Source of the DNA: an archaeon
Lineage (GTDB): Archaea > B1Sed10-29 > JAJSAI01
Assembly: GCA_024274695.1 (NCBI GenBank)
Contig: JAJSAI010000019.1
Coordinates: forward strand, 23,265 to 87,264
DNA length: 64,000 bases
Reading direction: 5' to 3'
The translations under genes were made by a program, and so were the position numbers. Positions within the stretch are counted from its first letter, which is position 1. Every line of letters starts with the position of its first letter. This document shows, one piece after another, positions 1 through 64,000 of the stretch. The notes beneath the pieces are model-generated. The model worked only from the letters and a program-made list of their open reading frames with translations. It did not search any database and had not been told where the DNA came from.

Positions 1-90
1 CTCAAATCACATATAAAAACTTTTTCCTAAAGGAAACAAAAATAGCAAATTTTGTTGCCTTAAGGAAATAAAAAACTAAAAAAAGGGGTT

Positions 91-267
91 TCAGAGGTCG
101 TGAGCTCTCACGGTCTGCCTGCCGTTCTCCTTTGCTCTCCTGGCAGCTTTTTTGACAAGCTCTTCAACCTGCCTGCTGAGAGCATCAGTGAAATCGCTGC
201 TTGTCCTCATGTTGAGCTTCTTAACGAGCTCTTTGATCTTGCTCTGTACCACGAGAGTTTCAGCCAT
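91..267 (-). CDS. Small histone-fold-like DNA-binding protein (58 aa, DUF1931/HMf-like half). It is absent from the ORF track because it is under 60 aa.
   Basis: My own minus-strand translation gives MAETLVVQSKIKELVKKLNMRTSSDFTDALSRQVEELVKKAARRAKENGRQTVRAHDL. The C-terminal AKENGRQTV..DL resembles the archaeal histone AKHAGRKTIKAEDI motif. Stop is TGA at 91-93 and ATG at 265-267. Confidence 0.45.
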   Translation of the reverse strand: MAETLVVQSKIKELVKKLNMRTSSDFTDALSRQVEELVKKAARRAKENGRQTVRAHDL

Positions 268-370
268 ACGCCATTCCTCCTCCTTTTTTCTGGGGACAAA
301 CCAGGAACCAGGGGTATAAAAGGTTTTTCACGGGCAAACAATAAAAAAGTTTTAAAAAGTATTCTCTCGC

Positions 371-1081
371 GTGAGAGCCAAGAGAATGCAGGCTTCCCTG
401 AAGCGCGCTGCCAAGGAAGAGCTTGAGAAAAAGAAGAGGAGGAGAGAATTCCTGCTGGACTGGCTGGGCGTCCTGTCAAGCAGGGCTAGGACAGAGGGAT
501 ACCTGCAGGTGCAGGAAGAGGTTCTTGAGGTCCTGGAAAAGCTGGACGAGGTTACCCGGGAGATAAGAGAGCTTGAGGAAGACCTTGAGAAAGGAGCGCC
601 CGGCCTCGGGCTAAGAGAGTTCCAGGAGCACTTGCAAGGAAAGTACAACATCGTGTTCACTCGGGGAGTGGGGGAGGAAGCCCGCAGAGAAGTTGAAGAA
701 AAAATAAGGAAAAAGAAGCAGAGAATCGAGTCCATTGAGGAAGGCATCCTGCTTGCGACAGACCTTCCCACCCGGAACGTTCTTTCAAGAATTCTTGCCA
801 AGGAGAAAGAAGAGCTGAGCGTGCTGGAGAACGCCATGAACGCGTTCAAGAGAAGAAGAGGTCTCCTGATCCCAGAACTTGAGGAGAGGATAAGAAACCT
901 TGAGAAAGAGCTTGAGGTCGCGAGAAAAGAACGGGAGAAGCTCGTTAACGAGTACAAGAGGACAGGCAGGGAAGAGCTCGCTGACCTGTTCACGAAGCTG
1001 AGGGGCGTTGAACAGTCAATCCAGCACAGGATTAACCTGTTGAAGGAAGAGCTTGCAAGAGAAAAAGAAAAGCAAGGGTAA
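371..1081 (+). CDS. Highly charged coiled-coil protein (KE/R-rich), function unknown. The true start may be the ATG at 386.
   Basis: Long ORF with heptad-like EELxKLxE repeats. A TATA-like tataaaa sits at 316-322 upstream. Confidence 0.45.
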   Translation: MRAKRMQASLKRAAKEELEKKKRRREFLLDWLGVLSSRARTEGYLQVQEEVLEVLEKLDEVTREIRELEEDLEKGAPGLGLREFQEHLQGKYNIVFTRGVGEEARREVEEKIRKKKQRIESIEEGILLATDLPTRNVLSRILAKEKEELSVLENAMNAFKRRRGLLIPELEERIRNLEKELEVARKEREKLVNEYKRTGREELADLFTKLRGVEQSIQHRINLLKEELAREKEKQG

Positions 1082-1114
1082 TCTTTTTATCCGAGCGCCT
1101 TTTGGTACACTAGC

Positions 1115-2230
1115 ATGCACTTCACTCTGCACAGACTGAACATCCTTTTGTCCGGGACAGAGACGAGAAGCATTTACGTTAACGGAATGATAAGATCTCT
1201 TGCCTTCGGAATAGCAGGGGTCTTCATACCCATATTCCTGCTGGAAAACGGCCTGCCCCTGCCAGGAATAGGCCTGTTTTACGTGACCCAGTACCTGTTT
1301 TTCGCGATATTCGCCCTGCAGAACACCTTTTTCGAGGAGCTCTTGGGAGGGATAAAGAAGATGATCATCGCAGGAACAGCGTGTTCCGCGATCTTCCTGG
1401 CCACTCTGGGAAGAGTCCCTGTCTGGATGTCTGCAATGCTCGCAGGAGCAGGGCTGGGGCTCTACTGGGTGTCAGTGAACACGGACTTTTCTCTGCACGT
1501 CCGGAAAGGGAAGGCTGGGAGCACGTTCGGGAAATGGACTTCCCTCGCCTCGGTCCCTGCCCTGTTCGCTCCCCTGCTCGGCGGCTGGCTGCTTGACGTG
1601 ATAGGCTTCAGGCTCGTGCTGTTCATTTCCTCAGGAATCCTCGCGCTGTCCCTCATTCCCTTCGTCCTGTCAGAAGACATTTTTGTGAGGCCCAGGAGGA
1701 AAATCAGAGAGGTCCTGGGAGGAGAGCTCTCGGCAGAGTTCATCCTGCAGGGAGTTGTGTTCATCGCCTTCATCCTCTGGCCGGTGTACATCTTCTCCAC
1801 CGGGAAAGACCTGCTCGTGGTGGGTGGTTTGTCAGTCCTCTCCTCCCTCGCCCTCATCCTCTTCAAGTACTCTTACGGCAGGCTGGCGGACAGGCTGAGC
1901 AGGCTCGCCCTCATGAAAGCAGGGGCTCTTCTTAACGCTGTAGTCTGGGTTCTGGCAATGCTCTCCGAGGACGTGGTGTCCCTTTCTGTGGTGTCCGTGC
2001 TGCTCGGGTTCACAGGGTCTCTTGTGGGCACGCCTTTGTTCGTCTTCTTCTCAGAGTACTCAAAAAAAGACCCTCTCGCCTGGATGTCCCTCAGAGAAGT
2101 CTCCCTGTGCCTGGGGAGGATAACAGCGGCCCTGCTGTTCTTCTGGTTCCCTTCCTTTGATTTCGCGTTCGCCCTGGCGGCCTTAGCCTCCGTGGGGCTT
2201 GCAATGGTAAAGCCAGTGCACTCTGAATAA
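1115..2230 (+). CDS. Polytopic membrane transporter, MFS-like, about 12 TM.
   Basis: 371 aa with repeated hydrophobic helices and a central charged loop. Ends in TAA. Confidence 0.55.
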   Translation: MHFTLHRLNILLSGTETRSIYVNGMIRSLAFGIAGVFIPIFLLENGLPLPGIGLFYVTQYLFFAIFALQNTFFEELLGGIKKMIIAGTACSAIFLATLGRVPVWMSAMLAGAGLGLYWVSVNTDFSLHVRKGKAGSTFGKWTSLASVPALFAPLLGGWLLDVIGFRLVLFISSGILALSLIPFVLSEDIFVRPRRKIREVLGGELSAEFILQGVVFIAFILWPVYIFSTGKDLLVVGGLSVLSSLALILFKYSYGRLADRLSRLALMKAGALLNAVVWVLAMLSEDVVSLSVVSVLLGFTGSLVGTPLFVFFSEYSKKDPLAWMSLREVSLCLGRITAALLFFWFPSFDFAFALAALASVGLAMVKPVHSE

Positions 2231-2260
2231 AATTTAAAGGAGTGTGTGATATAATTCCGC

Positions 2261-3301
2261 ATGGAGCCAATAGTTATAGTTGGTGCAGGCCCTGCTGGCC
2301 TATCCCTTCATGAGAAACTGTGCGAGTCTGGGATCAAAAGTTTGATCATAGAGCGTAAGAAAAGCGTTGGAGAATATGGCAATAGGGTAATAAATCTTGA
2401 TACTTTCAAGTTATTTGGATCTCCTGAAGAAATAATCTCTTATAAAATAGATGAAGTCGTGTTTTCTTCCCCTTCTGGTGAAAAGTTACGCGCCAAAAAA
2501 GAAAGGGGGTACGTTATTAATAAGAGGGATCTAGAATTATGCTTGCTTGATAGGATTTCTGAGCCTAACATAGTATATGGTAAGGCAGTAATAAAATTAA
2601 ATAAGAAAAAGAAAAAACTTCTTACTTCTGATGGGACGATCTTTTCTTATTCTATACTTGTAGGATGCGATGGAGTCCATTCTACAGTACGAAGTTCTGT
2701 GACAGATGAACAGATTAAGACAATAAATTGTTACGCGGAAGAATACGATGGCCAGGAACCCACTACCGTATTCGTAGAACCTGATTTGGCAAAAGGCTTT
2801 TATGGTTGGATAATGCCCCTGTCAGATAAGAGAATTGAGATAGGTATAGGTAGTGTCAACAGAGGAGTTTCCCAAAAAGAACTTTTTCATATCTTGAAAA
2901 AAAAACATGGATTAGATAAATATTCTAGGTCACTTAAGATAACGGGAGGAACACTTCCTGTAGACTTTCTGAAAAGAGAAGTGTATTCTGATATTGTTCT
3001 GATAGGGGATGCTAGTGGAGGAGAACCCGCAATGGGGGGATCACTTCACAAGACTGTTGATGAAGTTAATCTACTTTTCAATATTCTTTCTGAGAAAAAA
3101 AATTTAGAGGAGTATGATATCTTATGGAACGGATTTTTCCTTGAAGAGTTTAAAACTCAAAGAAAACTTAGAAATGCGATTGACTCTGCTACAGAGAAAG
3201 ATATTGACAAAGTGTTCAAAAAGTTACATAAAAAAAGATTACCTGATAAGGGGCTCGTTACCACTATATTTAAAGAGATTGCTCTTAATCTTGAAAAGTA
3301 A
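2261..3301 (+). CDS. FAD-dependent oxidoreductase of the geranylgeranyl reductase family. It is a second paralog and sits in the AT-rich island.
   Basis: N-terminal GAGPAG dinucleotide motif. GCDGVHSTVR, YGWIMP and GDASGG motifs are typical of GGR-family enzymes. Local GC is about 35-40 %. Confidence 0.6.
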   Translation: MEPIVIVGAGPAGLSLHEKLCESGIKSLIIERKKSVGEYGNRVINLDTFKLFGSPEEIISYKIDEVVFSSPSGEKLRAKKERGYVINKRDLELCLLDRISEPNIVYGKAVIKLNKKKKKLLTSDGTIFSYSILVGCDGVHSTVRSSVTDEQIKTINCYAEEYDGQEPTTVFVEPDLAKGFYGWIMPLSDKRIEIGIGSVNRGVSQKELFHILKKKHGLDKYSRSLKITGGTLPVDFLKREVYSDIVLIGDASGGEPAMGGSLHKTVDEVNLLFNILSEKKNLEEYDILWNGFFLEEFKTQRKLRNAIDSATEKDIDKVFKKLHKKRLPDKGLVTTIFKEIALNLEK

Positions 3302-3336
3302 AACTTTTTAATTTCTTTTAATTCTTTTGAAGAGAT

Positions 3337-3987
3337 ATGTTGACATATCCAGAATTAGTAAAGTTAATGCTTTCTGGGAAAATGAAGCTTTCTTTCGGAG
3401 AAATACTATTCCTTGGACATCCTTTTTCTCTGATGCCGATGTACTTTTACGAAGAACTTACTAAGAGACTTATTGAAGATCCTGAAGAAAGAGAAAAGGT
3501 ATATTTTGACGCATGGAAAGCGGGGTTTAAGTTTACCTTAGATATAGTGAACAAGTACTCTCTAGAAAGCTTTGAAGATAGATACAAACTTGCGATGGAC
3601 TTGGTGAGCATGTCTGGTTTTGGGGATTATAGAACGATTGAATTCTTTCCAGGTTACGCTATTTTCAAGATAATAAACAATCCATTTCCAAAATTATTCT
3701 ATCCCTCAAATCTTAAAGTTGATCACATTTTGAGAGGCATTAATGCGGGCGGCGGAACCGTTGTTCATGAAAGAATAATAAATTGTGTTGAATTGGAATG
3801 CGCTGCTGAGAACAGTAAATATTGCTTGCATGTGAACGGGAGTCAAAAATATTTAGAAGAAAGAATAGAAAATGAAAAAATTCTGGAAGAACAACTTGGA
3901 GATATTAAAAATCTTCAAAAGAAACAAGTTTCTTATTTGAAAAGGAATTACAAAAAAATATATAAAAAATATTCTATAGAAAAATAA
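3337..3987 (+). CDS. Hypothetical protein in the AT-rich island. It may be a small-molecule-binding V4R-like fold, but this is very uncertain.
   Basis: 216-aa ORF with a Cys-containing C-terminal segment INCVELECAAENSKYCLH. No confident family match from sequence. Confidence 0.35.
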   Translation: MLTYPELVKLMLSGKMKLSFGEILFLGHPFSLMPMYFYEELTKRLIEDPEEREKVYFDAWKAGFKFTLDIVNKYSLESFEDRYKLAMDLVSMSGFGDYRTIEFFPGYAIFKIINNPFPKLFYPSNLKVDHILRGINAGGGTVVHERIINCVELECAAENSKYCLHVNGSQKYLEERIENEKILEEQLGDIKNLQKKQVSYLKRNYKKIYKKYSIEK

Positions 3988-4819
3988 CAAACAATATTAA
4001 GAATAATAAAATTATTAAAATTCTTTCATAAGCATATACTTTAGTATAATTTTTTTGCCATGTTATTATTAGAGCTAAAATAATAAACAATAAACTAACA
4101 AGGGATATCACATGTTGATTAATGATTAATGTAAATAATCCTAATAAAAATCCTGAAGAAAGTATCCATTTTCGAACTATTCTCATACCCTTTTTTGTAC
4201 CATATTTTGTTGCCAAAGTCTTTTTTCCGTATACTGCATCGTATTTAGCATCTTTGAAGTCTTTAGTTGAGATGAGCGCGGAAATAAATAGCGTTAACAA
4301 AAAGAGGTTAACGATGAACTGAAAGCTAATCTGCTCAGTTAAAATTATTAGTCCCAATACTCCTGTCACAAAAAATGAGCCGTAAGCTAAGGTGATTGGC
4401 CCTACAAAAGGAATTCTCGCAAGCCATAGTGAGTAAGATATCCCTATTATAAGTAGTGAAAGAGCAAGCATTATACCCCAAAATCCTCCCATAACCCCAA
4501 CAACTAATCCAGAACTCCAGAGTATATACATCACTCTTTTAGCTTCGTGTATGCTGATTCTTCCAGAGGTAAGAGGTCTGTAGGGCATGCTTTTTTTATC
4601 TATCTTGTAATCAATTATATCATTTAGGATTGCTCCTGCAGAATACATGGAAAAGATGATTGCTGCAGAAATAGCAATTTTTGACCAATCAAATTCCTGA
4701 GCAAATGCTGCAGCATAGAACAATGCCAAGAAATAAATAAGGCTATTCCAAGGGCGCATAAGGTCTATGAAAGAAAGGATCTTATTTTTGGAGAGTTTTT
4801 CGGAAAAGAATTCTTCCAT
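3974..4819 (-). CDS. UbiA-superfamily prenyltransferase, digeranylgeranylglyceryl-phosphate synthase-like.
   Basis: About 9 TM. First Asp-rich motif NDIIDYKID and second motif KDFKDAKYD. AT-rich. Confidence 0.65.
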   Translation of the reverse strand: MEEFFSEKLSKNKILSFIDLMRPWNSLIYFLALFYAAAFAQEFDWSKIAISAAIIFSMYSAGAILNDIIDYKIDKKSMPYRPLTSGRISIHEAKRVMYILWSSGLVVGVMGGFWGIMLALSLLIIGISYSLWLARIPFVGPITLAYGSFFVTGVLGLIILTEQISFQFIVNLFLLTLFISALISTKDFKDAKYDAVYGKKTLATKYGTKKGMRIVRKWILSSGFLLGLFTLIINQHVISLVSLLFIILALIITWQKNYTKVYAYERILIILLFLILFVIFL

Positions 4820-4823
4820 AATT

Positions 4824-5654
4824 TCACTTTAGTAACAGGCTTCTTCCTTTTTCTGTGTTCACAACAATCCCTTTACCTCTTATTATGTCAAATGAGAAAA
4901 ATGCTTTTTCATGCTGAGTTAGTCTCATCTTTCTGATCTGTAAGTTTCGGGAGGACTCTCCTGCAATTCCAGTAAAGTATAGCAGAATTACTCCATCTAC
5001 CATAAACTCACTGAATGAGTCTCTACTAAGAGACTTAGAGTCTTCTAGCAATTCTGACGTGATCAGAACACTTGCTTTGGTATCTCTCAATGTTTTGAAG
5101 AGTCTCATGAGGATAAATTTGTTTATTAGTTTGTCGTTTAATGGAAGGGGTATTACAGTATCCTCTACAACGGTATAAGGTGTAGAAATAAAATGAGAAA
5201 AAATAGCGTTAAGGTCTCTAATCCCTTTTTGTGAAAGTATTGTTTCATATTTTTTTGGCAGGACCATAGAATAACTGTCTAACAGGGTTGTGACAGAATC
5301 TATCACAACTCTTTTTGGGCCAAACTTTTTACATTCCTCTTTAATTTTGTTGATCATACAACCCTCTTCAGGATTGAGAGAAATAACACGAAGTTTCTTG
5401 GATTTTTCATCTTTTTTCAAGTCTATATTAAACTGTTTGGCTTGTTGAATTATCATTTCTTCGGATTCTTCAGTGGTAAAGAAAAGAGTTTTCTCATTAT
5501 TTTCCGCCCCTGCATGTGCATAATGTATGGCAAATGTTGATTTTCCAGTTCCTGCCCCTCCAGATATGAGAATAATGCTTCCTTGAGGAAACCCTCCTTG
5601 TACAAGTTTGTCAAAGCCTTCGACACCTGTTTTTATTCTTTTCATAAGCACCAC
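4824..5654 (-). CDS. KaiC/RadB-like RecA-superfamily ATPase.
   Basis: GFDKLVQGGFPQGSIILISGGAGTGKST Walker A region typical of archaeal KaiC-like proteins. AT-rich. Confidence 0.65.
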   Translation of the reverse strand: MVLMKRIKTGVEGFDKLVQGGFPQGSIILISGGAGTGKSTFAIHYAHAGAENNEKTLFFTTEESEEMIIQQAKQFNIDLKKDEKSKKLRVISLNPEEGCMINKIKEECKKFGPKRVVIDSVTTLLDSYSMVLPKKYETILSQKGIRDLNAIFSHFISTPYTVVEDTVIPLPLNDKLINKFILMRLFKTLRDTKASVLITSELLEDSKSLSRDSFSEFMVDGVILLYFTGIAGESSRNLQIRKMRLTQHEKAFFSFDIIRGKGIVVNTEKGRSLLLK

Positions 5655-5702
5655 CGCTTATTAACCTCAAAAGATAAATTTATTTAAAACTTTTTTGATT
5701 GC

Positions 5703-7010
5703 TCATATGACGATCTCTTCCCCGGGCTCGGGAATGCTGTTCTGTATTCCCTTCTTTTCCAGGGTCCTGGAAAAGCTCTTCTGTTTCTCTTTCTCCCCGT
5801 GAACCAGGAACACCTGCTCCCGCGGATGGTTCTCTTTTATCCAGTTCAGCAGATCGTTCCTGTCAGCGTGGGCTGAGAGCCTGAGCTGGTGTACCCTGAG
5901 CTTTATTTCCACTTCCTCGTCCCCGATGATCACGTTCCTCGCTCCCTCTGATATCTGTCTTCCGAGAGTGCCTTCGGCCTGGTACCCTACGAGTATGACC
6001 GAGTTGTCCTTGTCTCCCGCCAGTTTTTTCAGGTAGTATACGCTAGGCCCTCCTGTCAGCATCCCGCTCGTGCTGACTATTATCGCCCTCTCTTTCTCCA
6101 GCACGTCCCTCCTGTCCTTGGTTCTCGGGGTCTTCCAGAACCTTGACTTGAATGGATCGTCGTCCGCGAGCAGGATCCTTCTTGGTATTTCCTCTTTTAG
6201 CCAGAGGACGTTGTGCCTGTATATCCTGCTCGCCTTTTTCACCATCCCGTCCGCGTAACCGTGCTCGTTGGAAAGGAATCCTGACCTGACGTAGTTGTCT
6301 ATGATCATCATGACCTCCTGTCCTCTTCCCACCCCGAAAACGGGGATGAGCACTTTCCCAGGAGTGCTCCTGATTATTTCGGCCAGTTCCCTTGAAACTG
6401 TTTTCAGGCTCGGCAGGAGATCGTCAGGACCAGAATAGGTTGACTCTGTTATAAGATAGTCTGTCCTGGGGATCTTTTTCTCCGCCCCGTACAAGAGGTT
6501 GGTTTCCCTCGTGTTCATGTCCCCAGTGTAGTACAGGCTCTTCCGACCCTTTTTCACCCTGAACCCTGCGGCCCCGAGTATGTGTCCTGCGTTGTAAGCG
6601 GTGACCTCGAACCCTGCCACCCTGACAGGCTTCTTGTACTCCAGGAAAGAGAACCTGGACAGGATCTTTTTGACATCGTTCCTGCTGAAGTTAATGTCCT
6701 TTTTCGCCACGCCCAGCCTGTAGTAGTCTGCCAGCAGGACCTGGACGAGGTCAAAGGTCGGCTTGGTGCTGTACACTTTCCCCCTGAACCCGAGCCTTTC
6801 CAGGTCAGGCAGGAACCCTGAGTGGTCAAGGTGGGCGTGGGTCACGAAAACGGCCTTAAGCGACCTCGCAATCCTCTCGTCCAGCAGGGGATACTCTTTA
6901 GGGTCTCCTAGTTTGACCCCGCAGTCCAAGAGAATCCTTTTCCCCTTGTCCTCCAGCATTACCGCCGATCTTCCGACTTCTCCGCAGGCTCCCAGAAAAC
7001 AGACCTTCAT
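5703..7010 (-). CDS. Metallo-beta-lactamase/beta-CASP ribonuclease (aCPSF2 / aRNase J-like) without KH domains.
   Basis: HAHLDHSG motif, beta-CASP region, and a C-terminal His motif LSAHAD. Confidence 0.7.
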   Translation of the reverse strand: MKVCFLGACGEVGRSAVMLEDKGKRILLDCGVKLGDPKEYPLLDERIARSLKAVFVTHAHLDHSGFLPDLERLGFRGKVYSTKPTFDLVQVLLADYYRLGVAKKDINFSRNDVKKILSRFSFLEYKKPVRVAGFEVTAYNAGHILGAAGFRVKKGRKSLYYTGDMNTRETNLLYGAEKKIPRTDYLITESTYSGPDDLLPSLKTVSRELAEIIRSTPGKVLIPVFGVGRGQEVMMIIDNYVRSGFLSNEHGYADGMVKKASRIYRHNVLWLKEEIPRRILLADDDPFKSRFWKTPRTKDRRDVLEKERAIIVSTSGMLTGGPSVYYLKKLAGDKDNSVILVGYQAEGTLGRQISEGARNVIIGDEEVEIKLRVHQLRLSAHADRNDLLNWIKENHPREQVFLVHGEKEKQKSFSRTLEKKGIQNSIPEPGEEIVI

Positions 7011-7066
7011 CAGAACTTAAGTAGGGGGCCAGTGTTTTTAAACTCTCCAGGCTTATTTAGCCTTTA

Positions 7067-8452
7067 ATGGATCCGTTTGTAGTACTCGGGCTTGCCGCGC
7101 TGGCGGCCTTGGGAGCGTTCGTGGCCGCGATAGTTTACAAGGCGAGGAAGACCTCAGGGCCTACTGTTAAGGAGATAGAGTCCTTGTACGCCGAGTTCGA
7201 CAGGCTGATAAAAAGAAAGGCGAAGTACCTGTCAATGCTCGAGGTTCTTGATGACGCGAAGAAGTACGGGAGGATCTCCACGTCCCAGTACGCCGAGCAA
7301 GCGGGCAGGATAAAAAAGAAGGTTCAAGAGACAGACAAGAAAATTGATGAAGTGATCAGCAGGCTGGCGCTACCATACTACAAGAAGATACTGAAGCAAG
7401 AGACTGCTGTTGAAGGAAAGAAACTGAACTATCTGCTCGTGCTGCAGGAGGACAAGAAAAAACTGCAGCAGAAAGTGCTTGAACTAGAAAAGACCCTTGA
7501 CGCCCTCAGGCGGAAGCTCAAGATAACAGAAGAAGCTAGGGACGAGCTTGAAGAAGAGGTTAGGTCCCTGGAGGAAAAGCACAAGAACAGCATGCTCGAG
7601 ATGGAGTCCAGGCTTGATGCGGCAAGCAAGAAGATAGCTGCACTGCAGAACGAGCTTGAGGCCCTGCGCAAGGAAAAGGAAGAGATTGAAAGGAAACTGG
7701 TTGAAGTGTCGGAAAAAGAGAAGGAGTACAAGAAGAGAGCGTGGGCCGCTGAAAAACAGCTTGAGGCAAGGGGGGCTAAAGAGGAGGAAGTTAGCAGGGT
7801 TGTTGAAAAGTACAGCGCGGAGGAAGAGGAGCTGAAGAAGAGTCTTGAGAAGGCCAAGAAGAGGATGGAGGAGTACTATCACAAGATCCTGTTGTTGCAG
7901 ACCATAATAGACAGGTACGCTGACAAGATAGAAACAGAAGAGGCCAGGACCATTCAGCAGGTGAAGGAGAGCGTGCAGCCGAAGAACAAGAAAGTGCTTG
8001 AAGTGTGCGAGATAATAACGTCAGAAATCCCCGAGTACGATCCCAAGAGAGATCTTTTGAAAGCCTGCCAGCTCGCGTACGAGAGGGTTTCGGAAAGAAT
8101 AGCGTCCGTGAAGGGCCCGGGTATAACGTTCTGGATGACAATAGACGAGATCCTTGACAAGAGGATCGCGGACTACGAGGACAAGGCGATCCTCTTGTGC
8201 TCTGTCCTGAGGGCCTTAGGGGCCGACGCGAGCGTTCTCATACTCCAGATGTCGGACGGGGCCAACTTTCCGGTGGTAGAACTCAGGCACGGGGAAAAAG
8301 TTTACTGGCTTGACCCCAACCACCCGCACGAGTTCAACAAGTACTCTGCAGGTTCCCGGGAAGAGGTAATGAAAGAGTTCTCGGCAGAAGGAGCAAAGCC
8401 CGTGAGCGTGTTGTACGAGTTCAACGATCAGGAGTACAAGCAGAAGGAGTGA
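7067..8452 (+). CDS. Membrane-anchored long coiled-coil protein with a C-terminal transglutaminase-like (Cys-His-Asp) domain.
   Basis: N-terminal TM LGLAALAALGAFVAAIV, then about 300 aa of coiled coil. The C-terminus has AILLCSVLRALGADASVL...RHGEKVYWLDPNHPHE, which matches the transglutaminase core pattern G.C...LR..G / H.W.E...W.DP. Confidence 0.5.
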   Translation: MDPFVVLGLAALAALGAFVAAIVYKARKTSGPTVKEIESLYAEFDRLIKRKAKYLSMLEVLDDAKKYGRISTSQYAEQAGRIKKKVQETDKKIDEVISRLALPYYKKILKQETAVEGKKLNYLLVLQEDKKKLQQKVLELEKTLDALRRKLKITEEARDELEEEVRSLEEKHKNSMLEMESRLDAASKKIAALQNELEALRKEKEEIERKLVEVSEKEKEYKKRAWAAEKQLEARGAKEEEVSRVVEKYSAEEEELKKSLEKAKKRMEEYYHKILLLQTIIDRYADKIETEEARTIQQVKESVQPKNKKVLEVCEIITSEIPEYDPKRDLLKACQLAYERVSERIASVKGPGITFWMTIDEILDKRIADYEDKAILLCSVLRALGADASVLILQMSDGANFPVVELRHGEKVYWLDPNHPHEFNKYSAGSREEVMKEFSAEGAKPVSVLYEFNDQEYKQKE

Positions 8453-8458
8453 CCTCTG

Positions 8459-9142
8459 TTGCTGCAGGTGCTGCTCGCCACCCTGGCCGACAGTGTCATT
8501 GCACTTGTAGGAGTAGCAGCCCTCAAGGCCAAGAATCTTGAAAAAACATCCTCTCTTCTGGCTGCTTTTGCCGCAGGCACCCTGCTCGTCGGAGGCCTTG
8601 CCCACCTGTTCGCAGAATCTCTTGATGGGATAGGCGCGGACGCCGCAGTGCTCTTCTTTTTGATAGGGTTCTCCTTCTTCCTGTTGTTAGAGTTCTTCCT
8701 GAAATGGCACAAGTGCGGGTGCAAGGCAGAGCCCTTCACTTACATGATACTCTTGGCCGACGGGGTGCACAACTTTTTTGACGGCGTTATAATCGGGGCC
8801 AGCTTTCTGGTGAACCCCTTGTTCGGCTGGATCACCACCGGGCTCATAATACTGCACGAGGTGCCCCAGGAACTGGGAGACTTTGGGATCCTTGTCCAAG
8901 GAGGGCTCGGGCCGGCCAAGGCCCTGGCATACAATCTCGCTTCCCAGCTCTCGTGCGTTCTCGGAGGGGTCCTGGGATGGTTTGCTGTTGTTGGGGTGGT
9001 CCCGCATGCCCTTGCGTTCTCTGCAGGCGGGTTCGTGTACATAAGCGCGGCTGACCTCGTGCCCAGGATGAGGGACAATGCAGCTGTGATCGCCTTCTTT
9101 TCTGGCCTGATCCTGTTAGAAGCGCTCAAGATAGTTTTATAA
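8459..9142 (+). CDS. zupT: ZIP-family zinc/iron permease (ZupT-like).
   Basis: HNFFDGVIIG and HEVPQELGDFGIL signatures. About 8 TM. Confidence 0.75.
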   Translation: MLQVLLATLADSVIALVGVAALKAKNLEKTSSLLAAFAAGTLLVGGLAHLFAESLDGIGADAAVLFFLIGFSFFLLLEFFLKWHKCGCKAEPFTYMILLADGVHNFFDGVIIGASFLVNPLFGWITTGLIILHEVPQELGDFGILVQGGLGPAKALAYNLASQLSCVLGGVLGWFAVVGVVPHALAFSAGGFVYISAADLVPRMRDNAAVIAFFSGLILLEALKIVL

Positions 9143-9163
9143 ATTAATAAAATTATAAAATTT

Positions 9164-9571
9164 GTGATGGATGTTCTCGCCAATTTTGAGGTCTTGTTCA
9201 AAGCAAGGGGCCTCTCAGCGGTCCACGGCAGAGTGTTCGGCACCCTGCTCTTGTCAGGAGCGCAGATGACGCAAAAGCAGATAGCCAGAGAATCAGGGTA
9301 TTCCGTCCCAGCGGTGAGCATTGCCCTTGACGAGCTCGTCAAGCTTGGGCTGGTAAAAAAGAGGAAAAAACAGAGGACCTTCTACTACTCTGCCGACGCG
9401 GACCTCCCTAAAATAATGCACGACTTCCTTAAAACAATAAAAAAGGACTACGTGGAGCCCTTCCTCCGGGAGATAAAAGAGTACCCGAGGACGGAGCCCG
9501 TGAAAAAGTTTGAGAAGAGCATGAAAAACCTTGACAATTACCTGTCAAGATTACTGGAGGTGCGAGTATGA
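9164..9571 (+). CDS. Winged-helix transcriptional regulator.
   Basis: HTH segment QKQIARESGYSVPAVSIALDELVKLGLV. Co-directional and tightly packed with the ferredoxin/GGR genes. Confidence 0.45.
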   Translation: MMDVLANFEVLFKARGLSAVHGRVFGTLLLSGAQMTQKQIARESGYSVPAVSIALDELVKLGLVKKRKKQRTFYYSADADLPKIMHDFLKTIKKDYVEPFLREIKEYPRTEPVKKFEKSMKNLDNYLSRLLEVRV

Positions 9572-9753
9572 CCAAAGGAGTTTTTATTGACAAGACCAAG
9601 TGCATGTACTGCGGAGGGTGCACAGCAGTATGTCCTGTCAACGCCCTCGAACTTAAGGAGACGTACATAGAGTGGGATCCTGAAAAGTGCATATACTGCG
9701 GGGCGTGCGAGAGGTTCTGCCCCGCTGGAGCAATAAAGGTGGTGAGAGAATGA
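9568..9753 (+). CDS. Small 2x[4Fe-4S] ferredoxin, partner of GGR.
   Basis: Two CxxCxxCxxxCP motifs (CMYCGGCTAVCP, CIYCGACERFCP). The stop overlaps the GGR ATG as ATGA at 9750-9753. Confidence 0.75.
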   Translation: MTKGVFIDKTKCMYCGGCTAVCPVNALELKETYIEWDPEKCIYCGACERFCPAGAIKVVRE

Positions 9754-10958
9754 GACAATGGCTTCAGGAAGAGTATGATGTCATAGTCGTCGGGGCCGGG
9801 CCCGCTGGAAGCACTGCCGCGAGAGAGTGCGCTAAACGGGGCCTGAAAACCCTGGTCCTTGAAAAAAGACAGGAGGTAGGAGTCCCGAAAAGGTGCGGGG
9901 AAGGACTAGGAGAAGGCTGGTGCAGGATAGCAGGAATAACCCCTGACCCGAAGTGGGCGAGGTACGAAATGCACGGGGCAGTGCTCTGGTCCCCCTCCGG
10001 CAAAAAAGTGGTGATACCCACGCCCACGAAAGGCTGGATAATAGAAAGAAGAGTCTTCGACAAGTGGCTGGCCGAGAAAGCGGTCATGGCAGGAGCGAGG
10101 ATGATAACCAAGGCAAGAGTCATAGGAGTCATAAAAGAAGAAGACACAGTAAAGGGTGTGATCGTGGAAACCCCTGACGGGGACTTCGAAGTCATGGCAA
10201 AGATAGTGATAGCCGCTGACGGGGTTGACAGCAAGACCGCAAAGTATGCTGGGCTTAACACAGTAAACCCCGCCACCGAAATAGACTCAGGGTACCAGTA
10301 CGAGATGGTCGGTCTCAAGATCCCAGAGCCCACGGACATGATACACCTGTACTTCGGGTGGGACGTTGCCCCCAGGGGATACGTCTGGATATTCCCGAAA
10401 GGACCTGACCACGCGAACGTGGGAATAGGGATAGGCGGGCACATTGACAAGGGAACCGCAAAAGAATACCTTGACAGGTTCATAGAGTCCCATCCCGAAA
10501 TCTTTGAGAACGCTGGGATAGTAGAAGTGAACGCGGGAGGAATCCCTGTAGGCGCTCCCCTGAAAAAACCGTACGCGAACGGCCTGCTCGTGATAGGAGA
10601 CGCCGCGCACATGGTCAACCCCATACACGGCGGAGGAATAGGCACTGGCATGGAAGCAGGAATACTCGCGGCAGAGATAGCTGAAAAAGCAGTGAGGTCC
10701 GGCAATGTTTCAGAAGACGTCCTGAAAGAGTTCGCGGAAAAGTGGTACGAGAAGAGAGGAAACCAGTTGCTCCAGGTGCTCAAGGTCAGGAAGTTCTTCG
10801 AAGACCTCACGGACCAGGACATGGAAAAACTAGCGGACATACTGGACGACAAACAGCTCCTGCTGGACTTCGCGGACGGCAGGAGGACAGCCGCGTTCCT
10901 GAAGTTCCTGGCCAAAGCGCCCAGGATCGCGCTGAAGGCGGCAAAGCACCTCAAGTGA
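9750..10958 (+). CDS. Digeranylgeranylglycerophospholipid (geranylgeranyl) reductase.
   Basis: DVIVVGAGPAGSTAA FAD motif, plus YVWIFPKG and GDAAHMVNP motifs of archaeal GGR. Confidence 0.8.
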   Translation: MRQWLQEEYDVIVVGAGPAGSTAARECAKRGLKTLVLEKRQEVGVPKRCGEGLGEGWCRIAGITPDPKWARYEMHGAVLWSPSGKKVVIPTPTKGWIIERRVFDKWLAEKAVMAGARMITKARVIGVIKEEDTVKGVIVETPDGDFEVMAKIVIAADGVDSKTAKYAGLNTVNPATEIDSGYQYEMVGLKIPEPTDMIHLYFGWDVAPRGYVWIFPKGPDHANVGIGIGGHIDKGTAKEYLDRFIESHPEIFENAGIVEVNAGGIPVGAPLKKPYANGLLVIGDAAHMVNPIHGGGIGTGMEAGILAAEIAEKAVRSGNVSEDVLKEFAEKWYEKRGNQLLQVLKVRKFFEDLTDQDMEKLADILDDKQLLLDFADGRRTAAFLKFLAKAPRIALKAAKHLK

Positions 10959-11006
10959 AACCCAAAAACCCTCCTTTTATAATCTTCTCCTGAGTCTATT
11001 ACCAGG

Positions 11007-11936
11007 ATGAAGACAAGACCTGTCCTAACGATAGCACTGATCCTTCTCACGCTGGGCACCTACTTCGCCTTCAGTAACGCGTACCTGTACATCCGCCAAG
11101 ACAGGCTGCTTGCTCTGGCGTTCTCCTGGCACAACGTCTTCCCTGGAATAATCACGTACATGTTCGCTCACATAGGACTAAAGCACCTGTTCGGCAACAT
11201 GCTCCTCCTCCTTCTGGTAGGAGCAATCTGCGAGGAAAAACTCAGGAAAAAAGACTATCTTGCGATATACTTTGCCTCGGGGGCGGCGGGAGCTGTGCTG
11301 TTCTCGGCAATAAACCCTAACGTCGCGCTGGCAGGAGCCAGCGCATGCATCGCGGGCCTTATGGTTCCTGCAATGATAATAAACACGCGGCGGTTCGTGC
11401 TGGGAATGATCCTGGTTGCGGTTTTCTCCACGACAGTCATGATGCCGGTCCTGACAGTATTCTCAGAATCCTTGCACCAGAAGACGGTTAAGGAATACAC
11501 TGTCCTGAAACAGGAGTACGAGAACGTAACAAAAGAAAAGCAAGAGCTTCAGACAATAATACTGGAGCTGAACAAGACCGAAGAAAAGGTTAGGGAAAAG
11601 CTTGAGAAGGGAGAGATAACGGAAAGAGAGTATATGATTATAATCCAGAACGTGAGCTTGCAAAGGAACGCCACGCTGGCCAAGCTCGCTGAAAAAGAAC
11701 AGGAAGAGAAAAAGGTCAGTGAAGGGGTGAACAAGACCCTTGAGCTCAAGGAAAACCTTGAGCAGGGGATAGAAAGAGAAAAAAGGATGGTCACCAGCGT
11801 GCTGGTGCACGCTCTCGGGTCGGTGGTTGGTGCAACATACCTGCTGTTGTTCAGGAGGGACATCCTGTACGACGCTGTCTTCGAATGGAAGAACGCTGCA
11901 TGGAGGTTGAAAAAACGCTTAGCACGATCTTCTTGA
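11007..11936 (+). CDS. Rhomboid-family intramembrane serine protease with a roughly 130-aa sequon-rich coiled-coil insertion before the last TM.
   Basis: FAHIGLKHLFGNMLLL signature, GASA(C) active-site region, and HALGSVVG His-helix. The insert carries 5 N-x-S/T sequons. Confidence 0.5.
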   Translation: MKTRPVLTIALILLTLGTYFAFSNAYLYIRQDRLLALAFSWHNVFPGIITYMFAHIGLKHLFGNMLLLLLVGAICEEKLRKKDYLAIYFASGAAGAVLFSAINPNVALAGASACIAGLMVPAMIINTRRFVLGMILVAVFSTTVMMPVLTVFSESLHQKTVKEYTVLKQEYENVTKEKQELQTIILELNKTEEKVREKLEKGEITEREYMIIIQNVSLQRNATLAKLAEKEQEEKKVSEGVNKTLELKENLEQGIEREKRMVTSVLVHALGSVVGATYLLLFRRDILYDAVFEWKNAAWRLKKRLARSS

Positions 11937-12904
11937 GGCACCTGGCAAGAGAACTGGACTCTGAGCTATCAGGAGGGTTCTTCGATAAAGCGCAGCAGAT
12001 AGGGCCCGCGGAGTTCAAGCTCTCATTCCGCACGAAGGCAGGGAAGAAGGATGTTATTGTAAGGCTCCCTGGGCTCGTGAACATCACCTCATACAAGATC
12101 CCTGCCCCGAGAAAGCCGAGCAACTTCGCCATGAAGCTGAGGAAGGAGATCTCAGGCAAGAAAGTTCTGGCAGTGAAGCAGCACGACTTCGACAGGGTCA
12201 TCGTGCTCGACTTCGGCGAAAAAAAGCTCGTGATAGAGCTCTTCTCAAAAGGGAACCTGGTCCTGACAAAGGACGGCAGGATACTCGCCGTTTTCAGGTC
12301 AGAAGAGTGGAGGGACAGAAAACTACGGTTCGGGGAAGAGTATGTCTTCCCGAAGAAAAAAGCAGACCCAGAGTCAGAAGACTTCCGGGAAATGCTCTGC
12401 AGAGAAGGAGAAAGGGCCCTCGCCCTTGCTGTGGGCAAGGAGAACGCGAGGCTCCTGCTGAAATCGCTTGGCATCCCGCAAGGTCAGAAGGAGTACTCTG
12501 AAGAACAGGCCGGCAGAATACTCTCCCGGCTGGAAGAGATTCTAAACTCTGACACCAAGCCAGTGGTGCAAGAGGGCATACTGCTGCCGGTCCCCATCCT
12601 GTCCTCAGAGCCGGAGAAGGAGTACAGGACAGCGAGCCAGGCAGTGGACGAAGAGCACCCTCCTGAACTGAGAAGAGAGGAAGGGAAAGAGTCCAAGCTT
12701 CAGAGGATGCTGGAAATGCAGAAGAAGACCCTGCAAGAGTACCAGAAGAAAGCAGAGGAAGAAAAGCAGATAGGTGACCTGATAATGCAGAACGCTCACG
12801 TGATAGCAGAGGCCATAAGGCTATTCAAAGAAAAGGACGTTAAGGGCCTGGAAAGGCTGGGGGCGAGGATAACCAAGGACGGAAAAATAGAGATAGACCT
12901 CTGA
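11900..12904 (+). CDS. NFACT-N (FbpA/Rqc2-like N-terminal) domain protein with a coiled-coil tail. It is shorter than full-length archaeal NFACT.
   Basis: N-terminal pattern LSTIFLRHLARELDSELSGGFFDKAQQIGPAEFKLSFR resembles NFACT-N. Confidence 0.45.
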   Translation: MEVEKTLSTIFLRHLARELDSELSGGFFDKAQQIGPAEFKLSFRTKAGKKDVIVRLPGLVNITSYKIPAPRKPSNFAMKLRKEISGKKVLAVKQHDFDRVIVLDFGEKKLVIELFSKGNLVLTKDGRILAVFRSEEWRDRKLRFGEEYVFPKKKADPESEDFREMLCREGERALALAVGKENARLLLKSLGIPQGQKEYSEEQAGRILSRLEEILNSDTKPVVQEGILLPVPILSSEPEKEYRTASQAVDEEHPPELRREEGKESKLQRMLEMQKKTLQEYQKKAEEEKQIGDLIMQNAHVIAEAIRLFKEKDVKGLERLGARITKDGKIEIDL

Positions 12905-12949
12905 CCTGCTGACGAAGATTCTGAGAAACGGTTCGGCTGGACGAAAAAA

Positions 12950-13273
12950 TCAGGAGATCAGGCTCTCGTCAACCACTATAACGTCACTGACGGCGAAAAC
13001 AGACTTGTAAGGAACGTGCCCGAGTTTTCCCACTTTCTGGAGTCTGCTGGCAGTCCTTGAGTCGCTGTTCACCTCTATGAGCAGGCCTTCTATCCTCCCT
13101 GTCTCCTCGTCTATGGTCAGGTCCGCGAGCCTGCCCAGTTCCTCACCAGAGTTTGTGATCACCCGTTTTCCCCCGAGCTGCCTGGCTATCACGAACTTCT
13201 TTGAAGCCATTAAACACCACCTTCTGGAATAAAATGCCTGCACTGTATTTAAACATTTCCCCCAAAAAACCAT
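12950..13273 (-). CDS. PRC-barrel domain protein.
   Basis: 107 aa with GKRVITNSGEELGRLADLTIDEETGRIEGLLIE, typical of PRC barrels. Confidence 0.5.
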   Translation of the reverse strand: MVFWGKCLNTVQAFYSRRWCLMASKKFVIARQLGGKRVITNSGEELGRLADLTIDEETGRIEGLLIEVNSDSRTASRLQKVGKLGHVPYKSVFAVSDVIVVDESLIS

Positions 13274-13332
13274 GTTACGTCAAAAGACGAACCCGAATCC
13301 GTTAGTTATTTAAACTTGTTCTTGTCTTATGC

Positions 13333-14376
13333 TTGCTCGTGGCAGGCATTGTTGGTTACGGAGCGTACGTGCCCAGGTACCGGATAAAGGTTGAAGAGAT
13401 CGCGAGAGTGTGGAACAAGGACCCTGAGGCGATCAAAAAGGGATTGAACCTTCTAGAGAAAAGTGTTCCCGGTCTGGACGAGGATTCCGTGACAATCGCT
13501 GTTGAAGCGAGCAGGAACGCGCTTTCCCGCGCTGGAATAAGCCCTGAAAAAATAGGGGCTGTTTTCGTCGGTTCAGAGTCTCCTCCTTATGCTGTCAAGC
13601 CCTCTGCCACCATAGTAGCTGAAGCAATAGGCTCTGTCCCAGTGATGATGGCTGCTGACCTGGAGTTCGCGTGCAAGGCCGGGACCCAGGCGGTTCTGAA
13701 CTGTATCGGGCTCGTGGACTCAGGGATGATAGATTACGGACTGGGAGTAGGATCTGACACGAGCCAGGGCAGGCCTGGAGACGCGCTTGAGTACTCTGCT
13801 TCAGCCGGAGGGGCGGCGTTCATCATAGGGAAGAAGGACGCGCTCGCGGAAGTGGAAGAATTCTACTCCTACACCACGGACACTCCCGACTTCTGGAGGA
13901 AAGAAGGTCAGGAGTACCCGCGGCACGGGGCAAGGTTCACGGGAAGGCCCGCGTACTTCAAGCACGTGCTCAGCGCGAGCAAGGGGGTCATGGAAAAAGG
14001 AGGATACTCTCCCAGCGATTTTGACTACGCTGTCTTCCACCAGCCCAACGGAAAATTTCCCCTGCTCGCGGCAAAACAGTTGGGCATACCAAAAGAAAAA
14101 GTCCTGCCAGGCCTCCTGAGCCCGGTGATAGGGAACACGTACTCAGGAGCGACCCTGTTGGGTCTCGCGGCAGTCCTTGACAGGGCAGGTCCCGGGGACT
14201 TGATCCTCGCAACCTCTTACGGTTCTGGCGCGGGATCAGACGCGATGGTTATCAGGGTCACTGACAGGATAGAAGAAAAAAGGGACAAGGCACCCAAGGT
14301 TGAGGAGTACGTCTCACGCAAGAAGCACGTGACGTACGGGGAGTACGTGAAGCTCAGACGCAAGCTCAAGGTGTGA
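13333..14376 (+). CDS. HMG-CoA synthase (archaeal mevalonate pathway).
   Basis: Start [15 protein letters not shown] and catalytic Cys region [11 protein letters not shown]. Adjacent to thiolase and DUF35, as in the known archaeal thiolase/HMGCS/DUF35 complex. Confidence 0.85.
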
Positions 14377-15560
14377 TGATCATGAGAAGAGTCGCGGTCA
14401 TAGGCGCTGGCATGACCCGGTTCGGGGAAAGATGGGAAGAGGGAATGAGAGAGCTAGCAGTAGAAGCGGGAGTAAGAGCACTAGAGAGTGCTGGGGTGAG
14501 AGGAAGCCAGATACAAGCCCTGTACGTGGGGAACATGAGCGGAGGCAGGTTCATTGGACAAGAGCACATAGGAGCCCTCGCGGCAGACTACCTCGGGCTG
14601 AACCCCATCCCGAGCACAAGAATTGAGGCTGCTTGCGCGAGCGGCGGCCTGGCTTTCAGGCAAGCCTACCTCAGCATCGCGGGCGGAGAGTTCGACCTGG
14701 TGGTCGCGGGAGGAATAGAAAAAATGACGGACGTTCTCACAGGACAGGCCACAACAACCCTGGGAGGCGCTGCTGACCAGGAGTGGGAGACCTTCTTCGG
14801 GGCAACCTTTCCCAGCATATACGCGCTCATGGCAAGAAGGCACATGCACGAGTACGGGACTACAGAAGAACAGCTTGCCATGGTAGCGGTCAAGAACCAT
14901 GACAATGGTCTGAAAAACCCCTACGCCCAGTTCAGGAAAAAGATTACTGTCGAGGACGTGCTAAACTCTTCTCCGGTGGCCACTCCCCTCAAGCTGCTTG
15001 ACTGTTCTCCCATCACTGACGGGGCCGCGGCAGTCGTACTCGCGAGTGAGGAAATGGCCAGGAAGATCACGGATGACCCCGTGTGGATTAACGCTTCAGC
15101 CCAAGCGAGTGACACTCTAGCCCTTCATTCCAGGAGCTCGTTTACTTCAATTCCTGCCACGCGCCTGGCAGCAGAAAAAGCGTACCAGAAAGCAGGAATA
15201 AAACCGAAAGACGTTGACGTTGCCGAGGTGCACGACTGCTTCACCATCGCAGAGATAATGGCTGTTGAAGACCTTGGGTTCGTGCCAAAAGGAGAAGGGG
15301 GGAAAGCGTACGAAGAAGGGATGTTCGAGCTGGGGTCTGACATTTCAGTGAACACGTCAGGAGGACTCAAGGCCTGCGGGCACCCTGTTGGGGCCACGGG
15401 AATAAAACAGGTCGCGGAAGTGTTCTGGCAGCTCAGGGGAGAAGCAGGCGAGCGGCAGATTCCTGACGCAGAGATAGGGCTCACGCACAACGTCGGAGGG
15501 TCTGGAGCCACAGTAGTCGTGCACGTGCTCTCAAGATATCCTGACCTCAGGCAGAGGTGA
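14373..15560 (+). CDS. Acetyl-CoA acetyltransferase (thiolase).
   Basis: Thiolase fold with active-site Cys IEAACASGG and C-terminal [12 protein letters not shown] overlap with HMGCS. Confidence 0.85.
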
Positions 15561-15979
15561 AAAGCATGGCAGAACAGGGGAGCATTCCACTCATTTGGAG
15601 GAGGTATCCTCAGAGGTACAGGCTGGAAGGGAACAAGTGCGAGAACTGCGGGACCTACTTTTTCCCTCCCAGGCTCGTGTGCCCGAATTGCAGGAGGAGA
15701 GGAAGCCTTACCAAGCACGTTTTCTCAGGGAAGGGAGTTGTGGAATCCTACACGGTGGTCCACGTTCCTCCTGACGAGATGGCGGGCCAGGAGCCCTACG
15801 TGCTCGCACTAGTGAGACTGGAAGAAGGTCCTGTAGTTACAGCAGTAGTAACAGACGTTGACCCAGAAGACGTGAAAATCGGGACAAGGGTCAGGCTCGC
15901 GTTCAGGAGAATATCAGAACAAGGAGAGAGCGGTCTGGTGTGCTACGGGTACAAGTTCGCGCCCGAGAAAGGATTTTAA
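15557..15979 (+). CDS. DUF35 Zn-ribbon/OB-fold scaffold protein of the thiolase/HMGCS complex.
   Basis: CENCGTYFFPPRLVCPNCRRRG zinc ribbon followed by an OB-fold. ATGA overlap with thiolase. Confidence 0.8.
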   Translation: MKSMAEQGSIPLIWRRYPQRYRLEGNKCENCGTYFFPPRLVCPNCRRRGSLTKHVFSGKGVVESYTVVHVPPDEMAGQEPYVLALVRLEEGPVVTAVVTDVDPEDVKIGTRVRLAFRRISEQGESGLVCYGYKFAPEKGF

Positions 15980-16005
15980 AAGAGGCCTGCTGAACACCAG
16001 AACGC

Positions 16006-16950
16006 ATGGACAACAAGACCTATCTTGAGGCTCTCAGGAAACAGCACTACGCGATATTCGGGAAGAGAGAGCATTCTGCAGCAAAACTGTGCACCTGGAC
16101 CAAAAAAAGCCTGAGGGGAGAGGGGGTCTGCTACAAGCAGCTCTTTTACGGGGTGCAGTCCCACAGGTGCCTGCAGATGACCCCTAACATTTACTGCAAC
16201 CAGAGGTGCGTGTTCTGCTGGAGGTCCTGGGAGCACGCTCCAACGGTATTCCAGCCGACGGAATGGGACGATCCCGCGGAGATTGTTGAAGAATCAATAC
16301 GCGCCCAAAGGAAACTGCTGTCAGGGTACGGGGGCCTGCCTGGGCTTGACCAGAAAAAGTACCACGAGGCCCTGAACCCGAACCAGGTCGCGATCTCCCT
16401 GGCCGGAGAGCCCACGATATACCCGAGGATCTGGGATCTGGTGCACGAGTACAAGAAAAGGGGTTTCACGACCTTCCTCGTGTCCAACGGGATGCTGCCA
16501 GAACGGTTTGAGAACATGACCGAGAAGCCCACCCAGTGGTACCTTTCCCTGGACGCGCCTGACGAGCAGACTCACAAGAAAGTGAACGTTCCAATGCTGC
16601 CGGACTCCTGGCAGAGGCTCAACCGGAGCCTGGAGATAATGAGCACCCTGCCCGACGTCAGGCGGGTAATAAGAATAACAGTGGTCAAGGGATTGAACGA
16701 CAGGGATCCTGAAGGATATGCCAGGCTCGTGGAAAAGTCAGGAGCTGATTTTCTGGAGGTCAAAGCGTACATGTTCGTGGGAGGGAGCAGGCAAAGGCTG
16801 TCAATAGCCAACATGCCAAGCCACGATTACGTGAAAGAGTTCGCGGGCAAGATAAACGAGGTTCTCGGCTGGGAGTACGGGGGAGAACAGCCGGCCAGCA
16901 GGGTTGTGGTTTACTCCAGGGGAAGCAAAAAGCTTAGAATAAGAGGATGA
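16006..16950 (+). CDS. taw1: Radical-SAM tRNA 4-demethylwyosine synthase (Tyw1/Taw1).
   Basis: CNQRCVFCWR radical-SAM cluster motif and the typical Tyw1 length. Confidence 0.7.
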   Translation: MDNKTYLEALRKQHYAIFGKREHSAAKLCTWTKKSLRGEGVCYKQLFYGVQSHRCLQMTPNIYCNQRCVFCWRSWEHAPTVFQPTEWDDPAEIVEESIRAQRKLLSGYGGLPGLDQKKYHEALNPNQVAISLAGEPTIYPRIWDLVHEYKKRGFTTFLVSNGMLPERFENMTEKPTQWYLSLDAPDEQTHKKVNVPMLPDSWQRLNRSLEIMSTLPDVRRVIRITVVKGLNDRDPEGYARLVEKSGADFLEVKAYMFVGGSRQRLSIANMPSHDYVKEFAGKINEVLGWEYGGEQPASRVVVYSRGSKKLRIRG

Positions 16951-16986
16951 TACCAAGCGGTTTATATTCTCCTGGGCCCCTATTTC

Positions 16987-17493
16987 TTGGTGATGGTCAG
17001 GAAGACAAGGCGGCGGGACCTTGCGGAAGAAATGATGAGAGAGATAAAAAGAAGGCTCTCTTCAAGGGGTTACTCTCCGAGCGTTGAGGAACTGAAGCAG
17101 CGTTTTCCCGGAGTGTCCAAGGGAGAGCTTTACATCGTTTTCAGGAAACTGGTTGAGGAGGGCAGGCTCCCTGAGGCCGTGATCGGGAAAACTCTTGAGA
17201 AGAGAGAAGTCCCTCTCAGTATTAATGATCTTGCTCTTCTCACAGCAGCCCAAGAGTTCAGGGCAAAGTACGGCAGGAAGCCCACGATAGAAGAAGCGGC
17301 CGAAATGGTGGAGCTCCACACCAAAAGAAGCCTGAAAAGGTACAGGCGCGTTCTGGAGGAAAAGCTTGGTAAGGAGACGTTCAGCCAAATCTTTTCCCTT
17401 CAGAAGAAGGGCCGTGTGCCTCCTAAGACAAGGCTTGCTGCCCGGGACGAGGAGCACGAGAAAGAGCTTTTCGAAGAATTATACCGGGACTGA
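16987..17493 (+). CDS. Basic winged-helix-like hypothetical protein.
   Basis: 168-aa ORF, Arg/Lys-rich, no recognisable catalytic motif. Confidence 0.3.
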   Translation: MVMVRKTRRRDLAEEMMREIKRRLSSRGYSPSVEELKQRFPGVSKGELYIVFRKLVEEGRLPEAVIGKTLEKREVPLSINDLALLTAAQEFRAKYGRKPTIEEAAEMVELHTKRSLKRYRRVLEEKLGKETFSQIFSLQKKGRVPPKTRLAARDEEHEKELFEELYRD

Positions 17494-17749
17494 GGCGTGC
17501 TGTCCATGAAACTGTTCGGATTCCTCAAGGGAGGTAAAGAAAAAGTCCTGTCAGAAGAAAAGCAGGAAGAGCCTGTTCCAAAGTACGCGGACAAGGAATG
17601 CGCGTTATGCGGCAAGCCAGAGGCGGACAAGAAGTGAGGAGGCAGTACTGGCACAAGAAGTGTCTCAGGAAAGCCAGGAAAATGGCCAAGAACGCGTTCT
17701 GAACCAGGGCACCAAAAAAATTATATTCGGGCAGTGTTTTAGTGTGCTG

Positions 17750-19090
17750 ATGCCCGTAGTAAAACTGTTTTCTGTGACCGGGCGCGAAGGCCCTGGCCCG
17801 GAAGAAACCTCCGCCTTCGGGGCCCTCGGCTGCTTTGAACAAGACGACTCGTTCTCGTTGTACCAGAAGCTAGCAGGGGACCAGAAGAAGGTAAAAGGGG
17901 TGCTCAAGAATTCTGCGGGCAGGGGCCACGGGTCGGTACAGGACCAGAACCTGTTCATATTCAGCATCCGGGATCTGTCCAGGGCGGCGACACTGCAGTT
18001 GTGCCTGCCCCAGTACCTGATGCACCTGCAACAATCCCTCAGGAGGGCCAACGCGGACAGAGGCTTCCACGTCCCAGAAGGCATGAGCAGGGAGTCCACA
18101 GAACTCATGTCAGACGCCTTCAGGCTCTACGAGAAAATGAAGGAAGAAGGGATCCCGGGAGAAGACGCGAGGTACATACTCCCTTTGTACACTAAGACGA
18201 ACATCCAGACCGCGGGTAACGCCAGAGAACTTTCCCACCTGTTCTGGATGACAGAACACTCTGACGCGCCCTCTGAAGTAAAAGCAGTCGTGAGGAGCAT
18301 GCGCACGTTAGCTGAAGAGATCGCGCCGAACCTTTTCAGGGACTGGGGGTACAACTACGAGGCCCTCGCGTGGTACCCTTCAGCACAGCTCTACTCAGAC
18401 AATCCAGTCATGGACGAGATCGTGCGCAGAAAAGGAGCAGGGGGAGTAAGGCTCGTGGAGTACGATATTCCCGAGGAGCAGGTGAGCAGGGCAGTGCTGG
18501 AAAGGGACGAGGCAATACTCTCTGTCTTAAAGCACTCTCACAACGGGGGCAGCGTGCAAGGGTTTCTGGCCAGGATGTCCCTGGCCGCGTTCCACCAGGC
18601 GATAAGACAGAGGACCTGGGACCAGGCCGTTGAATCGGTCTTCTCTGCAGCAGAGAGAGGAGAGCTGATCATACCCAGGACAGTCCGGGCGAGAGGCTTT
18701 GAGAGGGAGTTCACTGAGCTTGCCAGGAGCATGCTGATAGCATACCGTGAGGAAAAGGAAAGAATAGGAAGGCATGACGCGATAGGAGTGGTGCCGCACG
18801 CGCTCGCCCTGTACGACCTGATACACGTTAACGGATGGAACGCGATACACTCCATAGGAAAGAGAACGTGCATGGAAGCCCAGTGGGAGATAAGAGAAAT
18901 CGCGGCAGGGATTTCCAGGATCATAAAAGAAAAGAACCCTGCGATAGGCAGGTGGTCAGAGCCCCAGGGGGTGGTCTACGGGTACTGCCCTGAAAGAAAC
19001 CCCTGCGGCTACTGCGAGAAAGTGTTGGACAACAGGGGAAAAAAGAGAGGTGGAGGGGAAGAGAGTGAGCCTGAAGGAATTAGACCCTGA
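17750..19090 (+). CDS. thyX: Flavin-dependent thymidylate synthase (ThyX)-like protein with two ThyX domains fused in tandem and a C-terminal Cys cluster.
   Basis: Half 1 has [26 protein letters not shown]...ARELSHLF, where LPQ replaces RHR. Half 2 has [11 protein letters not shown] (an RHRx7S-like motif with H changed to Q) and [12 protein letters not shown]. The tail has [10 protein letters not shown]. The probable start is the Met at 17750 rather than the ORF-track start at 17660. Confidence 0.55.
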
Positions 19091-20312
19091 ACTCGCAGGA
19101 GTGCTTCAAAAAGAGCTCGAGAGGCAGAGGAACACCGTGGAGCTAATAGCATCTGAAAACTTTGTCCCTGAAGAGATCCTACTCGTGATGGGCTCGGTCC
19201 CGACAAACAAGTACGCGGAAGGATACCCCGGCAGAAGATACTACGGGGGAAACCAGTACATTGACGAGATAGAGCGGCTCGCGATAGAACGGGCGAAACA
19301 GTTGTTCGGGGCAGAGCACGCTAACGTGCAGCCCCTCTCAGGATGCCCGGCAAACCTGGCCGCGTACGCTGCTTTCCTGGAGCCGGGAGACAAGATACTT
19401 GGAATGAGCCTCGCGTCAGGAGGTCACCTGAGCCACGGCTACAAGATGAGCATCACCGGAAAATACTACAGGGGGATCGCGTACGACGTTGATCCTGAAA
19501 CAGAAACTCTTGACTATGACGCAATACTAGAACAGGCCAGGAGAGAAAAGCCGAGGATGATAGTGTGCGGGGCCAGCGCTTATCCCAGGATAATAGACTT
19601 CAAGGCATTCAAGGAAATCGCTGATGACGTGGGCGCGTACCTGATGGCTGACATCGCGCACATCGCTGGCCTTGTAGCCGCAGGCTTGCACCCCAGCCCG
19701 GTCCCCTACTGTGACGTGGTCACCACGACCACTCACAAGACTCTCAAGGGCCCGAGAAGCGGTCTTATAATGTGCAAGCAAGAGCACGCCAAGAAAATAG
19801 ACAGGGCCGTTTTCCCAATGCTGCAAGGAGGACCTCACGAGCACACGATAGCCGCGAAAGCCCTTTGCTTCAAGCTCGCCATGCGGCCGGAGTTCAAAGA
19901 ATACCAAGCACAGGTTGTGAAGAATGCTAAGGCGATGGCAGAAGTGTTCCTGGACCACGGTTACCGGCTGGTCACAGGAGGCACGGACAACCACCTGCTG
20001 CTCGTGGACGTGGCCCAAAAAGGAATAGGGGGAAAACAAGCGCAGGACGCTCTTGAAGAGGTTGGAATAACAGTGAACAAGAACATGATCCCCTTTGACA
20101 AGCGAAAACCAGTGGACCCGAGTGGGATAAGAATCGGGACGCCCGCGATAACAACAAGAGGCATGAAAGAAGACGCGGCAGCCAGGATTGCAGAACTGGT
20201 GGTAAAGGTCTTGGAGAACGTTGATGACGCGAGCGTGAAAGAAAGGGTCGCGGGGGAAGTTAGAGAACTGCTAGAGGAATACCCCCTGTACCCTGGCTTG
20301 TCCTACGCGTGA
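19050..20312 (+). CDS. glyA: Serine hydroxymethyltransferase.
   Basis: [12 protein letters not shown]-lysine region [14 protein letters not shown], full length. Confidence 0.9.
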
Positions 20313-20324
20313 ACAGCGGAAGCA

Positions 20325-21560
20325 CTATTCCCAGAACCCCTTCACTTTTTCCAGAACCTCCTGCTCGTCCACTCCAAGAACCCTCTCACCATCGTACGCT
20401 ATTCTCCCGTTGACCATGGTCATGACAACGTCAGACCCTGACCCAGAGTACACGAGGTTCGAGAGCGCATCGTGCACCGGCTGCATGTGCGGTTTCTTCA
20501 AACTAACCAGAACAAGGTCGGCCAGAGCCCCTTCAAAAATTCCTGCATCCAGGCCCAGGGTCCTGTACGCGTTCTCAGTAGCCATCTTGAAAACCTGCTC
20601 TGCCTTAAGGCAGGAGGGGTCCTTGTGAAGCGCCTTTTGCAGGAAAAGGGCTGTTCTCATCTCCTGCACCATGTCAAGGTTATTGTTGCTGGCGCACCCG
20701 TCAGTCCCGAGGGTCACGTTCACTCCTTCCCTCAGGTACTCCACCACGGGCGCGACCCCGCTCCCGAGCTTGGCATTGCTCTCGGGATTGTGCGAGACAC
20801 TAGCCCCAGCCTCTTTCAATAGCCCGATCTCCTGGTCAGTCACCCAGACCCCGTGGGCGATCATGGTCCTGTTGTCCAGGACTCCTATCGCGTGCAGGTA
20901 CTCCACGGGCCTCATGCCCGTCTTCTCCATGAACTCCTTGACCTCTGTCATGTTCTCCGCCGCGTGTATCTGCAGGAGAAGACCGCGCTCCTCAGCAAAC
21001 TCCTTCGCTCTAACGAGTTCTTCTTCGCTACACCCGTAAACCGAGTGAGGCGTGACGATCACCCTCGCGAGTTCCGTAGCGTTATCCAGGAGGCTCTTCA
21101 CCCTGTCAAGAGTCCTGTCCACAGGCTCCATGACCCCAAGGATCCCTTCTCCTGCCCATACCCTGATCCCTGTTTTTTCGCTGGCCTGCATGACCTTATC
21201 CTCATGAAAGTACATGTCAACAAATCCAGTGGTCCCGCTCCTGAGCATTTCAACGCAGGCGAGCAGGGTGTTCCAGTAAACGAATTCAGGATTAACCTTT
21301 TCTTTTTCAGCGGGCCATATGTGGCCTTCAAGCCACTCCTGCAGGGGCAGGTCGTCGGCTATTCCCCTGAACCCTGTCATGGCCGCGTGAGTGTGAGTGT
21401 TCACGAGCCCTGGGATGAGCAGGCAGCCTCTCCCGTCAACCACGTGCTCGTGTTCTCCGCTTATCCTCCTGCCGATCTCAGCAATCCTGTTCCCTATCAC
21501 GCTCACGTCCGCCTTTTCTCCCCACGGGAGCGCAACATCCTTTATGAGAACGCTCGTCAT
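20325..21560 (-). CDS. Amidohydrolase of the 5-methylthioadenosine / S-adenosylhomocysteine deaminase family.
   Basis: PGLVNTHTHAAMT metal-binding HxH motif, HAAE, GTDG. Confidence 0.7.
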   Translation of the reverse strand: MTSVLIKDVALPWGEKADVSVIGNRIAEIGRRISGEHEHVVDGRGCLLIPGLVNTHTHAAMTGFRGIADDLPLQEWLEGHIWPAEKEKVNPEFVYWNTLLACVEMLRSGTTGFVDMYFHEDKVMQASEKTGIRVWAGEGILGVMEPVDRTLDRVKSLLDNATELARVIVTPHSVYGCSEEELVRAKEFAEERGLLLQIHAAENMTEVKEFMEKTGMRPVEYLHAIGVLDNRTMIAHGVWVTDQEIGLLKEAGASVSHNPESNAKLGSGVAPVVEYLREGVNVTLGTDGCASNNNLDMVQEMRTALFLQKALHKDPSCLKAEQVFKMATENAYRTLGLDAGIFEGALADLVLVSLKKPHMQPVHDALSNLVYSGSGSDVVMTMVNGRIAYDGERVLGVDEQEVLEKVKGFWE

Positions 21561-22135
21561 CCTACCTCCTCCTCAACTACTTTCCCCCCAGGCTCCTCTT
21601 CTGAGAACACCTGGGCAGTGAAAAGGTAGACCATCGTGTCAAAGTCCTTCCACGCGCTCGCCTCAATCCCTGCCTTCAGGCATGCGTCCGACAAGAACTC
21701 CTCAGGACCGAGATCGTACTCCACCGCTACTTGGGGGAGGAGCAGTCCAGAATATTGGCCCTTCCTGATTATTATCCCATGCTTTCCTATGACAACATGC
21801 TCCGGCCTTTCCTCTGGCCTGCAGTCAAGCCGCTTTGGTTCTGAGAGCACGCTTACTTCTACCACTATCTTGTCCAGCTCGTCAGGGGATACTGGGAAGA
21901 ACCGGGGGTCTTCAAAAGCCGCTGCCCGCGCGGCCTCTCTGACCGCTTCCCCCAAGGGCTTCACAGGGTAAGGGAATCCTATGCACCCCCTCAGGGTTTT
22001 GTCAGGGAAAGAGTAGAGTGTCACGAACACCCCCTTCTTCTCCTTCAAGAACTCGTCACGATGTTCTCTTTCTTCTCCTTTTATGGCTTCTCTGGCCATT
22101 CTGACCAGCAGAGCTCCCTGCTCCAGTGACAGCAT
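21557..22135 (-). CDS. AMMECR1-domain protein.
   Basis: CIGFPYP / LRGCIG motif characteristic of AMMECR1. Confidence 0.7.
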   Translation of the reverse strand: MLSLEQGALLVRMAREAIKGEEREHRDEFLKEKKGVFVTLYSFPDKTLRGCIGFPYPVKPLGEAVREAARAAAFEDPRFFPVSPDELDKIVVEVSVLSEPKRLDCRPEERPEHVVIGKHGIIIRKGQYSGLLLPQVAVEYDLGPEEFLSDACLKAGIEASAWKDFDTMVYLFTAQVFSEEEPGGKVVEEEVG

Positions 22136-22230
22136 GAATACACTACCCCCGACTGTTTTAAAAGGTTAACCAGGTCAAACCCTCACCGTTTTGCGAAAGA
22201 TTATATCAGCACCAGGCAAGACAGGGTATC

Positions 22231-24516
22231 ATGAGCGCTCTCGCCTACACGGTCCTCGCGCTACTGGCTGTTAACAGCCTGTTCTCTGTTTCGGACTACT
22301 ACGCGCGGGTCACGACCCTGAAGACTCCTGAAAACATTCCTGCTGCTGTCATGCAGTACTCCATGCCCGGGAAAGAGTACTACCTCTCCTCCCTTAGGAC
22401 CGCGTGGGAGAAGGCAGCTGACGCCAAGAGAGAAGCGGGAAACATGTTAGAAGTGTACATAAAGGAATCTCTTTCTAACCTCGCCTTTTCCAGCTACTGC
22501 CGGTCCAAGCTCTCCGAGGTATACGGTTATGCCGGGTCAGCGTTCTACGCGACGGTCTCGCTCTTGGAAAGGGACGCCGCGGTCCTGAGGGACGCGGGCG
22601 TGGAAAACCCCAAGTACTCGGGCAGGGCCAGGCCAGTGTATCTCAGCCTGCTCCAGGCGGTCAGCGCGGTAGAGCATCCTGACAACCTCTCCTCGTCAGA
22701 ATCGTCCCGCAGGATAAGGGAAGGGCTGAAGGCAGGAAACTCAGACTACTTCAACGCGCTCGTAGGATACCCTGACGGTCTCTTCAGGGTAATGCTTGAC
22801 GAGCACAGGATGTTCCTGCTGGCCCTTGACTACCTTGACGCTGAGTACAAACAAGCGCTAGCAGAAGTGGAGTACAGGAACAGGCTACTGTCCTACAGGG
22901 CGAGAGAGTACGAGGCCAACAGGCTGGACGAGGTGGCGTGGAACAGGATCAGGCTAAGGGGAGGGATACTGTCCGGGGAAAGCTCTCCGGAGAACCCTGC
23001 CAGAGCATACCAGACCGCTAGGGAGTGGTCCCTGAAAACAACCGCTGTCACTGGCTCTGCTAGGGCGCTGTACTCAGCCGGAAGAAAGGCTGACGCCATA
23101 GTCCTGCTGCACGATCACTGCCTGGAAACAGAAAAGGTGATACGCGCTCTTGAGGGCGCGGTGGAAGCGGCCCGCGCGGTTGAAGAACAACTGCACCGCA
23201 GAGCGGTTAAGGCGTTTTCAAGCGCTTCAAGAGAGAGCGCGGGGTACTCGCTGGCGGAAAAAGCCTGTTCAGAGCAGAGTCCTCTTCTGGGAGAAAGCAT
23301 CCTCCTCTTACAGAAGTGCATCCGCTTGTCCGAGAAGACAAGAGAACCTGACCCTTCCTCGCTTGAGGGGGAAGAACTGGCGGATAACCTTTCAAGACTT
23401 GCCTGGGACAAGTACTACCAGCTGGAACAGTACCTTGACGATCCTGTCTTCCTGGACAGGATCAGGACAAGCCTTCAGCTGTTGGACGCGTCGTCGGACG
23501 ATCCGCTGCAGGCCGCTGCAGGATACCAGAAGCTCGTGCTGGAAATGGATGAGAAGCGCGCGGGGCTTGAGTCAGAGTATTCCGTGGTGCTGGAGAGCAG
23601 GGTGCTGGATTGCGGGAAGGAACAGGAAGTGAACGCCACAGTGTACTTCTCAGGCCCGCGCACCAGCGTTTACAGGGCAAGGGTCTTTCTCCCTGAACGA
23701 GTAGCGTTCCCTGACGGGTCAAAAAGCAAGATACTGTCTTCAGAAAACCAGTCCCTGAAGATCCCTGTGCACGTGTCCCCTGAATGCGTCAAGGTTTCTG
23801 AAGAACAGGTGAAGGCTGACGATACAAGGGTGTACTACGAGGAAGAGTGGAAGGTGAGATCCCCTCTGCCCGTGAGGCTTGCTGACGGGACGGTGACAGC
23901 GTCCCTCGCGAAGGTGCTCGTGTCACGCCCCTCGTGGCTGGTGGTGGGCAGGAAAGAACAGGGCAGCATGCTCGTGCTCACAGTCTTCAACCCAGGAGAC
24001 ACTCTGAAGAACGTGGTCCTGTCAGCAGACACTACCCGGGAAGTGGAGGAGTGCAGCTCCTGCATACTCAGGCAGGGGAAAGTTCTTTTCTTCATTCCAT
24101 TAGTCCGCGGAGGAGAGAAAAAAGTGCTGGAGGCCAGGCTCTCGGGGAACAGGACAAACGCCCTTTCCGAAAGTGTTCCCGAAGAACAGGAGGACTACAA
24201 GAACACTCTGCTGCTAGGACCCTTGAACACGAGCGGTTACAACGCCTTCATAGAGTCACGCGTGTTCGCTCCAGCGGCAGACGCTGGGAGCGAGGGCACG
24301 AACATCACTCTACAGGGTGAGGGCAAGAAAGACATTGTCCAGAGAAGAAACGTGTTGAAACCAGTCTCCCTGGAGGCACGTGAGGCCAGAGAACCTGACG
24401 AGCGTTCTAGCGGCAACTCCTACAAGTACTACGTGATACCCCTTGGTTTTGCTGTGCTTTCGTTCATGCTCCTGAAGAGGAAGCCCGCGAGGAAGAAGAT
24501 TGGGAGGGTCATATGA
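22231..24516 (+). CDS. Large secreted/surface protein (761 aa) with an N-terminal signal peptide and a C-terminal PGF-CTERM-like TM plus basic tail.
   Basis: N-terminal MSALAYTVLALLAVNSLFS. C-terminal YYVIPLGFAVLSFMLLKRKPARKK. Confidence 0.5.
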   Translation: MSALAYTVLALLAVNSLFSVSDYYARVTTLKTPENIPAAVMQYSMPGKEYYLSSLRTAWEKAADAKREAGNMLEVYIKESLSNLAFSSYCRSKLSEVYGYAGSAFYATVSLLERDAAVLRDAGVENPKYSGRARPVYLSLLQAVSAVEHPDNLSSSESSRRIREGLKAGNSDYFNALVGYPDGLFRVMLDEHRMFLLALDYLDAEYKQALAEVEYRNRLLSYRAREYEANRLDEVAWNRIRLRGGILSGESSPENPARAYQTAREWSLKTTAVTGSARALYSAGRKADAIVLLHDHCLETEKVIRALEGAVEAARAVEEQLHRRAVKAFSSASRESAGYSLAEKACSEQSPLLGESILLLQKCIRLSEKTREPDPSSLEGEELADNLSRLAWDKYYQLEQYLDDPVFLDRIRTSLQLLDASSDDPLQAAAGYQKLVLEMDEKRAGLESEYSVVLESRVLDCGKEQEVNATVYFSGPRTSVYRARVFLPERVAFPDGSKSKILSSENQSLKIPVHVSPECVKVSEEQVKADDTRVYYEEEWKVRSPLPVRLADGTVTASLAKVLVSRPSWLVVGRKEQGSMLVLTVFNPGDTLKNVVLSADTTREVEECSSCILRQGKVLFFIPLVRGGEKKVLEARLSGNRTNALSESVPEEQEDYKNTLLLGPLNTSGYNAFIESRVFAPAADAGSEGTNITLQGEGKKDIVQRRNVLKPVSLEAREAREPDERSSGNSYKYYVIPLGFAVLSFMLLKRKPARKKIGRVI

Positions 24517-24716
24517 ACACCATAGTGCAAGTGCTCGGGGAGAACGTGCTGACTGTTCTCTGGGACGAGGAAAGAAAAGAGTACGCCCCTATTTCTAACG
24601 GCAGGAGAAGAGTTTTTATGGACAAGCAGGAGCTCCAGAGAACGCTTGCAGAGTCATGTGGTGAGGAGGCGGCGGAGATTGTTTTACATTATCTTGAAGA
24701 CAGTGGTGTACTTTAG
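24513..24716 (+). CDS. Small 67-aa protein translationally coupled to the surface protein by an ATGA overlap.
   Basis: The upstream stop TGA overlaps this ORF's ATG. Ends in TAG. Confidence 0.3.
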   Translation: MNTIVQVLGENVLTVLWDEERKEYAPISNGRRRVFMDKQELQRTLAESCGEEAAEIVLHYLEDSGVL

Positions 24717-24790
24717 GGTGATGGGCCTCAGTCCTCCTGTCAGGCTGGTGAGAATTAATCTCTTAAACCTGCCTCTCCTTTAGAGTAGAT

Positions 24791-25168
24791 ATGAAAGGTC
24801 TTACTCCCGTGGTCTCGGTTGTTCTCATAATAGGGATGATGGTCGTCGCCTCCGTGGCGTTCTACTACTGGATAATGCCGTACACCGGAAAAAAGGCGAC
24901 CCCTGAAACAACGTACTACTCCATGCATGTTGAATCGTGCAACCGGAGCCACATAACAGTCCGGAACACAGGGCTCCCGAGGTTCCATGACGCGAACGTT
25001 TCAGTCTATGATTCAACAGGGTCCAAGGTCGCCTGGTTTTATATTGACAGCCTGAACACGAGCGAGTCAAAATCCTTCCAGCTGAACCAGTCGCTCGAGC
25101 TCGGGCAAGAGTACACCCTCAGGTACGAGAAGATCCCGGGAGTCACGTTCGTGTGCAACGAGTACTAG
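24791..25168 (+). CDS. Archaeal type IV pilin-like protein with a class III signal peptide.
   Basis: MKG|LTPVVSVVLIIGMMVVASVAFYYWI fits the [KR]G-hydrophobic prepilin peptidase cleavage pattern. Several sequons follow. Confidence 0.45.
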   Translation: MKGLTPVVSVVLIIGMMVVASVAFYYWIMPYTGKKATPETTYYSMHVESCNRSHITVRNTGLPRFHDANVSVYDSTGSKVAWFYIDSLNTSESKSFQLNQSLELGQEYTLRYEKIPGVTFVCNEY

Positions 25169-25689
25169 GCTCTTTCAAGAATCCAGTCAGAAAAATCAAC
25201 ACGCTCTTTCTTCCTTTTCTTCCCTTCTGCTATTCTGGCGCATTCCTCCACCACTTCCTCCACTGTTTTTCCTGTGGTGTCCACCTGGAAGACCCTCTTG
25301 CTCCCGTACTCCTCAATCGCTCTGATGGTGCAGTAGTCCAGGGCTTCTGCCTCCGCGTTCTCAAGAACCTTTTTCTTGCTGTACCCTCTTCCAGAAATCC
25401 TCTTCATGAGCTCCTCAGGATGGGCTCTCAGCACGATAACGATAGAATCAGGCAGTCTCACCTCGCACGCTATGTGCCCTTCTATTATCACGTCCTCCTC
25501 TTTTGACAGTTCTTTCCTAAGCCTTTTCAGGTCTACCACGAGCTCTCCTTCATGCGTTCCTGTGTAAAGCTTTTTTTTCTTGATGTACTCTGTAAGGTGG
25601 ATTACTGGTTTTTTCAGACGCTTCCCAAGCTCTTCAGCGACAGTCGTTTTCCCGGTCCCAGGGGATCCTGTGATCACAAGCCTTTTCAT
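25165..25689 (-). CDS. Putative adenylate kinase / NTPase of the archaeal Fap7 (AK6) type.
   Basis: MKRLVITGSPGTGKTT P-loop, about 174 aa. Stop is TAG. Confidence 0.65.
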   Translation of the reverse strand: MKRLVITGSPGTGKTTVAEELGKRLKKPVIHLTEYIKKKKLYTGTHEGELVVDLKRLRKELSKEEDVIIEGHIACEVRLPDSIVIVLRAHPEELMKRISGRGYSKKKVLENAEAEALDYCTIRAIEEYGSKRVFQVDTTGKTVEEVVEECARIAEGKKRKKERVDFSDWILERA

Positions 25690-25746
25690 CCAGTATGCTA
25701 CTCTCTTCTCATTATTTAAAACGGTTCCCAGGAGAATCAGGTTTTG

Positions 25747-25775
25747 GGAGGATCCTTCTTGTGAAAGGATCCTCC
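25747..25775. promoter_or_regulatory. Perfect 11-bp inverted repeat (GGAGGATCCTT-N7-AAGGATCCTCC) upstream of the adenylate-kinase gene. Candidate regulator binding site.
   Basis: Read directly from the sequence. The centre is about 68 bp upstream of the adk ATG. A TTTAAATA TATA-like element lies between it and the ATG on the minus strand. Confidence 0.4.
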
Positions 25776-25912
25776 AGGGTTAGGTGAGCCTCTCCTCTTT
25801 TTTGGCAGCATATACTGACGCTGATCTGGTATAAAAATTTTACTATCCACAAAACACGATAATGAAAAAATGTTTACTTTTTGACGCTTAATTTTTAATC
25901 CTGTTCATTTTG

Positions 25913-25934
25913 AGGGTGTTTTTTTGTTCAAAAG
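25913..25934 (+). repeat. 22-bp T-rich element AGGGTGTTTTTTTGTTCAAAAG, copy A. Direct repeat flanking nucS.
   Basis: Matches copy B at 26742-26766 with a single 1-nt indel and one mismatch. Confidence 0.4.
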
Positions 25935-26665
25935 TATTTTTCGAGTTTCGCCTGTTTCTGGCGGGAGTTGGCGACCTTGGTGGTACTGCCCACCTCGTAC
26001 TCTATCTTCTTGTACTCCATGCCTTCCTTTTCCAGGAACCTTTTCGCGTGGGCTGTAATGTCAGGAGCGCACAGGATACCCCTTACCCTGGAGCCCTTTC
26101 TCTTCCTGACCTCTTCCACGTACCTCTTCAGTTGTGAGACCGCGTTAAGCCCTGCCTTTCTTCTCTTGACCTCTATCAGCACGGTGTTGCCCTGCGCGTC
26201 CTCCGCCCAAATATCCACCATGCCCTTCGGGAGGATCCCCTCTCTTTTTACTGGCCTGAGCCCCTCTTCTATCACGCTCAGGTCCTGGGCGAGGGCGTCA
26301 GAAAGATGGGACTCTACCCCCACGACACAGGACCTCTGACGGTCCCTCAGGTCAAGAACGTGTAGTGCTATTATCCTGGAAAATGATACTGAGAGGACCT
26401 CCCCCTTGTTCCTCCCTGTTATTGTGATCTTCTCCCCGTCATAGTCCGTTGTGAACACTGTCCCTGTCTTCTGATAATTCACTGGAGGGGTCTTGAACGG
26501 CTGATGCACCAGGAACGTCCCGTCAGGCTTTATTATCACGATCCTCTCTCCAGGACCGAGCTTTGAAGCAGCCCTCCCGGCGTACGAGACCGTGCACTCT
26601 CCCACTATTATTATCGTCTTCTTCTGCTCCAGCCCCCTGTCTATGTCCCTCTTGCTTGAAAGCAT
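25928..26665 (-). CDS. nucS: NucS/EndoMS mismatch-specific endonuclease.
   Basis: Two-domain architecture with a C-terminal RecB-like nuclease region GMVDIWAEDAQGNTVLIEVKRRKAGLNAVSQLKRYV. Confidence 0.75.
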   Translation of the reverse strand: MLSSKRDIDRGLEQKKTIIIVGECTVSYAGRAASKLGPGERIVIIKPDGTFLVHQPFKTPPVNYQKTGTVFTTDYDGEKITITGRNKGEVLSVSFSRIIALHVLDLRDRQRSCVVGVESHLSDALAQDLSVIEEGLRPVKREGILPKGMVDIWAEDAQGNTVLIEVKRRKAGLNAVSQLKRYVEEVRKRKGSRVRGILCAPDITAHAKRFLEKEGMEYKKIEYEVGSTTKVANSRQKQAKLEKYF

Positions 26666-26741
26666 TAGACTCTTCTTCCTCTCGGGTGGTATAAAAAAGC
26701 AGGGGCGAAAAGGTTAAAAAACACCCGGCCGGAATTCTTCA

Positions 26742-26766
26742 AGGGTGTTGTTTTTTGTTCAAGAAG
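26742..26766 (+). repeat. AGGGTGTTGTTTTTTGTTCAAGAAG, copy B of the nucS-flanking repeat.
   Basis: See copy A. Confidence 0.4.
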
Positions 26767-26769
26767 AGC

Positions 26770-27225
26770 ATGTCCTTTCCGGAGAAAGAGCTTTTCATCC
26801 GAATGTGTCTGCCCGCGTATTCTCTCACCGAGGACGTCAGGGGAAGGCTCCTCTACTACCTGAAGAAAAGAAGCGTCCCGGACAATCTCCTGCGCGAGGC
26901 GTTCCCTGAGGACTATGACAGGATAATGTCGACAGTGATGCTGGAGAAGGGCTTCTTTTCCCTTAAGCCAAGGCTTGACCTGGTGATCAAGTACTTTCTG
27001 GAATACCACAACAGGGAAACGCCTTGCAAGGTTGAGGAAGGAAGGGTTGTTGGGTTCAGAGCGGAAAGAAAGGGAGGAGAGAACACCCTCATCGCAAGAG
27101 TCGCCCTTAAGTCAGGTCGCACGGTTAACGCGTCAACCAAGCTGGCTCCCGGGCTTGTTGTTAGAATAAACTTGAACGACAGGGTTTTCGTGCATAACAA
27201 GAAGGTCTGCCACGTGTTAGAATGA
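26770..27225 (+). CDS. Hypothetical protein translationally coupled to hycI (ATGA overlap). Candidate hydrogenase accessory factor.
   Basis: The ORF is listed from a TTG at 26755, but the first ATG is at 26770. No similarity to HycH or HypC is visible from sequence. Confidence 0.4.
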   Translation: MSFPEKELFIRMCLPAYSLTEDVRGRLLYYLKKRSVPDNLLREAFPEDYDRIMSTVMLEKGFFSLKPRLDLVIKYFLEYHNRETPCKVEEGRVVGFRAERKGGENTLIARVALKSGRTVNASTKLAPGLVVRINLNDRVFVHNKKVCHVLE

Positions 27226-27653
27226 ACAGGATAGCCGTCGCGTCCCTCGGCAACCCCCTGAGAAGGGATGATGGGATTACAGAGGTTGCCTGCAGGATGA
27301 TGGAAGAGAGAAACCGTTTTAAGGCAGACTACTACTACGGGGATCCCTTGAACTACCTGGGCAGGCTCGTTTCTTACGATCTCGTGTTCCTTGTGGACGC
27401 CGTGCTCTCAGAGGACCCTCCTGGGAGGGTCAAGCTCCTGGACATTGACTCTGTTTCAGGCCCTGGCCTTTCAACACACTCAGCGTCACTGGACCTCGTT
27501 AGAAGAATGCTTTCGGGAAAAAAAGTTTTCCTGATAGGCGTGACAGTCAGGGACACGGGATACGGGACCGGCCTGAGCCCGGGTGTGGATCCTCAGAGGA
27601 TCGCTGAAGAAATAGAGAGGATCATACTCGCCCGCGCTTCCGTCAGGCATTGA
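27222..27653 (+). CDS. hycI: [NiFe]-hydrogenase maturation endopeptidase (HycI-like).
   Basis: ASLGNPLRRDDGIT, VFLVDAV, PG, and STHSASLD match the GN/DDG/DAV/H pattern of HycI/HybD proteases. Confidence 0.75.
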   Translation: MNRIAVASLGNPLRRDDGITEVACRMMEERNRFKADYYYGDPLNYLGRLVSYDLVFLVDAVLSEDPPGRVKLLDIDSVSGPGLSTHSASLDLVRRMLSGKKVFLIGVTVRDTGYGTGLSPGVDPQRIAEEIERIILARASVRH

Positions 27654-27663
27654 TCTCATTTCT

Positions 27664-28062
27664 TCATTTTACCAGGTTCTTCAAATCCTCTTTCCTGGTG
27701 CTGGAGTAGTCGTACTCTGTGGAGAACGCTATCGCCTTAGGTCTCGCGGGGCACACGTCCCGGCACAGCCCGCACAGTATGCACTTTCCCATGTCAAAGT
27801 CTATCCTCCCCTTCTCGTGGAAGACTATCGCGTTAACAGGACAGTTCCTCTCGCACAGCCTGCATCCTATGCACCGTTTGGAATAGTATACTATTCTTCC
27901 CCTAAACCTCTGGTAGGGTTTCTTCTTCTGCTCGGGATAGTTCTCTGTCACCGGCCTCCTGAAAAGCCACGCGAGCACCTCTGTTTTCAAGCCCATGAGC
28001 CCACCCACAGTACCCTCATCAAGTCTATTACCGCGACAAAGAACGCTGCCAGCACGTACCAC
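27664..28062 (-). CDS. Group-4 hydrogenase 2x[4Fe-4S] ferredoxin subunit (NuoI/EchF-like).
   Basis: CIGCRLCERNCP and CILCGLCRDVCP. Overlaps the upstream membrane subunit. Confidence 0.75.
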   Translation of the reverse strand: MVRAGSVLCRGNRLDEGTVGGLMGLKTEVLAWLFRRPVTENYPEQKKKPYQRFRGRIVYYSKRCIGCRLCERNCPVNAIVFHEKGRIDFDMGKCILCGLCRDVCPARPKAIAFSTEYDYSSTRKEDLKNLVK

Positions 28063-28844
28063 ACGGTGGTGTGCAGCGTAAACCTTGGAGTGGTCGCGTC
28101 TGAATACGCCATCGCCATGAACAGGATCACGAAACTCACTATCCAGAAGAGCAAGTTTCCTCCTGCGAACAGGCTTGACAGCAGGCTTATGAAAAAGAAC
28201 CTTTTCAGCATCTCCCCGAGGTCCAGGAAGAACAGGGACCTTCCGGAGTACTCCGTGCTAACCCCTGGAAGGATCTCGCTTTCCGCGGCCCCGGTGTCGA
28301 ACTGGGTTACCTTGCTTTCCACGAGGGCCACGGCTATCAGGGCAACGGCTGACGGGACCAGTCCCAGAATGCTCAGGTCCTTTATTCCTGCAAGCGTGAT
28401 CGTGCTAGAGTACACGACGAACGAGATGATCGCGGCGGCGAGGGCCGTCTCGTATATTATCATGAGCCTCATTTCCCTCATGCTGGCGAGCATGCCGTAG
28501 GGGGAGTCAGAGCTTATTCCCGCGAGCACGTAAAAAGCGCTTGAGAGCACGGTCACGTACAATAGGAAAATGAAGTCGTACGGGAAAGAAATCACCTGGA
28601 ACGGGACCAGCATCAGTCCCACGAAAAGGGTGGTGCAGTACATGAATGGCGAGATCATGAAGAACCAGTCGTTCTTGGTCGGGATCCTCTTCTTTGCCCA
28701 GAGTTTCCTGAGATCGTAAAAAGGTTGTACTACGGGAGGGCCTCTCCTGCTCTGCATTCTCGCGATCACCTTGCGGTACACCCCGTCAGCGAGGACCGCG
28801 AGGAAAGGGGATGCAACCCAGAGCACCAGGTTCAGCCAGGGCAC
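27987..28844 (-). CDS. Group-4 hydrogenase membrane subunit (NuoH/EchB-like).
   Basis: 285 aa with about 8 TM and a NuoH-like profile. 13-nt overlap with the large subunit. Confidence 0.7.
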   Translation of the reverse strand: MPWLNLVLWVASPFLAVLADGVYRKVIARMQSRRGPPVVQPFYDLRKLWAKKRIPTKNDWFFMISPFMYCTTLFVGLMLVPFQVISFPYDFIFLLYVTVLSSAFYVLAGISSDSPYGMLASMREMRLMIIYETALAAAIISFVVYSSTITLAGIKDLSILGLVPSAVALIAVALVESKVTQFDTGAAESEILPGVSTEYSGRSLFFLDLGEMLKRFFFISLLSSLFAGGNLLFWIVSFVILFMAMAYSDATTPRFTLHTTVWYVLAAFFVAVIDLMRVLWVGSWA

Positions 28845-29989
28845 GAGTACTTCCTCCTGAACTCTTTTTCCCTGAGCTCTTCAACCCTGCCGTTCTTTTC
28901 TACAAGGACTCTTTCAAGGCAGGAGAAGCAGGGGTCAAGGGACGCTACTATGACGGGCACGTCTCCTACGACCATGCCTGGAAGCAGTTCTTCAAGGATC
29001 TTCATGTAAGAAAAGCTGGGTGTTCTTATCTTCGCTCTCTCCACCCTGTTGTTCTTGAACCTTAGGTAGTAGAAGAGCTCTCCTCTCGGCGCTTCCACCC
29101 GGGCGTGACCCTCTCCCTCAACCCTGGAAAGAGAGTGGGGAGGGATCTTCTCGTCCGGGAGTCCTGAGAGCACGCGTTCTACTATCCTCGCGGATTCCAT
29201 GACCTCCGTGAGCCTGACCTTCAGCCTTTCCAGCGCGTCCCCCCTCTTCCCGGCCGCCATTTCAAAGTCTATCCTGGAGTACCAGTCGTACGGGTCTATC
29301 TTACGGGTGTCTATCCTCACTCCTGACGCCCGGGCTATGGGGCCTGTCAGCCCCCATTCCAAGGCCATGCTCTTCGGGATCGTTCCAACGTTCTTGAGCC
29401 TTGACACGACAACTTCTTCCTTCATGCAGTCGTTGTAGTAATCTCTGGTTTTCCTTGCCACGCTCCGAACCTGCTGTAGTATGAACTCGGGATCCTCTTC
29501 TTCCATGTCGTACCGCAGTGTTCTTATCTTGTTAATGTTATGATGGACCCTGCCCCCGGTTATTTTTTCAAAGCAGTCAAGCACCTTTTCTCTTTCCCTC
29601 CAGAAGTAGTTGAAAAGGGTTTCAAGGCCTATCTCGTGCATCATGAACCCTGCCCAGAGAAGGTGGCTCTGCATCCTCTCAAGCTCGAACAGCACTGTCC
29701 GGATGGCCTTCACTCTTTCAGGAGCATCGTACCCGAGAATGTTTTCCACCGTGCGCACGTACGCCCTCTCGTGAGTAATACTGCATATACCGCATACCCT
29801 TGAAGCAACGTACAGGGCCTGGTCAGGGTTTTTCCCCTCCAGCAGGTACTCTATCCCCCTGTGAGTGTACCCCGTTACCATCCTGACCTTCTGGACCTCC
29901 TCTCCCTCAAGGCAGACCTTGAGGAGTATGGGCTCTTTTATCGCAGGGCTCTGTGGCCCGACGGGCATTACGAAGTCATGCACTCTCAT
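28832..29989 (-). CDS. [NiFe]-hydrogenase large (catalytic) subunit, group 4.
   Basis: N-terminal Ni-binding RVCGICSITHE and C-terminal DPCFSCLER. As in E. coli HycE, the maturation protease would cleave after the Arg, removing about a 25-aa tail. The Cys pairs are present, so this is a true hydrogenase rather than NuoD or Ehr. Confidence 0.85.
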   Translation of the reverse strand: MRVHDFVMPVGPQSPAIKEPILLKVCLEGEEVQKVRMVTGYTHRGIEYLLEGKNPDQALYVASRVCGICSITHERAYVRTVENILGYDAPERVKAIRTVLFELERMQSHLLWAGFMMHEIGLETLFNYFWREREKVLDCFEKITGGRVHHNINKIRTLRYDMEEEDPEFILQQVRSVARKTRDYYNDCMKEEVVVSRLKNVGTIPKSMALEWGLTGPIARASGVRIDTRKIDPYDWYSRIDFEMAAGKRGDALERLKVRLTEVMESARIVERVLSGLPDEKIPPHSLSRVEGEGHARVEAPRGELFYYLRFKNNRVERAKIRTPSFSYMKILEELLPGMVVGDVPVIVASLDPCFSCLERVLVEKNGRVEELREKEFRRKYSCPG

Positions 29990-30293
29990 CCCTCCTCATG
30001 GGCGGCTTGCCCTTCCAGTCCTCGGGCAGGAAGAGTTTCAGGTGCAGGTTCTTGTTGCCCTCGAACTCAACCCCGTAAAAGTCGTGGATCTCCCTCTCAT
30101 AGAAGTCCGCGGGAGGAAACTCTTCCGCCAGGCTTTCCACGACCGGGGACTCTTTAGGCACCCTCAGTTCCTTGAAGAAAATGTTGTGATCCTTCCCGTC
30201 AAAGTAGTACCTCAGCCTGAACTCCTCCCCCATGTCGTCGCACACTATCGCGATAAGCCTGTTATCCTTTAGAAGCTCTTTCAAGAACCTCAA
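29976..30293 (-). CDS. NuoC/EchD-like subunit.
   Basis: FPPADFYEREIHDFYGVEFEGN matches the NuoC 30-kDa subunit signature. Confidence 0.7.
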   Translation of the reverse strand: MRFLKELLKDNRLIAIVCDDMGEEFRLRYYFDGKDHNIFFKELRVPKESPVVESLAEEFPPADFYEREIHDFYGVEFEGNKNLHLKLFLPEDWKGKPPMRRDESA

Positions 30294-30678
30294 CCCCCTT
30301 TAGTATGCCGTCTATTACAGCTTCCGGTCGCGGCGGGCATCCTGGGACGTACACGTCCACGGGTATTATCCTGTCCAATGGCCCCGCGTGATTGTACGAT
30401 TCCGCGAAAGGCCCGCCTGACACCGCGCACGCTCCCACAGCCACCACCACCTTCGGGCTTGCCATCTGGTCGTACACCGTTCTTATCCTGTCAGCGTTTT
30501 TCTTGTTTACCATCCCCTCCACCACGAGGATGTCAGCATTCCTCGGGCTGTGCTTTATCACTATCCCGAGCCTTTCCACGTCGTACCTGGGCGTGGCCAC
30601 GGCGAGCACTTCAAGATTGCACCCGTTACAGCCAGCCCCGTGGAACACGAACACCCACGGAGATTTTTTGAAAGTCAT
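30262..30678 (-). CDS. [NiFe]-hydrogenase small subunit (NuoB/EchC-like, proximal 4Fe-4S cluster).
   Basis: GCNGC, GACAVSGGP and CPPRPE cluster ligands. The true start is MTFKK at 30676-30678, and it overlaps the upstream microprotein stop as ATGA. Confidence 0.85.
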   Translation of the reverse strand: MTFKKSPWVFVFHGAGCNGCNLEVLAVATPRYDVERLGIVIKHSPRNADILVVEGMVNKKNADRIRTVYDQMASPKVVVAVGACAVSGGPFAESYNHAGPLDRIIPVDVYVPGCPPRPEAVIDGILKGVEVLERASKG

Positions 30679-30830
30679 ACGAGCATCACCGAGATGGAGA
30701 GTACTGCCAGCGAGATGAGCACTGCCGCGAGCTCCCATGGCTCGAAGAACGCTTCATAGCTCTCCGGAAGCACTCTGCCAACATCCCTCTCCCCTCCGAG
30801 GTATACTGTGACCTTCTCTTTTCCGTTCAT
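30675..30830 (-). CDS. 51-aa single-TM microprotein inside the hydrogenase operon. It is not in the ORF track as a separate gene.
   Basis: My own translation gives MNGKEKVTVYLGGERDVGRVLPESYEAFFEPWELAAVLISLAVLSISVMLV. Its ATG overlaps the upstream gene's TGA, and its TGA overlaps the small-subunit ATG (ATGA at both ends). Confidence 0.45.
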   Translation of the reverse strand: MNGKEKVTVYLGGERDVGRVLPESYEAFFEPWELAAVLISLAVLSISVMLV

Positions 30831-31693
30831 GTCATCAGCCCCAGGATGGTCTCCTGCAGCCAGGGGAACACGCCTAAGAGTATGACTGCTGCCGCCAGCG
30901 CGCCCGCGAACGCGAGGCGCGCTCTGTCTTCCTTTTTCCGTCTCCCCGGGCCTGCCAGCAGGTAGTACGCCACCTTGTAGTACATTATGAACAGCATCAT
31001 GGCAAGGAATATTCCAAGAAGTGTTATAAGCGGGTCCATCGCGAACCCTTTCGTGAAAAGAATCCACTCAGAGACGAAGATGTTGAACCCGGGAAGTCCT
31101 GCCAGGGAAAGGCAGGCTATTACAGTGAACAGGTCCGCCCACCTGCTCACGAACCAGCTTCCCATAAGGTCGCTCAGCCTCTCCTTCCTACGCGCGACCA
31201 TTCCAATTCCCAGGAACAAGAGGGATCCTGCGATCGTGTAGTCGAACACTTGTATCGTCTTCAAGAGGCCAGGGTCTGCTGACGCGAACGCAACACTCAG
31301 ATCAAGGGCCACGAAACCTATCTGCGCGAGGCTGCTTGCCGCCAGGAACCTGTACATCCGCGGCTCAAGGATACCGTACACCGCAAGCCCTCCTATGCCG
31401 AGAGCGAACAGTATCGCGAGCTGCTTTGACCCTGGGAGCAGCCCGTGCTCGTAGTACCAGAGGAGAGAGCTTGACACCAGTACAGCGGAGAGCATGTTAG
31501 CGTGCGCGAAAACAGAATAAGATCTTATTCTCGGGGACGCTATCACGATCCCCAGCGCCAGGACTCCTGCAGGAGAGTCCATCAGGAGCAGGGCCGCAGC
31601 AGAAGAGGCGAGTATCACTACTGCCTCCTTTTTCCCGCGCGCCAGCAGGAGGCTTGCGACCGTGACCAGTCCTGTGAGGAACGTCCAGAGCAT
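30827..31693 (-). CDS. Truncated NuoN/MrpD-like antiporter-type membrane subunit (C-terminal half only).
   Basis: SLAQIGFVALDLS resembles the SIAHMG..LLG signature. LSLAGLPGFNIFVSEW resembles the LSLAGIPPLAGF motif of NuoL/M/N. At 288 aa it is about half of a normal antiporter subunit. Confidence 0.55.
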   Translation of the reverse strand: MLWTFLTGLVTVASLLLARGKKEAVVILASSAAALLLMDSPAGVLALGIVIASPRIRSYSVFAHANMLSAVLVSSSLLWYYEHGLLPGSKQLAILFALGIGGLAVYGILEPRMYRFLAASSLAQIGFVALDLSVAFASADPGLLKTIQVFDYTIAGSLLFLGIGMVARRKERLSDLMGSWFVSRWADLFTVIACLSLAGLPGFNIFVSEWILFTKGFAMDPLITLLGIFLAMMLFIMYYKVAYYLLAGPGRRKKEDRARLAFAGALAAAVILLGVFPWLQETILGLMT

Positions 31694-31745
31694 GCTATAA
31701 GAGGAAGGGCAGGCTGGTTAATAATGCTTTAGGGTTTTTCTGGTC

Positions 31746-33029
31746 TCACGGGTAGTACCTGTTCACGGTCCTTGGGAAGGGCACTACGTCACGAATGTGG
31801 GGCAGGTCCAGAATCCACTTCAGTGTTCTCTCGGTCCCTAGCCCGAAGCCAGAGTGGGGCACTGACCCGTACCTCCTGAGGTCAACGTACCACTCGTACG
31901 CTTTCGGGTCAAGCCCGAACTCTTTTATCTTTTTCTCCAAAAGGTCCTTATCCCATATCCTCTCACTGCCTCCTATTATCTCCCCGTGCCCCTTCGGGGC
32001 CAGCATGTCCGCTGCCTTTACCTTGCCAGGATTCTTCTCGTCAGGCTGCATGTAGAATGCCTTCATGTCCTCTGGGAACGAGTGAATGAACAGGGGCTTG
32101 TCCAGGTCTTTGGTCAAGGCTTCTTCGTGTGGTGCTCCGGGGTCGTCCCCGTACTCTATGTCAAACCCTTTCTTCTGAAGCTCTTCTATGGCCTCGTCGT
32201 AGGACATTCTCGGGAAGGGAGGCTCGACCTTCTTTAGATCAGCAGGATCCCTGCCGAAGTACTCGAGCAGCGCTTTCTCGTTCTCCGCCATCTTCTGGCA
32301 AACGTAGGAGATCATTCTCTCCTGGAAGTCCATGTTCTTCTCCTGGTCCCACCACGCCATTTCAGCCTCAAGATGCCAGTACTCTGTCAGGTGTTTGGAA
32401 GTGTGGCTCTTTTCTGCCCTGAAGCTGGGCGTCAGGGAGTACACTTTTTCCAGGGAGAATATGAGCGCTTCCAGGTAAAGCTGGGCGCTCTGTGACAAGT
32501 AAACCTTTTTCCCGAAGTAGGGGACTTCGAAAAGGGTAGCACCTCCTTCCGCTCCCGCGACAGTGAATATGGGTGGGAACACCTCATGGAACCCTTCCTT
32601 TTCGAAGAACTCCCTGAAGTACTTCATCATCTTCTCCCTGGCTATCATCGCCCTTGTGATCTTCTGGGCCCTCACGCTCAAGTGCCGCACGTCCATCAAG
32701 AACTCGGTGGACTGGTCCTTTGTTATCACGAAAGGCTCTCTGTTGCACACTACCTCAAGCTTCTCTGCTTTCAGCTCCGCGCCCCCAGGAGCCCTCTCGT
32801 CAGGCCTGACCTCTCCTTCTATTATCACGCTCGATTCTATGTACAGGTCAGACGCCTTCTGGAAGTCCGGGTTATCAGGCTTGAAAACGCACTGTATCAC
32901 TCCTGTGGAGTCCCTTAGCAGCACGAACACCGCGTTCTTGGTGACCCTGTGCCTGTACACCCATCCCCTTAGCCTGAACCCGCCCTGCTTTTTTTCAAGG
33001 GCCTCCTGGACGCTGGCGAAGGATTCCAT
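31746..33029 (-). CDS. asnS: Asparaginyl-tRNA synthetase (class IIb; AspRS not fully excluded).
   Basis: FRAEKSHTSKHLTEYWHLEAEMAW class-II motif 2 region, GGSER..., GFGLGTERTLKWI motif 3. Confidence 0.75.
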   Translation of the reverse strand: MESFASVQEALEKKQGGFRLRGWVYRHRVTKNAVFVLLRDSTGVIQCVFKPDNPDFQKASDLYIESSVIIEGEVRPDERAPGGAELKAEKLEVVCNREPFVITKDQSTEFLMDVRHLSVRAQKITRAMIAREKMMKYFREFFEKEGFHEVFPPIFTVAGAEGGATLFEVPYFGKKVYLSQSAQLYLEALIFSLEKVYSLTPSFRAEKSHTSKHLTEYWHLEAEMAWWDQEKNMDFQERMISYVCQKMAENEKALLEYFGRDPADLKKVEPPFPRMSYDEAIEELQKKGFDIEYGDDPGAPHEEALTKDLDKPLFIHSFPEDMKAFYMQPDEKNPGKVKAADMLAPKGHGEIIGGSERIWDKDLLEKKIKEFGLDPKAYEWYVDLRRYGSVPHSGFGLGTERTLKWILDLPHIRDVVPFPRTVNRYYP

Positions 33030-33071
33030 GGATCATTATACCCTGTCACGTTTTAAAACACTTGCCTGTTC

Positions 33072-33353
33072 CTACCACACCTGCGCGCTCGGGGGGAACA
33101 CGAGGCCAGCCAGAACGCTCGCCAGCACAATAACCCTGAGAACCAGCCTAAGCTTTTTACCTATTCTCGCAGGACTCTCTTGGGTTCTTGCGCTCAAGAG
33201 TTCGTCGAACTCTATGACTGCTATCATGACCGGGTACACTATCCTCTGGAACCCGAGAATCCAGTCCCCCACGGTCCTCGTCCCGAGCAGCATGCTCCCG
33301 AGGATAACGCTTGGGATGACTGAGAACAGGAGAACAAGCACCCCGGTTACCAC
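33072..33353 (-). CDS. Small membrane protein (93 aa). Could be the frameshifted tail of the upstream ORF.
   Basis: Hydrophobic ORF with a GTG start, offset by 1 nt from the preceding ORF's frame. Confidence 0.3.
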   Translation of the reverse strand: MVTGVLVLLFSVIPSVILGSMLLGTRTVGDWILGFQRIVYPVMIAVIEFDELLSARTQESPARIGKKLRLVLRVIVLASVLAGLVFPPSAQVW

Positions 33354-33754
33354 CAGGCTCTTAAGGTCCCTCGCCAGGGTTTCACGTTCTTCTCGGCCAG
33401 CACGCTGGCCTGGTCCACAGCCAGGTACACGATCCCCAGGGAAGTGCCGATGCTAAACCCCAGCGTTCTCGGGACGAAGGTAAAGAAAAGCTCGGGCCCG
33501 AAGAGGAAAAGGGTGAACACCGTGTTAAGGTAGGAGAAGATCTTCAAAAGGCCCGCTGGATCAGGCCTGCTGCCGTTAGCGTACCAGTCCAGGGCCTTCA
33601 GCCCTGCCGCGATAACACCGCAAGCCATGAGGCCCGTGTAGTAGAATCCTGTGATCCAGTAGACGCGCGATGAATGCTTTACTAGTTCGGCCAGCCCGAC
33701 GAGAAGGGTGTTCCAAGCCAGTAACAGCAGAACCCTTTCAGCCCTCGTGTTCAT
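33347..33754 (-). CDS. Small 4-TM membrane protein.
   Basis: 135-aa hydrophobic ORF. The GTG start of the next ORF abuts its TAA. Confidence 0.35.
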   Translation of the reverse strand: MNTRAERVLLLLAWNTLLVGLAELVKHSSRVYWITGFYYTGLMACGVIAAGLKALDWYANGSRPDPAGLLKIFSYLNTVFTLFLFGPELFFTFVPRTLGFSIGTSLGIVYLAVDQASVLAEKNVKPWRGTLRAWW

Positions 33755-33760
33755 CCAGCA

Positions 33761-35653
33761 TTACCTTAGCCTGATGCTGTCAAGGTTCCTCGGGCTCATG
33801 GTTTCTACCCTGAACTTGTACCCGATGCTCCTCGCGAGGTTAAGGCACTTTGATTCTTCCCCGTGGACGGTCAGGACCCTTTCAGGCTTGGGGGTGAGTT
33901 TCTTGTAGAACCCGAGCAGCTGGTTATAGTCCGCGTGGCCTGAGAGCCCGTCTATTGTTTCTATCCTCATGTTTATCTTGTACTGTTTCAGCCTGCCGTT
34001 GTCCTCCAGCGCGACTTCTCTCGCTCCCCTTTGGATTTTCCTTCCAAGGCTTCCTTCCGCCTGGTATCCTGCGAACATGAGCGTGTTCCTCTCGTCCTCG
34101 GCAAGGTGCTTGAAGTATTCTATCACCGGGCCTCCTGACATCATTCCAGCAGGAGAGAGTATGATCGCTCTTCCCTCGTCTATTATGCTCTGTCTCTTCT
34201 TGGGGTCAACGTTCTGGAATACCGGAGAATCGAAAGGAGAGTCATCGTGCAGTATCCTCCTCTTGACGCTCTTTTTCAGGTACTCCGGGTACGCTGAGTG
34301 TATGGCGCTGGCTTCTTTTATCATCCCGTCAAGGTATACTGGGATGTCCCAGTCGTTCTCCCGGGATGCCTTTTCTATTATCAGCATTATCTCCTGCGCT
34401 CTTTCCACGGCAAAGCTGGGTATGAGGACGATGCCGTTCTTTTCTATTGTTTCCTTTACTATGTCAAGCATTTTCTTTTCTGCCACGTACCTTGGAGGGT
34501 GAACGTCCTTGTTACCCCCTCCGTACGTTGATTCTATTATCAGGGTTTCTATCCTCGGGTAGCTTACGTCAGCAGGGTCAAGGAGTTCGGTGTACCCGAA
34601 CTTCATGTCACCAGTGTACACGAGGTTGTGTGCGCCTTCTCCGACGTGCAGGTGGATTATGCTTGACCCGAGTATGTGTCCTGCGTTGTGCAGGGTGAGC
34701 CTTATGTCAGGGGCGATGTCCGTGACCTCCCCGTACTCTCTCGGGATGCAGTATTTTATCTCTTTTTTTATCTCCTTCTGCGAGTACGGAGCCTCTTCAG
34801 CGTTCCGGTACGCTATGTTAACGTAGTCTTTCTGGAGCAGGGCCATCACGTCCCTAGTTGCTGGAGTGCAGTACACTGGTCCCTTGTACCCGTACTGGAA
34901 CAAGTAGGGCAGGAACCCTGAGTGGTCAAGGTGGCCGTGAGAGATTATCACGGCGTCAAGCTCGTCCAGGGAAAAGTCTACGGAGCTCATGTAAGGGAAT
35001 GCTCTCTTGGGGTCGCTGGTGGCCACGTTCACGCCGCAGTCCAGCAGGACCTTGCTCTCAGGAGTTTCCAGCAAGAAGCAGCTTCTCCCAACTTCTCTTG
35101 CTCCTCCCAGTGCCGTGAGCCTTATCCACTCTGTCTTCTTCCCCTCGCGGTAGATGTTCTTCCCAACATTCTTCAGGAACTTTTTGATGTCCTTGCTCTC
35201 CTTGATGAGCGTGTTCCTTATTCCTTCCATCATGTCTGACTTTGCGGTGGGCACTCTCCAGAGTCTCGGGCTCCAGCCTGTTTCCTTTGTTATCTGCTTG
35301 AGCGTGGACCCTCTGGGGCCTATAACGAGCCCAAGCTTTTTGGCTTCTATCACGACCTCGTGGAACTCTGGCCTGAAGCTGATCCTGGTTATCTCTGCTT
35401 CGGGGGGAACGATTTCTCTTATCTTCTTTTCAGCCTTTTCAGGGTCTGCCAGAAGGCCTGCTGACGCCCTTAGTATAAAGTGCTTTTTGAGCTTGCTCGC
35501 AAGGCCCCTTATTATGCTCTCGTCGTTCATGAACTCTTCTATCTTGCTCGTATAGAGCACTATCTCCGGGCCTTCCACTTCTACCTTGTCCACCAGGCTC
35601 TTGTCAGGCAGACTTTCAAGTACCCTTTTCTCTATTTCCTTCGCAAAATCCAC
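33761..35653 (-). CDS. aCPSF1 (KH-domain beta-CASP ribonuclease / archaeal transcription termination factor FttA).
   Basis: N-terminal KH domains (VIGPRGSTLKQI), HGHLDHSG, beta-CASP, 630 aa. Confidence 0.85.
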   Translation of the reverse strand: MDFAKEIEKRVLESLPDKSLVDKVEVEGPEIVLYTSKIEEFMNDESIIRGLASKLKKHFILRASAGLLADPEKAEKKIREIVPPEAEITRISFRPEFHEVVIEAKKLGLVIGPRGSTLKQITKETGWSPRLWRVPTAKSDMMEGIRNTLIKESKDIKKFLKNVGKNIYREGKKTEWIRLTALGGAREVGRSCFLLETPESKVLLDCGVNVATSDPKRAFPYMSSVDFSLDELDAVIISHGHLDHSGFLPYLFQYGYKGPVYCTPATRDVMALLQKDYVNIAYRNAEEAPYSQKEIKKEIKYCIPREYGEVTDIAPDIRLTLHNAGHILGSSIIHLHVGEGAHNLVYTGDMKFGYTELLDPADVSYPRIETLIIESTYGGGNKDVHPPRYVAEKKMLDIVKETIEKNGIVLIPSFAVERAQEIMLIIEKASRENDWDIPVYLDGMIKEASAIHSAYPEYLKKSVKRRILHDDSPFDSPVFQNVDPKKRQSIIDEGRAIILSPAGMMSGGPVIEYFKHLAEDERNTLMFAGYQAEGSLGRKIQRGAREVALEDNGRLKQYKINMRIETIDGLSGHADYNQLLGFYKKLTPKPERVLTVHGEESKCLNLARSIGYKFRVETMSPRNLDSIRLR

Positions 35654-35663
35654 GGTTTCCTCC

Positions 35664-36293
35664 TCACAAGAGTTTTTCTATCTCGTGCTTTGTGAGCTTC
35701 CTGAACCCTTTCTCGTCTATCACGGCAATGTTTATTCCTTCTCCTGAAGCTGAGTCCCTTTGCATGGCAGCCCAGACAGCCTTGGCTGCTACTGGAAGAG
35801 CTTCCTTCACGGTGTACGTTTTCTTGTCCCTCAGCTTTTCTTCCAGCACACCGTAGGCCACAGGAGAACCTGAGCCGGTGCTCATGAAGCCTGCGGACAT
35901 TTTCCCGCCCGCAGCATCAATCTCGTACAAGGCGGGCCCGTTGTCATCATATCCGCCCATTAGTATCTCTACCCAGTAAGGGAAGTACTTTGACTCCTGC
36001 AGTATGTTCGCGAGAAGCGTTGACGCTGCCTCCACGGAGATCCTTTTTCTCTTCTGCTTCTCGTAGAGAGAGCAGTTAACTGACATTATCCTTGCGAGAC
36101 TCTGGTTGTCTCCCACAAGCCCTGCTGTTGTTATCGCGATGTGGGGCTGGATGGGCAGGATCTTTTCAACTTCCTTGTTTGCTATGAAGTGTCCCATGGT
36201 TGCTCTCATGTCAGCGGCGAGTATAACCCCGTCACTGCACTTTATTCCAACTGTAGTAGTACCAGTCTTGATTGAATCGCGCATGAAATCCAC
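35664..36293 (-). CDS. psmB: Proteasome beta subunit.
   Basis: Propeptide then TTTVGIKCSDGVILAADMRAT, with the catalytic Thr. Confidence 0.85.
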   Translation of the reverse strand: MDFMRDSIKTGTTTVGIKCSDGVILAADMRATMGHFIANKEVEKILPIQPHIAITTAGLVGDNQSLARIMSVNCSLYEKQKRKRISVEAASTLLANILQESKYFPYWVEILMGGYDDNGPALYEIDAAGGKMSAGFMSTGSGSPVAYGVLEEKLRDKKTYTVKEALPVAAKAVWAAMQRDSASGEGINIAVIDEKGFRKLTKHEIEKLL

Positions 36294-36409
36294 CTAAAAA
36301 TTTGGTGTTGTCTCTTGGGTGAGCTCTAACAGTTTTCCTGCAGTGAGTATTTAAAGGTTATGGTTTTGAGGGGTTTACGGTTATTGCCGTGGTCCTGTTC
36401 CCGCGCGCT

Positions 36410-37057
36410 TTAGTACTCTTCCACTATCCTGACCTTCTTTTTCTTCAAGTGCTTTTTGACGAGCTCCGCGAACAGCGCCTTTCTCACGTCAAGACTTCCA
36501 AGCTTTCTTGCTTCTTCTGGAAGGGTTATCTCCAGCACATCTCCCTCAATCTTCCAGCTTGGCTTGACTCCCGGAAACGCGAGCTCTGCCATTATCTTGA
36601 CCTTATCGTCGTCGGTCTCAGCCTTTTCAACCACCTTGACCCAGTACTCAACCTCTTTTCCAGCCAGCTCGTGGTTGAAGTCTATCTGGACCCTACCGCT
36701 TGACACGCTGAGCACTCTCGCCCTTCTTCCCTCTACTTCCACAGGCATTCCTGGGACGGGAGTGATATTGTTCTTTTTGAAAACACTCTCCGGCACGACT
36801 GTTATCAGGCTAGGATCTCTCTTGCCGAACGCTTTCTCAGGAGGAATCTTAACAGTCTTCTCCTCTCCCTTTTTCATTCCCTTCAAAGCCTCTTCAAGCC
36901 CAGGGATAACCTGCCCGTCGCCGACGATTACAGGGAGAGGCTCGTACTTTATCTTGTCAGAGTAGATGTTCTCCTTTTTCGCGACCTCTGCTATTGTCGT
37001 GTCGAACACTTTTCCATCCGCTTTTGCGGTAAAGTCTATTTTTACAAATTCTGCCAT
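36410..37057 (-). CDS. FKBP-type peptidyl-prolyl cis-trans isomerase (long archaeal type with IF domain).
   Basis: KVFDTT..., GDGQVIPGLEEALKGMKKGE FKBP core. Confidence 0.8.
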   Translation of the reverse strand: MAEFVKIDFTAKADGKVFDTTIAEVAKKENIYSDKIKYEPLPVIVGDGQVIPGLEEALKGMKKGEEKTVKIPPEKAFGKRDPSLITVVPESVFKKNNITPVPGMPVEVEGRRARVLSVSSGRVQIDFNHELAGKEVEYWVKVVEKAETDDDKVKIMAELAFPGVKPSWKIEGDVLEITLPEEARKLGSLDVRKALFAELVKKHLKKKKVRIVEEY

Positions 37058-37132
37058 GCTTGCAACCTCCGAAACGAATTTAATAAGCTTTCTTGTATAA
37101 CCTTCCTATCCTCACGTTTAAAAGGGTGTTGT

Positions 37133-38260
37133 TTGATGAAGACGGAGACAAAAATTCTGATACTCGCGCTCGTGCTCACCCTCTCAGCGGGTCCTCTTGC
37201 CTGGGTGTTCAGCTCGCCCGCAGTGAAGCAGCTTCCTCCAGTAAGCCCTGAGAAGGAGCACGGGGTGTCCAGTCTTGTGTCCTCGGTGAGCTTTGTTGTT
37301 CCCGCGAACATAACCCGTGCCGGGGACACTCTCGTGGTCTCGGGAAAATCACTGTTCGCCATGAAGGACACGGCAGAAGAGCTCGCCTGCGGTGTTGCTA
37401 AAGAGTACAACATCTCACAGGACAACTGCGAGGTGCTGATGGCCTTGAACCCTGACGGGCCGGGATACGTGTACACGGTCCAGGTTTCAGGGGTTAATGA
37501 CAGCATAAGAAAAGAGCTCGGTTTCAGGATAGTTTACAGGCTCAGGAGAGCGGGAGTTTTCGGCTCGGCGGTCGTGCCCCCCGTGTTCTCGGCGGTAGTC
37601 AGCCTGCCTGACACGATAGTCCTTCCTGATAACACCACGCTGAACAACTCAAAGCACATGGCCCTGTCAGGAGTGCCTGTGGTGTACTCTAGCAGGACCA
37701 ACGAGACAGTGCTACTGAACTGCACCGCGGCGGTTATAAGGAACAAGATACTCTCCCTCTCCGCGTGCAGGGACGTGAGAGCAGTTCCGGACGACAGGTT
37801 CATGGGACTGTCCCCCTTTGACCTCATGATAACCCCCCTGAAGTACTCTGAAGAGAACATTACCGTCGTGGCACAGAACGAGACCAGGATCACAGCATCC
37901 TTTGACCCGTCACTTAACATAACAGAGGAACAGGTGAAAAGCGCGCTGAACTGGACGAACGTTTACTCCGTGGCTATAGGGAACGGGTCCATGTCACTGC
38001 TCATAGCGCCTCTTGCCAATGTCTCCAGGGCAAGATCATCCCTGCAGGCCCTCGGTGCGTCGGTTGACTCGGTGGAGTGGAACACCAAGTTCCTGCTGGA
38101 CAAGCCCAAGATTACTTTGGACGGGAAGGAGTACCTGCTCCTGATAAACTTTTTCCAGGAATGGGTTAACGAGTCCCTTTCTCCTGGAACCGTCCTAGAA
38201 AAAAGGCTGGAGTTCAGCACCAAGTACGGGGAGATAATAGGCGTTGGGCTCGCTAGCTAA
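37133..38260 (+). CDS. Secreted protein with a signal peptide and 14 N-x-S/T sequons. Candidate surface glycoprotein.
   Basis: N-terminal ILILALVLTLSAGPLA. Sequons NIT, NIS, NDS, NTT, NNS, NET, NCT and others are read directly from the translation. Confidence 0.45.
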   Translation: MMKTETKILILALVLTLSAGPLAWVFSSPAVKQLPPVSPEKEHGVSSLVSSVSFVVPANITRAGDTLVVSGKSLFAMKDTAEELACGVAKEYNISQDNCEVLMALNPDGPGYVYTVQVSGVNDSIRKELGFRIVYRLRRAGVFGSAVVPPVFSAVVSLPDTIVLPDNTTLNNSKHMALSGVPVVYSSRTNETVLLNCTAAVIRNKILSLSACRDVRAVPDDRFMGLSPFDLMITPLKYSEENITVVAQNETRITASFDPSLNITEEQVKSALNWTNVYSVAIGNGSMSLLIAPLANVSRARSSLQALGASVDSVEWNTKFLLDKPKITLDGKEYLLLINFFQEWVNESLSPGTVLEKRLEFSTKYGEIIGVGLAS

Positions 38261-38576
38261 GCCGGAGTATCGCCTCTGCAATGTCCCCTCCGGTTTCACG
38301 CAGCGCTTTTTCAGCCTCTTCTGCTGTTCTCCCTGTCTTTTCTGCCACGAGCTTCACGTCATCCTCAGAGAACGGTTTAAGCTCCTCCTCAACCGCGTTA
38401 CCCATAACCTGCCAGGTCTTCTGGCCCTGCGCCTCGATAAGAAGCACCTGAGGATTCGTTATCCTGATTATCTTGTCTGATGACTTGATTATCACCTCGT
38501 CCGCCGGGACGGGAGACTGTTTTATTCCAAGCTGCTTCATCATCTTTTCCATCATCTTCGGATTCATTCCCATCAT
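38253..38576 (-). CDS. nac: Nascent polypeptide-associated complex alpha subunit.
   Basis: NAC domain VIIKSSDKIIRITNPQV plus a C-terminal UBA-like AEEAEKALRETGGDIAEAI. Stop is TAG. Confidence 0.8.
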   Translation of the reverse strand: MMGMNPKMMEKMMKQLGIKQSPVPADEVIIKSSDKIIRITNPQVLLIEAQGQKTWQVMGNAVEEELKPFSEDDVKLVAEKTGRTAEEAEKALRETGGDIAEAILRLS

Positions 38577-38650
38577 GAACCTTCTTCTAAACGTTCTGTT
38601 TTAAAGCACTTGTCGTTACTTTTTTAACCGCCTGCTGCCTAACCTTCCAC

Positions 38651-39280
38651 ATGATAGTTATCGGTAACCTGAAGGCTTACGAGAAGGTGTTTCAAGGGAC
38701 TGACGTTGACAGCGCTGTGCTTGAGGCAATAAGGGAATACGTTTCCTCAGGAGGTGTGATCAAGCTTGAGAGTGTTACCCCCATGAAAATCGCGTACCCC
38801 AGCAGGAACAGGCTCAAGGCCCAGCTTGACGAGGTCAGGGCAAAAAAGAGGAAGATCACAGAGGAAATGAGGAACCTGCGCAGAAAACAGGAGAAAGGAA
38901 AGAAAGCCCTCCGGAAAATAAAGGTTATCGCAGACCCCTTGTATTGGAAGCACAGGATAAAACTGCTCGCCGATCCAGGATACCGGAAAGCGTACGAGAC
39001 CGTTGAAATGCCGGTAGCGGCCATGACAGACCCTAAGCACAGGAAAATGGTGGAGATGTTTGTCACGAACCCAGAGTACCGCGAGAGGCTGGTGGAGGCC
39101 AGGACATCTGTCATAGGAAGGTCCAGGGGTTCCATAAGAGAGAGTGTGGAAAAGTCGGACAAGTTCAAGGAAGAAGTGATAAGCGAGAGGCTCGGCAAGC
39201 TAGAGAAGGAACTTGAAAAGTACGAGCGGAGGGAGAAGGCCCTCAACACACTGCTACAGTTTTCAAGCAAGGTTTTCTAA
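38651..39280 (+). CDS. Basic coiled-coil hypothetical protein.
   Basis: 209-aa ORF, K/R/E-rich. Confidence 0.35.
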   Translation: MIVIGNLKAYEKVFQGTDVDSAVLEAIREYVSSGGVIKLESVTPMKIAYPSRNRLKAQLDEVRAKKRKITEEMRNLRRKQEKGKKALRKIKVIADPLYWKHRIKLLADPGYRKAYETVEMPVAAMTDPKHRKMVEMFVTNPEYRERLVEARTSVIGRSRGSIRESVEKSDKFKEEVISERLGKLEKELEKYERREKALNTLLQFSSKVF

Positions 39281-39459
39281 AACCAGAGTGGTCTTCCTTT
39301 TGCGATGAATGCGATTACTTCCAGGATCGTGGGAAGCGCGAACAGTATCACGGCTCCCTTTGCCTGATTCTTTTCCAGCACGTTTCCCCTGTCAGCAGCG
39401 CCCACGAGCACCGCGAGCAAGAGCATGCTAAAGAGCCAGCTGAACACCCACTCTATCAT
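39277..39459 (-). CDS. Small 2-TM membrane protein.
   Basis: 60-aa hydrophobic ORF. Confidence 0.25.
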   Translation of the reverse strand: MIEWVFSWLFSMLLLAVLVGAADRGNVLEKNQAKGAVILFALPTILEVIAFIAKGRPLWF

Positions 39460-39512
39460 AGGATACGAAAGGAAGCGATCGTTTTTATTGTTTTCCAGCG
39501 GAGAATACTCTC

Positions 39513-41585
39513 GTGGACAAGGAGGAGATAATAAGAAGAGTGCTGGAAGCGCACGGGATACAAAGGCTGAACCCTGTCCAGGAAGAGGCCGTGACCAAGG
39601 GCCTTTTCAAGCACAGGAACATGGTCATCTCAGCCCCGACAGGATCAGGGAAAACGCTGTGCGCTGAAATGGCTGCCCTGCACACAGCCTACTCAGGAGG
39701 GAAAACGGTCATCCTTTCTCCCCTTCGCGCTCTTGCTTCAGAGCACTACGAGACATTTTCAGAAATCCACCCCAGCACAGCCCTCAGCATAGGAGACTAT
39801 GACAGCCAGGACGCCTACCTGAAAAAGTACGACATCATCAGCTGCTCGTACGAAAAGTTCGACTCTCTCCTCAGGCACAGGAGCCCGTGGATAAGGGACG
39901 TGAGGCTTCTTGTTGTCGACGAGGTCCACGAGATAGACTCTGACAGGGGGCCGGTGCTCGAGACTGTCATGTCAAGAATAATGCACATGGTTCCCGAAGC
40001 GAGGATACTCGCGCTCAGCGCCACGATCCCTAACGCGTTCGAGATCGCGGAATGGCTTGACGCCGCGCTAGTGATATCTGAGTACAGGGCAGTGCCCCTG
40101 AAGGAGGGAGTTTACTTTGAGAGGGTGATAGACTACGGTGACCACGCAGAGAAAGTGGAGTCAAGCAGGTCCGAGGACATCCTCTCGATCCTGGAGCACG
40201 CGGTGCGCAAGGGACAGCAGGCCCTCGTGTTCGCCAACACCCGGAGGAACGCAGAATCCCTCGCCAAAAAGGCAGCGGCCATAACAGCCGGGCACGCTCC
40301 TCCTGAGGCCGGCGAGGCCGCAGAAAAGGTTCTGAGCGTGCTCGATCCGCCCACAGAACAGTGCGCTAAGCTCGCAGGCCTTGTGAAAAAGGGTGTGGCG
40401 TTCCACCACGCAGGGCTCGTGCAGAAGCAGAGGAAGATAATAGAGGACGCCTTCAGGGAAGGTGTGATAAGAGTGCTCTGCTCAACTCCCACCGTGGCCG
40501 CGGGCGTGAACCTTCCAGCGCACTACGTGATAATCCCCTCCGTGCACGTTTACAGGGACGGCCCCACCCTCATGAGCGTGAGGGAATACAAGCAAAAGGT
40601 GGGAAGGGCTGGGCGCATAAAGTACGATTCTCTTGGAGAAGCGATAACAATAGCCAGGTCAGAACCCGAAAAAAAGATGATCTTCGACAAGTACATCAAC
40701 GGGGTGCCCGAGAGAGTGGACTCCAGGCTCGGGAGCCAGTCTGTTCTGAGAACGCACGCTCTCGCGTGCGCGTGCAGCATGATAACCACACTGGACGGGC
40801 TCGTGGAGTTCTTCTCCAGGACATTCTACGCGTACCAGAACGGCCCCACGGTCCTAAGACCACTGCTGGAAAACATTGTTGAAGAACTCGCGTCCTACGG
40901 TTTTCTTGACAAGAAAGAAGAACACTACCTGCCGACCAGGATAGGGTTCAGGGTAAACGAATTGTACATAGACCCGCTGTCCGCGAAGAGCATGTTGGAC
41001 TGTCTGCTCTCGGAAAAGCACGCCAGCGACCTTGGCTACCTGCTCATGATCGCGGACACGACCGAGATGAGCCCCTGGCTTTCTGTTTCCAGAAAAGACG
41101 AGCCTGTCCTGTTCGAGAGGGCAGCGGCAGAATCCCAGGGTCTTTTCAAGACAGTGGACGGGTTCCATTTTGACTACTTTTACCTGAACAAGTTCAAGCT
41201 CGCGCTAATGCTGCACGACTGGATTAGCGAGAGGACTGAGCAGGAAATCCTAAGAGAATATAATATCCCTCCAGGGATATTGTACTCTTTCTTGTCCAAC
41301 GCGGACTGGCTGCTGTACTCAGCGGCAGAGCTCGCCCGGATATCAGGAAGAAAAGACCGGGCCAAGGGCCTTTCACTGCTCAGGGAGAGGGTCAAGCACG
41401 GGGTCAGAAAAGAGCTCCTTCCGCTCGTCATGCTCAAACACGTCGGGAGGGTCAGGGCCAGGATCTTGTGGAACGCGGGCGTCAGAAAACCCTCTGACCT
41501 GAAAAAGATTCCAGTACCAGAACTTGAAAGACTGCTCGGGAAAAAGACCGCGCGCAAGGTGCTCGAGCAAGTGGGTGAAGCATGA
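39513..41585 (+). CDS. hel308: Hel308/Hjm Ski2-like DNA helicase.
   Basis: APTGSGKT, DEVH, SAT, HHAGL, GVNLPA, and the C-terminal winged-helix/HhH of Hel308. Confidence 0.85.
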   Translation: MDKEEIIRRVLEAHGIQRLNPVQEEAVTKGLFKHRNMVISAPTGSGKTLCAEMAALHTAYSGGKTVILSPLRALASEHYETFSEIHPSTALSIGDYDSQDAYLKKYDIISCSYEKFDSLLRHRSPWIRDVRLLVVDEVHEIDSDRGPVLETVMSRIMHMVPEARILALSATIPNAFEIAEWLDAALVISEYRAVPLKEGVYFERVIDYGDHAEKVESSRSEDILSILEHAVRKGQQALVFANTRRNAESLAKKAAAITAGHAPPEAGEAAEKVLSVLDPPTEQCAKLAGLVKKGVAFHHAGLVQKQRKIIEDAFREGVIRVLCSTPTVAAGVNLPAHYVIIPSVHVYRDGPTLMSVREYKQKVGRAGRIKYDSLGEAITIARSEPEKKMIFDKYINGVPERVDSRLGSQSVLRTHALACACSMITTLDGLVEFFSRTFYAYQNGPTVLRPLLENIVEELASYGFLDKKEEHYLPTRIGFRVNELYIDPLSAKSMLDCLLSEKHASDLGYLLMIADTTEMSPWLSVSRKDEPVLFERAAAESQGLFKTVDGFHFDYFYLNKFKLALMLHDWISERTEQEILREYNIPPGILYSFLSNADWLLYSAAELARISGRKDRAKGLSLLRERVKHGVRKELLPLVMLKHVGRVRARILWNAGVRKPSDLKKIPVPELERLLGKKTARKVLEQVGEA

Positions 41586-41683
41586 TGGCAGACGCCCTCA
41601 GGAAGAGCGGGTTTCCTCACTCACGCGCTCCCGTGGGGGCGCGGGTTGGGTGACCCTCTTATCTTCATAGGGCGAGCGTGAAA

Positions 41684-42895
41684 CTATTCCCCGAACTGTT
41701 TTTTCATGAGGTCAATAATGTTCTGGGCAGGGTACGCGAGTCTTATGAGGGTAGTGTTCCCCCTGACTCCTTTTCCTGAGAGGGTTGTGGTGATGAGCCC
41801 GAGCATTTCCAGTTCGTTCATGTACTCCTTGCACCATCTTGCGGTCCTAGGCTCTCTTCCCAGCACCCTGCATATCCTGTTGTACCTGTCGTATACTTCT
41901 CCTGTGAACAGCACGTTCTCGGCCACTGTTCCATCAAGCCTCGCGTAGTGCCCTCCTTCTTTCGAGAGCTGGGCTATCGCGTACAAGAGGATCTTCTGGT
42001 GCTCTGGCAGGGTCTTTATCACGTTGTACACGATCTCGTTCTCGACCCCTTTCCTGGCGAGGTTCACGTGCTTGTCCGTGACCTTCTGGTCTCCCATCTC
42101 GTCAGCTATTTCCCCTGCTTTGAACAACAGCCGGAGCGCGTACCTCGCATCTCCTGACTCGTTCGCGGCCAGGGCGCTGGCGAGGTTTATCGCGCTCTCG
42201 TCAACAGCCCCTGGCTTGAACCCAAGCTTTACCCTCTGTTCCAGGATATCTTTTAGTTCCTCAGCATTGTAGGGAGGGAACACGAGCTCGTCCTCGAACA
42301 ACGCGCTCTTGCTCCTTGGGTCGAGGGAGTCCTTGAAGTTTATGTTGTTGGAAATGCCGATCATGCTTATCCTTCCGGCGGCCAGCTCGTCGTTCGCCCT
42401 GGTTATGGTGTAAATAAGATCGTCCAGGTTCTTGACCTTATCAACCTCGTCCAGCACGAGTATCATGCTCAGGTTGTTGGACTGCACGTAGTCCACGACC
42501 TTCTGGAACAAGTGCGAGAAGGGAAACCCTAGGAAAGACTCTTCAGGGTAGCAGTACTCCGCGACCTTTAGCATGACCTGGTACTTCGTGTTTAGTATCC
42601 TGCAGTTAGTGTAAACACATTCAACGCTCGCCCCGTACTTTTTCTTGACCGCCATGAGTTTGTCAATAACATGCTTGGTTGACACCGTTTTTCCCGTGCC
42701 AGTCTTCCCGTACAAGAACATGTTGTTTATTGTTTTTCCGGACAGGGAAGGAGCGAGCTTTTGCATGAGCGCCTGGATTTGAGCCTCCCTGTGGGGAAGT
42801 GTTTCCGGGACAAAATGAGGGCTGAGCACGTTCCTGTCAACAAAAACAGTTGACTTCCTGAGCTCTTTTTCGAAGATATCATCCATCATCATCAC
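41684..42895 (-). CDS. cdc6: Orc1/Cdc6 replication initiator (paralog 1).
   Basis: PHREAQIQAL, LYGKTGTGKT Walker A, ILVLDEVD Walker B, and a C-terminal winged helix. Stop is TAG. Confidence 0.9.
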   Translation of the reverse strand: MMMMDDIFEKELRKSTVFVDRNVLSPHFVPETLPHREAQIQALMQKLAPSLSGKTINNMFLYGKTGTGKTVSTKHVIDKLMAVKKKYGASVECVYTNCRILNTKYQVMLKVAEYCYPEESFLGFPFSHLFQKVVDYVQSNNLSMILVLDEVDKVKNLDDLIYTITRANDELAAGRISMIGISNNINFKDSLDPRSKSALFEDELVFPPYNAEELKDILEQRVKLGFKPGAVDESAINLASALAANESGDARYALRLLFKAGEIADEMGDQKVTDKHVNLARKGVENEIVYNVIKTLPEHQKILLYAIAQLSKEGGHYARLDGTVAENVLFTGEVYDRYNRICRVLGREPRTARWCKEYMNELEMLGLITTTLSGKGVRGNTTLIRLAYPAQNIIDLMKKQFGE

Positions 42896-43034
42896 TGTCC
42901 CCCGGACCGCGAGCGCCTCCTAGAAAGGGGTTACTTGAATTATGAGACTACCAGTATAAAAACGTTTTTAGGGTAAGTGTTTTAAACAACGTGAGCCAAA
43001 ATACTAACAAAAACAAAAGACTGGAGGTAGTATC

Positions 43035-43385
43035 ATGCCTGCGCTGTTGGGAAAACTGAAGACGTCAAAAAATGTTGACATCGAAGAGTACCTGGACAAT
43101 CTTGCTCTTGAGGAAGAGGATCTTCTGGAAGAACATGCTGACATGTGGGTCAAGCCTCTTTCCCTGGAGTCTGTCGGGGATGTTGAGGACGTTGTTTCAG
43201 AGTTGAGGAAGGGGAACATAATCCTGTTGAACATTTCTCCGCTGTACAAGAAAAACACCATAAAACTGAAGCAGGCCATCTCAGAACTGAAGGGACAGGT
43301 TTCAGAGCTTGACGGCGACATCGCCAGGATAACCGAGGAGAAAGTGCTGGTGACTCCTAGCAGGGTGAAAATAGCCAAAAAGTGA
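43035..43385 (+). CDS. sepF: SepF-like cell-division protein (FtsZ anchor).
   Basis: VKPLSLESVGDVEDVVSELRKGNIILLNISPL...GQVSELDGDIARITEEKVLVTP matches the SepF/DUF552 core pattern. Confidence 0.6.
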   Translation: MPALLGKLKTSKNVDIEEYLDNLALEEEDLLEEHADMWVKPLSLESVGDVEDVVSELRKGNIILLNISPLYKKNTIKLKQAISELKGQVSELDGDIARITEEKVLVTPSRVKIAKK

Positions 43386-43391
43386 GACGGT

Positions 43392-44138
43392 TTGATCCTG
43401 GACAAGCCGGCCCTGGTGCTCAGGTACACTGTCGACGACGTGGTCGAGGCAGTTGACAGGAGTCTGAGGCGCAGGGGCTGGAAAGAGTTTGAGATAAGCA
43501 GTCTCAAACTCTACTACCTTCCCTTCTACATTTTCAATTACGATGTCCTGGTGGAACAGAGCGTCCAGGGACAGACTTTTTCTCAAGGGTTCTCGGGGAC
43601 AATGGCCATGGACGCGGTCTCGGGAAAACTGCAGCCCCTGATAACCGAGCTACTGGACAGCCAGCCCGTTTCCTTTGAAAAGAAGGTCTCGCACGACATA
43701 CAGTTCACTCCCGTGACCCCTGCTCTGAAGCCGGATGAGGCGAAAAGGACTGCCGCCAGGCAACTCGCGGGAAAGTTCGGGATAGGCGCGGAGTCAGTGG
43801 AAACGGCGGGGTTCAGGATAATATACTGGCCCGTGTGGAGGGTTTTCGTTTCCATGCCCGCCGGGTTCTACAAGCTTGATGTTGACGGGTTCAGTGGGGT
43901 TATCCTGAACGAAGGAGAGATTCCGGTGAGGGAGAAAACGTGGAAGGACGTGATGGCGGAGACCATTGACCTGATGAAGACCCCGAAGGGCTGGGCAGTC
44001 CTCCTGAAGAAAACCTTCAGCGTGATCAGCAAAACAGGAAAAGGAGGAAGCGTGTTCTCAAAGCCCTGGTTCAAGTGGGCTGTCACGTTCTTACTGCTTG
44101 TCGTGCTCTTGTACCTACTCTTCAGCGGCGGGTTCTGA
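43392..44138 (+). CDS. Hypothetical protein with a C-terminal TM anchor, co-transcribed with sepF.
   Basis: Starts 7 nt after the sepF stop. C-terminal WAVTFLLLVVLLYLLF. Confidence 0.4.
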   Translation: MILDKPALVLRYTVDDVVEAVDRSLRRRGWKEFEISSLKLYYLPFYIFNYDVLVEQSVQGQTFSQGFSGTMAMDAVSGKLQPLITELLDSQPVSFEKKVSHDIQFTPVTPALKPDEAKRTAARQLAGKFGIGAESVETAGFRIIYWPVWRVFVSMPAGFYKLDVDGFSGVILNEGEIPVREKTWKDVMAETIDLMKTPKGWAVLLKKTFSVISKTGKGGSVFSKPWFKWAVTFLLLVVLLYLLFSGGF

Positions 44139-44147
44139 AACTTCTTC

Positions 44148-46748
44148 TTAAACAAAGTCTGCAAGGCTCTTCTGCTTCTGTGCTTCCGCCCTCTTCTCCA
44201 TTTCCTCGAGCTCGAAGAAGCTTTTCACGTCATTCTCTATCAGAATGAGCCTTTGCTTCAGGTACTCTGAGAGGTGATACTTGTTCGCGATGTTCTTTGA
44301 CACGTCAAGGTACTTTACTATGCCTCCCTTGCTCACGGTCAGCACGAGCTTGCCCCCGCATTTGTAACACTTGCCGGACAAGGGCGCTCTCCTGTAGACC
44401 GTGTTGCAGTCAACGCACCTGAGGCCCTGCTGTCCAAAGGCCCTAAGGTTTCCCATCATGTCCCGCATGAAATGGAAGTTTATTACCCTGCTCGCAAGGT
44501 CCCTTTCGTCCACCGCGAGAATCTTTTCCCCGAGGTCAAGCTGTTTTTCAACTTTTTCCGCCATTGTCTTGAGGGTTGTGTACGCTGACCTCACGGGCCC
44601 CTCGTCTATCCTGTGGGTCTCGTGAGTGTACCCGAACCCGTGATACTGTTCCGGCGTTTCAAGCCTGTCCTTTACGGTTTCTATTTTCACGTCCGACGGG
44701 TTCAGGTTGTTGCACGCTGCCTCGTAGTACTCCAGGGGGTATTCTGAGACCACGTCCATCTCGTGGACCTGGTCGTCCACTTCCCGAGGGTCTATTTTTG
44801 TTGTGAGCACCATGGCCGCGTCCATGGTGCCCCCTCTCGAGCTCGGGAGGTACTTCTTGCTGAAGTTCAGCAGTGCATCCAGCAAGAGCATGAACGCGTC
44901 CTCGTCGCCGTCACAGTCCCTCCTGCACGCGGCGTGCATGTACGGGTGCGCGTAGGTTCCCCTGGCCCTGTGGAACCCGATGATCCTGCCGAGAACTCCA
45001 ACAGAAATGTGCGGCGCGAGGCAGATGACCAGATGTCCCACGAGATCTTCTGGTTTTTCCGCGTTGTAGTATCTTGGCAGTCCGTAGAATTTTTCCAGCA
45101 GATCGTCAATGAACTTTGCTGTGGCCAGCACGTACTCTGCCGAGTCTTCTGGTATTACAATGTCCTGTACGAACAGCTCGCACACCTGTTCCGGGTCTGT
45201 GAGTGGGTTGCCGTCTTTGTCGTACAAGTACCCGAGCTCTCTTGCTTTTTCAACACTCAATCCTATCTCTCTTGGCTTGAAGTGGGTTAACGGCAGGTTC
45301 GTCGCGTCGAACCGTACCGTCCCGTCCCTGAACACGGTGACTCCGTGCTTTGCTCTAAGCATTCCCTTTTCCACGGGCTCGAAGAACTTGCCAGAGTTTA
45401 TCAGGCCTTCTACGGCCTTTGTTTTTTCAGGGGTTTTCTCGCCAAGCGTTTCCTCCGCTTTCTTGAGAAGGGTTTTCAGGTCTAGCGCTATGTGGGCGTA
45501 GGGCAGCGCTCTTCCTCCGCAGTGCTTGCACACCTCTGTTTTTCCTTTTTTTCCGCACTTGGTGCACGTGTAAACCACTTCTGTGCGTGCCCCGCAGTCG
45601 TGGCAGTAGTAGCTTAGCGTTTCCTTGTCGCACTTGGGGCACTTGAGCCGCACGGCTTCCACTGATACGACTCCCTTTTCAGCGGCCTTTTTCAGGAGCC
45701 TTGTTTTTCCTCCGCTGTACTTTATTGGGAACAGCAGGTGTGGCGGCGGGCTCATTTTCCTGGGTTTTGCTTTTTCAGGCCTGCCCATCCTGGCTCCGAC
45801 GAACGTTCCTCCTTTGTCCATGACCCTGAAACCGCACGCCTTGCTGATGGCTTCCAGGACATCATCTTCTTCCTCAAGAGCCCTTTCAAGGTCTTCCACG
45901 TGCTCAAGGCACAGTGTTTCTATCAGAGGGCCTGCTTCTTCTATTATTACCTTCCCTTCCCTGAGCTTGTGAGGAACCCCTATCCTTTCAAGGATCCTTT
46001 TTTCTTCTGAGACCCTCACCTCGAGCACCCTGCTATCTTCTCCTGCTATTCCTTTCACCGTGCTAGTGCTTCCGGTGGCAAGCCATCTCGCGAGCTTCGC
46101 GAGCTCCTGTTTTTCAAGCAGGTTATAGTAGTACAAGTACCTGGGATGCATTGGAAGCCCTTTCCACGCGAGCTCTACTGCCTGTTCAGAGCTCACGTTC
46201 CACGGGTCCATCCTCGCTCCATTTTCCTCGCATATCTTCTGCCACCATTCCTCACAGAATCCTGGCTTCACGAGAGGGTGGTTAGCTTTCAGGAAGTCCC
46301 CGTGGCTCACGAGAAGATCGCCCAAGAAGAGTATTTCAACTATGTCGTCCTTTACCTCCATCGCCCTCGGCACGCTGTCAACTCTTATGACGTCACCGTT
46401 CCTCAGGAGGACGGTCGGCCCTTCTATGGTGCTGACCGGGACCGTCACGCACCCTTTCCCAGGCCTTTCGAGCTTGAGCTGGGTTCCTATGGCCATGAAC
46501 TCGTTCACGAGGTACATGGTCGCAGGGTCCACTCCCTTCGCGTTCAGGCCCGTGTTCCTGCTCCTGCCGTACCTTAGTCTGAACCCTCCTGGCCTGCTCG
46601 GGTAAGCGAATATGGGCCTGCCGCCCACTATGTCCGAGAGGTACTTGGTCACGGGCTTTATTTCCTTTTTCTCTCCTGTTTTTTTGGTTATCCTGACTAT
46701 AGCCTCTATCCAGTCCCACCCGAGGTCATGTTTCTTGGAGTACTTCAA
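44148..46748 (-). CDS. DNA polymerase D large subunit (DP2), C-terminal 866-aa portion downstream of an in-frame TAG.
   Basis: Cys-rich zinc-finger cluster CPKCDKE...CHDCG...CTKCGKKG...CKHCG, typical of DP2. Reading across the TAG gives GGMALVIA*GIAQKAAKLLKY, which is consistent with the conserved motif spanning this junction in other DP2 proteins as recalled from memory. Confidence 0.8.
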   Translation of the reverse strand: MKYSKKHDLGWDWIEAIVRITKKTGEKKEIKPVTKYLSDIVGGRPIFAYPSRPGGFRLRYGRSRNTGLNAKGVDPATMYLVNEFMAIGTQLKLERPGKGCVTVPVSTIEGPTVLLRNGDVIRVDSVPRAMEVKDDIVEILFLGDLLVSHGDFLKANHPLVKPGFCEEWWQKICEENGARMDPWNVSSEQAVELAWKGLPMHPRYLYYYNLLEKQELAKLARWLATGSTSTVKGIAGEDSRVLEVRVSEEKRILERIGVPHKLREGKVIIEEAGPLIETLCLEHVEDLERALEEEDDVLEAISKACGFRVMDKGGTFVGARMGRPEKAKPRKMSPPPHLLFPIKYSGGKTRLLKKAAEKGVVSVEAVRLKCPKCDKETLSYYCHDCGARTEVVYTCTKCGKKGKTEVCKHCGGRALPYAHIALDLKTLLKKAEETLGEKTPEKTKAVEGLINSGKFFEPVEKGMLRAKHGVTVFRDGTVRFDATNLPLTHFKPREIGLSVEKARELGYLYDKDGNPLTDPEQVCELFVQDIVIPEDSAEYVLATAKFIDDLLEKFYGLPRYYNAEKPEDLVGHLVICLAPHISVGVLGRIIGFHRARGTYAHPYMHAACRRDCDGDEDAFMLLLDALLNFSKKYLPSSRGGTMDAAMVLTTKIDPREVDDQVHEMDVVSEYPLEYYEAACNNLNPSDVKIETVKDRLETPEQYHGFGYTHETHRIDEGPVRSAYTTLKTMAEKVEKQLDLGEKILAVDERDLASRVINFHFMRDMMGNLRAFGQQGLRCVDCNTVYRRAPLSGKCYKCGGKLVLTVSKGGIVKYLDVSKNIANKYHLSEYLKQRLILIENDVKSFFELEEMEKRAEAQKQKSLADFV

Positions 46749-46775
46749 GAGCTTGGCCGCTTTCTGGGCTATCCC

Positions 46776-47528
46776 CTATGCGATGACGAGAGCCATCCCT
46801 CCCCTGATCCGGTTCGTTTCTATCCTCGGAAGGTTCTTGTATATGCTGACCTCCAGTTCTGAGGTGGGAGTGCCGCTCACGCACACCGGACAGTTCCTCA
46901 CGATGTGCCTGACATCATCCTCTGGGGGATGGTACTGCAGTCTAGAAACGAGGTTGTGGTATATTTCTATCTCTTCAACGTACCTTTCAACCTCTTCTTT
47001 TGAGGGCCTGTACTCCTGCAGCCCCATCTTCTTCCTCGTGTAGTCGGCCAGGATGACCGAGAGCGCGGCGGCTGTTCCTCCAGCGGACCGGATCGGTCCC
47101 GCGTAGTACACTTCCAGGCACTGGGTCCCGTCAGGATTGTCCAGGATCCTTGTTCCCGCGATCCCTTCTGTTGCGGCGGCTGGGACAGCTTCAGTGATTA
47201 TCGCCACCCCTGTTCTTATGCACTGTTCTGCCAGCTCCTCCCTGGAGCTGAACTCTCCGAACTTCCCCTCAACTATCTCTTCTATTATCTTGAACGTCAT
47301 CTTTTCTCTGTCCATTTCCTTGAGGAGTTCTCTTATCCTCTCTGCAACTCCCTTTGGCCCCACCAGCCCTTCCACTCTTGCGGCGAGGTCCGCGGCGGGA
47401 GGGATCTCAACCTCTGTTGTCACGTCCTTCCCTTTGGACCTGGCTAGCTTTGCCAGAGAGTAGCATTCTTCTGTCCTTTCACGCATGTGCTGCCAGTACC
47501 ACTCTGTTCTCTCGCGCTTTAGGCTCAT
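46776..47528 (-). CDS. DNA polymerase D large subunit (DP2), N-terminal 250-aa portion ending at an in-frame TAG.
   Basis: EVEIPPAADLAARVEGLVGPKGVAERIRELL and YYAGPIRSAGGTAAALSVILADY match the known DP2 N-terminus. Its ATG directly abuts the DP1 stop. Confidence 0.8.
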   Translation of the reverse strand: MSLKRERTEWYWQHMRERTEECYSLAKLARSKGKDVTTEVEIPPAADLAARVEGLVGPKGVAERIRELLKEMDREKMTFKIIEEIVEGKFGEFSSREELAEQCIRTGVAIITEAVPAAATEGIAGTRILDNPDGTQCLEVYYAGPIRSAGGTAAALSVILADYTRKKMGLQEYRPSKEEVERYVEEIEIYHNLVSRLQYHPPEDDVRHIVRNCPVCVSGTPTSELEVSIYKNLPRIETNRIRGGMALVIA

Positions 47529-49106
47529 TCAACTCCCCTTGTCAAAGCGGACTACTTTTATGTTCATCCTGTTCAGGTCTATCACGGGAAGCTGGCAGGG
47601 GGTTGGCTTGTGCCCTTGTTTCTGCTGGTATGGTGTTATCTGCTGCCACGTGCCCCCGTTCACTGACACGACACCGTTCTGGTTTAGGTACGCGTTCTTG
47701 TGAATGTGCCCTGTCAGGATCATGTCCGGAAGCTCGTCTATCGTCATTGGGTCATCTTCTGTTGGTATGAGCGGCTTCCCGCCGTAGAACGGGTGCAGGT
47801 GTCTTGTCATGAGCACCTTCCTCAGGATCTTCTCAGGCTCGTTGTACGTGACAGTGTTCACGTTTGCCACGATGTCGTCAAAGCTGGTTCCGTGGTACAA
47901 GAGCGTTTTTATACCGTGGACATTCCACCAGCTCGGGCTGGTCCCGAAGTGAACGTTCCCGAGTCCCTTCAGTTCTGGCACGAGCTCTGGAGGGATGCTG
48001 GGCTGAGGGTCAGCGGTCCTGACCCCGTCATGGTTTCCTGGTATTATTATCACGTGTACGTACTCTGGGATCTGGAGTATGTACTCCGAAAACTTCTTGT
48101 ACTGTTCGAACAGGTCCTCGTACTCGAGTTCTTCCTCTTGTCCGGGGTATATCCCGATACCGTCTACAAGGTCGCCGGTTATTATCACGTACTTTACTTT
48201 TTCCGCGATCCGCAGGTACTTTTCGTTGTCCGTGTCCCCGTTGAGCCAGGCGATCATCTTCTCAAAGTTTTTCTTCATGAAAAGCTTGCTTCCAACGTGA
48301 GGGTCGGAGATGACTGCTGCCATCACCTCTTCTCCTGCCGATGCAGGGTCCTTCTTAGGCACTCCCGGTTCTATTATTGACTTTGCTATGAGCAGGCTCC
48401 CGTTGCCTTTACGCACGTCCACGGCGACGACCGTGTCGAGCAGAAGATCTTCTGCCAGCGCCATGAGCTGGTTATCGCTTTTCGGCACGAGCACGTTCGC
48501 CCGCCCGGTATCGTCCTCTAGGGTTATCATCAGGTGCCCGTTCTTCGTTCTCCTCTTCTCGTAGACGAGTCCTGCTATTCTGAGTTCTCTTTCTTTTCTT
48601 TTCCTCACATCGGTTATTTTCGTGATGCTCCCTCTTCTCCTGAGGATCTTGACCGTTTTCTCGTACCTGCTCCTGAAGTACGCCACGAAGTCTTCAACAT
48701 TCCCTCTGCTCAGGACTTCAGCGTCCCTTATCTTTTCCACCCTCGCCTCAACTTCTCTGGCGAGTGGCCTGAAAGAAGAAGGTCTTCTGACAACCACCTT
48801 CTTTTCTTCTTGGACGATCTTGGTCTTCTCCTTTTCCTGCAGGTCCTCGGGGGTCACGAAAAGTTTTCCGGAGCACTTCTCGGTTATCCTGTTGACGAGT
48901 TCTTCGGGGTTTTCAGATGATAGAACGAGCTTGACTGTTTCAGGAGCGAGGAGGAATCCTTTTTCTTCCAGGATCCTTATTGCCTCGCTTCCGTCCATAC
49001 TACACACTGTCCAATGTCTTTTTGGGATAGGGCCCGGGAGGAGAGGGGCTCCCAGGCCCAAAATCAGCTGGAACTGGGTGTAACCTCTGAACAAAAAGTT
49101 TCTCAC
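47529..49106 (-). CDS. DNA polymerase D small subunit (DP1, Mre11-like phosphoesterase).
   Basis: Metallophosphatase motifs GDLVDG and IIPGNHDGV, plus an N-terminal OB domain. Confidence 0.9.
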   Translation of the reverse strand: MRNFLFRGYTQFQLILGLGAPLLPGPIPKRHWTVCSMDGSEAIRILEEKGFLLAPETVKLVLSSENPEELVNRITEKCSGKLFVTPEDLQEKEKTKIVQEEKKVVVRRPSSFRPLAREVEARVEKIRDAEVLSRGNVEDFVAYFRSRYEKTVKILRRRGSITKITDVRKRKERELRIAGLVYEKRRTKNGHLMITLEDDTGRANVLVPKSDNQLMALAEDLLLDTVVAVDVRKGNGSLLIAKSIIEPGVPKKDPASAGEEVMAAVISDPHVGSKLFMKKNFEKMIAWLNGDTDNEKYLRIAEKVKYVIITGDLVDGIGIYPGQEEELEYEDLFEQYKKFSEYILQIPEYVHVIIIPGNHDGVRTADPQPSIPPELVPELKGLGNVHFGTSPSWWNVHGIKTLLYHGTSFDDIVANVNTVTYNEPEKILRKVLMTRHLHPFYGGKPLIPTEDDPMTIDELPDMILTGHIHKNAYLNQNGVVSVNGGTWQQITPYQQKQGHKPTPCQLPVIDLNRMNIKVVRFDKGS

Positions 49107-49153
49107 AGGTTGTATATTAACTTTTCCTCCGCGCCGGGCCTCTTGTCCTGTTT

Positions 49154-50287
49154 TTACCTGGTCGTCTTGAGCTCCATGAGCTCTTCCAGCATCTTCCTGG
49201 GTCCTGGCTTTTCAAAGTGTTTCCTGACCGGCTCGAGCATTTTTATTATCTCCCTGGCGACAGCGCTCTTCAGGTCAGCTGGGTGGAGCTCTTTCTTGGC
49301 GAACGCCTGCTCCAGCTCTTGGAACGTTTCAAAGGTAACATCCCCTCCGAACTTGGCCGGCCTCTCGACGTGCAGCGCGAACCCTGGCCTGGAGAAGAGT
49401 ATTTTTTCAGCCCAGTCCAGCACCGGGTTAAAGTCTGTTTCTCCCGGCAGGCAGAATGCCTTGTTTATCTTCCTCTCTATTTCCTCCGGAGGATCGTGCA
49501 CGAACACGCACGTGTCTGGTTTGCTCTTGCTCATTTTCATGGCCGCGATCACTTCTTTGAGGTTCTCCTGGCTCACTGGCCATACTGGTGGTTTCCCGAG
49601 CCCCAGGAGGAGGGGGTGGTGTACTGCGACAGGCTTTATCCTTTCTCCTTTAGCGTTCTTGAGCGTGCTGAACCTCAGCTTTAGCCCAACGTCCCTTGCT
49701 ATCACGTGCGCTTTCCTCTGGTCAGCCCCGGAGTGTGATATGTTCACGCCCTGAACGAAAATGTCTGCCACCTGCATCGCGGGGTATATTAGTTTCGCGA
49801 AGTCAACCTCTTCCCCTTCTTTTCTCCCTAGTATCGTTATGCTCCGCCTCATTCTCCCGAGGGTGGTGTGCTTGCTCACGTCTATTACAGTCCTCCAGTA
49901 CTCGTCGTTATTGTGGTACAGGTCACTTCCGAGCACGAACTTTACCTTGTCAGGGTCTCCCCCAACAGCCTTCAGGCTTGCTTTCAGGCCCTCCTTGAAG
50001 TATCCTCCGGCCACCCTCTTTATCGTCTCAAGGTCTCCTCCAAGCTTGTCGTTGATCCAGCTGTGCCAGTCCGCGAGGAATATTGAACAGTCCACTCCAG
50101 CCTGCTGGAAGTCCCTGACCTTGCCCATGCACATTATTCCCGTCCCGAGGTGGATCATTCCAGAAATCTCAAACCCTATGTAGTGCTTTAGAGGGGTGCC
50201 TGTTTCTATCAGGCTCATGAGGTCCTCTGGAGTGAGCACTTCTTCAGTGTTCCTGGTTATCAGTTCAAACCTCTCTTGAGCGTCCAT
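49154..50287 (-). CDS. trpS: Tryptophanyl-tRNA synthetase.
   Basis: Class-I HIGH-like GMIHLGT and KMSKS (KMSKSKP). Confidence 0.9.
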   Translation of the reverse strand: MDAQERFELITRNTEEVLTPEDLMSLIETGTPLKHYIGFEISGMIHLGTGIMCMGKVRDFQQAGVDCSIFLADWHSWINDKLGGDLETIKRVAGGYFKEGLKASLKAVGGDPDKVKFVLGSDLYHNNDEYWRTVIDVSKHTTLGRMRRSITILGRKEGEEVDFAKLIYPAMQVADIFVQGVNISHSGADQRKAHVIARDVGLKLRFSTLKNAKGERIKPVAVHHPLLLGLGKPPVWPVSQENLKEVIAAMKMSKSKPDTCVFVHDPPEEIERKINKAFCLPGETDFNPVLDWAEKILFSRPGFALHVERPAKFGGDVTFETFQELEQAFAKKELHPADLKSAVAREIIKMLEPVRKHFEKPGPRKMLEELMELKTTR

Positions 50288-50482
50288 TCAATCATCCTCC
50301 TCAAAAACGTTCCTGGATACGGGCCGCAGGACCTTATCCTGCGCACTCTTTGTTAGCACGATATGGTTTTTATTATCTTGCACTATCAGAAGGTCTCCGG
50401 GAGAAACGCCAACGCTTCTCCGAACCTTTTCCGGGATCACGATTCTTCCTCTTTCGTCCCTCCTGACTATAAAGACGTTCAC
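50288..50482 (-). CDS. AbrB/SpoVT (MazE-like) swapped-hairpin DNA-binding protein.
   Basis: RRDERGRIVIPEKVRRSVGVSPGDLLIV motif. Its stop abuts the trpS ATG. Confidence 0.5.
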   Translation of the reverse strand: MNVFIVRRDERGRIVIPEKVRRSVGVSPGDLLIVQDNKNHIVLTKSAQDKVLRPVSRNVFEEDD

Positions 50483-50649
50483 CCATCCTCTCTCACTCTC
50501 CTGAGTTCTGCCGGAGGCGTTCAGAGAAAAAGCTGGGGAAAACGTTTACCCTGTTTTCAGGAATAAAGGCACTCGCCCCTCATCAAATGCACCTGGTTTT
50601 TACTAAGTCTTTTTCCCCGTATAAAAAGGTAGGGGGTTTTCACGGTTTC

Positions 50650-50940
50650 TTATTTCAGTTCTTCTTTGAGCTTTTCCAGTTCAGAGATTATGTTCCATAT
50701 CTCCGTCCTTGTGTGGAAGGGCATGTTGATGTCGTTGGAGATCTCCTCGAGCGCGTATATCGCGCTCGCGATCCTCATCTCTATCTCTTCTTTCCCCTTC
50801 TCGCACGCCTTGATCAGGTTTTCTTTGTTCTCCCTGACCACGTTTTTTATGTTCCTCGGGACTTCGTTGTCCTCCAGTATTGGATCCATGATGAGTACAA
50901 TTTGGTCTATTCTTCCTTTCACGTCCTCCATTCTCAACAC
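50650..50940 (-). CDS. Small conserved archaeal helical protein (UPF0147-like).
   Basis: 96-aa helical ORF. The family assignment is tentative. Confidence 0.35.
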   Translation of the reverse strand: MLRMEDVKGRIDQIVLIMDPILEDNEVPRNIKNVVRENKENLIKACEKGKEEIEMRIASAIYALEEISNDINMPFHTRTEIWNIISELEKLKEELK

Positions 50941-51012
50941 CTCTTTTCTTTAGAAGAAGGTTTTTTCCTCTCTTCCTTCTGCCCGCTGGTTAAGAGAATA
51001 AGAGCAGGTCAT

Positions 51013-51930
51013 TTAAAAGTTTTGCCCAAAAAACTCTCTCACTATCTTTTCGGCGGTTTCTTTTACCTGTTTTTCGTCCCTAGCGTCTATTATTGTCATG
51101 GCATCCTCGGGCTTTTCTTTTGTGACGTCACCGTGGGTCGCCAGTATTATCATTTTACAGGGTTTCATTTCCTCTTTTATCTTCTTCGCAAGGGAGAGCT
51201 GTCTTTCAAGGCTCATGCCGCAGTATTCGCTGGGGTCTACTAGGAACAGGATGTTTTTTGACACGTGCTTCAACGCGGCGACCGCCCTCTTTTCTATCTT
51301 GTTCCTTTTCTCAGCAGGCCTGTCAAGAAGCCCGGGAGTGTCAATCCACTGCACCGTCAGCAGGCCGTGCTTGGACGTGCCTATGAGGATGTTCTTGGTC
51401 GTGAACGGGTATGGCCTGACCTCTACCTTTCTTCCTGAAACGTTCTTCAAGAACTCTGATTTTCCCACGTTCGGCGGGCCCGCTATTATCACGGTAGGCC
51501 TTTCTTTCACCTTAGGGATCTTGGGCAGCACCGCGTGAAACTTTTCCATCTCCCTGAAGTCCAGCTTCTTCACCACGCTCTTTACCCTGCCGTAGTACTC
51601 CCTGCGGTAGTCCCCAGACTCCCTGTAGTTCCTTGAGTACTTCACCTTCAGCTTGTACTCGTCCCTCAGCCTCCTTATTATCTTCATGGACTCTTTTGTC
51701 TGCCTCCTGTCGTTCCTCAGTTTCCTGAGGTCAACGAACGTTGACATGATCTCCTTTTCAAAGGGAGAAAGGCTTGTTCTGCTGTTCTTCAGAAGCCGGT
51801 TCAGCTTGTCGAGTATGACGTTCGTGAAGACAGTAACCCTTACCACATCTGCTTTTACCTTGTCCTTTTCTTTTCCCGCCTCTTTCCTGGCGGAGGCCAT
51901 CGCCTTTTCCAGGAGCTCTTTTGGGGTCAT
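51013..51930 (-). CDS. Nog1-family GTP-binding protein.
   Basis: N-terminal helical domain, then GPPNVGKS (G1), DTPG (G3), THGD. Confidence 0.75.
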   Translation of the reverse strand: MTPKELLEKAMASARKEAGKEKDKVKADVVRVTVFTNVILDKLNRLLKNSRTSLSPFEKEIMSTFVDLRKLRNDRRQTKESMKIIRRLRDEYKLKVKYSRNYRESGDYRREYYGRVKSVVKKLDFREMEKFHAVLPKIPKVKERPTVIIAGPPNVGKSEFLKNVSGRKVEVRPYPFTTKNILIGTSKHGLLTVQWIDTPGLLDRPAEKRNKIEKRAVAALKHVSKNILFLVDPSEYCGMSLERQLSLAKKIKEEMKPCKMIILATHGDVTKEKPEDAMTIIDARDEKQVKETAEKIVREFFGQNF

Positions 51931-51990
51931 CCGAATCAGGTATATTGGGGCTGGGAAGTAATAAATACTTCTTCTTCCTCTCCTTCAAGC

Positions 51991-52737
51991 ATGAGAGCCT
52001 TCCTGTTGGTCCTGCTGCTGACCGTCACAGCAGGCCTTGCACAGTGCTCGGACTATTCTCAGAAGGCAGATTCTCTCGCCAGCTCGTGCGACTTTCACAG
52101 CATCCTTTCAGGACAGCCTAACGTATACCACTGTTTTGAGGCTGGAAAGAGTTACATTGACGCTGCAGAATGCGTTTCCTTGTACGGAGGAGACCCTTCA
52201 CAGTACTACGAGAAAGCGTTGTACTATCTTGAAAACTCTATCCCGAAACTTTCCGAGGAAGGAGACCATCCTGCTAAAGCAAGGGCTTACGAGAACATCG
52301 CGAGAGTGTACGCGGATAAGGGAGACCTTTCCTCTGCAGAGGAGAACTACCAGCTGGCGGTCAGGGAGTACTCCCTTGCCAGAGAATACTCTGAAGCGGA
52401 CAGGGTGAGGCAGCTGATAGCATCTCTTGGCCTGGAGCAGGAGAGCCCTGAAGAACAGGGGGTTGTGAACCCCGAGCTGGGCGAGAGCATGCTCTCGTAC
52501 TACTTCATGATAGCGGTCAGCGCCACGGTTCTCGCACTCTTTTTCCTGATAGCGTTCAGGGTGAAGAGGAGAAGGAAGTCTCCTGAGCTAGTGGTCAGAC
52601 ACGCTTCCTCCGCAAGGCGGGAGGAAAAGCCCTCAGAACCGGAAAAAACGGTTGAAGAAGAGAAGGAGGCCCGGGCCAAGAGCGCGAAGGAGAGGGTGAA
52701 AGAAAAGCTCAGGAGAAAGTACGCTCCCAGAAAGTGA
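51991..52737 (+). CDS. Secreted TPR-like helical protein with a single TM and a basic cytoplasmic tail.
   Basis: Signal peptide MRAFLLVLLLTVTAGLAQC, TM MIAVSATVLALFFLIAF, K/R/E tail. Confidence 0.35.
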   Translation: MRAFLLVLLLTVTAGLAQCSDYSQKADSLASSCDFHSILSGQPNVYHCFEAGKSYIDAAECVSLYGGDPSQYYEKALYYLENSIPKLSEEGDHPAKARAYENIARVYADKGDLSSAEENYQLAVREYSLAREYSEADRVRQLIASLGLEQESPEEQGVVNPELGESMLSYYFMIAVSATVLALFFLIAFRVKRRRKSPELVVRHASSARREEKPSEPEKTVEEEKEARAKSAKERVKEKLRRKYAPRK

Positions 52738-52761
52738 TACATTTTTTTATGCTGTTTCCCT

Positions 52762-54477
52762 ATGTATGCGGGCATGTTCGAACTGAAAGACAGGGACCTG
52801 GGAGCGAGAATCGGTGTTCTGAGCACTAGCCATGGGAAGATAACCACTCCTGCAGTGCTCCCAGTAATAAACCCCGTTTCCCAGGCTGTTCCAGCAGAAG
52901 AGCTTTCTGAGATGGGTGCCCAGGCTGTTATCACAAACGCGTACCTCATCTGGAAAAATAAAAGAGAGGAAGCGCTTTCTCAAGGGGTCCATGGCCTGAT
53001 CGGATTCCACGGGCCCGTGATGACAGACTCTGGGGCGTACCAGATGATGGAGTACGGGGAAGTCTCCGTGTCAAACCAGGACATCATAGACTTCCAGCGT
53101 GACATCGGCGTGGACATCGGAGTGATCCTGGACCACCCCACCGCGAGCAGGGACAGGAAGGATGTGGAACAAGCGGTTGAAGACACTCTCCTCGCGGCAG
53201 AAGAAGCCGTCCTTCCGGAAGGAGTGCTCTGGGCAGGGCCAGTGCAGGGGACGGGCTTCCCTGACCTGCAGCAGGAGTGCGCTAGAAGACTTTCCGAAAT
53301 GCCCTTCGCAGTCCACCCCGTAGGATCCATAGTTCCCCGGATGATAGAGTACGACTTCAAGACGGTCGTGGAGGCAGTGGTCACCGTAAGGGAGAATGTT
53401 CCTGCTGACAGGCCCGTGCATGCCTTCGGAGCAGGCCATCCCATGTTTTTTGCTCTTCTCGTGGCAGCGGGAGCAGATCTTTTCGACTCCGCCGCCTACG
53501 CGCTGTACGCTAAGGACAAGAGATACCTGACGGAGCACGGCACGCTGAGAGCAGACGAGCTCTCTGAGCTACCCTGCTCCTGCCCGGTTTGCTCCTCGTT
53601 CACGCCAAAAGAAATCGCGGAGGACGAGGGACTGCTCTCCAGGCACAACCTCTACGTTACCTTTGAAGAAATGAGGAGGATAAGGCAGGCCATCCGGGAC
53701 AAGACTCTTTTCGAGCTACTTGAAGAAAGGGTAAGAGCCCATCCCAAGCTCGTGCCCGCCTTCAGGCAGCTGCTCAGGCACAAGAAGTACCTGGAAGAAC
53801 TTGACTGGTTCCCTAAAAAGAGGGTGATGGAACTAAGCGAGCTGACCAAGAGCAGGCCTGACGTGAGAAGAGCGAAGAGCATGGTGGAAAGGACGAGGAA
53901 GCTGCTGAAGCAGAGGACAGTTGAGCTCCCGTTGTACGGGCAGGTCCCCTACCCCGTCCTGGACTGCTATCCCTTTTCTCAGACGGTGTTCCAGAAAGAC
54001 CTTGAACTGTCATGCCCCGAATGGGTTGGAATGGAGGAAAAGGTGCGGGCTGCGAGCGTGTACTGGTTCGGGTTGGACATTTTCCCGCGGGACATCAGAG
54101 TAGACTATTCTCCCAAGACGAGAAGGGTGAGGGCCGTGTACCATAACCGAGAACTCCTTGCAACGTTCAGGGCAAGCGACTTTTACATAATCCTTCACGG
54201 GGGAGCGCGTTTCTTGCACGGGAAAACAAGGCCTCCTGCTTTTAGAGTGGTGGTGTCAGATCCTGAAGCGGTCAAGTACGCAAGAGAAGGGAGGACTGTC
54301 TTTGCCAAGTTCGTGGCCGACGCGGACCCCGGAATAGTACCGGGACAGCAGGTCCTGGTGACAGACCCTGAGGACAACCTTCTGGGAGCGGGAACAGCCC
54401 TGTTGAACGCGAGGGAAATGAAGGAGTTCTCAAGGGGGCCTGCTGTGATCACGCGCTGGAGCGTTTCAAGATCCTGA
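52762..54477 (+). CDS. tgtA: Archaeosine tRNA-guanine transglycosylase (with C-terminal PUA-like region).
   Basis: TGT catalytic-domain motifs DSGAYQ and the zinc site CSCPVCSSF, 571 aa. Confidence 0.85.
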   Translation: MYAGMFELKDRDLGARIGVLSTSHGKITTPAVLPVINPVSQAVPAEELSEMGAQAVITNAYLIWKNKREEALSQGVHGLIGFHGPVMTDSGAYQMMEYGEVSVSNQDIIDFQRDIGVDIGVILDHPTASRDRKDVEQAVEDTLLAAEEAVLPEGVLWAGPVQGTGFPDLQQECARRLSEMPFAVHPVGSIVPRMIEYDFKTVVEAVVTVRENVPADRPVHAFGAGHPMFFALLVAAGADLFDSAAYALYAKDKRYLTEHGTLRADELSELPCSCPVCSSFTPKEIAEDEGLLSRHNLYVTFEEMRRIRQAIRDKTLFELLEERVRAHPKLVPAFRQLLRHKKYLEELDWFPKKRVMELSELTKSRPDVRRAKSMVERTRKLLKQRTVELPLYGQVPYPVLDCYPFSQTVFQKDLELSCPEWVGMEEKVRAASVYWFGLDIFPRDIRVDYSPKTRRVRAVYHNRELLATFRASDFYIILHGGARFLHGKTRPPAFRVVVSDPEAVKYAREGRTVFAKFVADADPGIVPGQQVLVTDPEDNLLGAGTALLNAREMKEFSRGPAVITRWSVSRS

Positions 54478-55168
54478 AACCCTCTGCCTTTCTTCCCCAC
54501 ACGAAAAACCCTGGGAATCCCAGGCTCTCTGGTTCTATGCCTACTTTTTTCTTGAGCCTAAGCTTCTGGTGGTCCAGGACTATCCCCTGAACGTTGATGA
54601 AACCTTCTTCTTCCATGATCTTGTGAACGTTCTCGTTCACCACTGGCGAAAAGTATCCGAGAAGCCCCCCGTTCTTCAAGCACTTCTTAACATGAGGGAT
54701 AACCCTTTCAGGCTCTCCGAGGTCCAGGAAGACCGCGTCGTACGCTTCTTCTTCGCTGCATTCGGTCACGTCCGTGTTCACGAGCCTGACGCTGGTCCCG
54801 GAGAGGTTTTCTTTGGCTATCTCGTAGAACCTTTTTTCTTTCTCGTAGGAGACCACGTCAGCACCCCAGTTCCAGGCAAGGAAAGCGACTGCTCCTGACC
54901 CTGTTCCCGCGTCAAGAAGCCTTGTCCCTCTTCTGACCCCGAGCATGGCGAGCATTATCCCTGCGTCATAAGGGTAGACGGGCCTTCCTCCCATCCTGAA
55001 CATTTCAACATCTTCCTGCAGGCTGGCCCTGCAGGCGAAGAACGTCTTCCCGTCACAGGTTATGATCCCTTCCCTGTCAACTTTCACCTTGCCGAACCTT
55101 GTTTTCGCGGTCCCGTTCTTGACAGGATACTTCCTGCCCCTCTGATCGTACACTACCAGGCCCATCAT
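54449..55168 (-). CDS. trmI: tRNA (adenine57/58-N1)-methyltransferase TrmI.
   Basis: SAM-MTase LDAGTGSGAV motif and DVFLDLGEP. The assignment follows the Gcd14/TrmI architecture. Confidence 0.7.
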   Translation of the reverse strand: MMGLVVYDQRGRKYPVKNGTAKTRFGKVKVDREGIITCDGKTFFACRASLQEDVEMFRMGGRPVYPYDAGIMLAMLGVRRGTRLLDAGTGSGAVAFLAWNWGADVVSYEKEKRFYEIAKENLSGTSVRLVNTDVTECSEEEAYDAVFLDLGEPERVIPHVKKCLKNGGLLGYFSPVVNENVHKIMEEEGFINVQGIVLDHQKLRLKKKVGIEPESLGFPGFFVWGRKAEGFRILKRSSA

Positions 55169-55213
55169 TTACCTCCTCCCAAACAAAACTTATTTAACAC
55201 TACTCTTTTTATA

Positions 55214-56245
55214 TTGTTGGAGCATAGTACCCAGAAGAATAGCGGGCGAGAGGCGTTTGACTTGGACCTGACGGTAATGTATTCTGGAAACAACTACAAG
55301 AAGCTTCTTGTGATACCCCTCGTGCTTGCCGTGGTGTTCGCGTACTTCGCCATGCACGTCAAGCCGGGGATAGAGTTCGCTGGAGGCACGATGATCTCTT
55401 TTCCCACGAACTCGAGCCCTGAAGAGATTGAAAAGGGCTTGGCATCACACTTTTCTTTAGAGGAGCTTAAAGTGAGAAGAGCCTCTGGCGCCATTTCAGG
55501 AGTCATAGTAGAATTCAAGGGAGAATCTTCCCTTGAAAAAGCCCGGGAAGCCTACGCCTCAGGTGACTACGAGGAAGTGTTCAAGGCCCTCGGAGAACCT
55601 GTTCCCGCGGACGGGAACATCACAGACCAGGCGTTTAAACTGTACAATTCCAGGAAGACCGAGTTCACGTCAAAACTATCCCAGTTCATCTCTTCAGAAT
55701 ACGGTGTGAACCCGAAGGACATCTCAGTAAGAGAGGTGGGCCCTTCCCTGGGAACCGTTTTCCTGTCCCAGATGGAGAGCGCGCTGGCGTTCGCCTTCGT
55801 GCTCATGAGCATGCTCGTGTTCTTCTTCTTCCGGAAGGTCCTTGTCTCGCTTGCGGTCATACAAGCGGCCTTGTTTGACGTGCTCGTGGGCCTCGGATTC
55901 ATAGGTTTGGCGGGAATACCCCTGAGCCTGGCGAGCGTGGCCCCCCTGCTAATGCTCATAGGGTATTCTGTGGACACTGACATAATGCTGAGCGATAGGG
56001 TGCTAGGAAGAAAGGAGGGCACTCCCGAACAGAGACTATTCTCTGCCATGAAGACAGGATTGACCATGACAGGAACAACCATCGCCGCTCTCGCGGCCCT
56101 TTACGTTGTGGCTGCAATAGGAGGGGTGGAAACACTTTCCATGATAGCCCTCATCCTACTGGTGGGCTTGTTAGGAGACCTGGTCTCCACGTGGTGCACT
56201 AACGCTTCAATACTACTCTGGATAAGCAGGAGGAGTAAAAAGTGA
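55214..56245 (+). CDS. secF: Protein-export membrane protein SecF.
   Basis: GIEFAGGT motif and C-terminal 6 TM. ATGA-type overlap with secD. Confidence 0.65.
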   Translation: MLEHSTQKNSGREAFDLDLTVMYSGNNYKKLLVIPLVLAVVFAYFAMHVKPGIEFAGGTMISFPTNSSPEEIEKGLASHFSLEELKVRRASGAISGVIVEFKGESSLEKAREAYASGDYEEVFKALGEPVPADGNITDQAFKLYNSRKTEFTSKLSQFISSEYGVNPKDISVREVGPSLGTVFLSQMESALAFAFVLMSMLVFFFFRKVLVSLAVIQAALFDVLVGLGFIGLAGIPLSLASVAPLLMLIGYSVDTDIMLSDRVLGRKEGTPEQRLFSAMKTGLTMTGTTIAALAALYVVAAIGGVETLSMIALILLVGLLGDLVSTWCTNASILLWISRRSKK

Positions 56246-57786
56246 AGAACGCTAGGCTAAAGCTTTACGTGATATCATTCATTGTCATAGGGCTGGTCCC
56301 ATTCGCATTCAAGCCCCTTCAGTTCGGCATGGACTTCACGGGCGGGACCATAATAAACATCCAGTTGTCCGAGCCCGTGGAAGGTCCTGAAAAAGAGGCT
56401 CTCGTGAGAGTGCTCCAGGACAGGCTTAACAAGTACGGGCTGAAGGACATGAAGGTCAGGCCAGGGGGCCCTGACTTTGTGATGGTTGAAGTGGCTGAAA
56501 CAGACCCTAAGACCATAGCATCAATACAAGAGATCATAAGCGAGCAGGGAAGATTCGAGGCCATGTTCGAGGGCAAGCCGATCCTGGAATCGGACGACAT
56601 TGTTGGAGTGGTCTCCGACCCTGCCCAGGGGTACAAGGTATACCGCACGGGAAACGGGTACGGCTGGAGCGTGCCCTTCCTCGTCAGCCCAGAGGGTGCG
56701 GAAAAGTTTTTCAGCGCGGTGGCCGGAAGGTGCACTCTGGATCCTAAGGACCCGAGCGGGCAGCAGTGTCTTGAAAAAGTTTACATGTTCATAGACAGGC
56801 CGCAGAACGCGGTCCTCCTCATGACCCCTGAAGAGTACGCGAAAGAAAAGAGCATACCCGAGCAGTTCGACCAGCCGAGGGAAGGGCCTAGTGTCAGCAC
56901 TGTCCCGCTGGACGAGCTCTTGAGCCAGTCAGGAATAGGTCTGATCGTCACAGACTCTGTTGACAGCACGGTCCTGGAAAAGGTGGCGAACAAGACTGTG
57001 ATAATCCAGAAGGGAAGCCCTCTTGAGAAGTACACCGACTACCTTAACAAAACAGCCGCGAGGGTGGTGGTGAAGGCAAAACCCGAGGGCGTTAAGTACT
57101 TTGTCCCGTACGCTATTAACCTGCAGAGCATTGTGAGGCTAACGGAGGGCGTGACAGTAAGGGAGATATACAACCCGTCCATCACAGGATACGCTCCCAC
57201 GCTTGAGGACGCCATTGCGCAGAGGGACAGGATCAGGATAATCCTGGAGTCAGGCAAGCTCCCTGTGACAGTACAAGTTTCAGGAGTGTCCACGATATCC
57301 GCGTCCCTCGGCAGACAGTTCCTATACTACTCGGGCGTGGCGGGACTGTTCGCGATACTCACAGTATCCGGAGTAGTGTTCTTGAGGTACAGGAAGCCAA
57401 AGCTCTCCGCGGCCATGGTGATGATAAGCATGACTGAAGCGATCATGATCCTTGGGATGGCTGCGTGGATAGGCTGGCAGCTTGACCTTCCAGCGGTGGC
57501 AGGAGTGATCGCGGCAGTGGGTACTGGAGTGGACCACCTCATAATAATCACTGACGAGGCCATGAGAGGAGTTTCAGAAAAGAGGGTGGGTCTGGCGGCG
57601 AAAATACGCAGGGCAGTGAACATAATAATGATGGCTGCTTTCACGACGATAATAGCCATGTTCCCCCTGTTCACCCTCGGGCTTGGCGCGCTGAAAGGAT
57701 TCGCTCTCACGACCATACTCGGTTCTCTCATGGGAGTCTTTATAGCCAGGCCCGCTTACGCCGAGCTTGTAGGGAGGCTGGTTTGA
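56242..57786 (+). CDS. secD: Protein-export membrane protein SecD.
   Basis: GMDFTGGTIINIQL, a large periplasmic domain, and C-terminal TMs. Confidence 0.7.
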   Translation: MKNARLKLYVISFIVIGLVPFAFKPLQFGMDFTGGTIINIQLSEPVEGPEKEALVRVLQDRLNKYGLKDMKVRPGGPDFVMVEVAETDPKTIASIQEIISEQGRFEAMFEGKPILESDDIVGVVSDPAQGYKVYRTGNGYGWSVPFLVSPEGAEKFFSAVAGRCTLDPKDPSGQQCLEKVYMFIDRPQNAVLLMTPEEYAKEKSIPEQFDQPREGPSVSTVPLDELLSQSGIGLIVTDSVDSTVLEKVANKTVIIQKGSPLEKYTDYLNKTAARVVVKAKPEGVKYFVPYAINLQSIVRLTEGVTVREIYNPSITGYAPTLEDAIAQRDRIRIILESGKLPVTVQVSGVSTISASLGRQFLYYSGVAGLFAILTVSGVVFLRYRKPKLSAAMVMISMTEAIMILGMAAWIGWQLDLPAVAGVIAAVGTGVDHLIIITDEAMRGVSEKRVGLAAKIRRAVNIIMMAAFTTIIAMFPLFTLGLGALKGFALTTILGSLMGVFIARPAYAELVGRLV

Positions 57787-58479
57787 TTGGAGAGGATCCC
57801 CACAGGCATAAGCGGTCTTGACGAGTTCATAGGAGGAGGCCTGATAAGGGGCAGCACTAACCTGCTGAAAGGCCCTTCAGGAGTGGGGAAGAGCGTGATG
57901 GGCCTCCAGTTCTTGTACGCGGGCGCGGTAGACTACGGGGAAAACGGACTGATGATCCAGGTTCACGGTTACCCTACTGACATAGAATGGTACCAGTCAG
58001 CATTTGGGTGGGACTTTTCAAAACTCTCGGAAGAAGGCAAGGTTATCTTCACCGCGTTCTCTCCCTCTGACCTCTCAAAATTTGAGCTCAGGACCCTCCA
58101 CTCTGACGTGATCCTGCAGCTCTACAAGATAATAGGTGAAGTGAAGGCGAAGAGAATAGTCTTTGACTCTATAACCCCTGTCGGGTTCAGTTTTTCTGAG
58201 AGAAGAGAATACCGGAACGTGATCTACCTTCTCTCTAAGGCCCTGAAAGAAAAGGGGTGCACGAGCATATTCATATCAGAATGCGATCCTGACGGGAAGT
58301 CCTTCTTCCCTGAAGAGGACTTCGTGTTTGACAGCGTGTTCCGGCTTTCCAGGACCCGGGAAAAAGGCCAGGTCATAACACAGCTTCACGTTGACAAGAT
58401 GGTGGCCTCCGATCCTGTGAAACAACCTCTCCCAGTAGACATCACCGATTCCGGGATGATAGTCATACCTCCGTTCTGA
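57787..58479 (+). CDS. KaiC/RadB-like RecA-superfamily ATPase (second copy, native GC).
   Basis: GISGLDEFIGGGLIRGSTNLLKGPSGVGKS Walker A. TTG start directly after the secD stop. Confidence 0.6.
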   Translation: MERIPTGISGLDEFIGGGLIRGSTNLLKGPSGVGKSVMGLQFLYAGAVDYGENGLMIQVHGYPTDIEWYQSAFGWDFSKLSEEGKVIFTAFSPSDLSKFELRTLHSDVILQLYKIIGEVKAKRIVFDSITPVGFSFSERREYRNVIYLLSKALKEKGCTSIFISECDPDGKSFFPEEDFVFDSVFRLSRTREKGQVITQLHVDKMVASDPVKQPLPVDITDSGMIVIPPF

Positions 58480-58514
58480 AACTTTTTTATACCCCCGCAA
58501 TCCTTTTCATTCTC

Positions 58515-58925
58515 ATGAAGTTTGTGATAGTGGTCACGCTTTTGGTCGTGCTGTTCATAGCCAGCATGCTCTTGTTCCCGTACGCTGGAGAAATAGCATC
58601 CTCCCTTACCCCCAAGCCAACACCGAAGCTGAAGGTCTGGGTGGATAAAGAACCAGCGCCAGTGTACGATCCTGAAAACTGCACGATACAAGCCCAGTGG
58701 ACGATAGCCAATGACGGGGATCCTGCCTCCGACATTCTGGTAGAGCTGGCGGTCCTTGACAAAAGCACGGGAGAAACCGTGGCAAAGAAAATAGAAACGG
58801 TGGGCAGGATAGAAAAAGGACAGGAAAACAGCAGGCTCGTGAAGATGGTTGTAGGCTGCGTTAACGTGAGCCAGGGCAGCGTGTTGTACGAGGTGACCGC
58901 GAGAATAGTCAACTACTCTGTCTGA
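58515..58925 (+). CDS. Small secreted or membrane-anchored protein.
   Basis: N-terminal TM VIVVTLLVVLFIASMLLF, 136 aa. Confidence 0.3.
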   Translation: MKFVIVVTLLVVLFIASMLLFPYAGEIASSLTPKPTPKLKVWVDKEPAPVYDPENCTIQAQWTIANDGDPASDILVELAVLDKSTGETVAKKIETVGRIEKGQENSRLVKMVVGCVNVSQGSVLYEVTARIVNYSV

Positions 58926-59616
58926 ACACTTCTCCTGAGAACACAGCATGCTCTTCTCCTGGCACAGCATCCTGCACGAACCCGAGCCAGTACACTATCC
59001 CCCCCGGGCCGAACGCGCGCCTGTACTTTTCCAGCTGGCCTTTCCAGTCCCTCCTCATGTCCTCTGGAGAGCCGAAGTAGTACTTGCATTCAAGCCAGTT
59101 CAGCACGCTACCGTGAATCCGGACAGGCTCGGGGAACAGGAAATCAGGCCTAAGTTTTCCCTCCAGCTCATCCCCGCGCAGGAACCTCACCCCCCTGCGC
59201 GAAAGCCAGTCCGCCACAGCGTTTTCCACCATCCTGCCGTTTGACCTTGCTCTCCTGACAGCAGAAGAGGAGTAAAACAAGTCCCTCTCTTCAGCCTCCT
59301 GCATTTCTTTTTCCAGCCTTGGGCTTGAGCCTATTTTCTTGCGTATCATTTTGCCCAGGAGAACTGGTGGAATACCATGCCTCCTGGAAAGCAGGAGAAT
59401 GCTTTCTCCCGAGAGCCATTCCCTCTCTATCCCCGAGTTCAACACCCTGTGGTAACTCCTCTTAACGTTCCTGACAACCTTTTTCTCTAGTATGTTCAGG
59501 AGCAGAGGATTATTACCAACATTGTCTTCAGAAACCTCTTGGAAGACTTTCCAGTACTCTGATTCTTTCATGTTACTACTTTCAGGAAGAACACTTTTAT
59601 AATACATTACAGCCAA
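58909..59616 (-). CDS. Hypothetical protein whose C-terminal half has a PD-(D/E)xK-like nuclease motif.
   Basis: ENAVADWL...RPDFLFPEP...VLNWLECKYY fits E / PD / ExK spacing. Divergent from bud32. Motif-level only. Confidence 0.3.
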   Translation of the reverse strand: MAVMYYKSVLPESSNMKESEYWKVFQEVSEDNVGNNPLLLNILEKKVVRNVKRSYHRVLNSGIEREWLSGESILLLSRRHGIPPVLLGKMIRKKIGSSPRLEKEMQEAEERDLFYSSSAVRRARSNGRMVENAVADWLSRRGVRFLRGDELEGKLRPDFLFPEPVRIHGSVLNWLECKYYFGSPEDMRRDWKGQLEKYRRAFGPGGIVYWLGFVQDAVPGEEHAVFSGEVFRQSS

Positions 59617-59627
59617 AAGGATTTAAC

Positions 59628-60221
59628 ATGCGGCTCTTGTACAAGGGTGCAGAGGCGGAGCTCTGGCGCACGGAATACCTCGGCATCCCCGCGGTAATGA
59701 AAAAAAGGTTCAGGAAGAAGTTCATCCTCCCTGAACTGGACGAGAGGATAAGGTTCCAGAGGATCAGGAGAGAATGCCTGATGCTCTCCCAGGCCAGGCG
59801 GGCTGTCAGAACTCCGTTCGTGCTAGCAGTGGACAAAAGAGACTGCTCTTTTCTCATGGAGTTCATCCCAGGAGAGAAGGTCCGGGACCTGTTTTACAAG
59901 GGAGAAAAACTAGGACTGTCAGAGGAGATCGGGAAAAAAATCAGGGGACTGCACGAGCTTGACATAATACACGGCGACCTTACGACCTCAAACATGATCC
60001 TGGAGGAAAAGGGAGAACTCTGCTTTATAGACTTTGGCCTGGCGTTCAAGAGCGCAAAAGAAGAGGATAAGGCCACTGACCTGCTCGTCTTCAAGAGAAT
60101 GATATACTCCACCCACCCTGAGCACGCTGACACCATCTGGTCTGGTGTGTGCAAGGGCTACTCTGACGAGAAAGTCCTCGCGAAAGTGGAGGAAATAGAG
60201 TCACGGGCAAGATACCTGTGA
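59628..60221 (+). CDS. bud32: Bud32/PRPK atypical protein kinase (KEOPS subunit).
   Basis: IIHGDLTTSNMIL catalytic loop and FIDFGLA, 197 aa. Confidence 0.8.
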   Translation: MRLLYKGAEAELWRTEYLGIPAVMKKRFRKKFILPELDERIRFQRIRRECLMLSQARRAVRTPFVLAVDKRDCSFLMEFIPGEKVRDLFYKGEKLGLSEEIGKKIRGLHELDIIHGDLTTSNMILEEKGELCFIDFGLAFKSAKEEDKATDLLVFKRMIYSTHPEHADTIWSGVCKGYSDEKVLAKVEEIESRARYL

Positions 60222-60349
60222 AGGGAAACTTTTTTAAATGCCTTCACAGGAAATTCTTGTAGTGTTCGCACTAGTTTGCGAGCAGGTCCTGCAATCGAGG
60301 GCCCCGGATGAACACGGGGGCGCCTGTCGCAGGGCAAGGGTGATGTAAG

Positions 60350-60811
60350 ATGGCTAGAATGCATGCTAGGAGAAGAGGGAAGAGCGGGTCAGTGCACCCG
60401 CCGATAAAAACCAGCCCCAAGTGGGTTGAGCTGTTCAAGGATGACATTGAGAAGGTCATCTGTGATCTCGCTAAACAGGACAAGACCATGAGCGAGATAG
60501 GGATGATCCTCAGGGACCAGTACGGCGTGCCCAGTGTGAAGGCGGTTCTCGGAAAATCAATAAAACAGGTGCTGGAGGAGAACAAGCTCGCTCCAGAGTA
60601 TCCTGAGGACCTAATGAACTTGATGAGGAAAGCGGTCAAGCTGAGGAAACACCTCTCGGTCCACAAGAAGGATATTCACAACACGCGAGCCCTACAGCTT
60701 GTGGAGTCCAAGATAAGAAGGCTCGCAAAGTACTACACGAGAGTAGGCCAGCTCCCGCAGGGCTGGAGGTACACGCCTGAAAAGGCGGCATTGATAGTCA
60801 AGGAAAGGTGA
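60350..60811 (+). CDS. rps15: Ribosomal protein uS15 (S15p/S13e).
   Basis: 153 aa. N-terminal ARMHARRRGKSGS and the C-terminal S15 fold. Confidence 0.85.
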   Translation: MARMHARRRGKSGSVHPPIKTSPKWVELFKDDIEKVICDLAKQDKTMSEIGMILRDQYGVPSVKAVLGKSIKQVLEENKLAPEYPEDLMNLMRKAVKLRKHLSVHKKDIHNTRALQLVESKIRRLAKYYTRVGQLPQGWRYTPEKAALIVKER

Positions 60812-60817
60812 TAAGGA

Positions 60818-61414
60818 ATGGCTGCGCAGAAAAGAGGGGTAAAGAAGGAGAGGAAGGCCACCGACACTTGGAAGAAGAAAGTGTGGTACACGGTAATCTC
60901 TCCCAAGGAGTTCGAGTCCAAGGAAGTCGGCACAACGCCAGCCCTGAAGCCTGAACAGGTTCTGAACAGGATAATAAGAGTGTCCCTCAGAGACGTTACG
61001 GGGAACATCGCTCACCAGGCGTACACCATGCTGTTCAAGGTAAAGGAAGTGAAGGGCACGACCGCGCACACCGAGACAGCAGGGTTTGAGATGGTCAGAG
61101 AACACTTCAGAAGGAATGTGAGAAGAGGAAGGAGCATGATAACAGCAATACACGATCTAAAAACAAAGGACGGGAGAAAAGCGCAGATGACCCTGCATGT
61201 TTTCACACTTGGAAGGATAAACACGGAGAAGAAGGATCAGATACGGAAGATAGCCGTTCAGACCATTGACGAGATAGCTGGAGAGGAGACCCTGCACGGT
61301 CTCGTGAAAAAAGCGCTGTATGGAGAGCTCGGCGCAGAAGTTAAGAAGAGGGCAAAGGCGCTCTGTCCTATAAGGACAGCCATAGTGAGCAAGCTAGAAA
61401 TCCAGGGCGTCTGA
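60818..61414 (+). CDS. rps3ae: Ribosomal protein eS1 (S3Ae).
   Basis: KKKVWYTVISPKEF, typical of S3Ae, 198 aa. Confidence 0.85.
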   Translation: MAAQKRGVKKERKATDTWKKKVWYTVISPKEFESKEVGTTPALKPEQVLNRIIRVSLRDVTGNIAHQAYTMLFKVKEVKGTTAHTETAGFEMVREHFRRNVRRGRSMITAIHDLKTKDGRKAQMTLHVFTLGRINTEKKDQIRKIAVQTIDEIAGEETLHGLVKKALYGELGAEVKKRAKALCPIRTAIVSKLEIQGV

Positions 61415-61416
61415 AG

Positions 61417-61995
61417 ATGATTCAGACCATGCTCCTCCCCCTTGCCATAGGCCTGCTGGCCATGGCCGGGGGGACAATAAGCCTTTCAGGAGGAGTATCA
61501 GGAATTCTCCTGGGGTACATTATAGTATTATCCCAGGGGATAGAATGGTTCTACCTCCTTCTACTATTTTTCGTTATAGGAGAGGCTGCCACAAAGTACA
61601 AGCACAGGCTTAAGTGCCTGAAGAAAGTTCACCAGAAGAAGAGAACCTCAAAGCACGTTGTCGCTAACGGCGGTATCGCGGCCCTAATGTCCATGCTGGG
61701 AGGCCCTGCGGGAATGTACGGTTTTCTTGGAGCGCTTTCAGCAGCAGTGAATGACACTGTCTCATCCGAGATAGGCGTGCTGTCAAAAAGGGATCCTGTC
61801 ATGATAACGACTTTCGAGAAGGTCCCTCCTGGAACGAATGGGGGAGTAAGTGTTCTCGGGACTGTCATGGGGCTCGCAGCGTCAGCAGTGTTTGCCGCCG
61901 CGGCCTGGGCTCTGCTGGGAGCATCCCCCGCTCCTGTAATCCTGGCAGGAGTTATGGGATGCTTTGCGGACTCTCTGTTCGGGGCACTGGTTTAA
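61417..61995 (+). CDS. DUF92 (TMEM19-like) integral membrane protein, interrupted by an in-frame TAA. The reading frame continues for 29 more codons to 62084.
   Basis: ...CFADSLFGALV*NRGIVGNSSTNIIATLSGALGGMILCLIL. The stop falls where the conserved DUF92 motif DSLLGATLQ, as recalled from memory, would have Gln. Confidence 0.5.
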   Translation: MIQTMLLPLAIGLLAMAGGTISLSGGVSGILLGYIIVLSQGIEWFYLLLLFFVIGEAATKYKHRLKCLKKVHQKKRTSKHVVANGGIAALMSMLGGPAGMYGFLGALSAAVNDTVSSEIGVLSKRDPVMITTFEKVPPGTNGGVSVLGTVMGLAASAVFAAAAWALLGASPAPVILAGVMGCFADSLFGALV

Positions 61996-62069
61996 AACCG
62001 CGGAATCGTGGGCAACAGTTCTACCAACATAATCGCAACCCTCTCAGGAGCTCTTGGCGGGATGATACT

Positions 62070-62591
62070 ATGCTTGATCCTCTAGGCCTTGACCCGTTGC
62101 TGTCAGCCCTGCTCATGTTCTTTCCAGCGTACGTGGCAAACTTCTCTCCCGCGTTCATGTCAGGCCTTCTCAGATGGAAGTGGCATCCCATCGACAGGGG
62201 CAGAAAATGGTCTGACGGCAGGAGAGTTCTTGGGGACGGGAAGACCCTTGAAGGGGTTATACTAGGAATCGTGACAGGAACACTTGCAGGAGCAGCACTG
62301 TCTTTATTCTTCGGACAAGACCTCCTGCTTCCAGCATTCCTCGCTTCCGCGGGAGCCATGCTCGGGGATGCTGTCGGCAGTTTTTTCAAGAGAAGAGCAG
62401 GAGTGCCACGGGGAGGAATGTGGTTCCCTGTGGACCAGCTTGATTTCCTCGCGGGGGCCGTGGCCCTCATGAGCCCGGTTTACCTGCCTGGAGCGGGCGC
62501 GCTTTTGTTCGTCGCGCTCGTGACCATCGCGTTCCACTTGTCACTGAACCTCGCAGGATGGGCTTTGGGGTTAAAGAATGTTCCGTGGTAA
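62070..62591 (+). CDS. carS: CDP-archaeol synthase (CarS).
   Basis: PAYVANFSP, PIDRGRKWSDGRRVLGDGKTLEG, GDAVGSFFKRRAG, VDQLDF, and the C-terminal KNVPW all match the CarS pattern. Confidence 0.75.
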   Translation: MLDPLGLDPLLSALLMFFPAYVANFSPAFMSGLLRWKWHPIDRGRKWSDGRRVLGDGKTLEGVILGIVTGTLAGAALSLFFGQDLLLPAFLASAGAMLGDAVGSFFKRRAGVPRGGMWFPVDQLDFLAGAVALMSPVYLPGAGALLFVALVTIAFHLSLNLAGWALGLKNVPW

Positions 62592-63024
62592 AATCAGAAC
62601 CGTGCTGTTGTTCGCTGCAGTGTTTTCAGCATCTTTTGCGCTATTCCACGCCCTGCCCCTTGACTGGCTTGAGCACGCGACAGCACAAGGATCTGCCGCG
62701 GTCCTGCGGGCCGCGGGCATTGATTCTTCAGCTGACGGGAAGACTATCCTCCTGCAGGGCGAGCCGGCCGCTGTGATAATACCCTCCTGCACGGGGGTAG
62801 ACTCGCTCAGCATCCTGTTCGCTCTCGCGGCCGCAGATCCCCTGATGACAAGAAAAAGAAAGGCCGTGATGCTGTGCGCTGGAGTCCCCTTGCTGCTGTC
62901 GTTTAACTTTGTCAGGATAGCCCTCACGGTGATCAGCCCGGAATGGTTTCCCATGCACTTCCTGACCTGGATGGCCAGCGCGGGGCTGATCTTCGTCTTG
63001 TGGACGCTGTTTTCTAAGACTTAG
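62578..63024 (+). CDS. Short exosortase/archaeosortase-family protein (ArtE/ArtF-like).
   Basis: Candidate catalytic Cys in IIPSCTGVDS and Arg/Asn in SFNFVRIAL. About 4-5 TM in 148 aa. Confidence 0.4.
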   Translation: MFRGKIRTVLLFAAVFSASFALFHALPLDWLEHATAQGSAAVLRAAGIDSSADGKTILLQGEPAAVIIPSCTGVDSLSILFALAAADPLMTRKRKAVMLCAGVPLLLSFNFVRIALTVISPEWFPMHFLTWMASAGLIFVLWTLFSKT

Positions 63025-63211
63025 GCTTGGCCTCTTTTATTTCCTTCTTAAGCTTTTCTACGGTCACGTCCTCTTCTATTCCCTCGAGCATTTCCTCTAT
63101 CTCGTCCTCGTTCATGTCAAGAGCGCTCTTCGTGGCAAGCTTGTCCTCCAGCGCGGCTTCTCCCAGCAGAGGGGATCCAGGGTGTTTGAACAACGTTTTC
63201 TTCTCAGTCAT
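63014..63211 (-). CDS. Small acidic hypothetical protein.
   Basis: 65-aa ORF, E/D-rich. Confidence 0.25.
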   Translation of the reverse strand: MTEKKTLFKHPGSPLLGEAALEDKLATKSALDMNEDEIEEMLEGIEEDVTVEKLKKEIKEAKPKS

Positions 63212-63265
63212 GAAGATAAGTAAGGTGGTAAGGTAATAAATACTTTATCTGAGAGAATATTTCAC

Positions 63266-64000
63266 ATGAGCCTGCTGATGCAGGGAGAAACCCTGTTCTC
63301 GTTCATAGACTCTCTTGATCCTGACTTTGTCCCAAGGGTTCTCCCTCACAGGGAGGGCCAGCAGGAGGCCATAGCAGACTGCATAAGGCCCCTGATAAAC
63401 GGTTACAGGGGAAGGCATGTTCTGGTTACCGGGAAGGCGGGCATAGGAAAAACCGCGACAGTGCAAAGGATGCTCGCAGACCTTAGAGAAGAGTCCGCGG
63501 TGGCCAGCGTTTTCGTGAACTGCTGGAAGAAGAACTCCAGTTTCAGGATACTGTCTGAAGCATGCCACCAGTTAGGGTACCAGTTCACTCACAATCTTGG
63601 GACGGATGAGGTGCTGTACAAGATAAAAAAACTGGTTGGAGACAAGGGGATCGTGTTCGCCCTTGACGAGGTTGACAAGGCCCAGGACGATGACTTCCTG
63701 TACTACCTGGCAGAGGAGATCCCCCGGCTCGTGCTCGTGATGATCACCAACGACCGAACCTGGTTCTCAAGAGTGGACCAGAGGATCAGGTCCAGAATAA
63801 TCCCTGAAGAGATAGAGTTCCCTCCGTACTCGCTGGAGGAGATGAGGGACATTCTTGCTCTCAGGAGGGATTACGCGTTCTACGATGGCACCTGGTCAGA
63901 AGACGCGTTCGAGATGGTTGTTAAGAAAGCGCACGCCGCCAAGGACGTTCGGCTTGGCATCCTCCTGCTCAGGGAGAGCGGTCTTGAGGCAGAAAAAGAC
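63266..64000 (+). CDS. cdc6: Orc1/Cdc6 replication initiator (paralog 2). Partial, runs off the window end.
   Basis: My own translation from the ATG at 63266 gives PHREGQQEAIADCI...LVTGKAGIGKTAT (Walker A) and FALDEVD (Walker B). Confidence 0.8.
   Translation, partial: MSLLMQGETLFSFIDSLDPDFVPRVLPHREGQQEAIADCIRPLINGYRGRHVLVTGKAGIGKTATVQRMLADLREESAVASVFVNCWKKNSSFRILSEACHQLGYQFTHNLGTDEVLYKIKKLVGDKGIVFALDEVDKAQDDDFLYYLAEEIPRLVLVMITNDRTWFSRVDQRIRSRIIPEEIEFPPYSLEEMRDILALRRDYAFYDGTWSEDAFEMVVKKAHAAKDVRLGILLLRESGLEAEKD

Follow-up and report, generated by a model that had tools for sequence, protein, structure and literature searches.

A low-GC block in a Micrarchaeota genome: probable recent insertion of a conserved archaeal four-gene module of isoprenoid-lipid type

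The window analysed in this study is a stretch of 64,000 nucleotides from a member of the Micrarchaeota (DPANN), a tiny symbiotic archaeon. Close to one end of it, four genes lie in a block whose base composition is quite different from that of its surroundings. An earlier note on this DNA had proposed that these are ether-lipid genes acquired laterally by a reduced archaeon, and the identity of the host agrees with the last part of that guess. The locus thus raises two questions, namely whether the block came from outside and what its genes might do together. We consider it probable that positions 2231-5702 are a recent lateral insertion carrying one copy of a conserved archaeal module of isoprenoid-lipid type. 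The features on which this reading is built are as follows.

1115..2230, plus strand: host MFS transporter, left flank (PF07690; GC3 0.72; C-terminus intact)
2231..5702, no strand: inserted foreign block, bounded exactly on each side by the stop codon of a convergent host gene
2231..2260, plus strand: AT-rich left spacer, 30 nt; TATA-like TTTAAA at 2233-2238, about 28 nt upstream of the flavoprotein ATG; putative imported promoter
2261..3301, plus strand: GGR-fold FAD flavoprotein, 346 aa, short and divergent (GxGxxG, FYGWIMP and GDASGG motifs)
3337..3987, plus strand: divergent V4R / XylR_N-type ligand-binding protein, 216 aa (profile, fold and blastp evidence)
3974..4819, minus strand: UbiA-superfamily membrane prenyltransferase, DGGGP-synthase-like, 281 aa (Asp-rich motifs NDIIDYKID and KDFKDAKYD)
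4824..5654, minus strand: single-domain KaiC-like RecA-superfamily ATPase, 276 aa (Walker A GGAGTGKS, TEES, Walker B)
5655..5702, minus strand: AT-rich right spacer, 48 nt, reading TTTTAAATAAATTTATC and then GAGGT on the minus strand, with GAGGT 9 nt upstream of the GTG start of the KaiC-like gene; putative imported promoter and ribosome-binding site
5703..7010, minus strand: host beta-CASP ribonuclease (aCPSF1-like), right flank (Beta-Casp, RMMBL and Lactamase_B Pfam matches; GC3 0.71; C-terminus intact)
9568-9753: ferredoxin partner of the native GGR, 61 aa, 2x[4Fe-4S]
9687-10958: native host GGR, composition host-like

The roles given to the two spacers are suggested by their letters only.

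Composition and insertion site of the block

The block comprises 3,472 bp with a GC content of 34.3 %, compared with 53.3 % in the rest of the window. Against the other windows of 3.47 kb (mean 0.533, sd 0.015, minimum 0.501), its value of 0.343 corresponds to z = -13.0, and its strand-symmetric tetranucleotide distance was 0.0556, compared with 0.0132 +/- 0.0013 elsewhere (maximum 0.0170; z = +31.5). The GC profile falls from 0.55-0.58 to 0.24-0.38 across about 2230-5700 and then returns to 0.53-0.54; no other part of the 64 kb falls below 0.45 when 1-kb windows are used. The GC3 values of the four genes were 0.30, 0.30, 0.30 and 0.31, and those of the remaining 63 called ORFs ranged from 0.45 to 0.77. 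The codon preference of the island is the inverse of that of the host, as reflected in the fractions of AAA for Lys (0.73 vs 0.36), AAT for Asn (0.65 vs 0.09), TTA for Leu (0.24 vs 0.01), AGA for Arg (0.69 vs 0.25) and TTT for Phe (0.69 vs 0.20). The fall in GC across four genes and the codon usage heavy in AAA, AAT and ATA had been noticed by eye; the sliding GC, tetranucleotide and codon checks then proposed bear this out, that is, the composition is not uniform and the island stands out.

The edges of the block lie at the stop codons of the MFS transporter (2228-2230) and the beta-CASP ribonuclease (5703-5705, minus strand), just as the earlier note had placed them. In L001, a related Micrarchaeota MAG, the flanking synteny is kept over eight genes with 60-89 % amino-acid identity. 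The MFS ortholog of L001 is 63-74 % identical and ends in KPVHRD-stop (KPVHSE-stop in the window), and the ribonuclease is 80 % identical and ends in GEEVEI-stop (GEEIVI-stop in the window). In this one related genome, on which the empty-site comparison rests, the two stop codons overlap (GATTAGAT) with zero intervening sequence, so that the block is missing from a conserved site. Because the syntenic site is empty, the block is an insertion. The absence of mobile-element signs remarked on earlier was also found here: the block carries no integrase, the 64-kb window contains no tRNA, and no meaningful repeats flank the block. An Rfam search gave no match, and a link of the block to a virus or plasmid was looked for and not found. 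No recombinase was found either, and the mode of integration can only be proposed; the block would have landed in the zero-length gap between the two convergent host genes, damaging neither.

The suggested lateral acquisition is strongly supported by the extreme composition, by the empty site in L001 and by the low identity between the island and native GGR-type proteins described below. The donor was probably an unsampled low-GC archaeon. No donor was identified; identity to the nearest homologs is only 36-50 %, and in the trees for V4R-like, KaiC and UbiA proteins the window sequence sits on a long branch. That Micrarchaeota have gained lipid and mevalonate genes laterally is known from earlier work (Krause et al. 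2022, PMC8975820), and the present case shares with it the host phylum and the transfer of isoprenoid-lipid genes to a DPANN archaeon whose lipid pathway is incomplete. Those transfers, however, came from Thermoplasmatales hosts, are older and are now host-like in composition, and in this the native GGR resembles them, whereas the window block is compositionally fresh, points to a much lower-GC donor and holds a different four-gene module.

Products of the four genes

The four genes had been read as a GGR-like protein, an unknown protein, a UbiA protein and a KaiC-like ATPase, and this content stands. The flavoprotein scored 103.7 bits against TIGR02032 (cut-off 158.8) and did not match the GGR catalytic-domain Pfam PF22578. 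Its AlphaFold2 model (pLDDT 88.8) had the Thermoplasma DGGGPL reductase 3OZ2 as best Foldseek PDB match (TM 0.87, rmsd 3.2), above the hydroxylases (TM 0.60-0.72); by sequence, its PDB matches include aromatic hydroxylases with E-values like those of GGRs. Its close homologs number only five, at 34-36 % identity. Compared with canonical GGRs, the protein is about 50-100 residues shorter, and the Cys conserved in GGRs is absent, the window protein reading GEYGNRV where that of L010 has PCGG. The flavoprotein component is of three dissimilar types across the cassettes.

A GGR of native composition with its ferredoxin is indeed present at 9568-10958, as noted before; the island flavoprotein, in contrast, has no ferredoxin partner. 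The island and native proteins are about 23 % identical and are therefore distant xenologs, not recent duplicates. Thus, of the alternative "xenolog or paralog", the former remains and a recent duplication drops out.

The prenyltransferase matched PF01040 (E = 2e-31), and its best NCBIfam match was PRK12884 (94.8 bits, cut-off 269); its scores of 73-95 bits lie far below the equivalog cut-offs of 269-353. Its sole PDB sequence match was the DGGGP synthase of M. jannaschii (MjDGGGPS, 6M31); the alignment runs from end to end and keeps both Asp-rich motifs in register. The family profile matched 6M31 with E = 9e-28 and chlorophyll synthase with E = 3e-23, and the models for ChlG/BchG and homogentisate phytyltransferase were matched by all six cassette UbiAs compared.

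The second gene is present as claimed, but its product need no longer be called unknown, since profile and fold place it among V4R/XylR_N-type ligand-binding proteins. A direct Pfam search gave no match, V4R included, whereas blastp aligned it with a Pfam-recognised V4R protein of L010 (38 % identity over 87 aa, E = 1e-10). In a profile search of 1.84e9 representatives, 17 were found at E<1e-30, and the weaker matches that were sampled carry Pfam V4R. The AlphaFold2 model (pLDDT 81.5, pTM 0.83) shares its fold over about 195 residues (TM 0.67-0.72) with the XylR_N+V4R regions of MopR, PoxR and DmpR, whose sensor domains were the top Foldseek matches (E = 3e-8); stand-alone archaeal V4R proteins (MJ1460) and Bet3/TRAPP belong to the same group of known relatives. 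The closest structural relatives are phenol binders, not lipid binders. Unlike MopR, PoxR and DmpR, the protein stands alone, without AAA+ or DNA-binding output domains. H144, E145, E152, C155 and C163 are invariant, and the resulting E-x2-C-x7-C sits at the position of the Cys cluster described for V4R (PMC5847659), although the first Cys of that cluster is not conserved.

The ATPase matched PF06745 (E = 1.3e-50) and scored 109-124 bits against archaeal KaiC NCBIfam models, under their cut-offs of 248-307. Its identity to KaiC genes from cassettes at other loci is 32-40 %.

Recurrence of the module in other archaea

The four components were found together in about 20 distinct loci. In varying order, V4R-like, KaiC-like, UbiA and flavoprotein genes co-occur in L003, L007-L011, L013-L016, L018, L019, L021-L024, L035 and L036; in L036 the V4R-like slot is occupied by a Pfam-recognised V4R protein. 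In most loci the V4R-like gene lies directly 3' of the ATPase gene (16 loci, gap -4 to +15 nt), and the window copy, in which the two are apart, is an exception. UbiA is replaced by soluble proteins with a DDxxD-type motif in L016, L021 and L024. A polyprenyl synthase adjoins or sits near the cassette in five loci, and a CrtI-like oxidase adjoins the V4R-like gene in L017. These replacements and neighbours speak for a link of the module with isoprenoids.

The module is also a low-GC island in L007 (GC3 0.28-0.41 vs 0.60-0.78 in the surroundings), L008 (0.31-0.35 vs 0.56-0.68) and L022 (0.27-0.29 vs 0.43-0.69), and probably in L019. None of these hosts has flanking genes that are close orthologs of window genes, and the hosts are therefore different lineages. 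In the low-GC hosts L003, L009, L010 (Diapherotrites), L011 and L024 the module has native composition, and in L015-L017 the cassette genes have a native high GC3; low GC is therefore not intrinsic to them. Since the island is seen in at least three, and probably four, other higher-GC lineages, the module has been transferred repeatedly. That is, the four genes are a conserved, repeatedly transferred module and not accidental cargo. Because the same set was freshly imported in several unrelated archaea, it seems to be an isoprenoid-lipid unit that travels. We found no published description of this module, and no papers that pair V4R with UbiA, or "hydrocarbon binding protein" with KaiC.

Possible function of the module and other readings

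In the reading we prefer, UbiA would use a prenyl diphosphate to attach a polyprenyl chain to a lipid-like acceptor, the closest precedent being GGGP to DGGGP, and the flavoprotein would then saturate double bonds in that chain. The V4R protein may bind a hydrophobic substrate, product or signal, and the KaiC-like ATPase may couple this binding to regulation or hand-over; the two are probably a ligand sensor or carrier pair. DGGGP synthase (6M31) and GGR (3OZ2, 3ATQ) form the same enzyme pair with the same order of chemistry, prenyl transfer before saturation. The earlier term "ether-lipid genes" thus holds as far as UbiA is closest to MjDGGGPS and the flavoprotein has the GGR fold, but both are far below the curated family cut-offs, and for this reason we only infer the isoprenoid-lipid function and the substrates. 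A connection with lipid exchange between symbiont and host, which the note had also raised, is speculative. Moreover, the canonical pathway genes lack the association with KaiC-like and V4R-like genes that marks the island pair, and GGGP synthase was found in none of the cassettes examined. A role of archaeal KaiC-like ATPases as hubs of signal transduction has been put forward by Makarova, Galperin and Koonin (2017, mBio; cited in PMC8978795). The likeness is a single-domain KaiC/RecA-type ATPase gene beside the gene of a putative input (ligand-binding) protein; in the literature searched, we found no account of a partnership with V4R-like, UbiA and GGR-like proteins.

The same laterally acquired module might instead serve to make or modify a pigment or a prenylated compound of aromatic or quinone-like type, not a membrane ether lipid. 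The V4R-like protein would bind a phenolic acceptor, UbiA would prenylate it, as UbiA, MenA and chlorophyll synthase do, and the flavoprotein would tailor ring or chain. The phenol-binding sensor domains among the structural matches, the scores of the cassette UbiAs against chlorophyll synthase, ChlG/BchG and homogentisate phytyltransferase, the aromatic hydroxylases among the flavoprotein matches and the CrtI-like oxidase of L017 agree with such a product. BchG (UbiA family), BchP (GGR family) and BchJ (V4R family) act jointly in bacteriochlorophyll synthesis, BchG as the prenyl (esterifying) transferase and BchJ, it is thought, in handling a hydrophobic intermediate; this three-superfamily likeness points the same way. 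The cassettes, however, have no tetrapyrrole genes nearby, their hosts are non-phototrophic archaea, and the KaiC-like ATPase is an obligatory partner. We regard an aromatic product as unlikely, since the best full-length PDB match of UbiA is DGGGP synthase, which it fits better than chlorophyll synthase, the flavoprotein is clearly closer to GGR than to the hydroxylases and has the GGR-type YGWIMP and GDASGG motifs, and aromatic-precursor or ring-modifying genes do not recur beside the cassette.

It is very unlikely that the cassette is a conflict, defence or symbiosis-specificity module, in which the KaiC-like and V4R-like proteins would sense, the membrane enzyme would act as effector, and arms-race selection would drive frequent transfer. 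The sporadic distribution with repeated recent import would suit this, as would the Fic, MazE/PemK and large methyltransferase genes adjoining the cassette in L011, a low-GC STAND-NTPase-like gene near it in L022 and a weak PADLOC match of the KaiC-like protein to mad8 (E = 6e-7). But that match is at the P-loop level only, the other three proteins had no significant PADLOC match, the neighbours in most loci are housekeeping or isoprenoid genes, and we know of no UbiA or GGR-type defence effector. Even less credit is due to the view that the block is ancestral, lost by precise deletion in the L001 lineage and kept at low GC by selection, or that it is a chimera of metagenome assembly. In favour of such a view, the empty site was seen in one related genome only, and even in some low-GC hosts the cassette is a little richer in A+T than the sequence around it (L003: 0.27 vs 0.31). 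Against ancestry, an ancestral gene would not have kept a GC3 difference of about 0.38, the host-like cassettes of L015-L017 do not require low GC, and a deletion must have left both neighbouring genes intact with their stops overlapping. For a chimera, two misjoins would have to fall exactly on two stop codons, and the same island pattern occurs in independent NCBI and JGI assemblies.

A foreign block between two host genes

We analyzed the four-gene block at 2231-5702 of the window, whose genes are laid out as two convergent pairs. It is listed below with its host neighbours.

Features of the island and its surroundings in the window
1115-2230, plus strand: MFS transporter
Island ends: AT-rich outer spacers of 30 nt and 48 nt, each with a TATA-like element
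2261-3301, plus strand: flavoprotein with the fold of geranylgeranyl reductase (GGR), N-terminal GxGxxG (VGAGPAG)
3337-3987, plus strand: V4R-like protein, 216 aa, assigned by transitive homology and fold
3974-4819, minus strand: UbiA-superfamily prenyltransferase, PF01040 E = 2e-31, both Asp-rich motifs
4824-5654, minus strand: single-domain KaiC-like ATPase, 276 aa, PF06745 172.4 bits
5703-7010, minus strand: beta-CASP ribonuclease
9164-9571: MarR-like regulator, native composition
9568-9753: 61-aa 2x[4Fe-4S] ferredoxin, native composition
9687-10958: host GGR, native composition

The GC profile changed from 0.55-0.58 to 0.24-0.38 and then to 0.53-0.54 across positions ~2230 to ~5700, and this stretch was the only one in all 64 kb with GC below 0.45 in 1-kb windows. 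The GC of the block was 0.343, compared with a mean of 0.533 (sd 0.015, minimum 0.501) in the other 3.47-kb windows (z = -13), and its tetranucleotide distance from the rest of the window was 0.0556 against 0.0132 +/- 0.0013 (z = +31.5). The GC3 values were 0.30-0.31 in the four island genes and 0.45-0.77 in the remaining 63 called ORFs. Synonymous codon preference was inverted between island and host, as seen in the fractions of AAT for Asn (0.65 vs 0.09), TTA for Leu (0.24 vs 0.01) and AGA for Arg (0.69 vs 0.25). The edges of the island coincide with the stop codon of the MFS gene (2228-2230) and that of the beta-CASP gene (5703-5705, minus strand). The earlier note had described a low-GC island with exact boundaries at both stops, and quantification bore this out in every particular: the composition is clearly non-uniform. 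No drift of the block toward host base composition was visible. The TATA-like elements of the spacers are putative promoters. Elsewhere, mild GC dips were seen at 25001-26500, 42501-43500 and 50001-51500 (0.47-0.48 vs a window mean of 0.52), which are far weaker than the island.

A relative of the flanking beta-CASP gene was sought in a scan of one genome per species. One close relative, with 80 % identity, was obtained on a 112-kb contig of a Candidatus Micrarchaeota MAG (L001). This contig shares with the window eight syntenic flanking genes of 60-89 % amino-acid identity, including the orthologs of GGR (89 %), the MarR-like regulator (76 %), a ZIP transporter (84 %) and a coiled-coil protein (71 %). 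The MFS and beta-CASP genes of L001 are convergent, with overlapping stop codons (…GATTAGAT…). Their counterparts in the window are parted by 3,472 bp, and both C-termini match those of L001 (KPVHSE*/KPVHRD* and GEEIVI*/GEEVEI*).

The empty site in L001, the synteny and the foreign composition together indicate that the island is an insertion in the lineage of the window. That is, the four-gene block is a fresh foreign insertion, and the earlier note was right to read it as a lateral acquisition: the block is absent between the same two genes of a relative. A precise deletion in L001 would be a very unlikely origin for this arrangement, and so would an assembly chimera.

Two classical marks of a genomic island, atypical composition and absence at the same site in L001, are thus present. 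The classical marks of a mobile element (integrase or recombinase, tRNA target, direct repeats, carriage by a virus or plasmid) were not found. The island ends show no duplication, repeat, tRNA or recombinase gene; the tRNA scan of the 64 kb gave none, Pfam and NCBIfam showed no integrase or recombinase among the four island genes, and the repeat search detected no flanking direct repeats, as the earlier note had stated. The Rfam search gave no match that accounts for integration or regulation. A sigma-70 promoter and terminator scan, whose sigma-70 model is not suited to archaea, gave shuffle-level signal and nothing explanatory. A cassette marker protein had no match in IMG/VR, INPHARED phages or PLSDB plasmids, and the island DNA had none in PLSDB.

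Two observations were made on the flanking genes. The MFS ortholog of L001 (11305-12168) lacks an equivalent of residues ~130-246 of the window protein, and the DNA there is AT-rich (GC 0.33-0.36); this gene may be decaying or restructured. The coiled-coil protein of the window (7067-8452, 461 aa), which adjoins the beta-CASP gene, has a C-terminal CEP76-type peptidase-like domain (PF24656, E = 3e-8).

The four proteins of the block

The folds and catalytic motifs of all four proteins could be recognized. The 216-aa protein, left as unknown in the earlier note, was identified solely by transitive homology and by comparing folds. It had no match in direct Pfam and NCBIfam scans, even at E = 10 and with the V4R model (PF02830) included, and its family profile found nothing among PDB sequences at E = 10. 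By blastp, it matched a Pfam-annotated V4R protein in a Diapherotrites MAG (L010) with 38 % identity over 87 residues (E = 1e-10). Out of 1.84 billion representatives, the family profile matched 17 at E<1e-30 and 453 at E<1e-3. Of ten sampled profile-search matches, seven were hit by Pfam V4R, in some cases over the cut-off, and a sampled member of the core family (P0025) had a sub-threshold V4R match of 24.1 bits vs a cut-off of 31. The structure model (pLDDT 81.5, pTM 0.83) was aligned by Foldseek over ~195 residues with the XylR_N+V4R sensor domains of MopR, PoxR and DmpR (TM 0.67-0.72, E = 3e-8), followed by weaker matches to the MJ1460 V4R protein and Bet3/TRAPP. Homology to V4R and the same predicted fold were thus found, and direct Pfam detection was not.

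V4R, PoxR and MopR have a conserved three-Cys cluster, which is a zinc site (PMC5847659). At the position of this cluster, E152-x2-C155-x7-C163 is invariant in the V4R-like family. The first Cys of the cluster is not conserved in the family, and His-144, which is invariant, may stand in for that Cys.

The UbiA protein has the fold of its superfamily and both Asp-rich motifs (NDxxDxxxD and DxxDxxxD). The sequences NDIIDYKID and KDFKDAKYD are invariant in 6/6 cassette UbiAs and align with the motifs of the DGGGP synthase structure of M. jannaschii (6M31). This enzyme was the sole match among PDB sequences, with an end-to-end alignment. The family profile gave E = 9e-28 against it and 3e-23 against chlorophyll synthase. 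On the DGGGP-synthase equivalog models PRK12882/12883/12884 the island protein stayed below the cut-offs, with 94.8 bits on the best model, PRK12884 (cut-off 269), and 73.4 and 50.3 bits on the other two (cut-offs 296 and 353, respectively). None of the other cassette UbiAs scored better than E = 6e-32 on these models or came near the equivalog cut-offs, and no GGGP synthase was seen in the cassette neighbourhoods.

The AlphaFold2 model of the flavoprotein (pLDDT 88.8) has a PHBH-type FAD fold nearest to the solved GGRs. Its best PDB match was 3OZ2, the digeranylgeranyl-phospholipid reductase of Thermoplasma acidophilum (TM 0.87, rmsd 3.2 Å, E = 1e-22), and aromatic hydroxylases gave TM 0.60-0.72. 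The best NCBIfam match, the GGR superfamily model TIGR02032, reached 103.7 bits against a cut-off of 158.8, and the GGR catalytic domain PF22578 (GGR_cat) had no match in this protein, compared with 86.5 bits in the native GGR. Close homologs among 5.8 billion clusters were five only (34-36 % identity); several of the next, distant matches have a GGR catalytic domain. GGRs carry the motifs YxWxFP and GDAAG and a conserved Cys near the flavin. The island protein has FYGWIMP and GDASGG, and the Cys position reads GEYGNRV in it and in the protein of locus L003, and PCGG in that of L010. Since the fold match is accompanied by scores under the cut-offs, the protein is, on its model, GGR-fold, yet membership in the curated GGR family could not be demonstrated. 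The native GGR and its ferredoxin, which the earlier note had contrasted with the island gene, are present as claimed; a recent duplication of the host GGR is ruled out as the source of the island gene, because the two proteins are only ~23 % identical.

The KaiC-like ATPase has the KaiC/RecA P-loop motifs intact, namely Walker A (GGAGTGKS), EE (TTEES) and Walker B (RVVIDS). It lacks the two tandem domains of the clock KaiC, and its scores on TIGR02655 and PRK09302 (92.4 vs 546 and 149.8 vs 408 bits) were under the cut-offs, as were those on archaeal KaiC subfamily models. A KaiC-like paralog of native composition is located at 57787-58479 (230 aa, GC3 0.63) and is only 28 % identical to the island protein.

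A recurrent module and its repeated transfer

We surveyed the contexts of homologs of the V4R-like protein, UbiA and the flavoprotein, together with 23 metagenome loci that were retrieved by the V4R-like profile and then searched with HMMs of the four island families. The same four families occurred together repeatedly across these loci. The canonical order, KaiC, V4R-like, UbiA and flavoprotein on one strand, was found in L010 and L011, and rearranged cassettes in L003, L007, L009, L013-15, L019, L022, L035 and the window. The V4R-like gene directly followed the KaiC gene in 16 loci, with a gap of -4 to +15 nt, and in L036 and L037 its slot is filled by a protein that Pfam recognizes as V4R. 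Five loci (L021, L022, L023, L024 and L035) have a polyprenyl-diphosphate synthase beside the cassette or close to it, and a CrtI-like oxidase is a neighbour in L017. UbiA is absent from three loci, where its slot is taken by a soluble protein without a Pfam match.

Proteins in the UbiA slot
L021 8162-9448 and L024 8727-10010: 427-428 aa, 59 % identical to each other
L016 8587-9573: 328 aa, similar motifs

These proteins are helical and have two Asp-rich motifs of the DDxxD type (e.g. GIDDYVD … DILDIKTD). The family may be an unrecognized class-I isoprenoid synthase-like enzyme.

Constant membership with fluid gene order speaks for a functional linkage to isoprenoid chemistry. The four genes form a conserved four-part module, and this module is associated with prenyl-diphosphate supply. 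Searches of the literature for V4R with UbiA, or for "hydrocarbon binding protein" with KaiC, found nothing, the 2017 mBio paper on KaiC neighbourhoods lying outside that search. No description of the module was found in the literature searched, and recognition of the recurrently transferred KaiC-like/V4R-like/UbiA/GGR-fold set is what the present analysis adds.

Two further neighbours were observed. In two unrelated hosts, a NUDIX hydrolase gene adjoins the cassette or lies close by (L003 12679-13095; L007 9052-9552, of host composition with GC3 0.60), and it is possibly linked to prenyl-diphosphate metabolism. In L010, a beta-CASP ribonuclease gene (5009-6283), 36 % identical to that of the window, lies directly upstream of the cassette. 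This shared adjacency is probably a coincidence; the beta-CASP gene of the window is native and came to adjoin the cassette by the insertion.

The composition of the cassette differs among hosts. In the low-GC hosts L003, L009, L010, L011 and L024 the core cassette is at native composition (GC 0.29-0.34), and in the higher-GC hosts L015 (0.60-0.66), L016 and L017 it is native with high GC3. Three other higher-GC hosts carry it as a sharp low-GC island: L007, labelled Marsarchaeota (GC3 0.28-0.41 vs 0.60-0.78), L008 (0.31-0.35 vs 0.56-0.68) and L022, on a 111-kb contig (0.27-0.29 vs 0.43-0.69), together with the related L020. The cassette of L019 is probably such an island too. The flanking genes of the island hosts have no close orthologs in the window, meaning that these hosts are different lineages. 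As the cassette is low in GC in several hosts, we considered whether this is intrinsic or selected; the host-like high GC3 in L015-L017 rules this out.

In NJ trees, the island copies were scattered among native low-GC copies, and the window copy formed a long branch. Its nearest relatives, from these trees and nearest-neighbour identities, showed only 36-50 % identity, so the donor is not among the sampled genomes. In L022, the composition switches exactly at the boundary of the KaiC and V4R-like genes, and a host-type polyprenyl synthase and KaiC are kept. A resident cassette thus seems to have been partly replaced, in contrast to the empty site found for the window. The L022 locus (7196-14641) also contains a second low-GC gene (GC3 0.27) for a 1008-aa STAND-NTPase-like protein, beyond a CBS gene of intermediate GC3 (0.53), and it looks like a hotspot for foreign DNA.

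Possible function and host context

The folds and motifs are consistent with the following course. UbiA would transfer a polyprenyl group to a lipid-like acceptor, the closest precedent being DGGGP synthase, and the GGR-fold flavoprotein would reduce double bonds of the prenyl chain. The V4R-like protein may bind a hydrophobic substrate, product or signal, and the KaiC-like ATPase, tightly coupled to it, may transduce or power that step. The label of lipid biosynthesis given in the earlier note is plausible in view of the GGR fold and the DGGGP-synthase-like UbiA, but it is unproven, both proteins being under the curated cut-offs. The principal rival keeps the lateral transfer and takes the product to be a prenylated aromatic or quinone-like compound. 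Its grounds are that relatives of the V4R-like protein bind phenols and that UbiA resembles chlorophyll synthase and homogentisate prenyltransferase, and it has a precedent in the BchG/BchP/BchJ triad, in which the same three superfamilies act together. A role in defence or conflict is weakly suggested by some cassette neighbourhoods, but PADLOC gave no convincing match to a defence system.

As for prenyl-lipid chemistry, its furthest-reaching form is that the set is an unrecognized, self-contained mobile archaeal module. Such a module would synthesize or modify a prenyl lipid, controlled by a sensor or carrier of hydrophobic ligands that it brings along, and would be swapped among DPANN and other archaea without a recognizable mobility gene, sometimes replacing part of a resident cassette in place. 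We regard this as rather unlikely. Micrarchaeota and other DPANN archaea are believed to rely on their hosts for membrane lipids, and which lipid steps are kept, lost or imported is central to understanding that dependence. If such a module exists, lipid-dependent symbionts could adapt the chemistry of their membranes when they change host or habitat.

The locus is a very clean, datable case of fresh import, since the empty site in the relative is nucleotide-exact. The module was imported independently by several lineages, and a gene set is thus seen to move between archaeal genomes without recognizable mobility machinery. In this module, a prenyltransferase and a GGR-fold reductase are joined by a ligand-binding V4R-type protein and a KaiC-like ATPase. 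This gives one branch of the large, uncharacterized archaeal KaiC-like and V4R families a candidate function and brings into view a UbiA subfamily without a known substrate. If the cassette performs ordinary lipid finishing, it adds modestly to what is known of the lateral movement of lipid genes into Micrarchaeota. Published work (PMC8975820) documents that Micrarchaeota have gained lipid and mevalonate genes laterally, so the import of lipid-type genes by a DPANN archaeon is not new in kind. The same paper describes GGR transfer from Thermoplasmatales to Micrarchaeota, and the native GGR of the window fits this transfer because its best NCBIfam model is the Thermoplasmatales-type DGGGPL reductase (280.8 bits, under the cut-off of 780).

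At 13333-15979 of the window, an HMG-CoA-synthase-like gene, an acetoacetyl-CoA thiolase gene and a 140-aa ORF stand in a row at host composition. Because the first two belong by similarity to enzyme families of early mevalonate synthesis, the host appears to keep at least some isoprenoid-precursor capacity within 10 kb of the island.

What the first reader, a model, noticed from the sequence alone, without database searches (positions are those of the whole stretch)
17750..19090. Single-chain tandem ThyX-ThyX fusion with a degenerate first RHR motif and a C-terminal Cys cluster, overlapping glyA
Canonical ThyX is a roughly 220-250-aa protomer that forms a homotetramer, with the RHRx7S motif contributing to dUMP binding. 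Here one roughly 450-aa polypeptide contains two ThyX-like halves.

Half 1 conserves the GHxS...FxFxI..SR core ([26 protein letters not shown]), but LPQ replaces RHR. Half 2 has [11 protein letters not shown], an RHRx7S-like motif with H changed to Q, and the C-terminal [12 protein letters not shown] ThyX signature. [11 protein letters not shown] cluster follows.

The gene overlaps glyA (SHMT), which makes the methylene-THF substrate, so a thymidylate role is likely. The fused pseudo-dimer with one degenerate half would halve the number of active sites and could have an altered mechanism.
Basis: partly seen in the sequence, partly recalled or inferred. Interest (0 to 1): 0.55.

Follow-up and report, generated by a model that had tools for sequence, protein, structure and literature searches.

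The report
Tandem ThyX with split active site
This gene encodes a flavin-dependent thymidylate synthase built from two fused ThyX domains that have each kept a different part of the active site; the architecture is common and already annotated in databases, but apparently nobody has studied how it works.

Summary
Window 17750-19090 (+) encodes a 446-aa protein, and each half scores independently as ThyX/Thy1 (PF02511).

It is not an artefact. Hundreds of 430-470-aa homologues share the architecture. The close family sits in DPANN archaea (nearest: Micrarchaeota, 78% identity) and CPR/Patescibacteria. A second large tandem clade occurs in Clostridia and Desulfobacterota. All are annotated "FAD-dependent thymidylate synthase".

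The reading "one degenerate half" is wrong in detail. Across 120 sequences, half 2 keeps the residues one ThyX subunit supplies (Q75, RHR as RQR, R174). Half 1 keeps those the two neighbouring subunits supply (Mtb R87, S88, R90, R147, R165). I infer a dimer that mimics the ThyX tetramer, with two complete composite active sites and two vestigial ones.

The "Cys cluster" is a conserved four-Cys site. C374, C413 and C419 are invariant, and the fourth ligand is C407 or C422, never both. I infer a metal site of unknown identity.

Neighbouring genes in related loci (thymidylate kinase, dCMP deaminase, SHMT, NrdD) support dTMP synthesis. Interest is moderate: a known enzyme and a database-known architecture with undescribed mechanistic detail.

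The parts
17714..17727 (+). A/T-rich TATA-box-like element AAAAAAATTATATT, ending 22 nt upstream of the ATG. It is a possible archaeal promoter for a leaderless thyX-glyA transcript.
   Evidence: Read directly from the sequence. The role is inferred only, from the usual archaeal TATA-to-start spacing of about 25 nt. No Shine-Dalgarno-like sequence precedes ATG 17750.
17750..19090 (+). Tandem ThyX gene (446 aa plus stop): flavin-dependent thymidylate synthase of the two-domain type.
   Evidence: ORF. PF02511 twice. TIGR02170 at 102.6 bits against a cut-off of 87.9. AlphaFold2 model with pLDDT 88.4 and pTM 0.87. Foldseek best hits are all ThyX chains.
17750..18364 (+). Half 1 (aa 1-205): a ThyX domain specialised for the neighbour-subunit roles, namely dUMP loop and FAD clamp.
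   Evidence: PF02511 E=3.1e-27 on its own. The conserved residues are listed in the table.
18005..18013 (+). L86-P87-Q88, the degenerate counterpart of the RHR motif (T. maritima R78-H79-R80) in half 1.
   Evidence: MAFFT alignment to verified T. maritima ThyX. Across 120 sequences these positions are L/Q/S/G, P (116 of 120) and E/Q/H, never Arg.
18035..18046 (+). S96-L97-R98-R99: the retained dUMP-loop residues S88 and R90 of the ThyX motif. Y91 is replaced by Arg.
   Evidence: S96 and R98 are present in 120 of 120 sequences, and R99 in 118 of 120. The loop is flexible in the model, with pLDDT below 50 at aa 96-98, as in substrate-free ThyX (PMC3498832).
18170..18172 (+). R141, the equivalent of T. 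maritima R147. It is kept only in half 1.
   Evidence: HMMER alignments to PDB 1kq4. Present in 120 of 120 sequences. Half 2 has I/V/L at the matching position, 345.
18224..18226 (+). R159, the equivalent of T. maritima R165 / M. tuberculosis R190, which contacts FAD from the second subunit. It is kept only in half 1.
   Evidence: R in 120 of 120 sequences. Half 2 has W363 in 118 of 120.
18365..18949 (+). Half 2 (aa 206-400): a ThyX domain specialised for the flavin-holding subunit role.
   Evidence: PF02511 E=2.2e-13 on its own, matching profile positions 61-190 only. The N-terminal third has diverged.
18596..18613 (+). Q283 and R286-Q287-R288: the retained Q75 and an RHR motif with H replaced by Q.
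   Evidence: All four residues are present in 120 of 120 sequences. Alignment.
18863..18871 (+). R372-T373-C374: the R174 equivalent (dUMP-activating arginine), followed by the first Cys of the four-Cys site.
   Evidence: Aligned to T. maritima LRAD. R372 and C374 are present in 120 of 120 sequences.
18962..19015 (+). C-terminal extension P405-Q406-G407 ... C413-P-E ... C419-G-Y-C422, which supplies three ligands of the four-Cys site.
   Evidence: C413 and C419 are present in 119 of 120 sequences. Position 407 is Cys exactly when 422 is not (75 of 75), and Gly exactly when 422 is Cys (44 of 44). All 7 tandem representatives without C374 also lack the Cys tail.
19016..19087 (+). Non-conserved, low-confidence C-terminal tail (aa 423-446), whose coding sequence overlaps the glyA ribosome-binding site and start codon.
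   Evidence: Not conserved in alignment A1. pLDDT is below 50 for aa 435-446.
19065..20312 (+). glyA (serine hydroxymethyltransferase), overlapping thyX. The likely start is GTG 19065 (MSLKELDPE...), preceded by GGTGGAGGGG at 19049-19058. The longest ORF starts at GTG 19050.
   Evidence: PF00464 E=5.7e-166, with the profile matched from position 1 at aa 3. Sequence.

Best explanation
The gene encodes a functional flavin-dependent thymidylate synthase (dUMP + CH2-H4folate + reductant -> dTMP) of the tandem two-domain type.

**Background.** In ordinary ThyX, four identical subunits form four active sites, each built from three subunits.
- One subunit holds the flavin phosphates with RHR and activates dUMP with R174 (role A).
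- A second clamps FAD with S/T55 and R165 (role B).
- A third lays a flexible loop carrying S88, R90 and Y91 over dUMP (role C).

**What happened here.** After an ancient internal duplication, the two halves divided these jobs.
- Half 2 kept only the role-A residues.
- Half 1 kept only the role-B and role-C residues.

**Predicted assembly.** Two chains should therefore assemble into a pseudo-tetramer (H1-H2)2. It would have two complete composite sites, each made of H2 + H1 + H1'. The other two sites would be vestigial, filled with hydrophobic residues, and unable to bind FAD or dUMP.

**Four-Cys site.** Four cysteines tie the C-terminal extension to the helix that follows the catalytic arginine. 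They are C374, C413, C419 and either C407 or C422. This is most likely a structural metal (zinc) site.

**Operon.** The gene is probably co-transcribed and translationally coupled with glyA, which regenerates the methylene-folate donor.

**Shown:** domain identity, residue conservation, family distribution, gene neighbourhood.

**Inferred:** oligomeric state, number of working sites, metal binding, activity.
For: **Both halves are ThyX.**
- Each half hits PF02511 separately, and the whole protein passes the TIGR02170 cut-off.
- The AlphaFold2 model is confident (pLDDT 88.4, pTM 0.87).
- Its best PDB matches are all ThyX chains (TM-score normalised to target 0.66-0.77).

**Subunit roles come from the literature.**
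- PMC6514825 assigns, for M. tuberculosis ThyX site 1: RHR R95-H96-R97 and R199 from subunit A; S71 and R190 from subunit B; R87, Q103, S105, R107 and Y108 from subunit C.
- PMC3498832 independently places Q75 and the R174 equivalent on one monomer, and S88/Q89 on another.

**Residue mapping.** I mapped positions through a T. maritima ThyX sequence verified as 100% identical to PDB 1kq4.

**Conservation over 120 family members.**
- Half 2: Q283, R286, Q287, R288 and R372 are each present in 120 of 120. Its positions for Mtb R87, R90, R147 and R165 are L/I, Y/F, I/V and W.
- Half 1: R78 (Mtb R87), Q94, S96, R98, R141 and R159 are each present in 120 of 120, and S62 in 105 of 120. Its RHR positions are L-P-E/Q, and its R174 position is S/T/N/A.

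**The split is old and widespread.**
- It holds in 36-38%-identical members from MAGs labelled Thermoprotei and Nitrososphaeria.
- It holds in a separate Clostridia/Desulfobacterota clade: half 1 has EFR...SRRY, half 2 has RHR without SxRY.

**Loop behaviour in the model.** The half-1 loop (aa 96-98) is disordered, as the substrate loop of canonical ThyX is. The matching stretch of half 2 is a confident helix.

**Four-Cys site.**
- There is a perfect 407/422 ligand swap in 119 of 119 sequences.
- C374 co-occurs with the Cys tail: all 7 tandem representatives lacking C374 also lack the tail.

**Function, from 69 related loci.**
- 28 loci carry a second same-strand ORF that clusters with ThyX through fusion proteins. 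Most are about 190-290 aa, and most are directly adjacent. The three I scanned are all thymidylate kinase.
- A kinase-dCMP deaminase gene occurs in 19 loci.
- SHMT occurs in 15 loci, directly downstream in 9.
- NrdD occurs in 8 loci.
- One homologue (P0092) is fused to thymidylate-kinase domains.
Against: - No coordinates of the model were available to me. I could not measure whether the residues assigned to one composite site, or the four cysteines, are actually close in space.
- The dimeric pseudo-tetramer is assumed by analogy, not predicted or observed.
- Two residues considered important in T. maritima ThyX are changed even in the supposedly intact site: H79 to Q (120 of 120) and Y91 to R (118 of 120). 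Y91 mutants are strongly impaired in T. maritima (PMC8316439).
- I could not find the subunit that supplies R147 in any paper I could read. Its assignment to role B or C is an inference.
- The alignment of half 2 around aa 294-299 is ambiguous by one residue (differ). Neither version puts an Arg at the R90 position.
- Activity has not been tested for any tandem ThyX that I could find.
Confidence: 0.68

Rival explanations
1. The four-Cys site is a redox-active iron-sulfur cluster rather than structural zinc. It would pass electrons from a ferredoxin-type donor to the flavin, giving these mostly anaerobic organisms an NADPH-independent way to reduce ThyX.
For: - There are always four Cys ligands, with a ligand swap.
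- The first ligand sits two residues after the active-site arginine R372.
- One ligand is in a C-P context, which is common in ferredoxin-type motifs (my own knowledge).
- The clades found are dominated by labels of anaerobic lineages: DPANN, CPR, Clostridia and Desulfobacterota.
- ThyX has no dedicated NADPH-binding domain (PMC3498832).
Against: - The spacing (C-x5-C-x2-C or C-x5-C-x5-C, plus a distant Cys) matches no canonical Fe-S motif I know.
- Four-Cys sites that staple a C-terminal tail are usually zinc sites.
- I could not measure the distance to the flavin.
- No paper I found links ThyX to Fe-S clusters or ferredoxin.
- Tandem ThyX has also been reported in Chloroflexi, many of which are aerobes (PMC3224940).
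Confidence: 0.12
2. Half 1 is a catalytically dead scaffold or regulatory pseudo-domain, and half 2 alone forms the active sites.
For: Half 1 lacks RHR and the R174 equivalent. Half 2 carries the recognisable RQR-x7-S motif and the AQWEI signature.
Against: - Half 2 lacks the arginines that canonical ThyX takes from the two neighbouring subunits (Mtb R87, R107/R90, R190/R165) and also R147.
- Half 1 keeps every one of these in 120 of 120 sequences.
- Half 1 scores better against PF02511 than half 2 (96 against 50.9 bits).
- Invariant catalytic-type residues in a dead domain would be unexplained.
Confidence: 0.08
3. The protein is a ThyX-fold enzyme with a different reaction, for example a PolB-like UMP/dUMP methylase or another flavin-dependent methylase, and not the cell's thymidylate synthase.
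For: - PolB (PDB 4p5a/4p5b) is among the structural and sequence matches.
- H79Q and Y91R alter the canonical site.
Against: - The protein passes the TIGR02170 equivalog cut-off.
- The genomic neighbourhood is made of dTTP-pathway genes in both DPANN and CPR genomes: thymidylate kinase, dCMP deaminase, SHMT and NrdD. There is also a natural fusion to thymidylate kinase.
- No thyA or second thyX lies in the 64-kb window. This is weak evidence, because it is only part of a genome and the ThyA query was recalled from memory.
Confidence: 0.07
4. The fusion is an assembly or frameshift artefact that joins two adjacent thyX genes.
For: None beyond the a priori possibility.
Against: - The same continuous architecture, with a conserved inter-domain segment (N202, E204, W208 and P210 invariant), is found in 69 genomes of different phyla and in hundreds of proteins from independent assemblies.
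- The two halves share only about 18% identity, so this is not a recent repeat that could mislead an assembler.
Confidence: 0.01

Closest known systems
Canonical single-domain ThyX / FDTS (T. maritima TM0449, PDB 1kq4/1o26; M. tuberculosis Rv2754c, PDB 2af6/3gwc; PBCV-1 A674R, PDB 4fzb)
   Same: - Same fold in both halves.
- Same key residues when the two halves are taken together: Q75, R78, R80, S88, R90, R147, R165 and R174.
- Same AQWEI helix.
- Same expected reaction and the same link to SHMT.
   Different: - One chain carries two diverged domains (about 18% identical) instead of one.
- The RHRx7SxRY motif is split between the halves.
- H79 is Gln and Y91 is Arg.
- Two of the four site positions are predicted to be vestigial.
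- There is an added C-terminal four-Cys extension.
- No tandem ThyX is among the Foldseek matches listed from the PDB (best 50 shown) or the PDB sequence hits.
Other tandem ThyX clade (Clostridia, Desulfobacterota such as Desulfoluna spongiiphila, Aenigmarchaeota; about 460-470 aa), and the 'duplicated ThyX' of Chloroflexi noted by Valas and Bourne 2009 (PMC3224940)
   Same: - Two-domain architecture.
- Same direction of specialisation: half 1 loses RHR and keeps SxRY; half 2 keeps RHR and R174 and loses SxRY.
- Same R-x-C plus Cys-rich tail.
- Annotated simply as FAD-dependent thymidylate synthase.
   Different: - The window's DPANN/CPR family has RQR rather than RHR.
- It has R rather than Y at the Y91 position.
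- It has W rather than R at the half-2 R165 position.
- Many of its archaeal members use C422 rather than C407 as the fourth Cys.
- I could not obtain a Chloroflexi sequence, so I do not know which clade those belong to.
Herpesvirus monomeric dUTPase (my own knowledge, not tested here)
   Same: It follows the same evolutionary logic. A subunit of a homo-oligomer with shared active sites was duplicated in tandem. Complementary loss of motifs in the two halves then left fewer, composite active sites within one chain.
   Different: It has an unrelated fold and reaction. It yields one site per monomer, rather than the two predicted here per dimer.
PolB UMP/dUMP methylase (PDB 4p5a/4p5b)
   Same: It has the ThyX fold and is among the structural and sequence matches.
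   Different: It is single-domain and belongs to an antibiotic biosynthesis context. The gene neighbourhood here is dTTP synthesis.

Membership tests
ThyX / flavin-dependent thymidylate synthase (PF02511, TIGR02170, EC 2.1.1.148) | Thy1/ThyX domain recognised by the family profile above its curated cut-off. | tested here: met
   PF02511: half 1 scores 96 bits and half 2 scores 50.9 bits against a cut-off of 24.8. TIGR02170 equivalog: 102.6 bits against 87.9.
ThyX / flavin-dependent thymidylate synthase (PF02511, TIGR02170, EC 2.1.1.148) | ThyX fold. | tested here: met
   AlphaFold2 model with pLDDT 88.4. All top Foldseek PDB hits are ThyX chains (probability 1.00, TM-score normalised to target 0.66-0.77), each covering about one half of the query.
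ThyX / flavin-dependent thymidylate synthase (PF02511, TIGR02170, EC 2.1.1.148) | Intact ThyX motif RHRx7S(x)RY within one protomer. | tested here: not met
   Half 1 reads LPQ-x7-S-L-R-R. Half 2 reads RQR-x7-S-V-F. The motif is complete only when the two halves are combined. Even then H is Q and Y is R.
ThyX / flavin-dependent thymidylate synthase (PF02511, TIGR02170, EC 2.1.1.148) | dUMP-activating arginine (T. maritima R174), plus R147 and R165. | tested here: met
   R372 in half 2 (R174), R141 in half 1 (R147) and R159 in half 1 (R165). Each is invariant in 120 sequences, and each is present in only one half.
ThyX / flavin-dependent thymidylate synthase (PF02511, TIGR02170, EC 2.1.1.148) | [quoted passage not shown] | not testable with these tools
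   Only single-chain prediction was available, without coordinates. The residue pattern predicts a dimer that forms a pseudo-tetramer with two complete sites (inference).
ThyX / flavin-dependent thymidylate synthase (PF02511, TIGR02170, EC 2.1.1.148) | Bound FAD, and dUMP- and CH2H4folate-dependent dTMP formation with NAD(P)H. | not testable with these tools
   This needs biochemistry or complementation. Indirect support comes from neighbouring thymidylate kinase, dCMP deaminase, SHMT and NrdD genes, and from a Tmk fusion.
Tandem (two-domain) ThyX clade | Two ThyX domains in one chain, with a conserved inter-domain segment. | tested here: met
   Full-length single-stretch matches to 430-550-aa representatives.
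Tandem (two-domain) ThyX clade | Complementary retention of residues: role A in half 2, roles B and C in half 1. | tested here: met
   120 sequences; distant archaeal members; second clade.
Tandem (two-domain) ThyX clade | Four-Cys site: R-x-C after the R174 equivalent, plus a Cys-rich C-terminal extension. | tested here: met
   C374, C413, C419 and C422 in the window protein. Family statistics. Metal binding itself was not testable.

The most novel reading that the evidence does not exclude
The conserved four-Cys site next to the catalytic arginine of half 2 binds an iron-sulfur cluster. The cluster would deliver electrons from ferredoxin or a similar low-potential donor to the flavin. Tandem ThyX enzymes would then be ferredoxin-dependent thymidylate synthases, and the two vestigial sites would have been remodelled to support this. 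That would give a new reductive half-reaction for ThyX. It would also answer, for anaerobes with little NADPH metabolism, what reduces ThyX in vivo.
Probability: 0.12. Interest if true: 0.75.

Novelty: new variant of a known kind. Interest (0 to 1): 0.4.

Why it matters
ThyX is an antibiotic target and a model for flavin-mediated methyl transfer. All structural and kinetic work rests on homotetramers, in which every mutation hits four sites and three roles at once.

A natural enzyme whose two domains have divided those roles offers several things:
- It independently confirms the three-subunit active-site model.
- It gives a clean system in which role-A and role-B/C residues can be mutated separately.
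- It shows that two sites per pseudo-tetramer are enough for the apparently sole thymidylate synthase of many DPANN, CPR, clostridial and sulfate-reducer genomes.

The conserved four-Cys site is, as far as I could find, not described for ThyX, and it could be structural or redox-active. For genome annotation nothing changes: "FAD-dependent thymidylate synthase" remains the right name.

Tried and rejected
**Tools and searches that failed or added little.**
- Foldseek against afdb50, meant to find named tandem ThyX in UniProt organisms such as Chlamydia or Chloroflexi: the library was not installed.
- The look-up of encoding contigs for the exact protein: nothing on record. The source organism is therefore inferred only from the nearest relative, a Micrarchaeota MAG (78% for ThyX, 83% for SHMT).
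- The listing of cluster members on ten distant tandem representatives gave almost no taxonomy.
- The viral contig scan found a single hit, so this is not a typically viral gene.
- tblastn of thymidylate kinase, dCMP deaminase and NrdD from related loci against the window found nothing.

**Alignment attempts.**
- hmmalign and hmmsearch of T. maritima ThyX against half-domain profiles aligned only the C-terminal 90 residues.
- hhalign of half 1 against half 2 in global mode misaligned the motif region.
- The N-terminal mapping therefore rests on MAFFT --add and on the conserved SR...Q..RHR...S.RY spacing.
- In one search I tentatively equated H264 of half 2 with T. maritima H53. One search does not support this, so I dropped it.

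**Literature.**
- Searches for tandem, fused or duplicated ThyX found only one passing remark, from 2009.
- Searches for ThyX with DPANN/CPR, with Fe-S, zinc or ferredoxin, and in Stern et al. 2010 found nothing relevant.
- Leduc et al. 2004 was not held.

**Points from memory that I could not test.**
- I recall that Chlamydia ThyX is about 530 aa and may be a tandem enzyme that has been characterised.
- C28 and C85 of half 1 looked like further metal ligands, being invariant in the close family. They are V or T in the members labelled Thermoprotei and Nitrososphaeria, so I rejected them as essential ligands.
Full report
**1. What is in the sequence**

The + strand carries an ORF from 17660 (GTG) to 19090. 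The ATG at 17750 gives a 446-aa protein. This protein is identical to an NCBI-derived database entry (P0001), and its N-terminus lines up with those of all homologues.

Upstream there is no Shine-Dalgarno-like sequence. There is an A/T-rich element, AAAAAAATTATATT, at 17714-17727, ending 22 nt before the ATG. By its spacing it could be an archaeal TATA box for a leaderless transcript; this is inference only.

The stop codon (19088-19090) lies inside the next ORF. That ORF is a full-length serine hydroxymethyltransferase (PF00464, E=5.7e-166). It probably starts at GTG 19065 (MSLKELDPE...), behind GGTGGAGGGG at 19049-19058. This gives an overlap of 26 nt, or 41 nt from GTG 19050.

**2. Both halves are ThyX, and the fusion is real**

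Scanned separately against PF02511 (cut-off 24.8 bits):
- aa 1-223 score E=3.1e-27 and cover almost the whole profile.
- aa 224-446 score E=2.2e-13 and cover profile positions 61-190.

The whole protein exceeds the curated cut-off of the NCBIfam equivalog TIGR02170 thyX (102.6 against 87.9 bits).

An AlphaFold2 model built on a 24-sequence alignment is confident (pLDDT 88.4, pTM 0.87). Its Foldseek matches in the PDB are exclusively ThyX chains of about 180-235 residues. Each aligns to about half of the query (TM-score normalised to target 0.66-0.77, to query 0.32-0.38). None of the PDB ThyX chains listed by the sequence or fold searches is longer than 270 residues, so I found no solved tandem ThyX.

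The two halves share only about 18% identity. The segment joining them carries invariant residues (N202, E204, W208, P210). An assembly or frameshift artefact is therefore excluded.

**3. How common it is**

- A word-indexed search returned 347 relatives. The best 120 are almost all 430-470 aa, 45-78% identical and full-length.
- A scan of one genome per GTDB species found 69 loci. By their labels most are DPANN archaea (Micrarchaeota, Woese-, Pace- and Nanoarchaeota, Diapherotrites, Parvarchaeota) or CPR/Patescibacteria.
- Two distant members (36-38% identity) carry Thermoprotei and Nitrososphaeria labels. A few labels look like mis-binned contigs.
- The nearest relative is a Micrarchaeota MAG (L001; ThyX 78%, SHMT 83%) with the same gene order as the window. 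The window most likely comes from a Micrarchaeota-like archaeon.
- An exhaustive profile search of 1.84 billion cluster representatives found 4738 proteins at E<=1e-3 and 123 at E<=1e-30. The first figure includes ordinary ThyX. Many of the listed best hits are further 410-550-aa proteins matched end to end.
- Searching with one of these (P0216) revealed a second, very large tandem clade of about 460-470 aa. It occurs in Clostridia, Desulfobacterota (for example the cultured Desulfoluna spongiiphila) and Aenigmarchaeota (3956 hits).
- Wherever a source gives a name, it is "FAD-dependent thymidylate synthase".
- The only mention of the architecture I found in the searchable literature is one remark. 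[quoted passage not shown]

**4. The two halves have divided the active site**

Published structures place each ThyX active site at the junction of three subunits (PMC3498832; PMC5954106). A review gives explicit assignments for M. tuberculosis ThyX (PMC6514825):
- Subunit A supplies the RHR motif (T. maritima R78, H79, R80) to the FAD phosphates and flavin. It also supplies R199 (T. maritima R174) to dUMP.
- Subunit B supplies S71 (T. maritima T55) and R190 (T. maritima R165) to FAD.
- Subunit C supplies R87, the Q103 backbone, S105 (S88), R107 (R90) and the Y108 (Y91) lid to dUMP.
- The PBCV-1 structure agrees: Q75 and the R174 equivalent come from one monomer, and S88/Q89 from another.

I recalled the T. 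maritima sequence and verified it as 100% identical to PDB 1kq4. I aligned it to each half and tabulated 120 family members.

| Residue (T. maritima numbering unless stated) | Role | Half 1 | Half 2 |
|---|---|---|---|
| Q75 | A | Q83, variable (Q 87/120) | Q283, 120/120 |
| R78 | A | L86 (L/Q/S/G) | R286, 120/120 |
| H79 | A | P87 (116/120) | Q287, 120/120 |
| R80 | A | Q88 (E/Q/H) | R288, 120/120 |
| R174 | A | T168 (S/T/N/A) | R372, 120/120 |
| T55 / Mtb S71 | B | S62, 105/120 | no recognisable equivalent |
| R165 / Mtb R190 | B | R159, 120/120 | W363, 118/120 |
| Mtb R87 | C | R78, 120/120 | L278 (L/I) |
| Mtb Q103 | C | Q94, 120/120 | V294 (V/I/L) |
| S88 | C | S96, 120/120 | S296, 95/120 |
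| R90 | C | R98, 120/120 | F298 (Y/F) |
| Y91 | C | R99, 118/120 | S299 (mostly D) |
| R147 | not found | R141, 120/120 | I345 (I/V/L) |

So half 2 is a pure role-A domain, and half 1 is a pure role-B-plus-C domain. Neither could build a site with copies of itself.

In a D2 tetramer, the subunit in role A meets its role-B and role-C partners across two different two-fold axes. If both partners must be half-1 domains, the only true two-fold axis relates half 2 to half 2' and half 1 to half 1'. This is exactly what a dimer of tandem chains would give.

The prediction is a pseudo-tetramer with two complete sites (H2 + H1 + H1'). The other two sites would be lined by L/P/E, S/T, W, Y, I and L in place of the arginines. 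This step is inference; I had no coordinates or multimer model.

The model's local behaviour fits. The half-1 loop S96-R98 is the only internal segment with pLDDT below 50, like the substrate loop that is disordered in ligand-free ThyX. The matching half-2 stretch is a confident helix.

The same division of labour is seen elsewhere:
- in the distant members labelled Thermoprotei and Nitrososphaeria;
- across the distant representatives;
- in the Clostridia/Desulfobacterota clade, where half 1 reads EQFxIEFRLASFTVKSRRY (RHR lost, S-R-R-Y kept) and half 2 reads LTHxxRHR with no SxRY.

The split is therefore old, and it is a property of tandem ThyX in general rather than of this gene.

Two deviations are specific to the DPANN/CPR family: H79 is always Gln, and Y91 is Arg. 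Y91 is thought to help the methylene transfer in T. maritima (PMC8316439). This is the main reason to keep some doubt about identical chemistry.

**5. The cysteine cluster**

- C374, two residues after the R174 equivalent, is invariant, and C413 and C419 are nearly so (119 of 120).
- Position 407 is Cys in 75 sequences, and in all 75 position 422 is not Cys.
- Position 407 is Gly in 44 sequences, and in all 44 position 422 is Cys.
- Every protein thus has exactly four cysteines in this unit. The window protein uses C422.
- The C422 type is found mostly in DPANN archaea and the C407 type mostly in CPR, with exceptions.
- Among the wider tandem representatives, all seven that lack Cys at position 374 also lack the Cys-rich tail.
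- The second clade has the same R-T-C ... P-S-C ... C-P-E-G ... C-G arrangement.

A swap of one ligand, and co-loss of all four, are what one expects of a four-coordinate metal site. I infer a metal site, most likely structural zinc, that pins the C-terminal extension to the active-site helix. An iron-sulfur cluster is not excluded. I found no paper connecting ThyX with either.

**6. Function**

I clustered ORFs within 4 kb of the gene in the 69 related loci and scanned representatives against Pfam.
- 28 loci carry a second same-strand ORF, joined to the ThyX cluster through fusion proteins. Most are about 190-290 aa, and most are directly adjacent. The three I scanned are all thymidylate kinase.
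- 19 loci carry a nucleotide-kinase-dCMP deaminase gene, which makes the substrate dUMP.
- 15 carry SHMT; in 9 it is directly downstream.
- 8 carry the anaerobic ribonucleotide reductase NrdD.
- 6 carry a DeoC-like aldolase.
- One homologue (P0092) is fused to thymidylate-kinase domains.

These links occur in both the archaeal and the bacterial members. No thyA-like or second thyX-like sequence lies in the window. That covers only 64 kb, and the ThyA query was recalled from memory.

Together with the TIGR02170 score, this makes dTMP synthesis by far the most likely function.

In the nearest relative, tmk sits between thyX and glyA. In the window tmk is missing, and the non-conserved tail of ThyX runs into glyA.

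**7. Verdict**

- **Observation:** confirmed in every detail.
- **Interpretation:** partly right. It is a tandem ThyX, very probably a thymidylate synthase, and probably has half the usual number of sites. It does not have "one degenerate half"; it has two complementary halves.
- **Novelty:** the fusion is a common architecture that databases already name, and it was noted in passing in 2009. I found no description of the split of subunit roles or of the four-Cys site with its ligand swap. I also found no solved structure of a tandem ThyX.
- **Classification:** a new variant of a known kind, of moderate interest (0.4).
- **Most novel reading still open:** the Cys site is a redox cluster feeding the flavin (probability about 0.12).

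Noticed in passing
window 17506-17699 (+): A 43-aa ORF (MKLFGFLKGGKEKVLSEEKQEEPVPKYADKECALCGKPEADKK*) ends at TGA 17635-17637. The -1 frame continues from 17634 as VRRQYWHKKCLRKARKMAKNAF*. Together they would make a small CxxC...HxxC zinc-finger-like protein, so the gene looks split by a frameshift, whether a sequencing error, a pseudogene or programmed. No counterpart was seen upstream of thyX in the closest relative, L001.
   Followed up: partly
window 19016-19090, compared with L001 6341-6931: The nearest relative (Micrarchaeota L001) has a thymidylate kinase gene between thyX and glyA. The window lacks it, and thyX overlaps glyA directly. No tmk, dCMP deaminase or nrdD homologue lies anywhere in the 64 kb.
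   Followed up: partly
window 2000-6000: A low-GC stretch (0.37 against about 0.53 elsewhere). It holds an FAD-binding geranylgeranyl-reductase-like ORF (2261-3301), an ORF with no Pfam hit (3337-3987), a UbiA prenyltransferase (3974-4819, minus strand) and a KaiC-like ATPase (4824-5654, minus strand). It may be acquired DNA.
   Followed up: no
window 22231-24516 (+) and 16987-17493 (+): A 761-aa ORF and a 168-aa ORF have no Pfam match. Both are conserved in position in L001, at 42% and 35% identity.
   Followed up: no
window 13333-15979 (+): Three overlapping ORFs look by eye like HMG-CoA synthase, thiolase and a DUF35-type protein, the archaeal acetoacetyl-CoA thiolase/HMGS complex. I did not scan them. 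None has a homologue near thyX in the 69 related loci.
   Followed up: no
L035 4566-6311; P0092; P0197, P0208 and P0221 (545-552 aa): Some tandem ThyX proteins carry extra regions. L035 has a 130-aa N-terminal extension without a Pfam hit. P0092 is fused to thymidylate-kinase/dNK domains. A Woesearchaeota group of about 550 aa has M instead of R at the R147 position of half 1.
   Followed up: no
P0174, P0186, P0188, P0190, P0202, P0207 (410-449 aa): This tandem ThyX subgroup lacks both C374 and the Cys tail. Half 2 reads R-N/H-D instead of RHR/RQR. It is a natural Cys-free comparison set for testing what the four-Cys site does.
   Followed up: partly
L070 (IMG/VR contig IMGVR_UViG_3300010365_002502) 5001-6260: This is the single viral-contig hit for the family (42% identity). 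It has the C407-type Cys pattern. Its neighbourhood was not examined.
   Followed up: no

Follow-up and report, generated by a model that had tools for sequence, protein, structure and literature searches.

For complex I, Mbh, Mbs, Mrp and FHL, the central open question is how ion movement in the membrane arm is powered by redox chemistry in the peripheral arm. To our knowledge, every member of these families studied so far has one or more complete antiporter-like subunits, each with two half-channels. The archaeal DNA analyzed here (a stretch of 64 kb, hereafter the window) encodes a seven-gene hydrogenase operon whose antiporter-like subunit is only half-size. This raises the question of whether such a complex is genuine, and whether it may still move an ion.

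The seven genes lie on the minus strand, from 31693 to 27664 in the list of open reading frames (Table 1), and encode in order a 288-aa antiporter-like subunit, a 51-aa protein and NuoB-, NuoC-, NuoD-, NuoH- and NuoI-like subunits. Each gene overlaps its neighbor (by 4, 4, 32, 14, 13 and 10 nt in succession). All nine ORFs, the plus-strand pair included, occur where the initial annotation had placed them, as do the overlapping NuoC-, NuoH- and NuoI-like genes in its tightly packed operon. The 32-nt overlap between the small-subunit and NuoC-like genes recurs in a related locus (L001), in which the NuoI-like product has 110 aa and a 10-nt overlap. In the window the NuoI-like ORF reaches a GTG at 28062; relatives start at the ATG at 27996. 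The operon starts 52 nt past an aminoacyl-tRNA synthetase gene. Direct reading of the sequence locates an A/T-rich box (AAAGCATTATTAA) about 26–38 nt ahead of the ATG of the 288-aa gene, which may be an archaeal promoter giving a near-leaderless transcript. The hycI gene and its 156-aa partner had been described as divergent; they lie on the plus strand and are convergent, with 10 nt separating their end from the NuoI-like stop codon. In most related loci the HycI gene is likewise convergent, just downstream of the operon.

Table 1. Features of the hydrogenase locus (positions in the window).
Feature	Position	Strand	Remarks
Antiporter-like subunit, 288 aa, truncated, MbhH/HycC/NuoM-like	30827..31693	-	TM9-14 conserved; four degenerate N-terminal helices before
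Microprotein, 51 aa	30675..30830	-	mbhI position; N-terminal motif segment, one C-terminal TM helix
NuoB/MbhJ-like small subunit, 138 aa	30262..30678	-	PF01058 4e-34; NF005012 155.8 bits, cut-off 116
NuoC/MbhK-like subunit, 105 aa, TTG start	29976..30293	-	PF00329 1.8e-20
[NiFe] large subunit, NuoD/MbhL-like, 385 aa	28832..29989	-	PF00346 and PF00374
NuoH/MbhM/HycD-like membrane subunit, 285 aa	27987..28844	-	PF00146 2e-47
NuoI/MbhN-like 2x[4Fe-4S] subunit, 110 aa	27664..27996	-	Fer4 families and TIGR01971
HycI-type maturation endopeptidase, 143 aa	27222..27653	+	TIGR00072 65.6 bits, cut-off 47.45; PF01750
Accessory protein, 151/156 aa	26770..27225 (longer start 26755)	+	Helical N-terminal domain; putative HypC-like beta-rich C-terminal domain
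Intergenic region upstream of the first operon gene, 52 nt	31694..31745	-	Sequence read directly

On its sequence motifs, the operon encodes a real membrane-bound group 4 [NiFe] hydrogenase: the Ni-binding Cys pairs, a NuoD-type sequence, a short NuoB, a NuoI with 2x[4Fe-4S] and a NuoH-type subunit are all present, and all Ni and Fe-S ligands are intact. The large subunit carries both cysteine pairs first read in it (RVCGICSITHE and DPCFSCLER). Its L1 and L2 motifs are kept in all related loci, as is a 25-residue C-terminal tail after DPCFSCLER, and its closest solved counterpart in a PDB search is MbhL (6cfw_L, 4e-66). The proximal-cluster ligands of the small subunit are complete, again as first noted (GCNGC, GACAVSGG and GCPP); the loci share its CxxC, C and CPP motifs. 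The NuoI-like product contains CIGCRLCERNCP and CILCGLCRDVCP. In the NuoH-like subunit, nine residues (R24, R33, D44, K47, E132, D183, E190, E198 and R254) show no variation among 29 DPANN sequences and also occur in NuoH/HycD; E132 is the equivalent of NuoH E157, and the acidic residues of the TM5-6 loop are kept. Every match of the operon subunits to subunit-specific (equivalog) NCBIfam models falls below the cut-off.

The 288-aa protein is the C-terminal half of the antiporter fold, as the initial annotation had proposed. It matches a single Pfam family, Proton_antipo_M (PF00361), in its C-terminal part alone (profile positions 163-288 of 294), and is homologous to TM9-14 only of full-length antiporter-like subunits; the alignment is with the C-terminal part of these proteins and not end to end with a small Mbh/Mrp subunit. 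Its gene is the sole PF00361 gene present, and an antiporter-like subunit with 14 TM helices and two pseudo-repeats is absent from the operon, the window and the flanks. Within the family there is little or no variation at E110, Q124, D131, Q148, N151/Y152, K170, E209 and K240, E209 being the TM12 glutamate, which the truncated subunit retains. The N-terminal half-channel residues (TM5 Glu, TM7 Lys and the LHxWxPxA signature) are missing. Furthermore, the first four helices are poorly conserved, and a sister family with a 216-aa antiporter-like subunit lacks three of them.

The 51-aa ORF is joined by ATGA to both neighbors, as first described, if the small subunit starts at its second ATG (30678), a start also used by relatives. 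It occurs at 29/29 readable junctions between antiporter-like and small-subunit genes, that is, in every related locus that can be read. The product has a basic N-terminus, followed by the motif Y-x-G-G-E...P...F, in which Y10, G13, E14, P22 and F28 are (near-)invariant, and one C-terminal hydrophobic TM helix. Its homologues (68, of 43-77 aa) include no fusions, and a dN/dS of about 0.1 (range 0.07-0.44) places it under purifying selection. The label "unannotated" does not hold, because an identical 51-aa product, from an NCBI contig, is already in the protein collection, albeit without a name. No Pfam family matches the microprotein, hhalign gives a probability of 0.8% against E. coli NuoA, and a profile search of the PDB finds no 6cfw chain and no ND3 at E<=10, with no detectable similarity to any solved chain, 6cfw_I included. 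Because sequence similarity to these is lacking, the suggested likeness to MbhI is one of gene position and topology only: as in the MbhI/NuoA type, the gene lies between the antiporter-like and NuoB-like genes, and a predicted cytoplasmic conserved loop precedes the TM helix.

The operon is kept in about 30 DPANN archaeal species. In 27 complete independent loci, hosted by Micrarchaeota, Aenigmatarchaeota, Woesearchaeota, Nanoarchaeota and Iainarchaeota, the genes follow one and the same order. This recurrence is far beyond chance, and the seven-gene hydrogenase is a clade-wide DPANN trait, unlike a single-genome feature. The upstream neighbors vary by locus (AsnRS/AspRS, Na/Ca exchanger, TsaD, thioredoxin) while the operon itself is invariant; genes for POR/2-oxoacid:ferredoxin oxidoreductases adjoin it in loci L006 and L037. 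Truncation by assembly or frameshift, together with a chance 51-aa ORF, is the default suspicion for a metagenome-derived contig. It is refuted here to the point of being virtually impossible: the 288-aa protein has 32 homologues (259-306 aa) from independent assemblies and sources, and a search of 1.84 billion representatives yields 18 clusters below E 1e-30, with complete members of 288-317 aa. The 29 junctions and the dN/dS of the microprotein add to this, and nothing spoke in favor of the suspicion after testing.

The HycI-type protein scores above the TIGR00072 cut-off and keeps all three metal-ligand positions (equivalents of E. coli HycI D16, D62 and H90); its presumed substrate, the large subunit, has the 25-residue tail. 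The 156-aa ORF is ATGA-coupled to hycI, as noted initially. A sequence search with this protein returns close-clade homologues only; the wider family comprises the proteins of loci L019, L025, L036 and L033. The absence of HycH similarity is confirmed (hhalign probability 0.1%; no Pfam HycH at E<=10). However, the accompanying statement that there is no HypC similarity is true by eye only, as profile comparison finds a weak, consistent HypC-like C-terminal domain: hhalign aligns the family with HypC at 96% probability (E 3e-9), placing C86 on HypC Cys2, the L019 member matches Pfam HupF_HypC below threshold (E 0.002), and the top PDB match of the family is HypC, weakly (E 0.08). The C-terminal ~65 residues can be aligned along the entire HypC OB-fold, with the Cys and D-x-V-x-V-H, and the gene sits with hycI beside the hydrogenase, where other DPANN loci put a canonical hypC. 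In contrast to HypC, whose cysteine is residue 2, the aligned Cys is internal (residue 86 of 151, no start codon before it) and follows a helical domain of ~85 residues. Because two loci carry both the canonical and the long form, the latter is presumably a HypC paralogue with a different role. The proposal of an unusually minimal, energy-converting-type hydrogenase with undescribed accessory subunits is partly supported from sequence: the half-size antiporter-like subunit and the conserved small subunit sustain it, whereas the 156-aa protein has a putative HypC-like domain. For a member of the respiratory complex I family, the complex appears remarkably small. We found no published description of the subunit make-up of the operon; surveys do note DPANN group 4 hydrogenases, at the large-subunit level (PMC8407114, PMC8561730).

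Among known systems, the 14-subunit Mbh of Pyrococcus furiosus (group 4d, PDB 6CFW) has the same gene order, mbhH-I-J-K-L-M-N. In both, the NuoC- and NuoD-like subunits are separate, and the gene between those for the antiporter-like and small subunits codes for a small membrane protein. In contrast to Mbh, the DPANN operon lacks MbhA-G (the Mrp-like Na+/H+ module), its antiporter-like subunit has 288 instead of 505-510 aa, the TM12 residue is Glu rather than Lys, and the microprotein has one TM helix in ~50 residues, while MbhI has TMH1-2 and a lateral helix (PMC8165549). MbhH turns its TM12 side toward MbhM (PMC8679088), and the DPANN subunit retains this half. MbhH K409 on TM12 faces MbhM E141, and MbhI provides a loop, a clamping helix and TM helices at the MbhH-MbhM interface (PMC8679088, PMC8165549).

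The E. coli formate hydrogenlyase Hyc (group 4a, PDB 7Z0T) shares the TM12 Glu within the same motif (FVSEW vs. FAGEW), the conserved residues of HycD are found in the DPANN NuoH-like subunit, and the 156-aa gene overlaps the hycI start as hycH does. However, HycC is full length (608 aa), HycE is a NuoC-NuoD fusion, and HycB/FdhF have no DPANN counterpart. As far as we know, ion pumping by Hyc is unsettled. Ech is, like the DPANN operon, a small ferredoxin-dependent complex, EchA-F comprising one antiporter-like, one NuoH-like and four peripheral-type proteins. It differs in having EchD and a full-length EchA (~640 aa, compared with 288 aa in DPANN). We know of no separately encoded Ech microprotein at an mbhI-like position, and of no cleavable C-terminal tail on the Ech large subunit, in contrast to the 25-residue tail and dedicated protease of DPANN. 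None of the operon products gives an Ech-specific NCBIfam match; a work cited in PMC8561730 assigns a Micrarchaeota hydrogenase to this six-subunit type (group 4e). Eha/Ehb (groups 4h/4i) have 17-20 subunits with polyferredoxins, as opposed to seven genes and no polyferredoxin. Their large and small subunits are of a similar small size to those of DPANN (385 and 138 aa). EhaH-I-J are treated as ion-translocating membrane genes (PMC9635834). A small protein beside a membrane subunit may be a parallel with EhaH-I-J. As far as is known, metazoan ND2 has lost just TM1-3 and still contains the two pseudo-repeats with their lysines; the DPANN protein, in contrast, keeps recognizable second-repeat residues only.

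Taken together, the product of the operon is probably an Mbh-like group 4 [NiFe] hydrogenase of a DPANN type, with seven subunits, that is ferredoxin-dependent and H2-evolving, lacks the Mrp Na+ module and possibly moves one ion. Reduced ferredoxin, for example from 2-oxoacid:ferredoxin oxidoreductases, would give electrons to the NuoI-like subunit, and these would cross three [4Fe-4S] clusters to the Ni-Fe site of the 385-aa subunit, where protons become H2. The peripheral module would rest on the NuoH-like subunit, with the truncated antiporter-like subunit beside it. The 51-aa protein most likely takes the role of MbhI or of the ND3 loop: with its Y-x-G-G-E segment it would extend to the interface beneath the proximal cluster, and with its TM helix it would clamp together the NuoH-like and half antiporter-like subunits. 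An ion might then pass from NuoH-like E132 (the E-channel glutamate) to E209 and out beside the microprotein helix. The HycI-type protease would cleave the conserved tail off the large subunit as it matures, and this subunit may have the 156-aa protein as a HypC-related chaperone.

On balance, it is somewhat more probable than not that H2 evolution is still coupled to export of one H+ (or Na+). Against coupling stand the single pseudo-repeat without a canonical second half-channel and the TM12 Glu, which lies opposite another Glu, an arrangement shared with E. coli Hyc. The complex would otherwise be a non-pumping, membrane-anchored ferredoxin:H+ oxidoreductase, purely an electron sink for fermentation, in which the half subunit and microprotein, as structural remnants, merely anchor or stabilize the NuoH-like subunit. 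The lost half-channel residues, the poorly conserved first helices and their shedding in the sister family fit this account, as does the published picture of DPANN as fermenters with reduced genomes and hydrogenases pared down to the minimum (PMC11216029). Surveys also report that an ATP synthase is missing from many Aenigmarchaeota (PMC8407114), which makes a pump less necessary. However, buried polar and charged residues are strongly kept in TM10-13 (D131, E209, K240, Q124, Q148, N151), as are the E-channel glutamate and loop of the NuoH-like subunit, all of them unexpected for a mere anchor, and the membrane genes are retained across phylum-level divergence in genomes that shed dispensable genes. 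The absence of pumping is rather unlikely.

Alternatively, the short subunit might be incomplete by itself, with the missing antiporter half or an Mrp-like module supplied to the complex from another part of the genome. Other members of the superfamily do have split antiporter-like subunits, and inspection covered 64 kb of the host genome and 6-8 kb flanks of related loci. This is nevertheless improbable: no second antiporter-like, NuoA-, NuoJ-, NuoK- or MrpB-G-like ORF occurs in the window or any flank, and the genes upstream differ among loci while the operon stays invariant. Operation in the uptake direction, with an ion gradient driving ferredoxin reduction by H2 as in methanogen Eha/Ehb, is very improbable. 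Group 4 enzymes are reversible in principle and the 385- and 138-aa subunits have Eha/Ehb-like sizes, but the neighbors are ferredoxin-producing oxidoreductases and not ferredoxin-consuming CO2-fixation genes, and the nearest solved relative, MbhL, is H2-evolving. Moreover, the DPANN archaea with the operon have been described as fermenters with little means to build a gradient (PMC8407114, PMC11216029).

A more far-reaching version of the H2-evolving, coupled reading can be put forward only tentatively: one antiporter pseudo-repeat (TM9-13), a NuoH-like subunit and a 50-residue clamp would form a working redox-driven ion pump, either a relic of an ancestor of antiporter-like subunits that predates their duplication or the smallest unit capable of coupling, reached by extreme reduction. 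This natural complex, found across phyla, has retained, of the two repeats, just the one that faces the NuoH-like subunit, together with a 50-residue partner, and therefore offers a direct test of the elements needed for coupling; its size of ~150 kDa should make the assembly amenable to cryo-EM and mutagenesis. Neither the 51-aa protein nor the long HypC-like protein belongs to a named family, and routine annotation leaves both as "hypothetical". Ultraminimal [FeFe] hydrogenases have already been shown to be active in DPANN (PMC11216029), a parallel to the seven-gene operon. The operon bears on the question of an ancestral hydrogenase module less complex than Ech or Mbh, and on reductant disposal, and possibly membrane energization, in genome-reduced DPANN archaea.

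The hydrogenase operon comprises seven minus-strand genes extending from 31693 to 27664, as read from ORF listing and translation (see table). Each gene overlaps the next, by 4, 4, 32, 14, 13, and 10 nt in order, the first two overlaps being ATGA, and every family assignment is backed by both Pfam and NCBIfam. The large subunit carries the motifs RVCGICSITHE and DPCFSCLER, the small subunit GCNGC, GACAVSGG, and GCPP, and the NuoI-like protein two CxxCxxCxxxCP motifs. Scans of the window for bacterial promoters and terminators, tRNAs, and Rfam families returned nothing relevant.

Positions of the hydrogenase operon, its maturation genes and other features of the window
Feature	Position	Strand	Remarks
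Antiporter-like protein	30827-31693	-	288 aa
Microprotein	30675-30830	-	51 aa
NuoB-like small subunit	30262-30678	-	138 aa
NuoC-like protein	29976-30293	-	105 aa; TTG start
[NiFe] large subunit	28832-29989	-	385 aa
Large-subunit tail	28832-28909	-	25 residues after DPCFSCLER
NuoH-like protein	27987-28844	-	285 aa
NuoI-like protein	27664-27996	-	110 aa; 2x[4Fe-4S]
HycI-type protease	27222-27653	+	143 aa; TIGR00072 cut-off passed
151/156-aa ORF	26770 or 26755 to 27225	+	ATGA-coupled to HycI-type protease gene
Inverted repeat and T-run	26719-26757	+	nucS/156-aa gene intergenic region
Low-GC stretch	2001-6000
Low-GC stretch ORF	2261-3301		FAD-binding/lycopene-cyclase-like
Low-GC stretch ORF	3337-3987
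Low-GC stretch ORF	3974-4819
Low-GC stretch ORF	4824-5654
761-aa ORF and following genes	22231-25168	+
DP2, both ORFs	44148-47528	-
DP2 N-terminal domain	46776-47528	-	250 aa
DP2 central and catalytic domains	44148-46748	-	866 aa

A GTDB scan covering one genome per species recovers 30 loci related to the operon, in MAGs labelled Micrarchaeota, Aenigmatarchaeota, Woesearchaeota, Nanoarchaeota, and Iainarchaeum and in unclassified archaea, three of which were deposited as "uncultured Methanosarcinales"; the closest species-level relative is a "Candidatus Micrarchaeota" MAG (71% identity). The 27 complete loci share an identical order (antiporter-like, NuoB, NuoC, NuoD, NuoH, NuoI; phmmer, all six-frame ORFs), the others being broken off by contig ends. 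All large subunits keep both Ni-binding motifs and all small subunits the cluster ligands, and neither the window nor any locus flank contains a second antiporter-like ORF or a NuoA-, NuoJ-, or NuoK-like one. In roughly half of the loci the HycI gene is convergent and directly downstream, and in most others it lies within about 1 kb; the upstream neighbors vary. The operon is a clade-wide DPANN trait. It encodes a group 4-type [NiFe] hydrogenase that is complete and intact and has a dedicated protease, and selection has conserved it in many DPANN lineages. In a sister family (locus L037, 727-kb contig, 7001-11042), the antiporter-like subunit has 216 aa (approximately TM8-14) and is followed by the same genes; convergent downstream are a canonical hypC and a gene for a 304-aa membrane protein without assignment, and hycI and POR lie 4 kb upstream. 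At 3500-5647 of the related locus L029, the NuoB-like small subunit is a 716-aa ORF in which some 570 intein-like residues are inserted inside the first Cys motif (...NCSGC/ITGDTEV...HN/CNGC...). In the Aenigmarchaeota-like locus L014 (9557-10601), the NuoH-like and NuoI-like genes lie about 1 kb apart instead of overlapping as in the other loci.

The antiporter-like subunit, initially annotated as half-size, is indeed so: only TM9-14 are homologous to known subunits, and this form is conserved in independent relatives. Pfam Proton_antipo_M is matched only at profile positions 163-288 of 294, and the match to NCBIfam families of ~500 aa is confined to their residues ~290-490. In profile comparisons, residues 103-279 align with E. 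coli NuoM 293-484 (88% probability) and residues 83-275 with HycC 252-474; the aligned part corresponds to TM9-14, and E209 falls exactly on NuoM E407, the TM12 charge. A word-indexed search of 5.8 billion proteins gives 32 homologs, the complete ones 259-306 aa long and the named ones from Aenigmarchaeota and Woesearchaeota. In an HMM search of 1.84 billion cluster representatives, only 18 clusters fall below E 1e-30 (complete ones 288-317 aa), followed by a second group of 215-250 aa whose match begins near profile position 70 and reaches the profile end; ordinary subunits of 450-650 aa rank after these and are matched via their C-terminal halves. By this pattern of matches, the four N-terminal helices still stand in the places preceding TM9, although they carry no signature in their sequence. 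The representatives of 216-300 aa inspected outside the family are DPANN proteins or fragments on short contigs. Truncation or an assembly artefact is ruled out for the 288-aa gene by the homologs, the conserved loci, and the cluster search.

This family has neither the TM7 signature (LHxWxPxA...K) nor a conserved TM5-type Glu, and its invariant or nearly invariant residues are E110, Q124, D131 (TM10), Q148, N151/Y152 (TM11), K170, E209 (TM12), and K240 (TM13). The TM12 Glu sits in the motif FVSEW and is common to HycC (FAGEW) and NuoM, whereas MbhH has a lysine. In Mbh, this lysine, K409, faces MbhM E141 across the interface, and the opposite side of MbhH contacts MbhD/E/G and the Mrp-like Na+ module (PMC8679088). 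The DPANN subunit retains the TM9-14 side; the side it has lost is the would-be contact to a module that these genomes lack. The NuoH-like subunit is invariant in 29 sequences at R24, R33, D44, K47, E132 (equivalent to NuoH E157), D183, E190, E198, and R254, the residues tied to coupling in NuoH/HycD.

The small TM ORF between the antiporter-like and small-subunit genes encodes a genuine subunit that is conserved. Each of the 29 readable junctions has an ORF of 47-58 aa that starts within a few bases of the antiporter-like gene stop and, in most loci, runs up to the small-subunit gene start or comes within a few bases of it. G13, E14, P22, and F28 are invariant and Y10 nearly so, in the pattern [basic N-terminus]-Y-x-G-G-E-x-D ... 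P-K-x-Y-x-x-F-F-x-K-K, after which comes a hydrophobic helix ~20 residues long. Pairwise dN/dS values span 0.07-0.44, most of them lying around 0.1, at dS values that reach saturation. A profile search gathers 68 members (43-77 aa), without fusions or Pfam domains and all "hypothetical protein" or unnamed; the ORF had been considered unannotated, but the identical product is already called on an NCBI contig. In L037 the micro-ORF has 39 aa and keeps LYVGGEK but no TM helix. The gene occupies the position of mbhI in mbhA-N. In Mbh, the MbhI loop is equivalent to the ND3/Nqo7 loop at the MbhL/MbhJ/MbhM junction, its amphipathic helix clamps MbhH, and its TM helices lie at the MbhM/MbhH interface (PMC8165549, PMC8679088). 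Because the microprotein has no meaningful Pfam match, no similarity to any solved chain in a PDB profile search, and none detectable to E. coli NuoA, homology to ND3/MbhI cannot be claimed; NuoA as phmmer query did not find MbhI either. Given its matching position, N-in/C-out topology, and conserved cytoplasmic segment, the microprotein could be a cut-down functional equivalent of MbhI.

The maturation gene pair ends 10 nt from the NuoI-like gene stop codon and is convergent with the operon rather than divergent, the orientation given in the initial annotation; the ATGA coupling of hycI to the 156-aa gene is confirmed by the ORF listing. The HycI-like protein retains equivalents of E. coli HycI D16, D62, and H90. 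The large subunit is the presumed substrate of this protease, and the tail of that subunit is conserved from one DPANN phylum to another (~23-33 residues, ...K-x-G-x-x-E-x-L-x-E-x-E-F-R-R-K-Y-x-C), which is more than expected of a segment merely cleaved off. For the 156-aa protein, the earlier reading of no HycH similarity stands, whereas that of no HypC similarity gives way once its family is extended. An ordinary search finds only close-clade homologs, and the structure model is of poor quality. ORFs of 163-182 aa adjoining the operon in four related loci (L019, L025, L036, L033) share both domains and align with it over its full length (hhalign 78% probability, E 1.7e-5). The extended family matches a HypC alignment with 96% probability (E 3e-9), the close clade alone with just 36%; C86 pairs with the essential Cys2 of HypC, and N-D-x-V-x-V-H with G-D-W-V-L-V-H. 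Pfam HupF_HypC hits one member below threshold (E 0.002), and the top PDB match is HypC, weakly (E 0.08). Since L025 (193-896) and L036 (5263-6119) encode a canonical HypC of 67-72 aa beside the 163-aa long form, just upstream of the operon, the latter is probably a HypC paralog that has an additional helical domain at its N-terminus and an internal Cys, rather than simply the HypC of the lineage. The intergenic region between nucS and the 156-aa gene holds an inverted repeat (AACACCC ... GGGTGTT) and then a T-run, directly before the start of that gene.

Otherwise the window holds ordinary housekeeping genes of archaea (PolD, Cdc6, ThyX, SHMT, aCPSF1, proteasome, SecDF, NucS). One stretch has a GC content of 0.37, against ~0.52-0.56 elsewhere in the window, and may be a horizontally acquired island. 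DP2, the large subunit of DNA polymerase D, is encoded by two adjacent ORFs, through either a natural split or a frameshift. No Pfam family matches the 761-aa ORF, which has a hydrophobic helix with a basic tail at its end; after it come an ORF of 67 aa and a protein of 125 aa that weakly matches archaeal pilin/CARDB, and the whole may be a surface-structure gene set.

The electron donor of the hydrogenase would be ferredoxin, as suggested by an entry subunit of NuoI type, by the affinity to MbhL, and by the POR/2-oxoacid:ferredoxin oxidoreductase genes that adjoin the operon in L006 (another related locus) and L037. The physiological direction would be H2 evolution. Some ion translocation probably persists, through NuoH-like E132 and, in the half subunit, E209/D131/K240. 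As the main rival reading, the complex would be a non-pumping, membrane-anchored electron sink, in keeping with the loss of the first half-channel and with reports that many Aenigmarchaeota lack ATP synthase (PMC8407114); the strong conservation of the buried charges argues against this.

Group 4 hydrogenases are recorded in Aenigmarchaeota on the basis of large-subunit classification (PMC8407114), and PMC8561730 cites a 4e enzyme, likewise by large-subunit classification, in a Micrarchaeota genome. In the full-text literature covered, which is incomplete, neither the truncated antiporter-like subunit nor the microprotein nor the long HypC-like protein was found described, and all three are provisionally regarded as undescribed; a literature search on EhaJ gave no relevant papers. 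By gene order and large subunit the closest system is Mbh, which unlike the DPANN complex has an Mrp module; by membrane-subunit fold and TM12 residue it is Hyc. Group 4 enzymes are expected to have a full-length antiporter-like subunit, which the DPANN complex does not. The complex is of interest mainly as a naturally occurring minimal model of coupling within the complex I superfamily.
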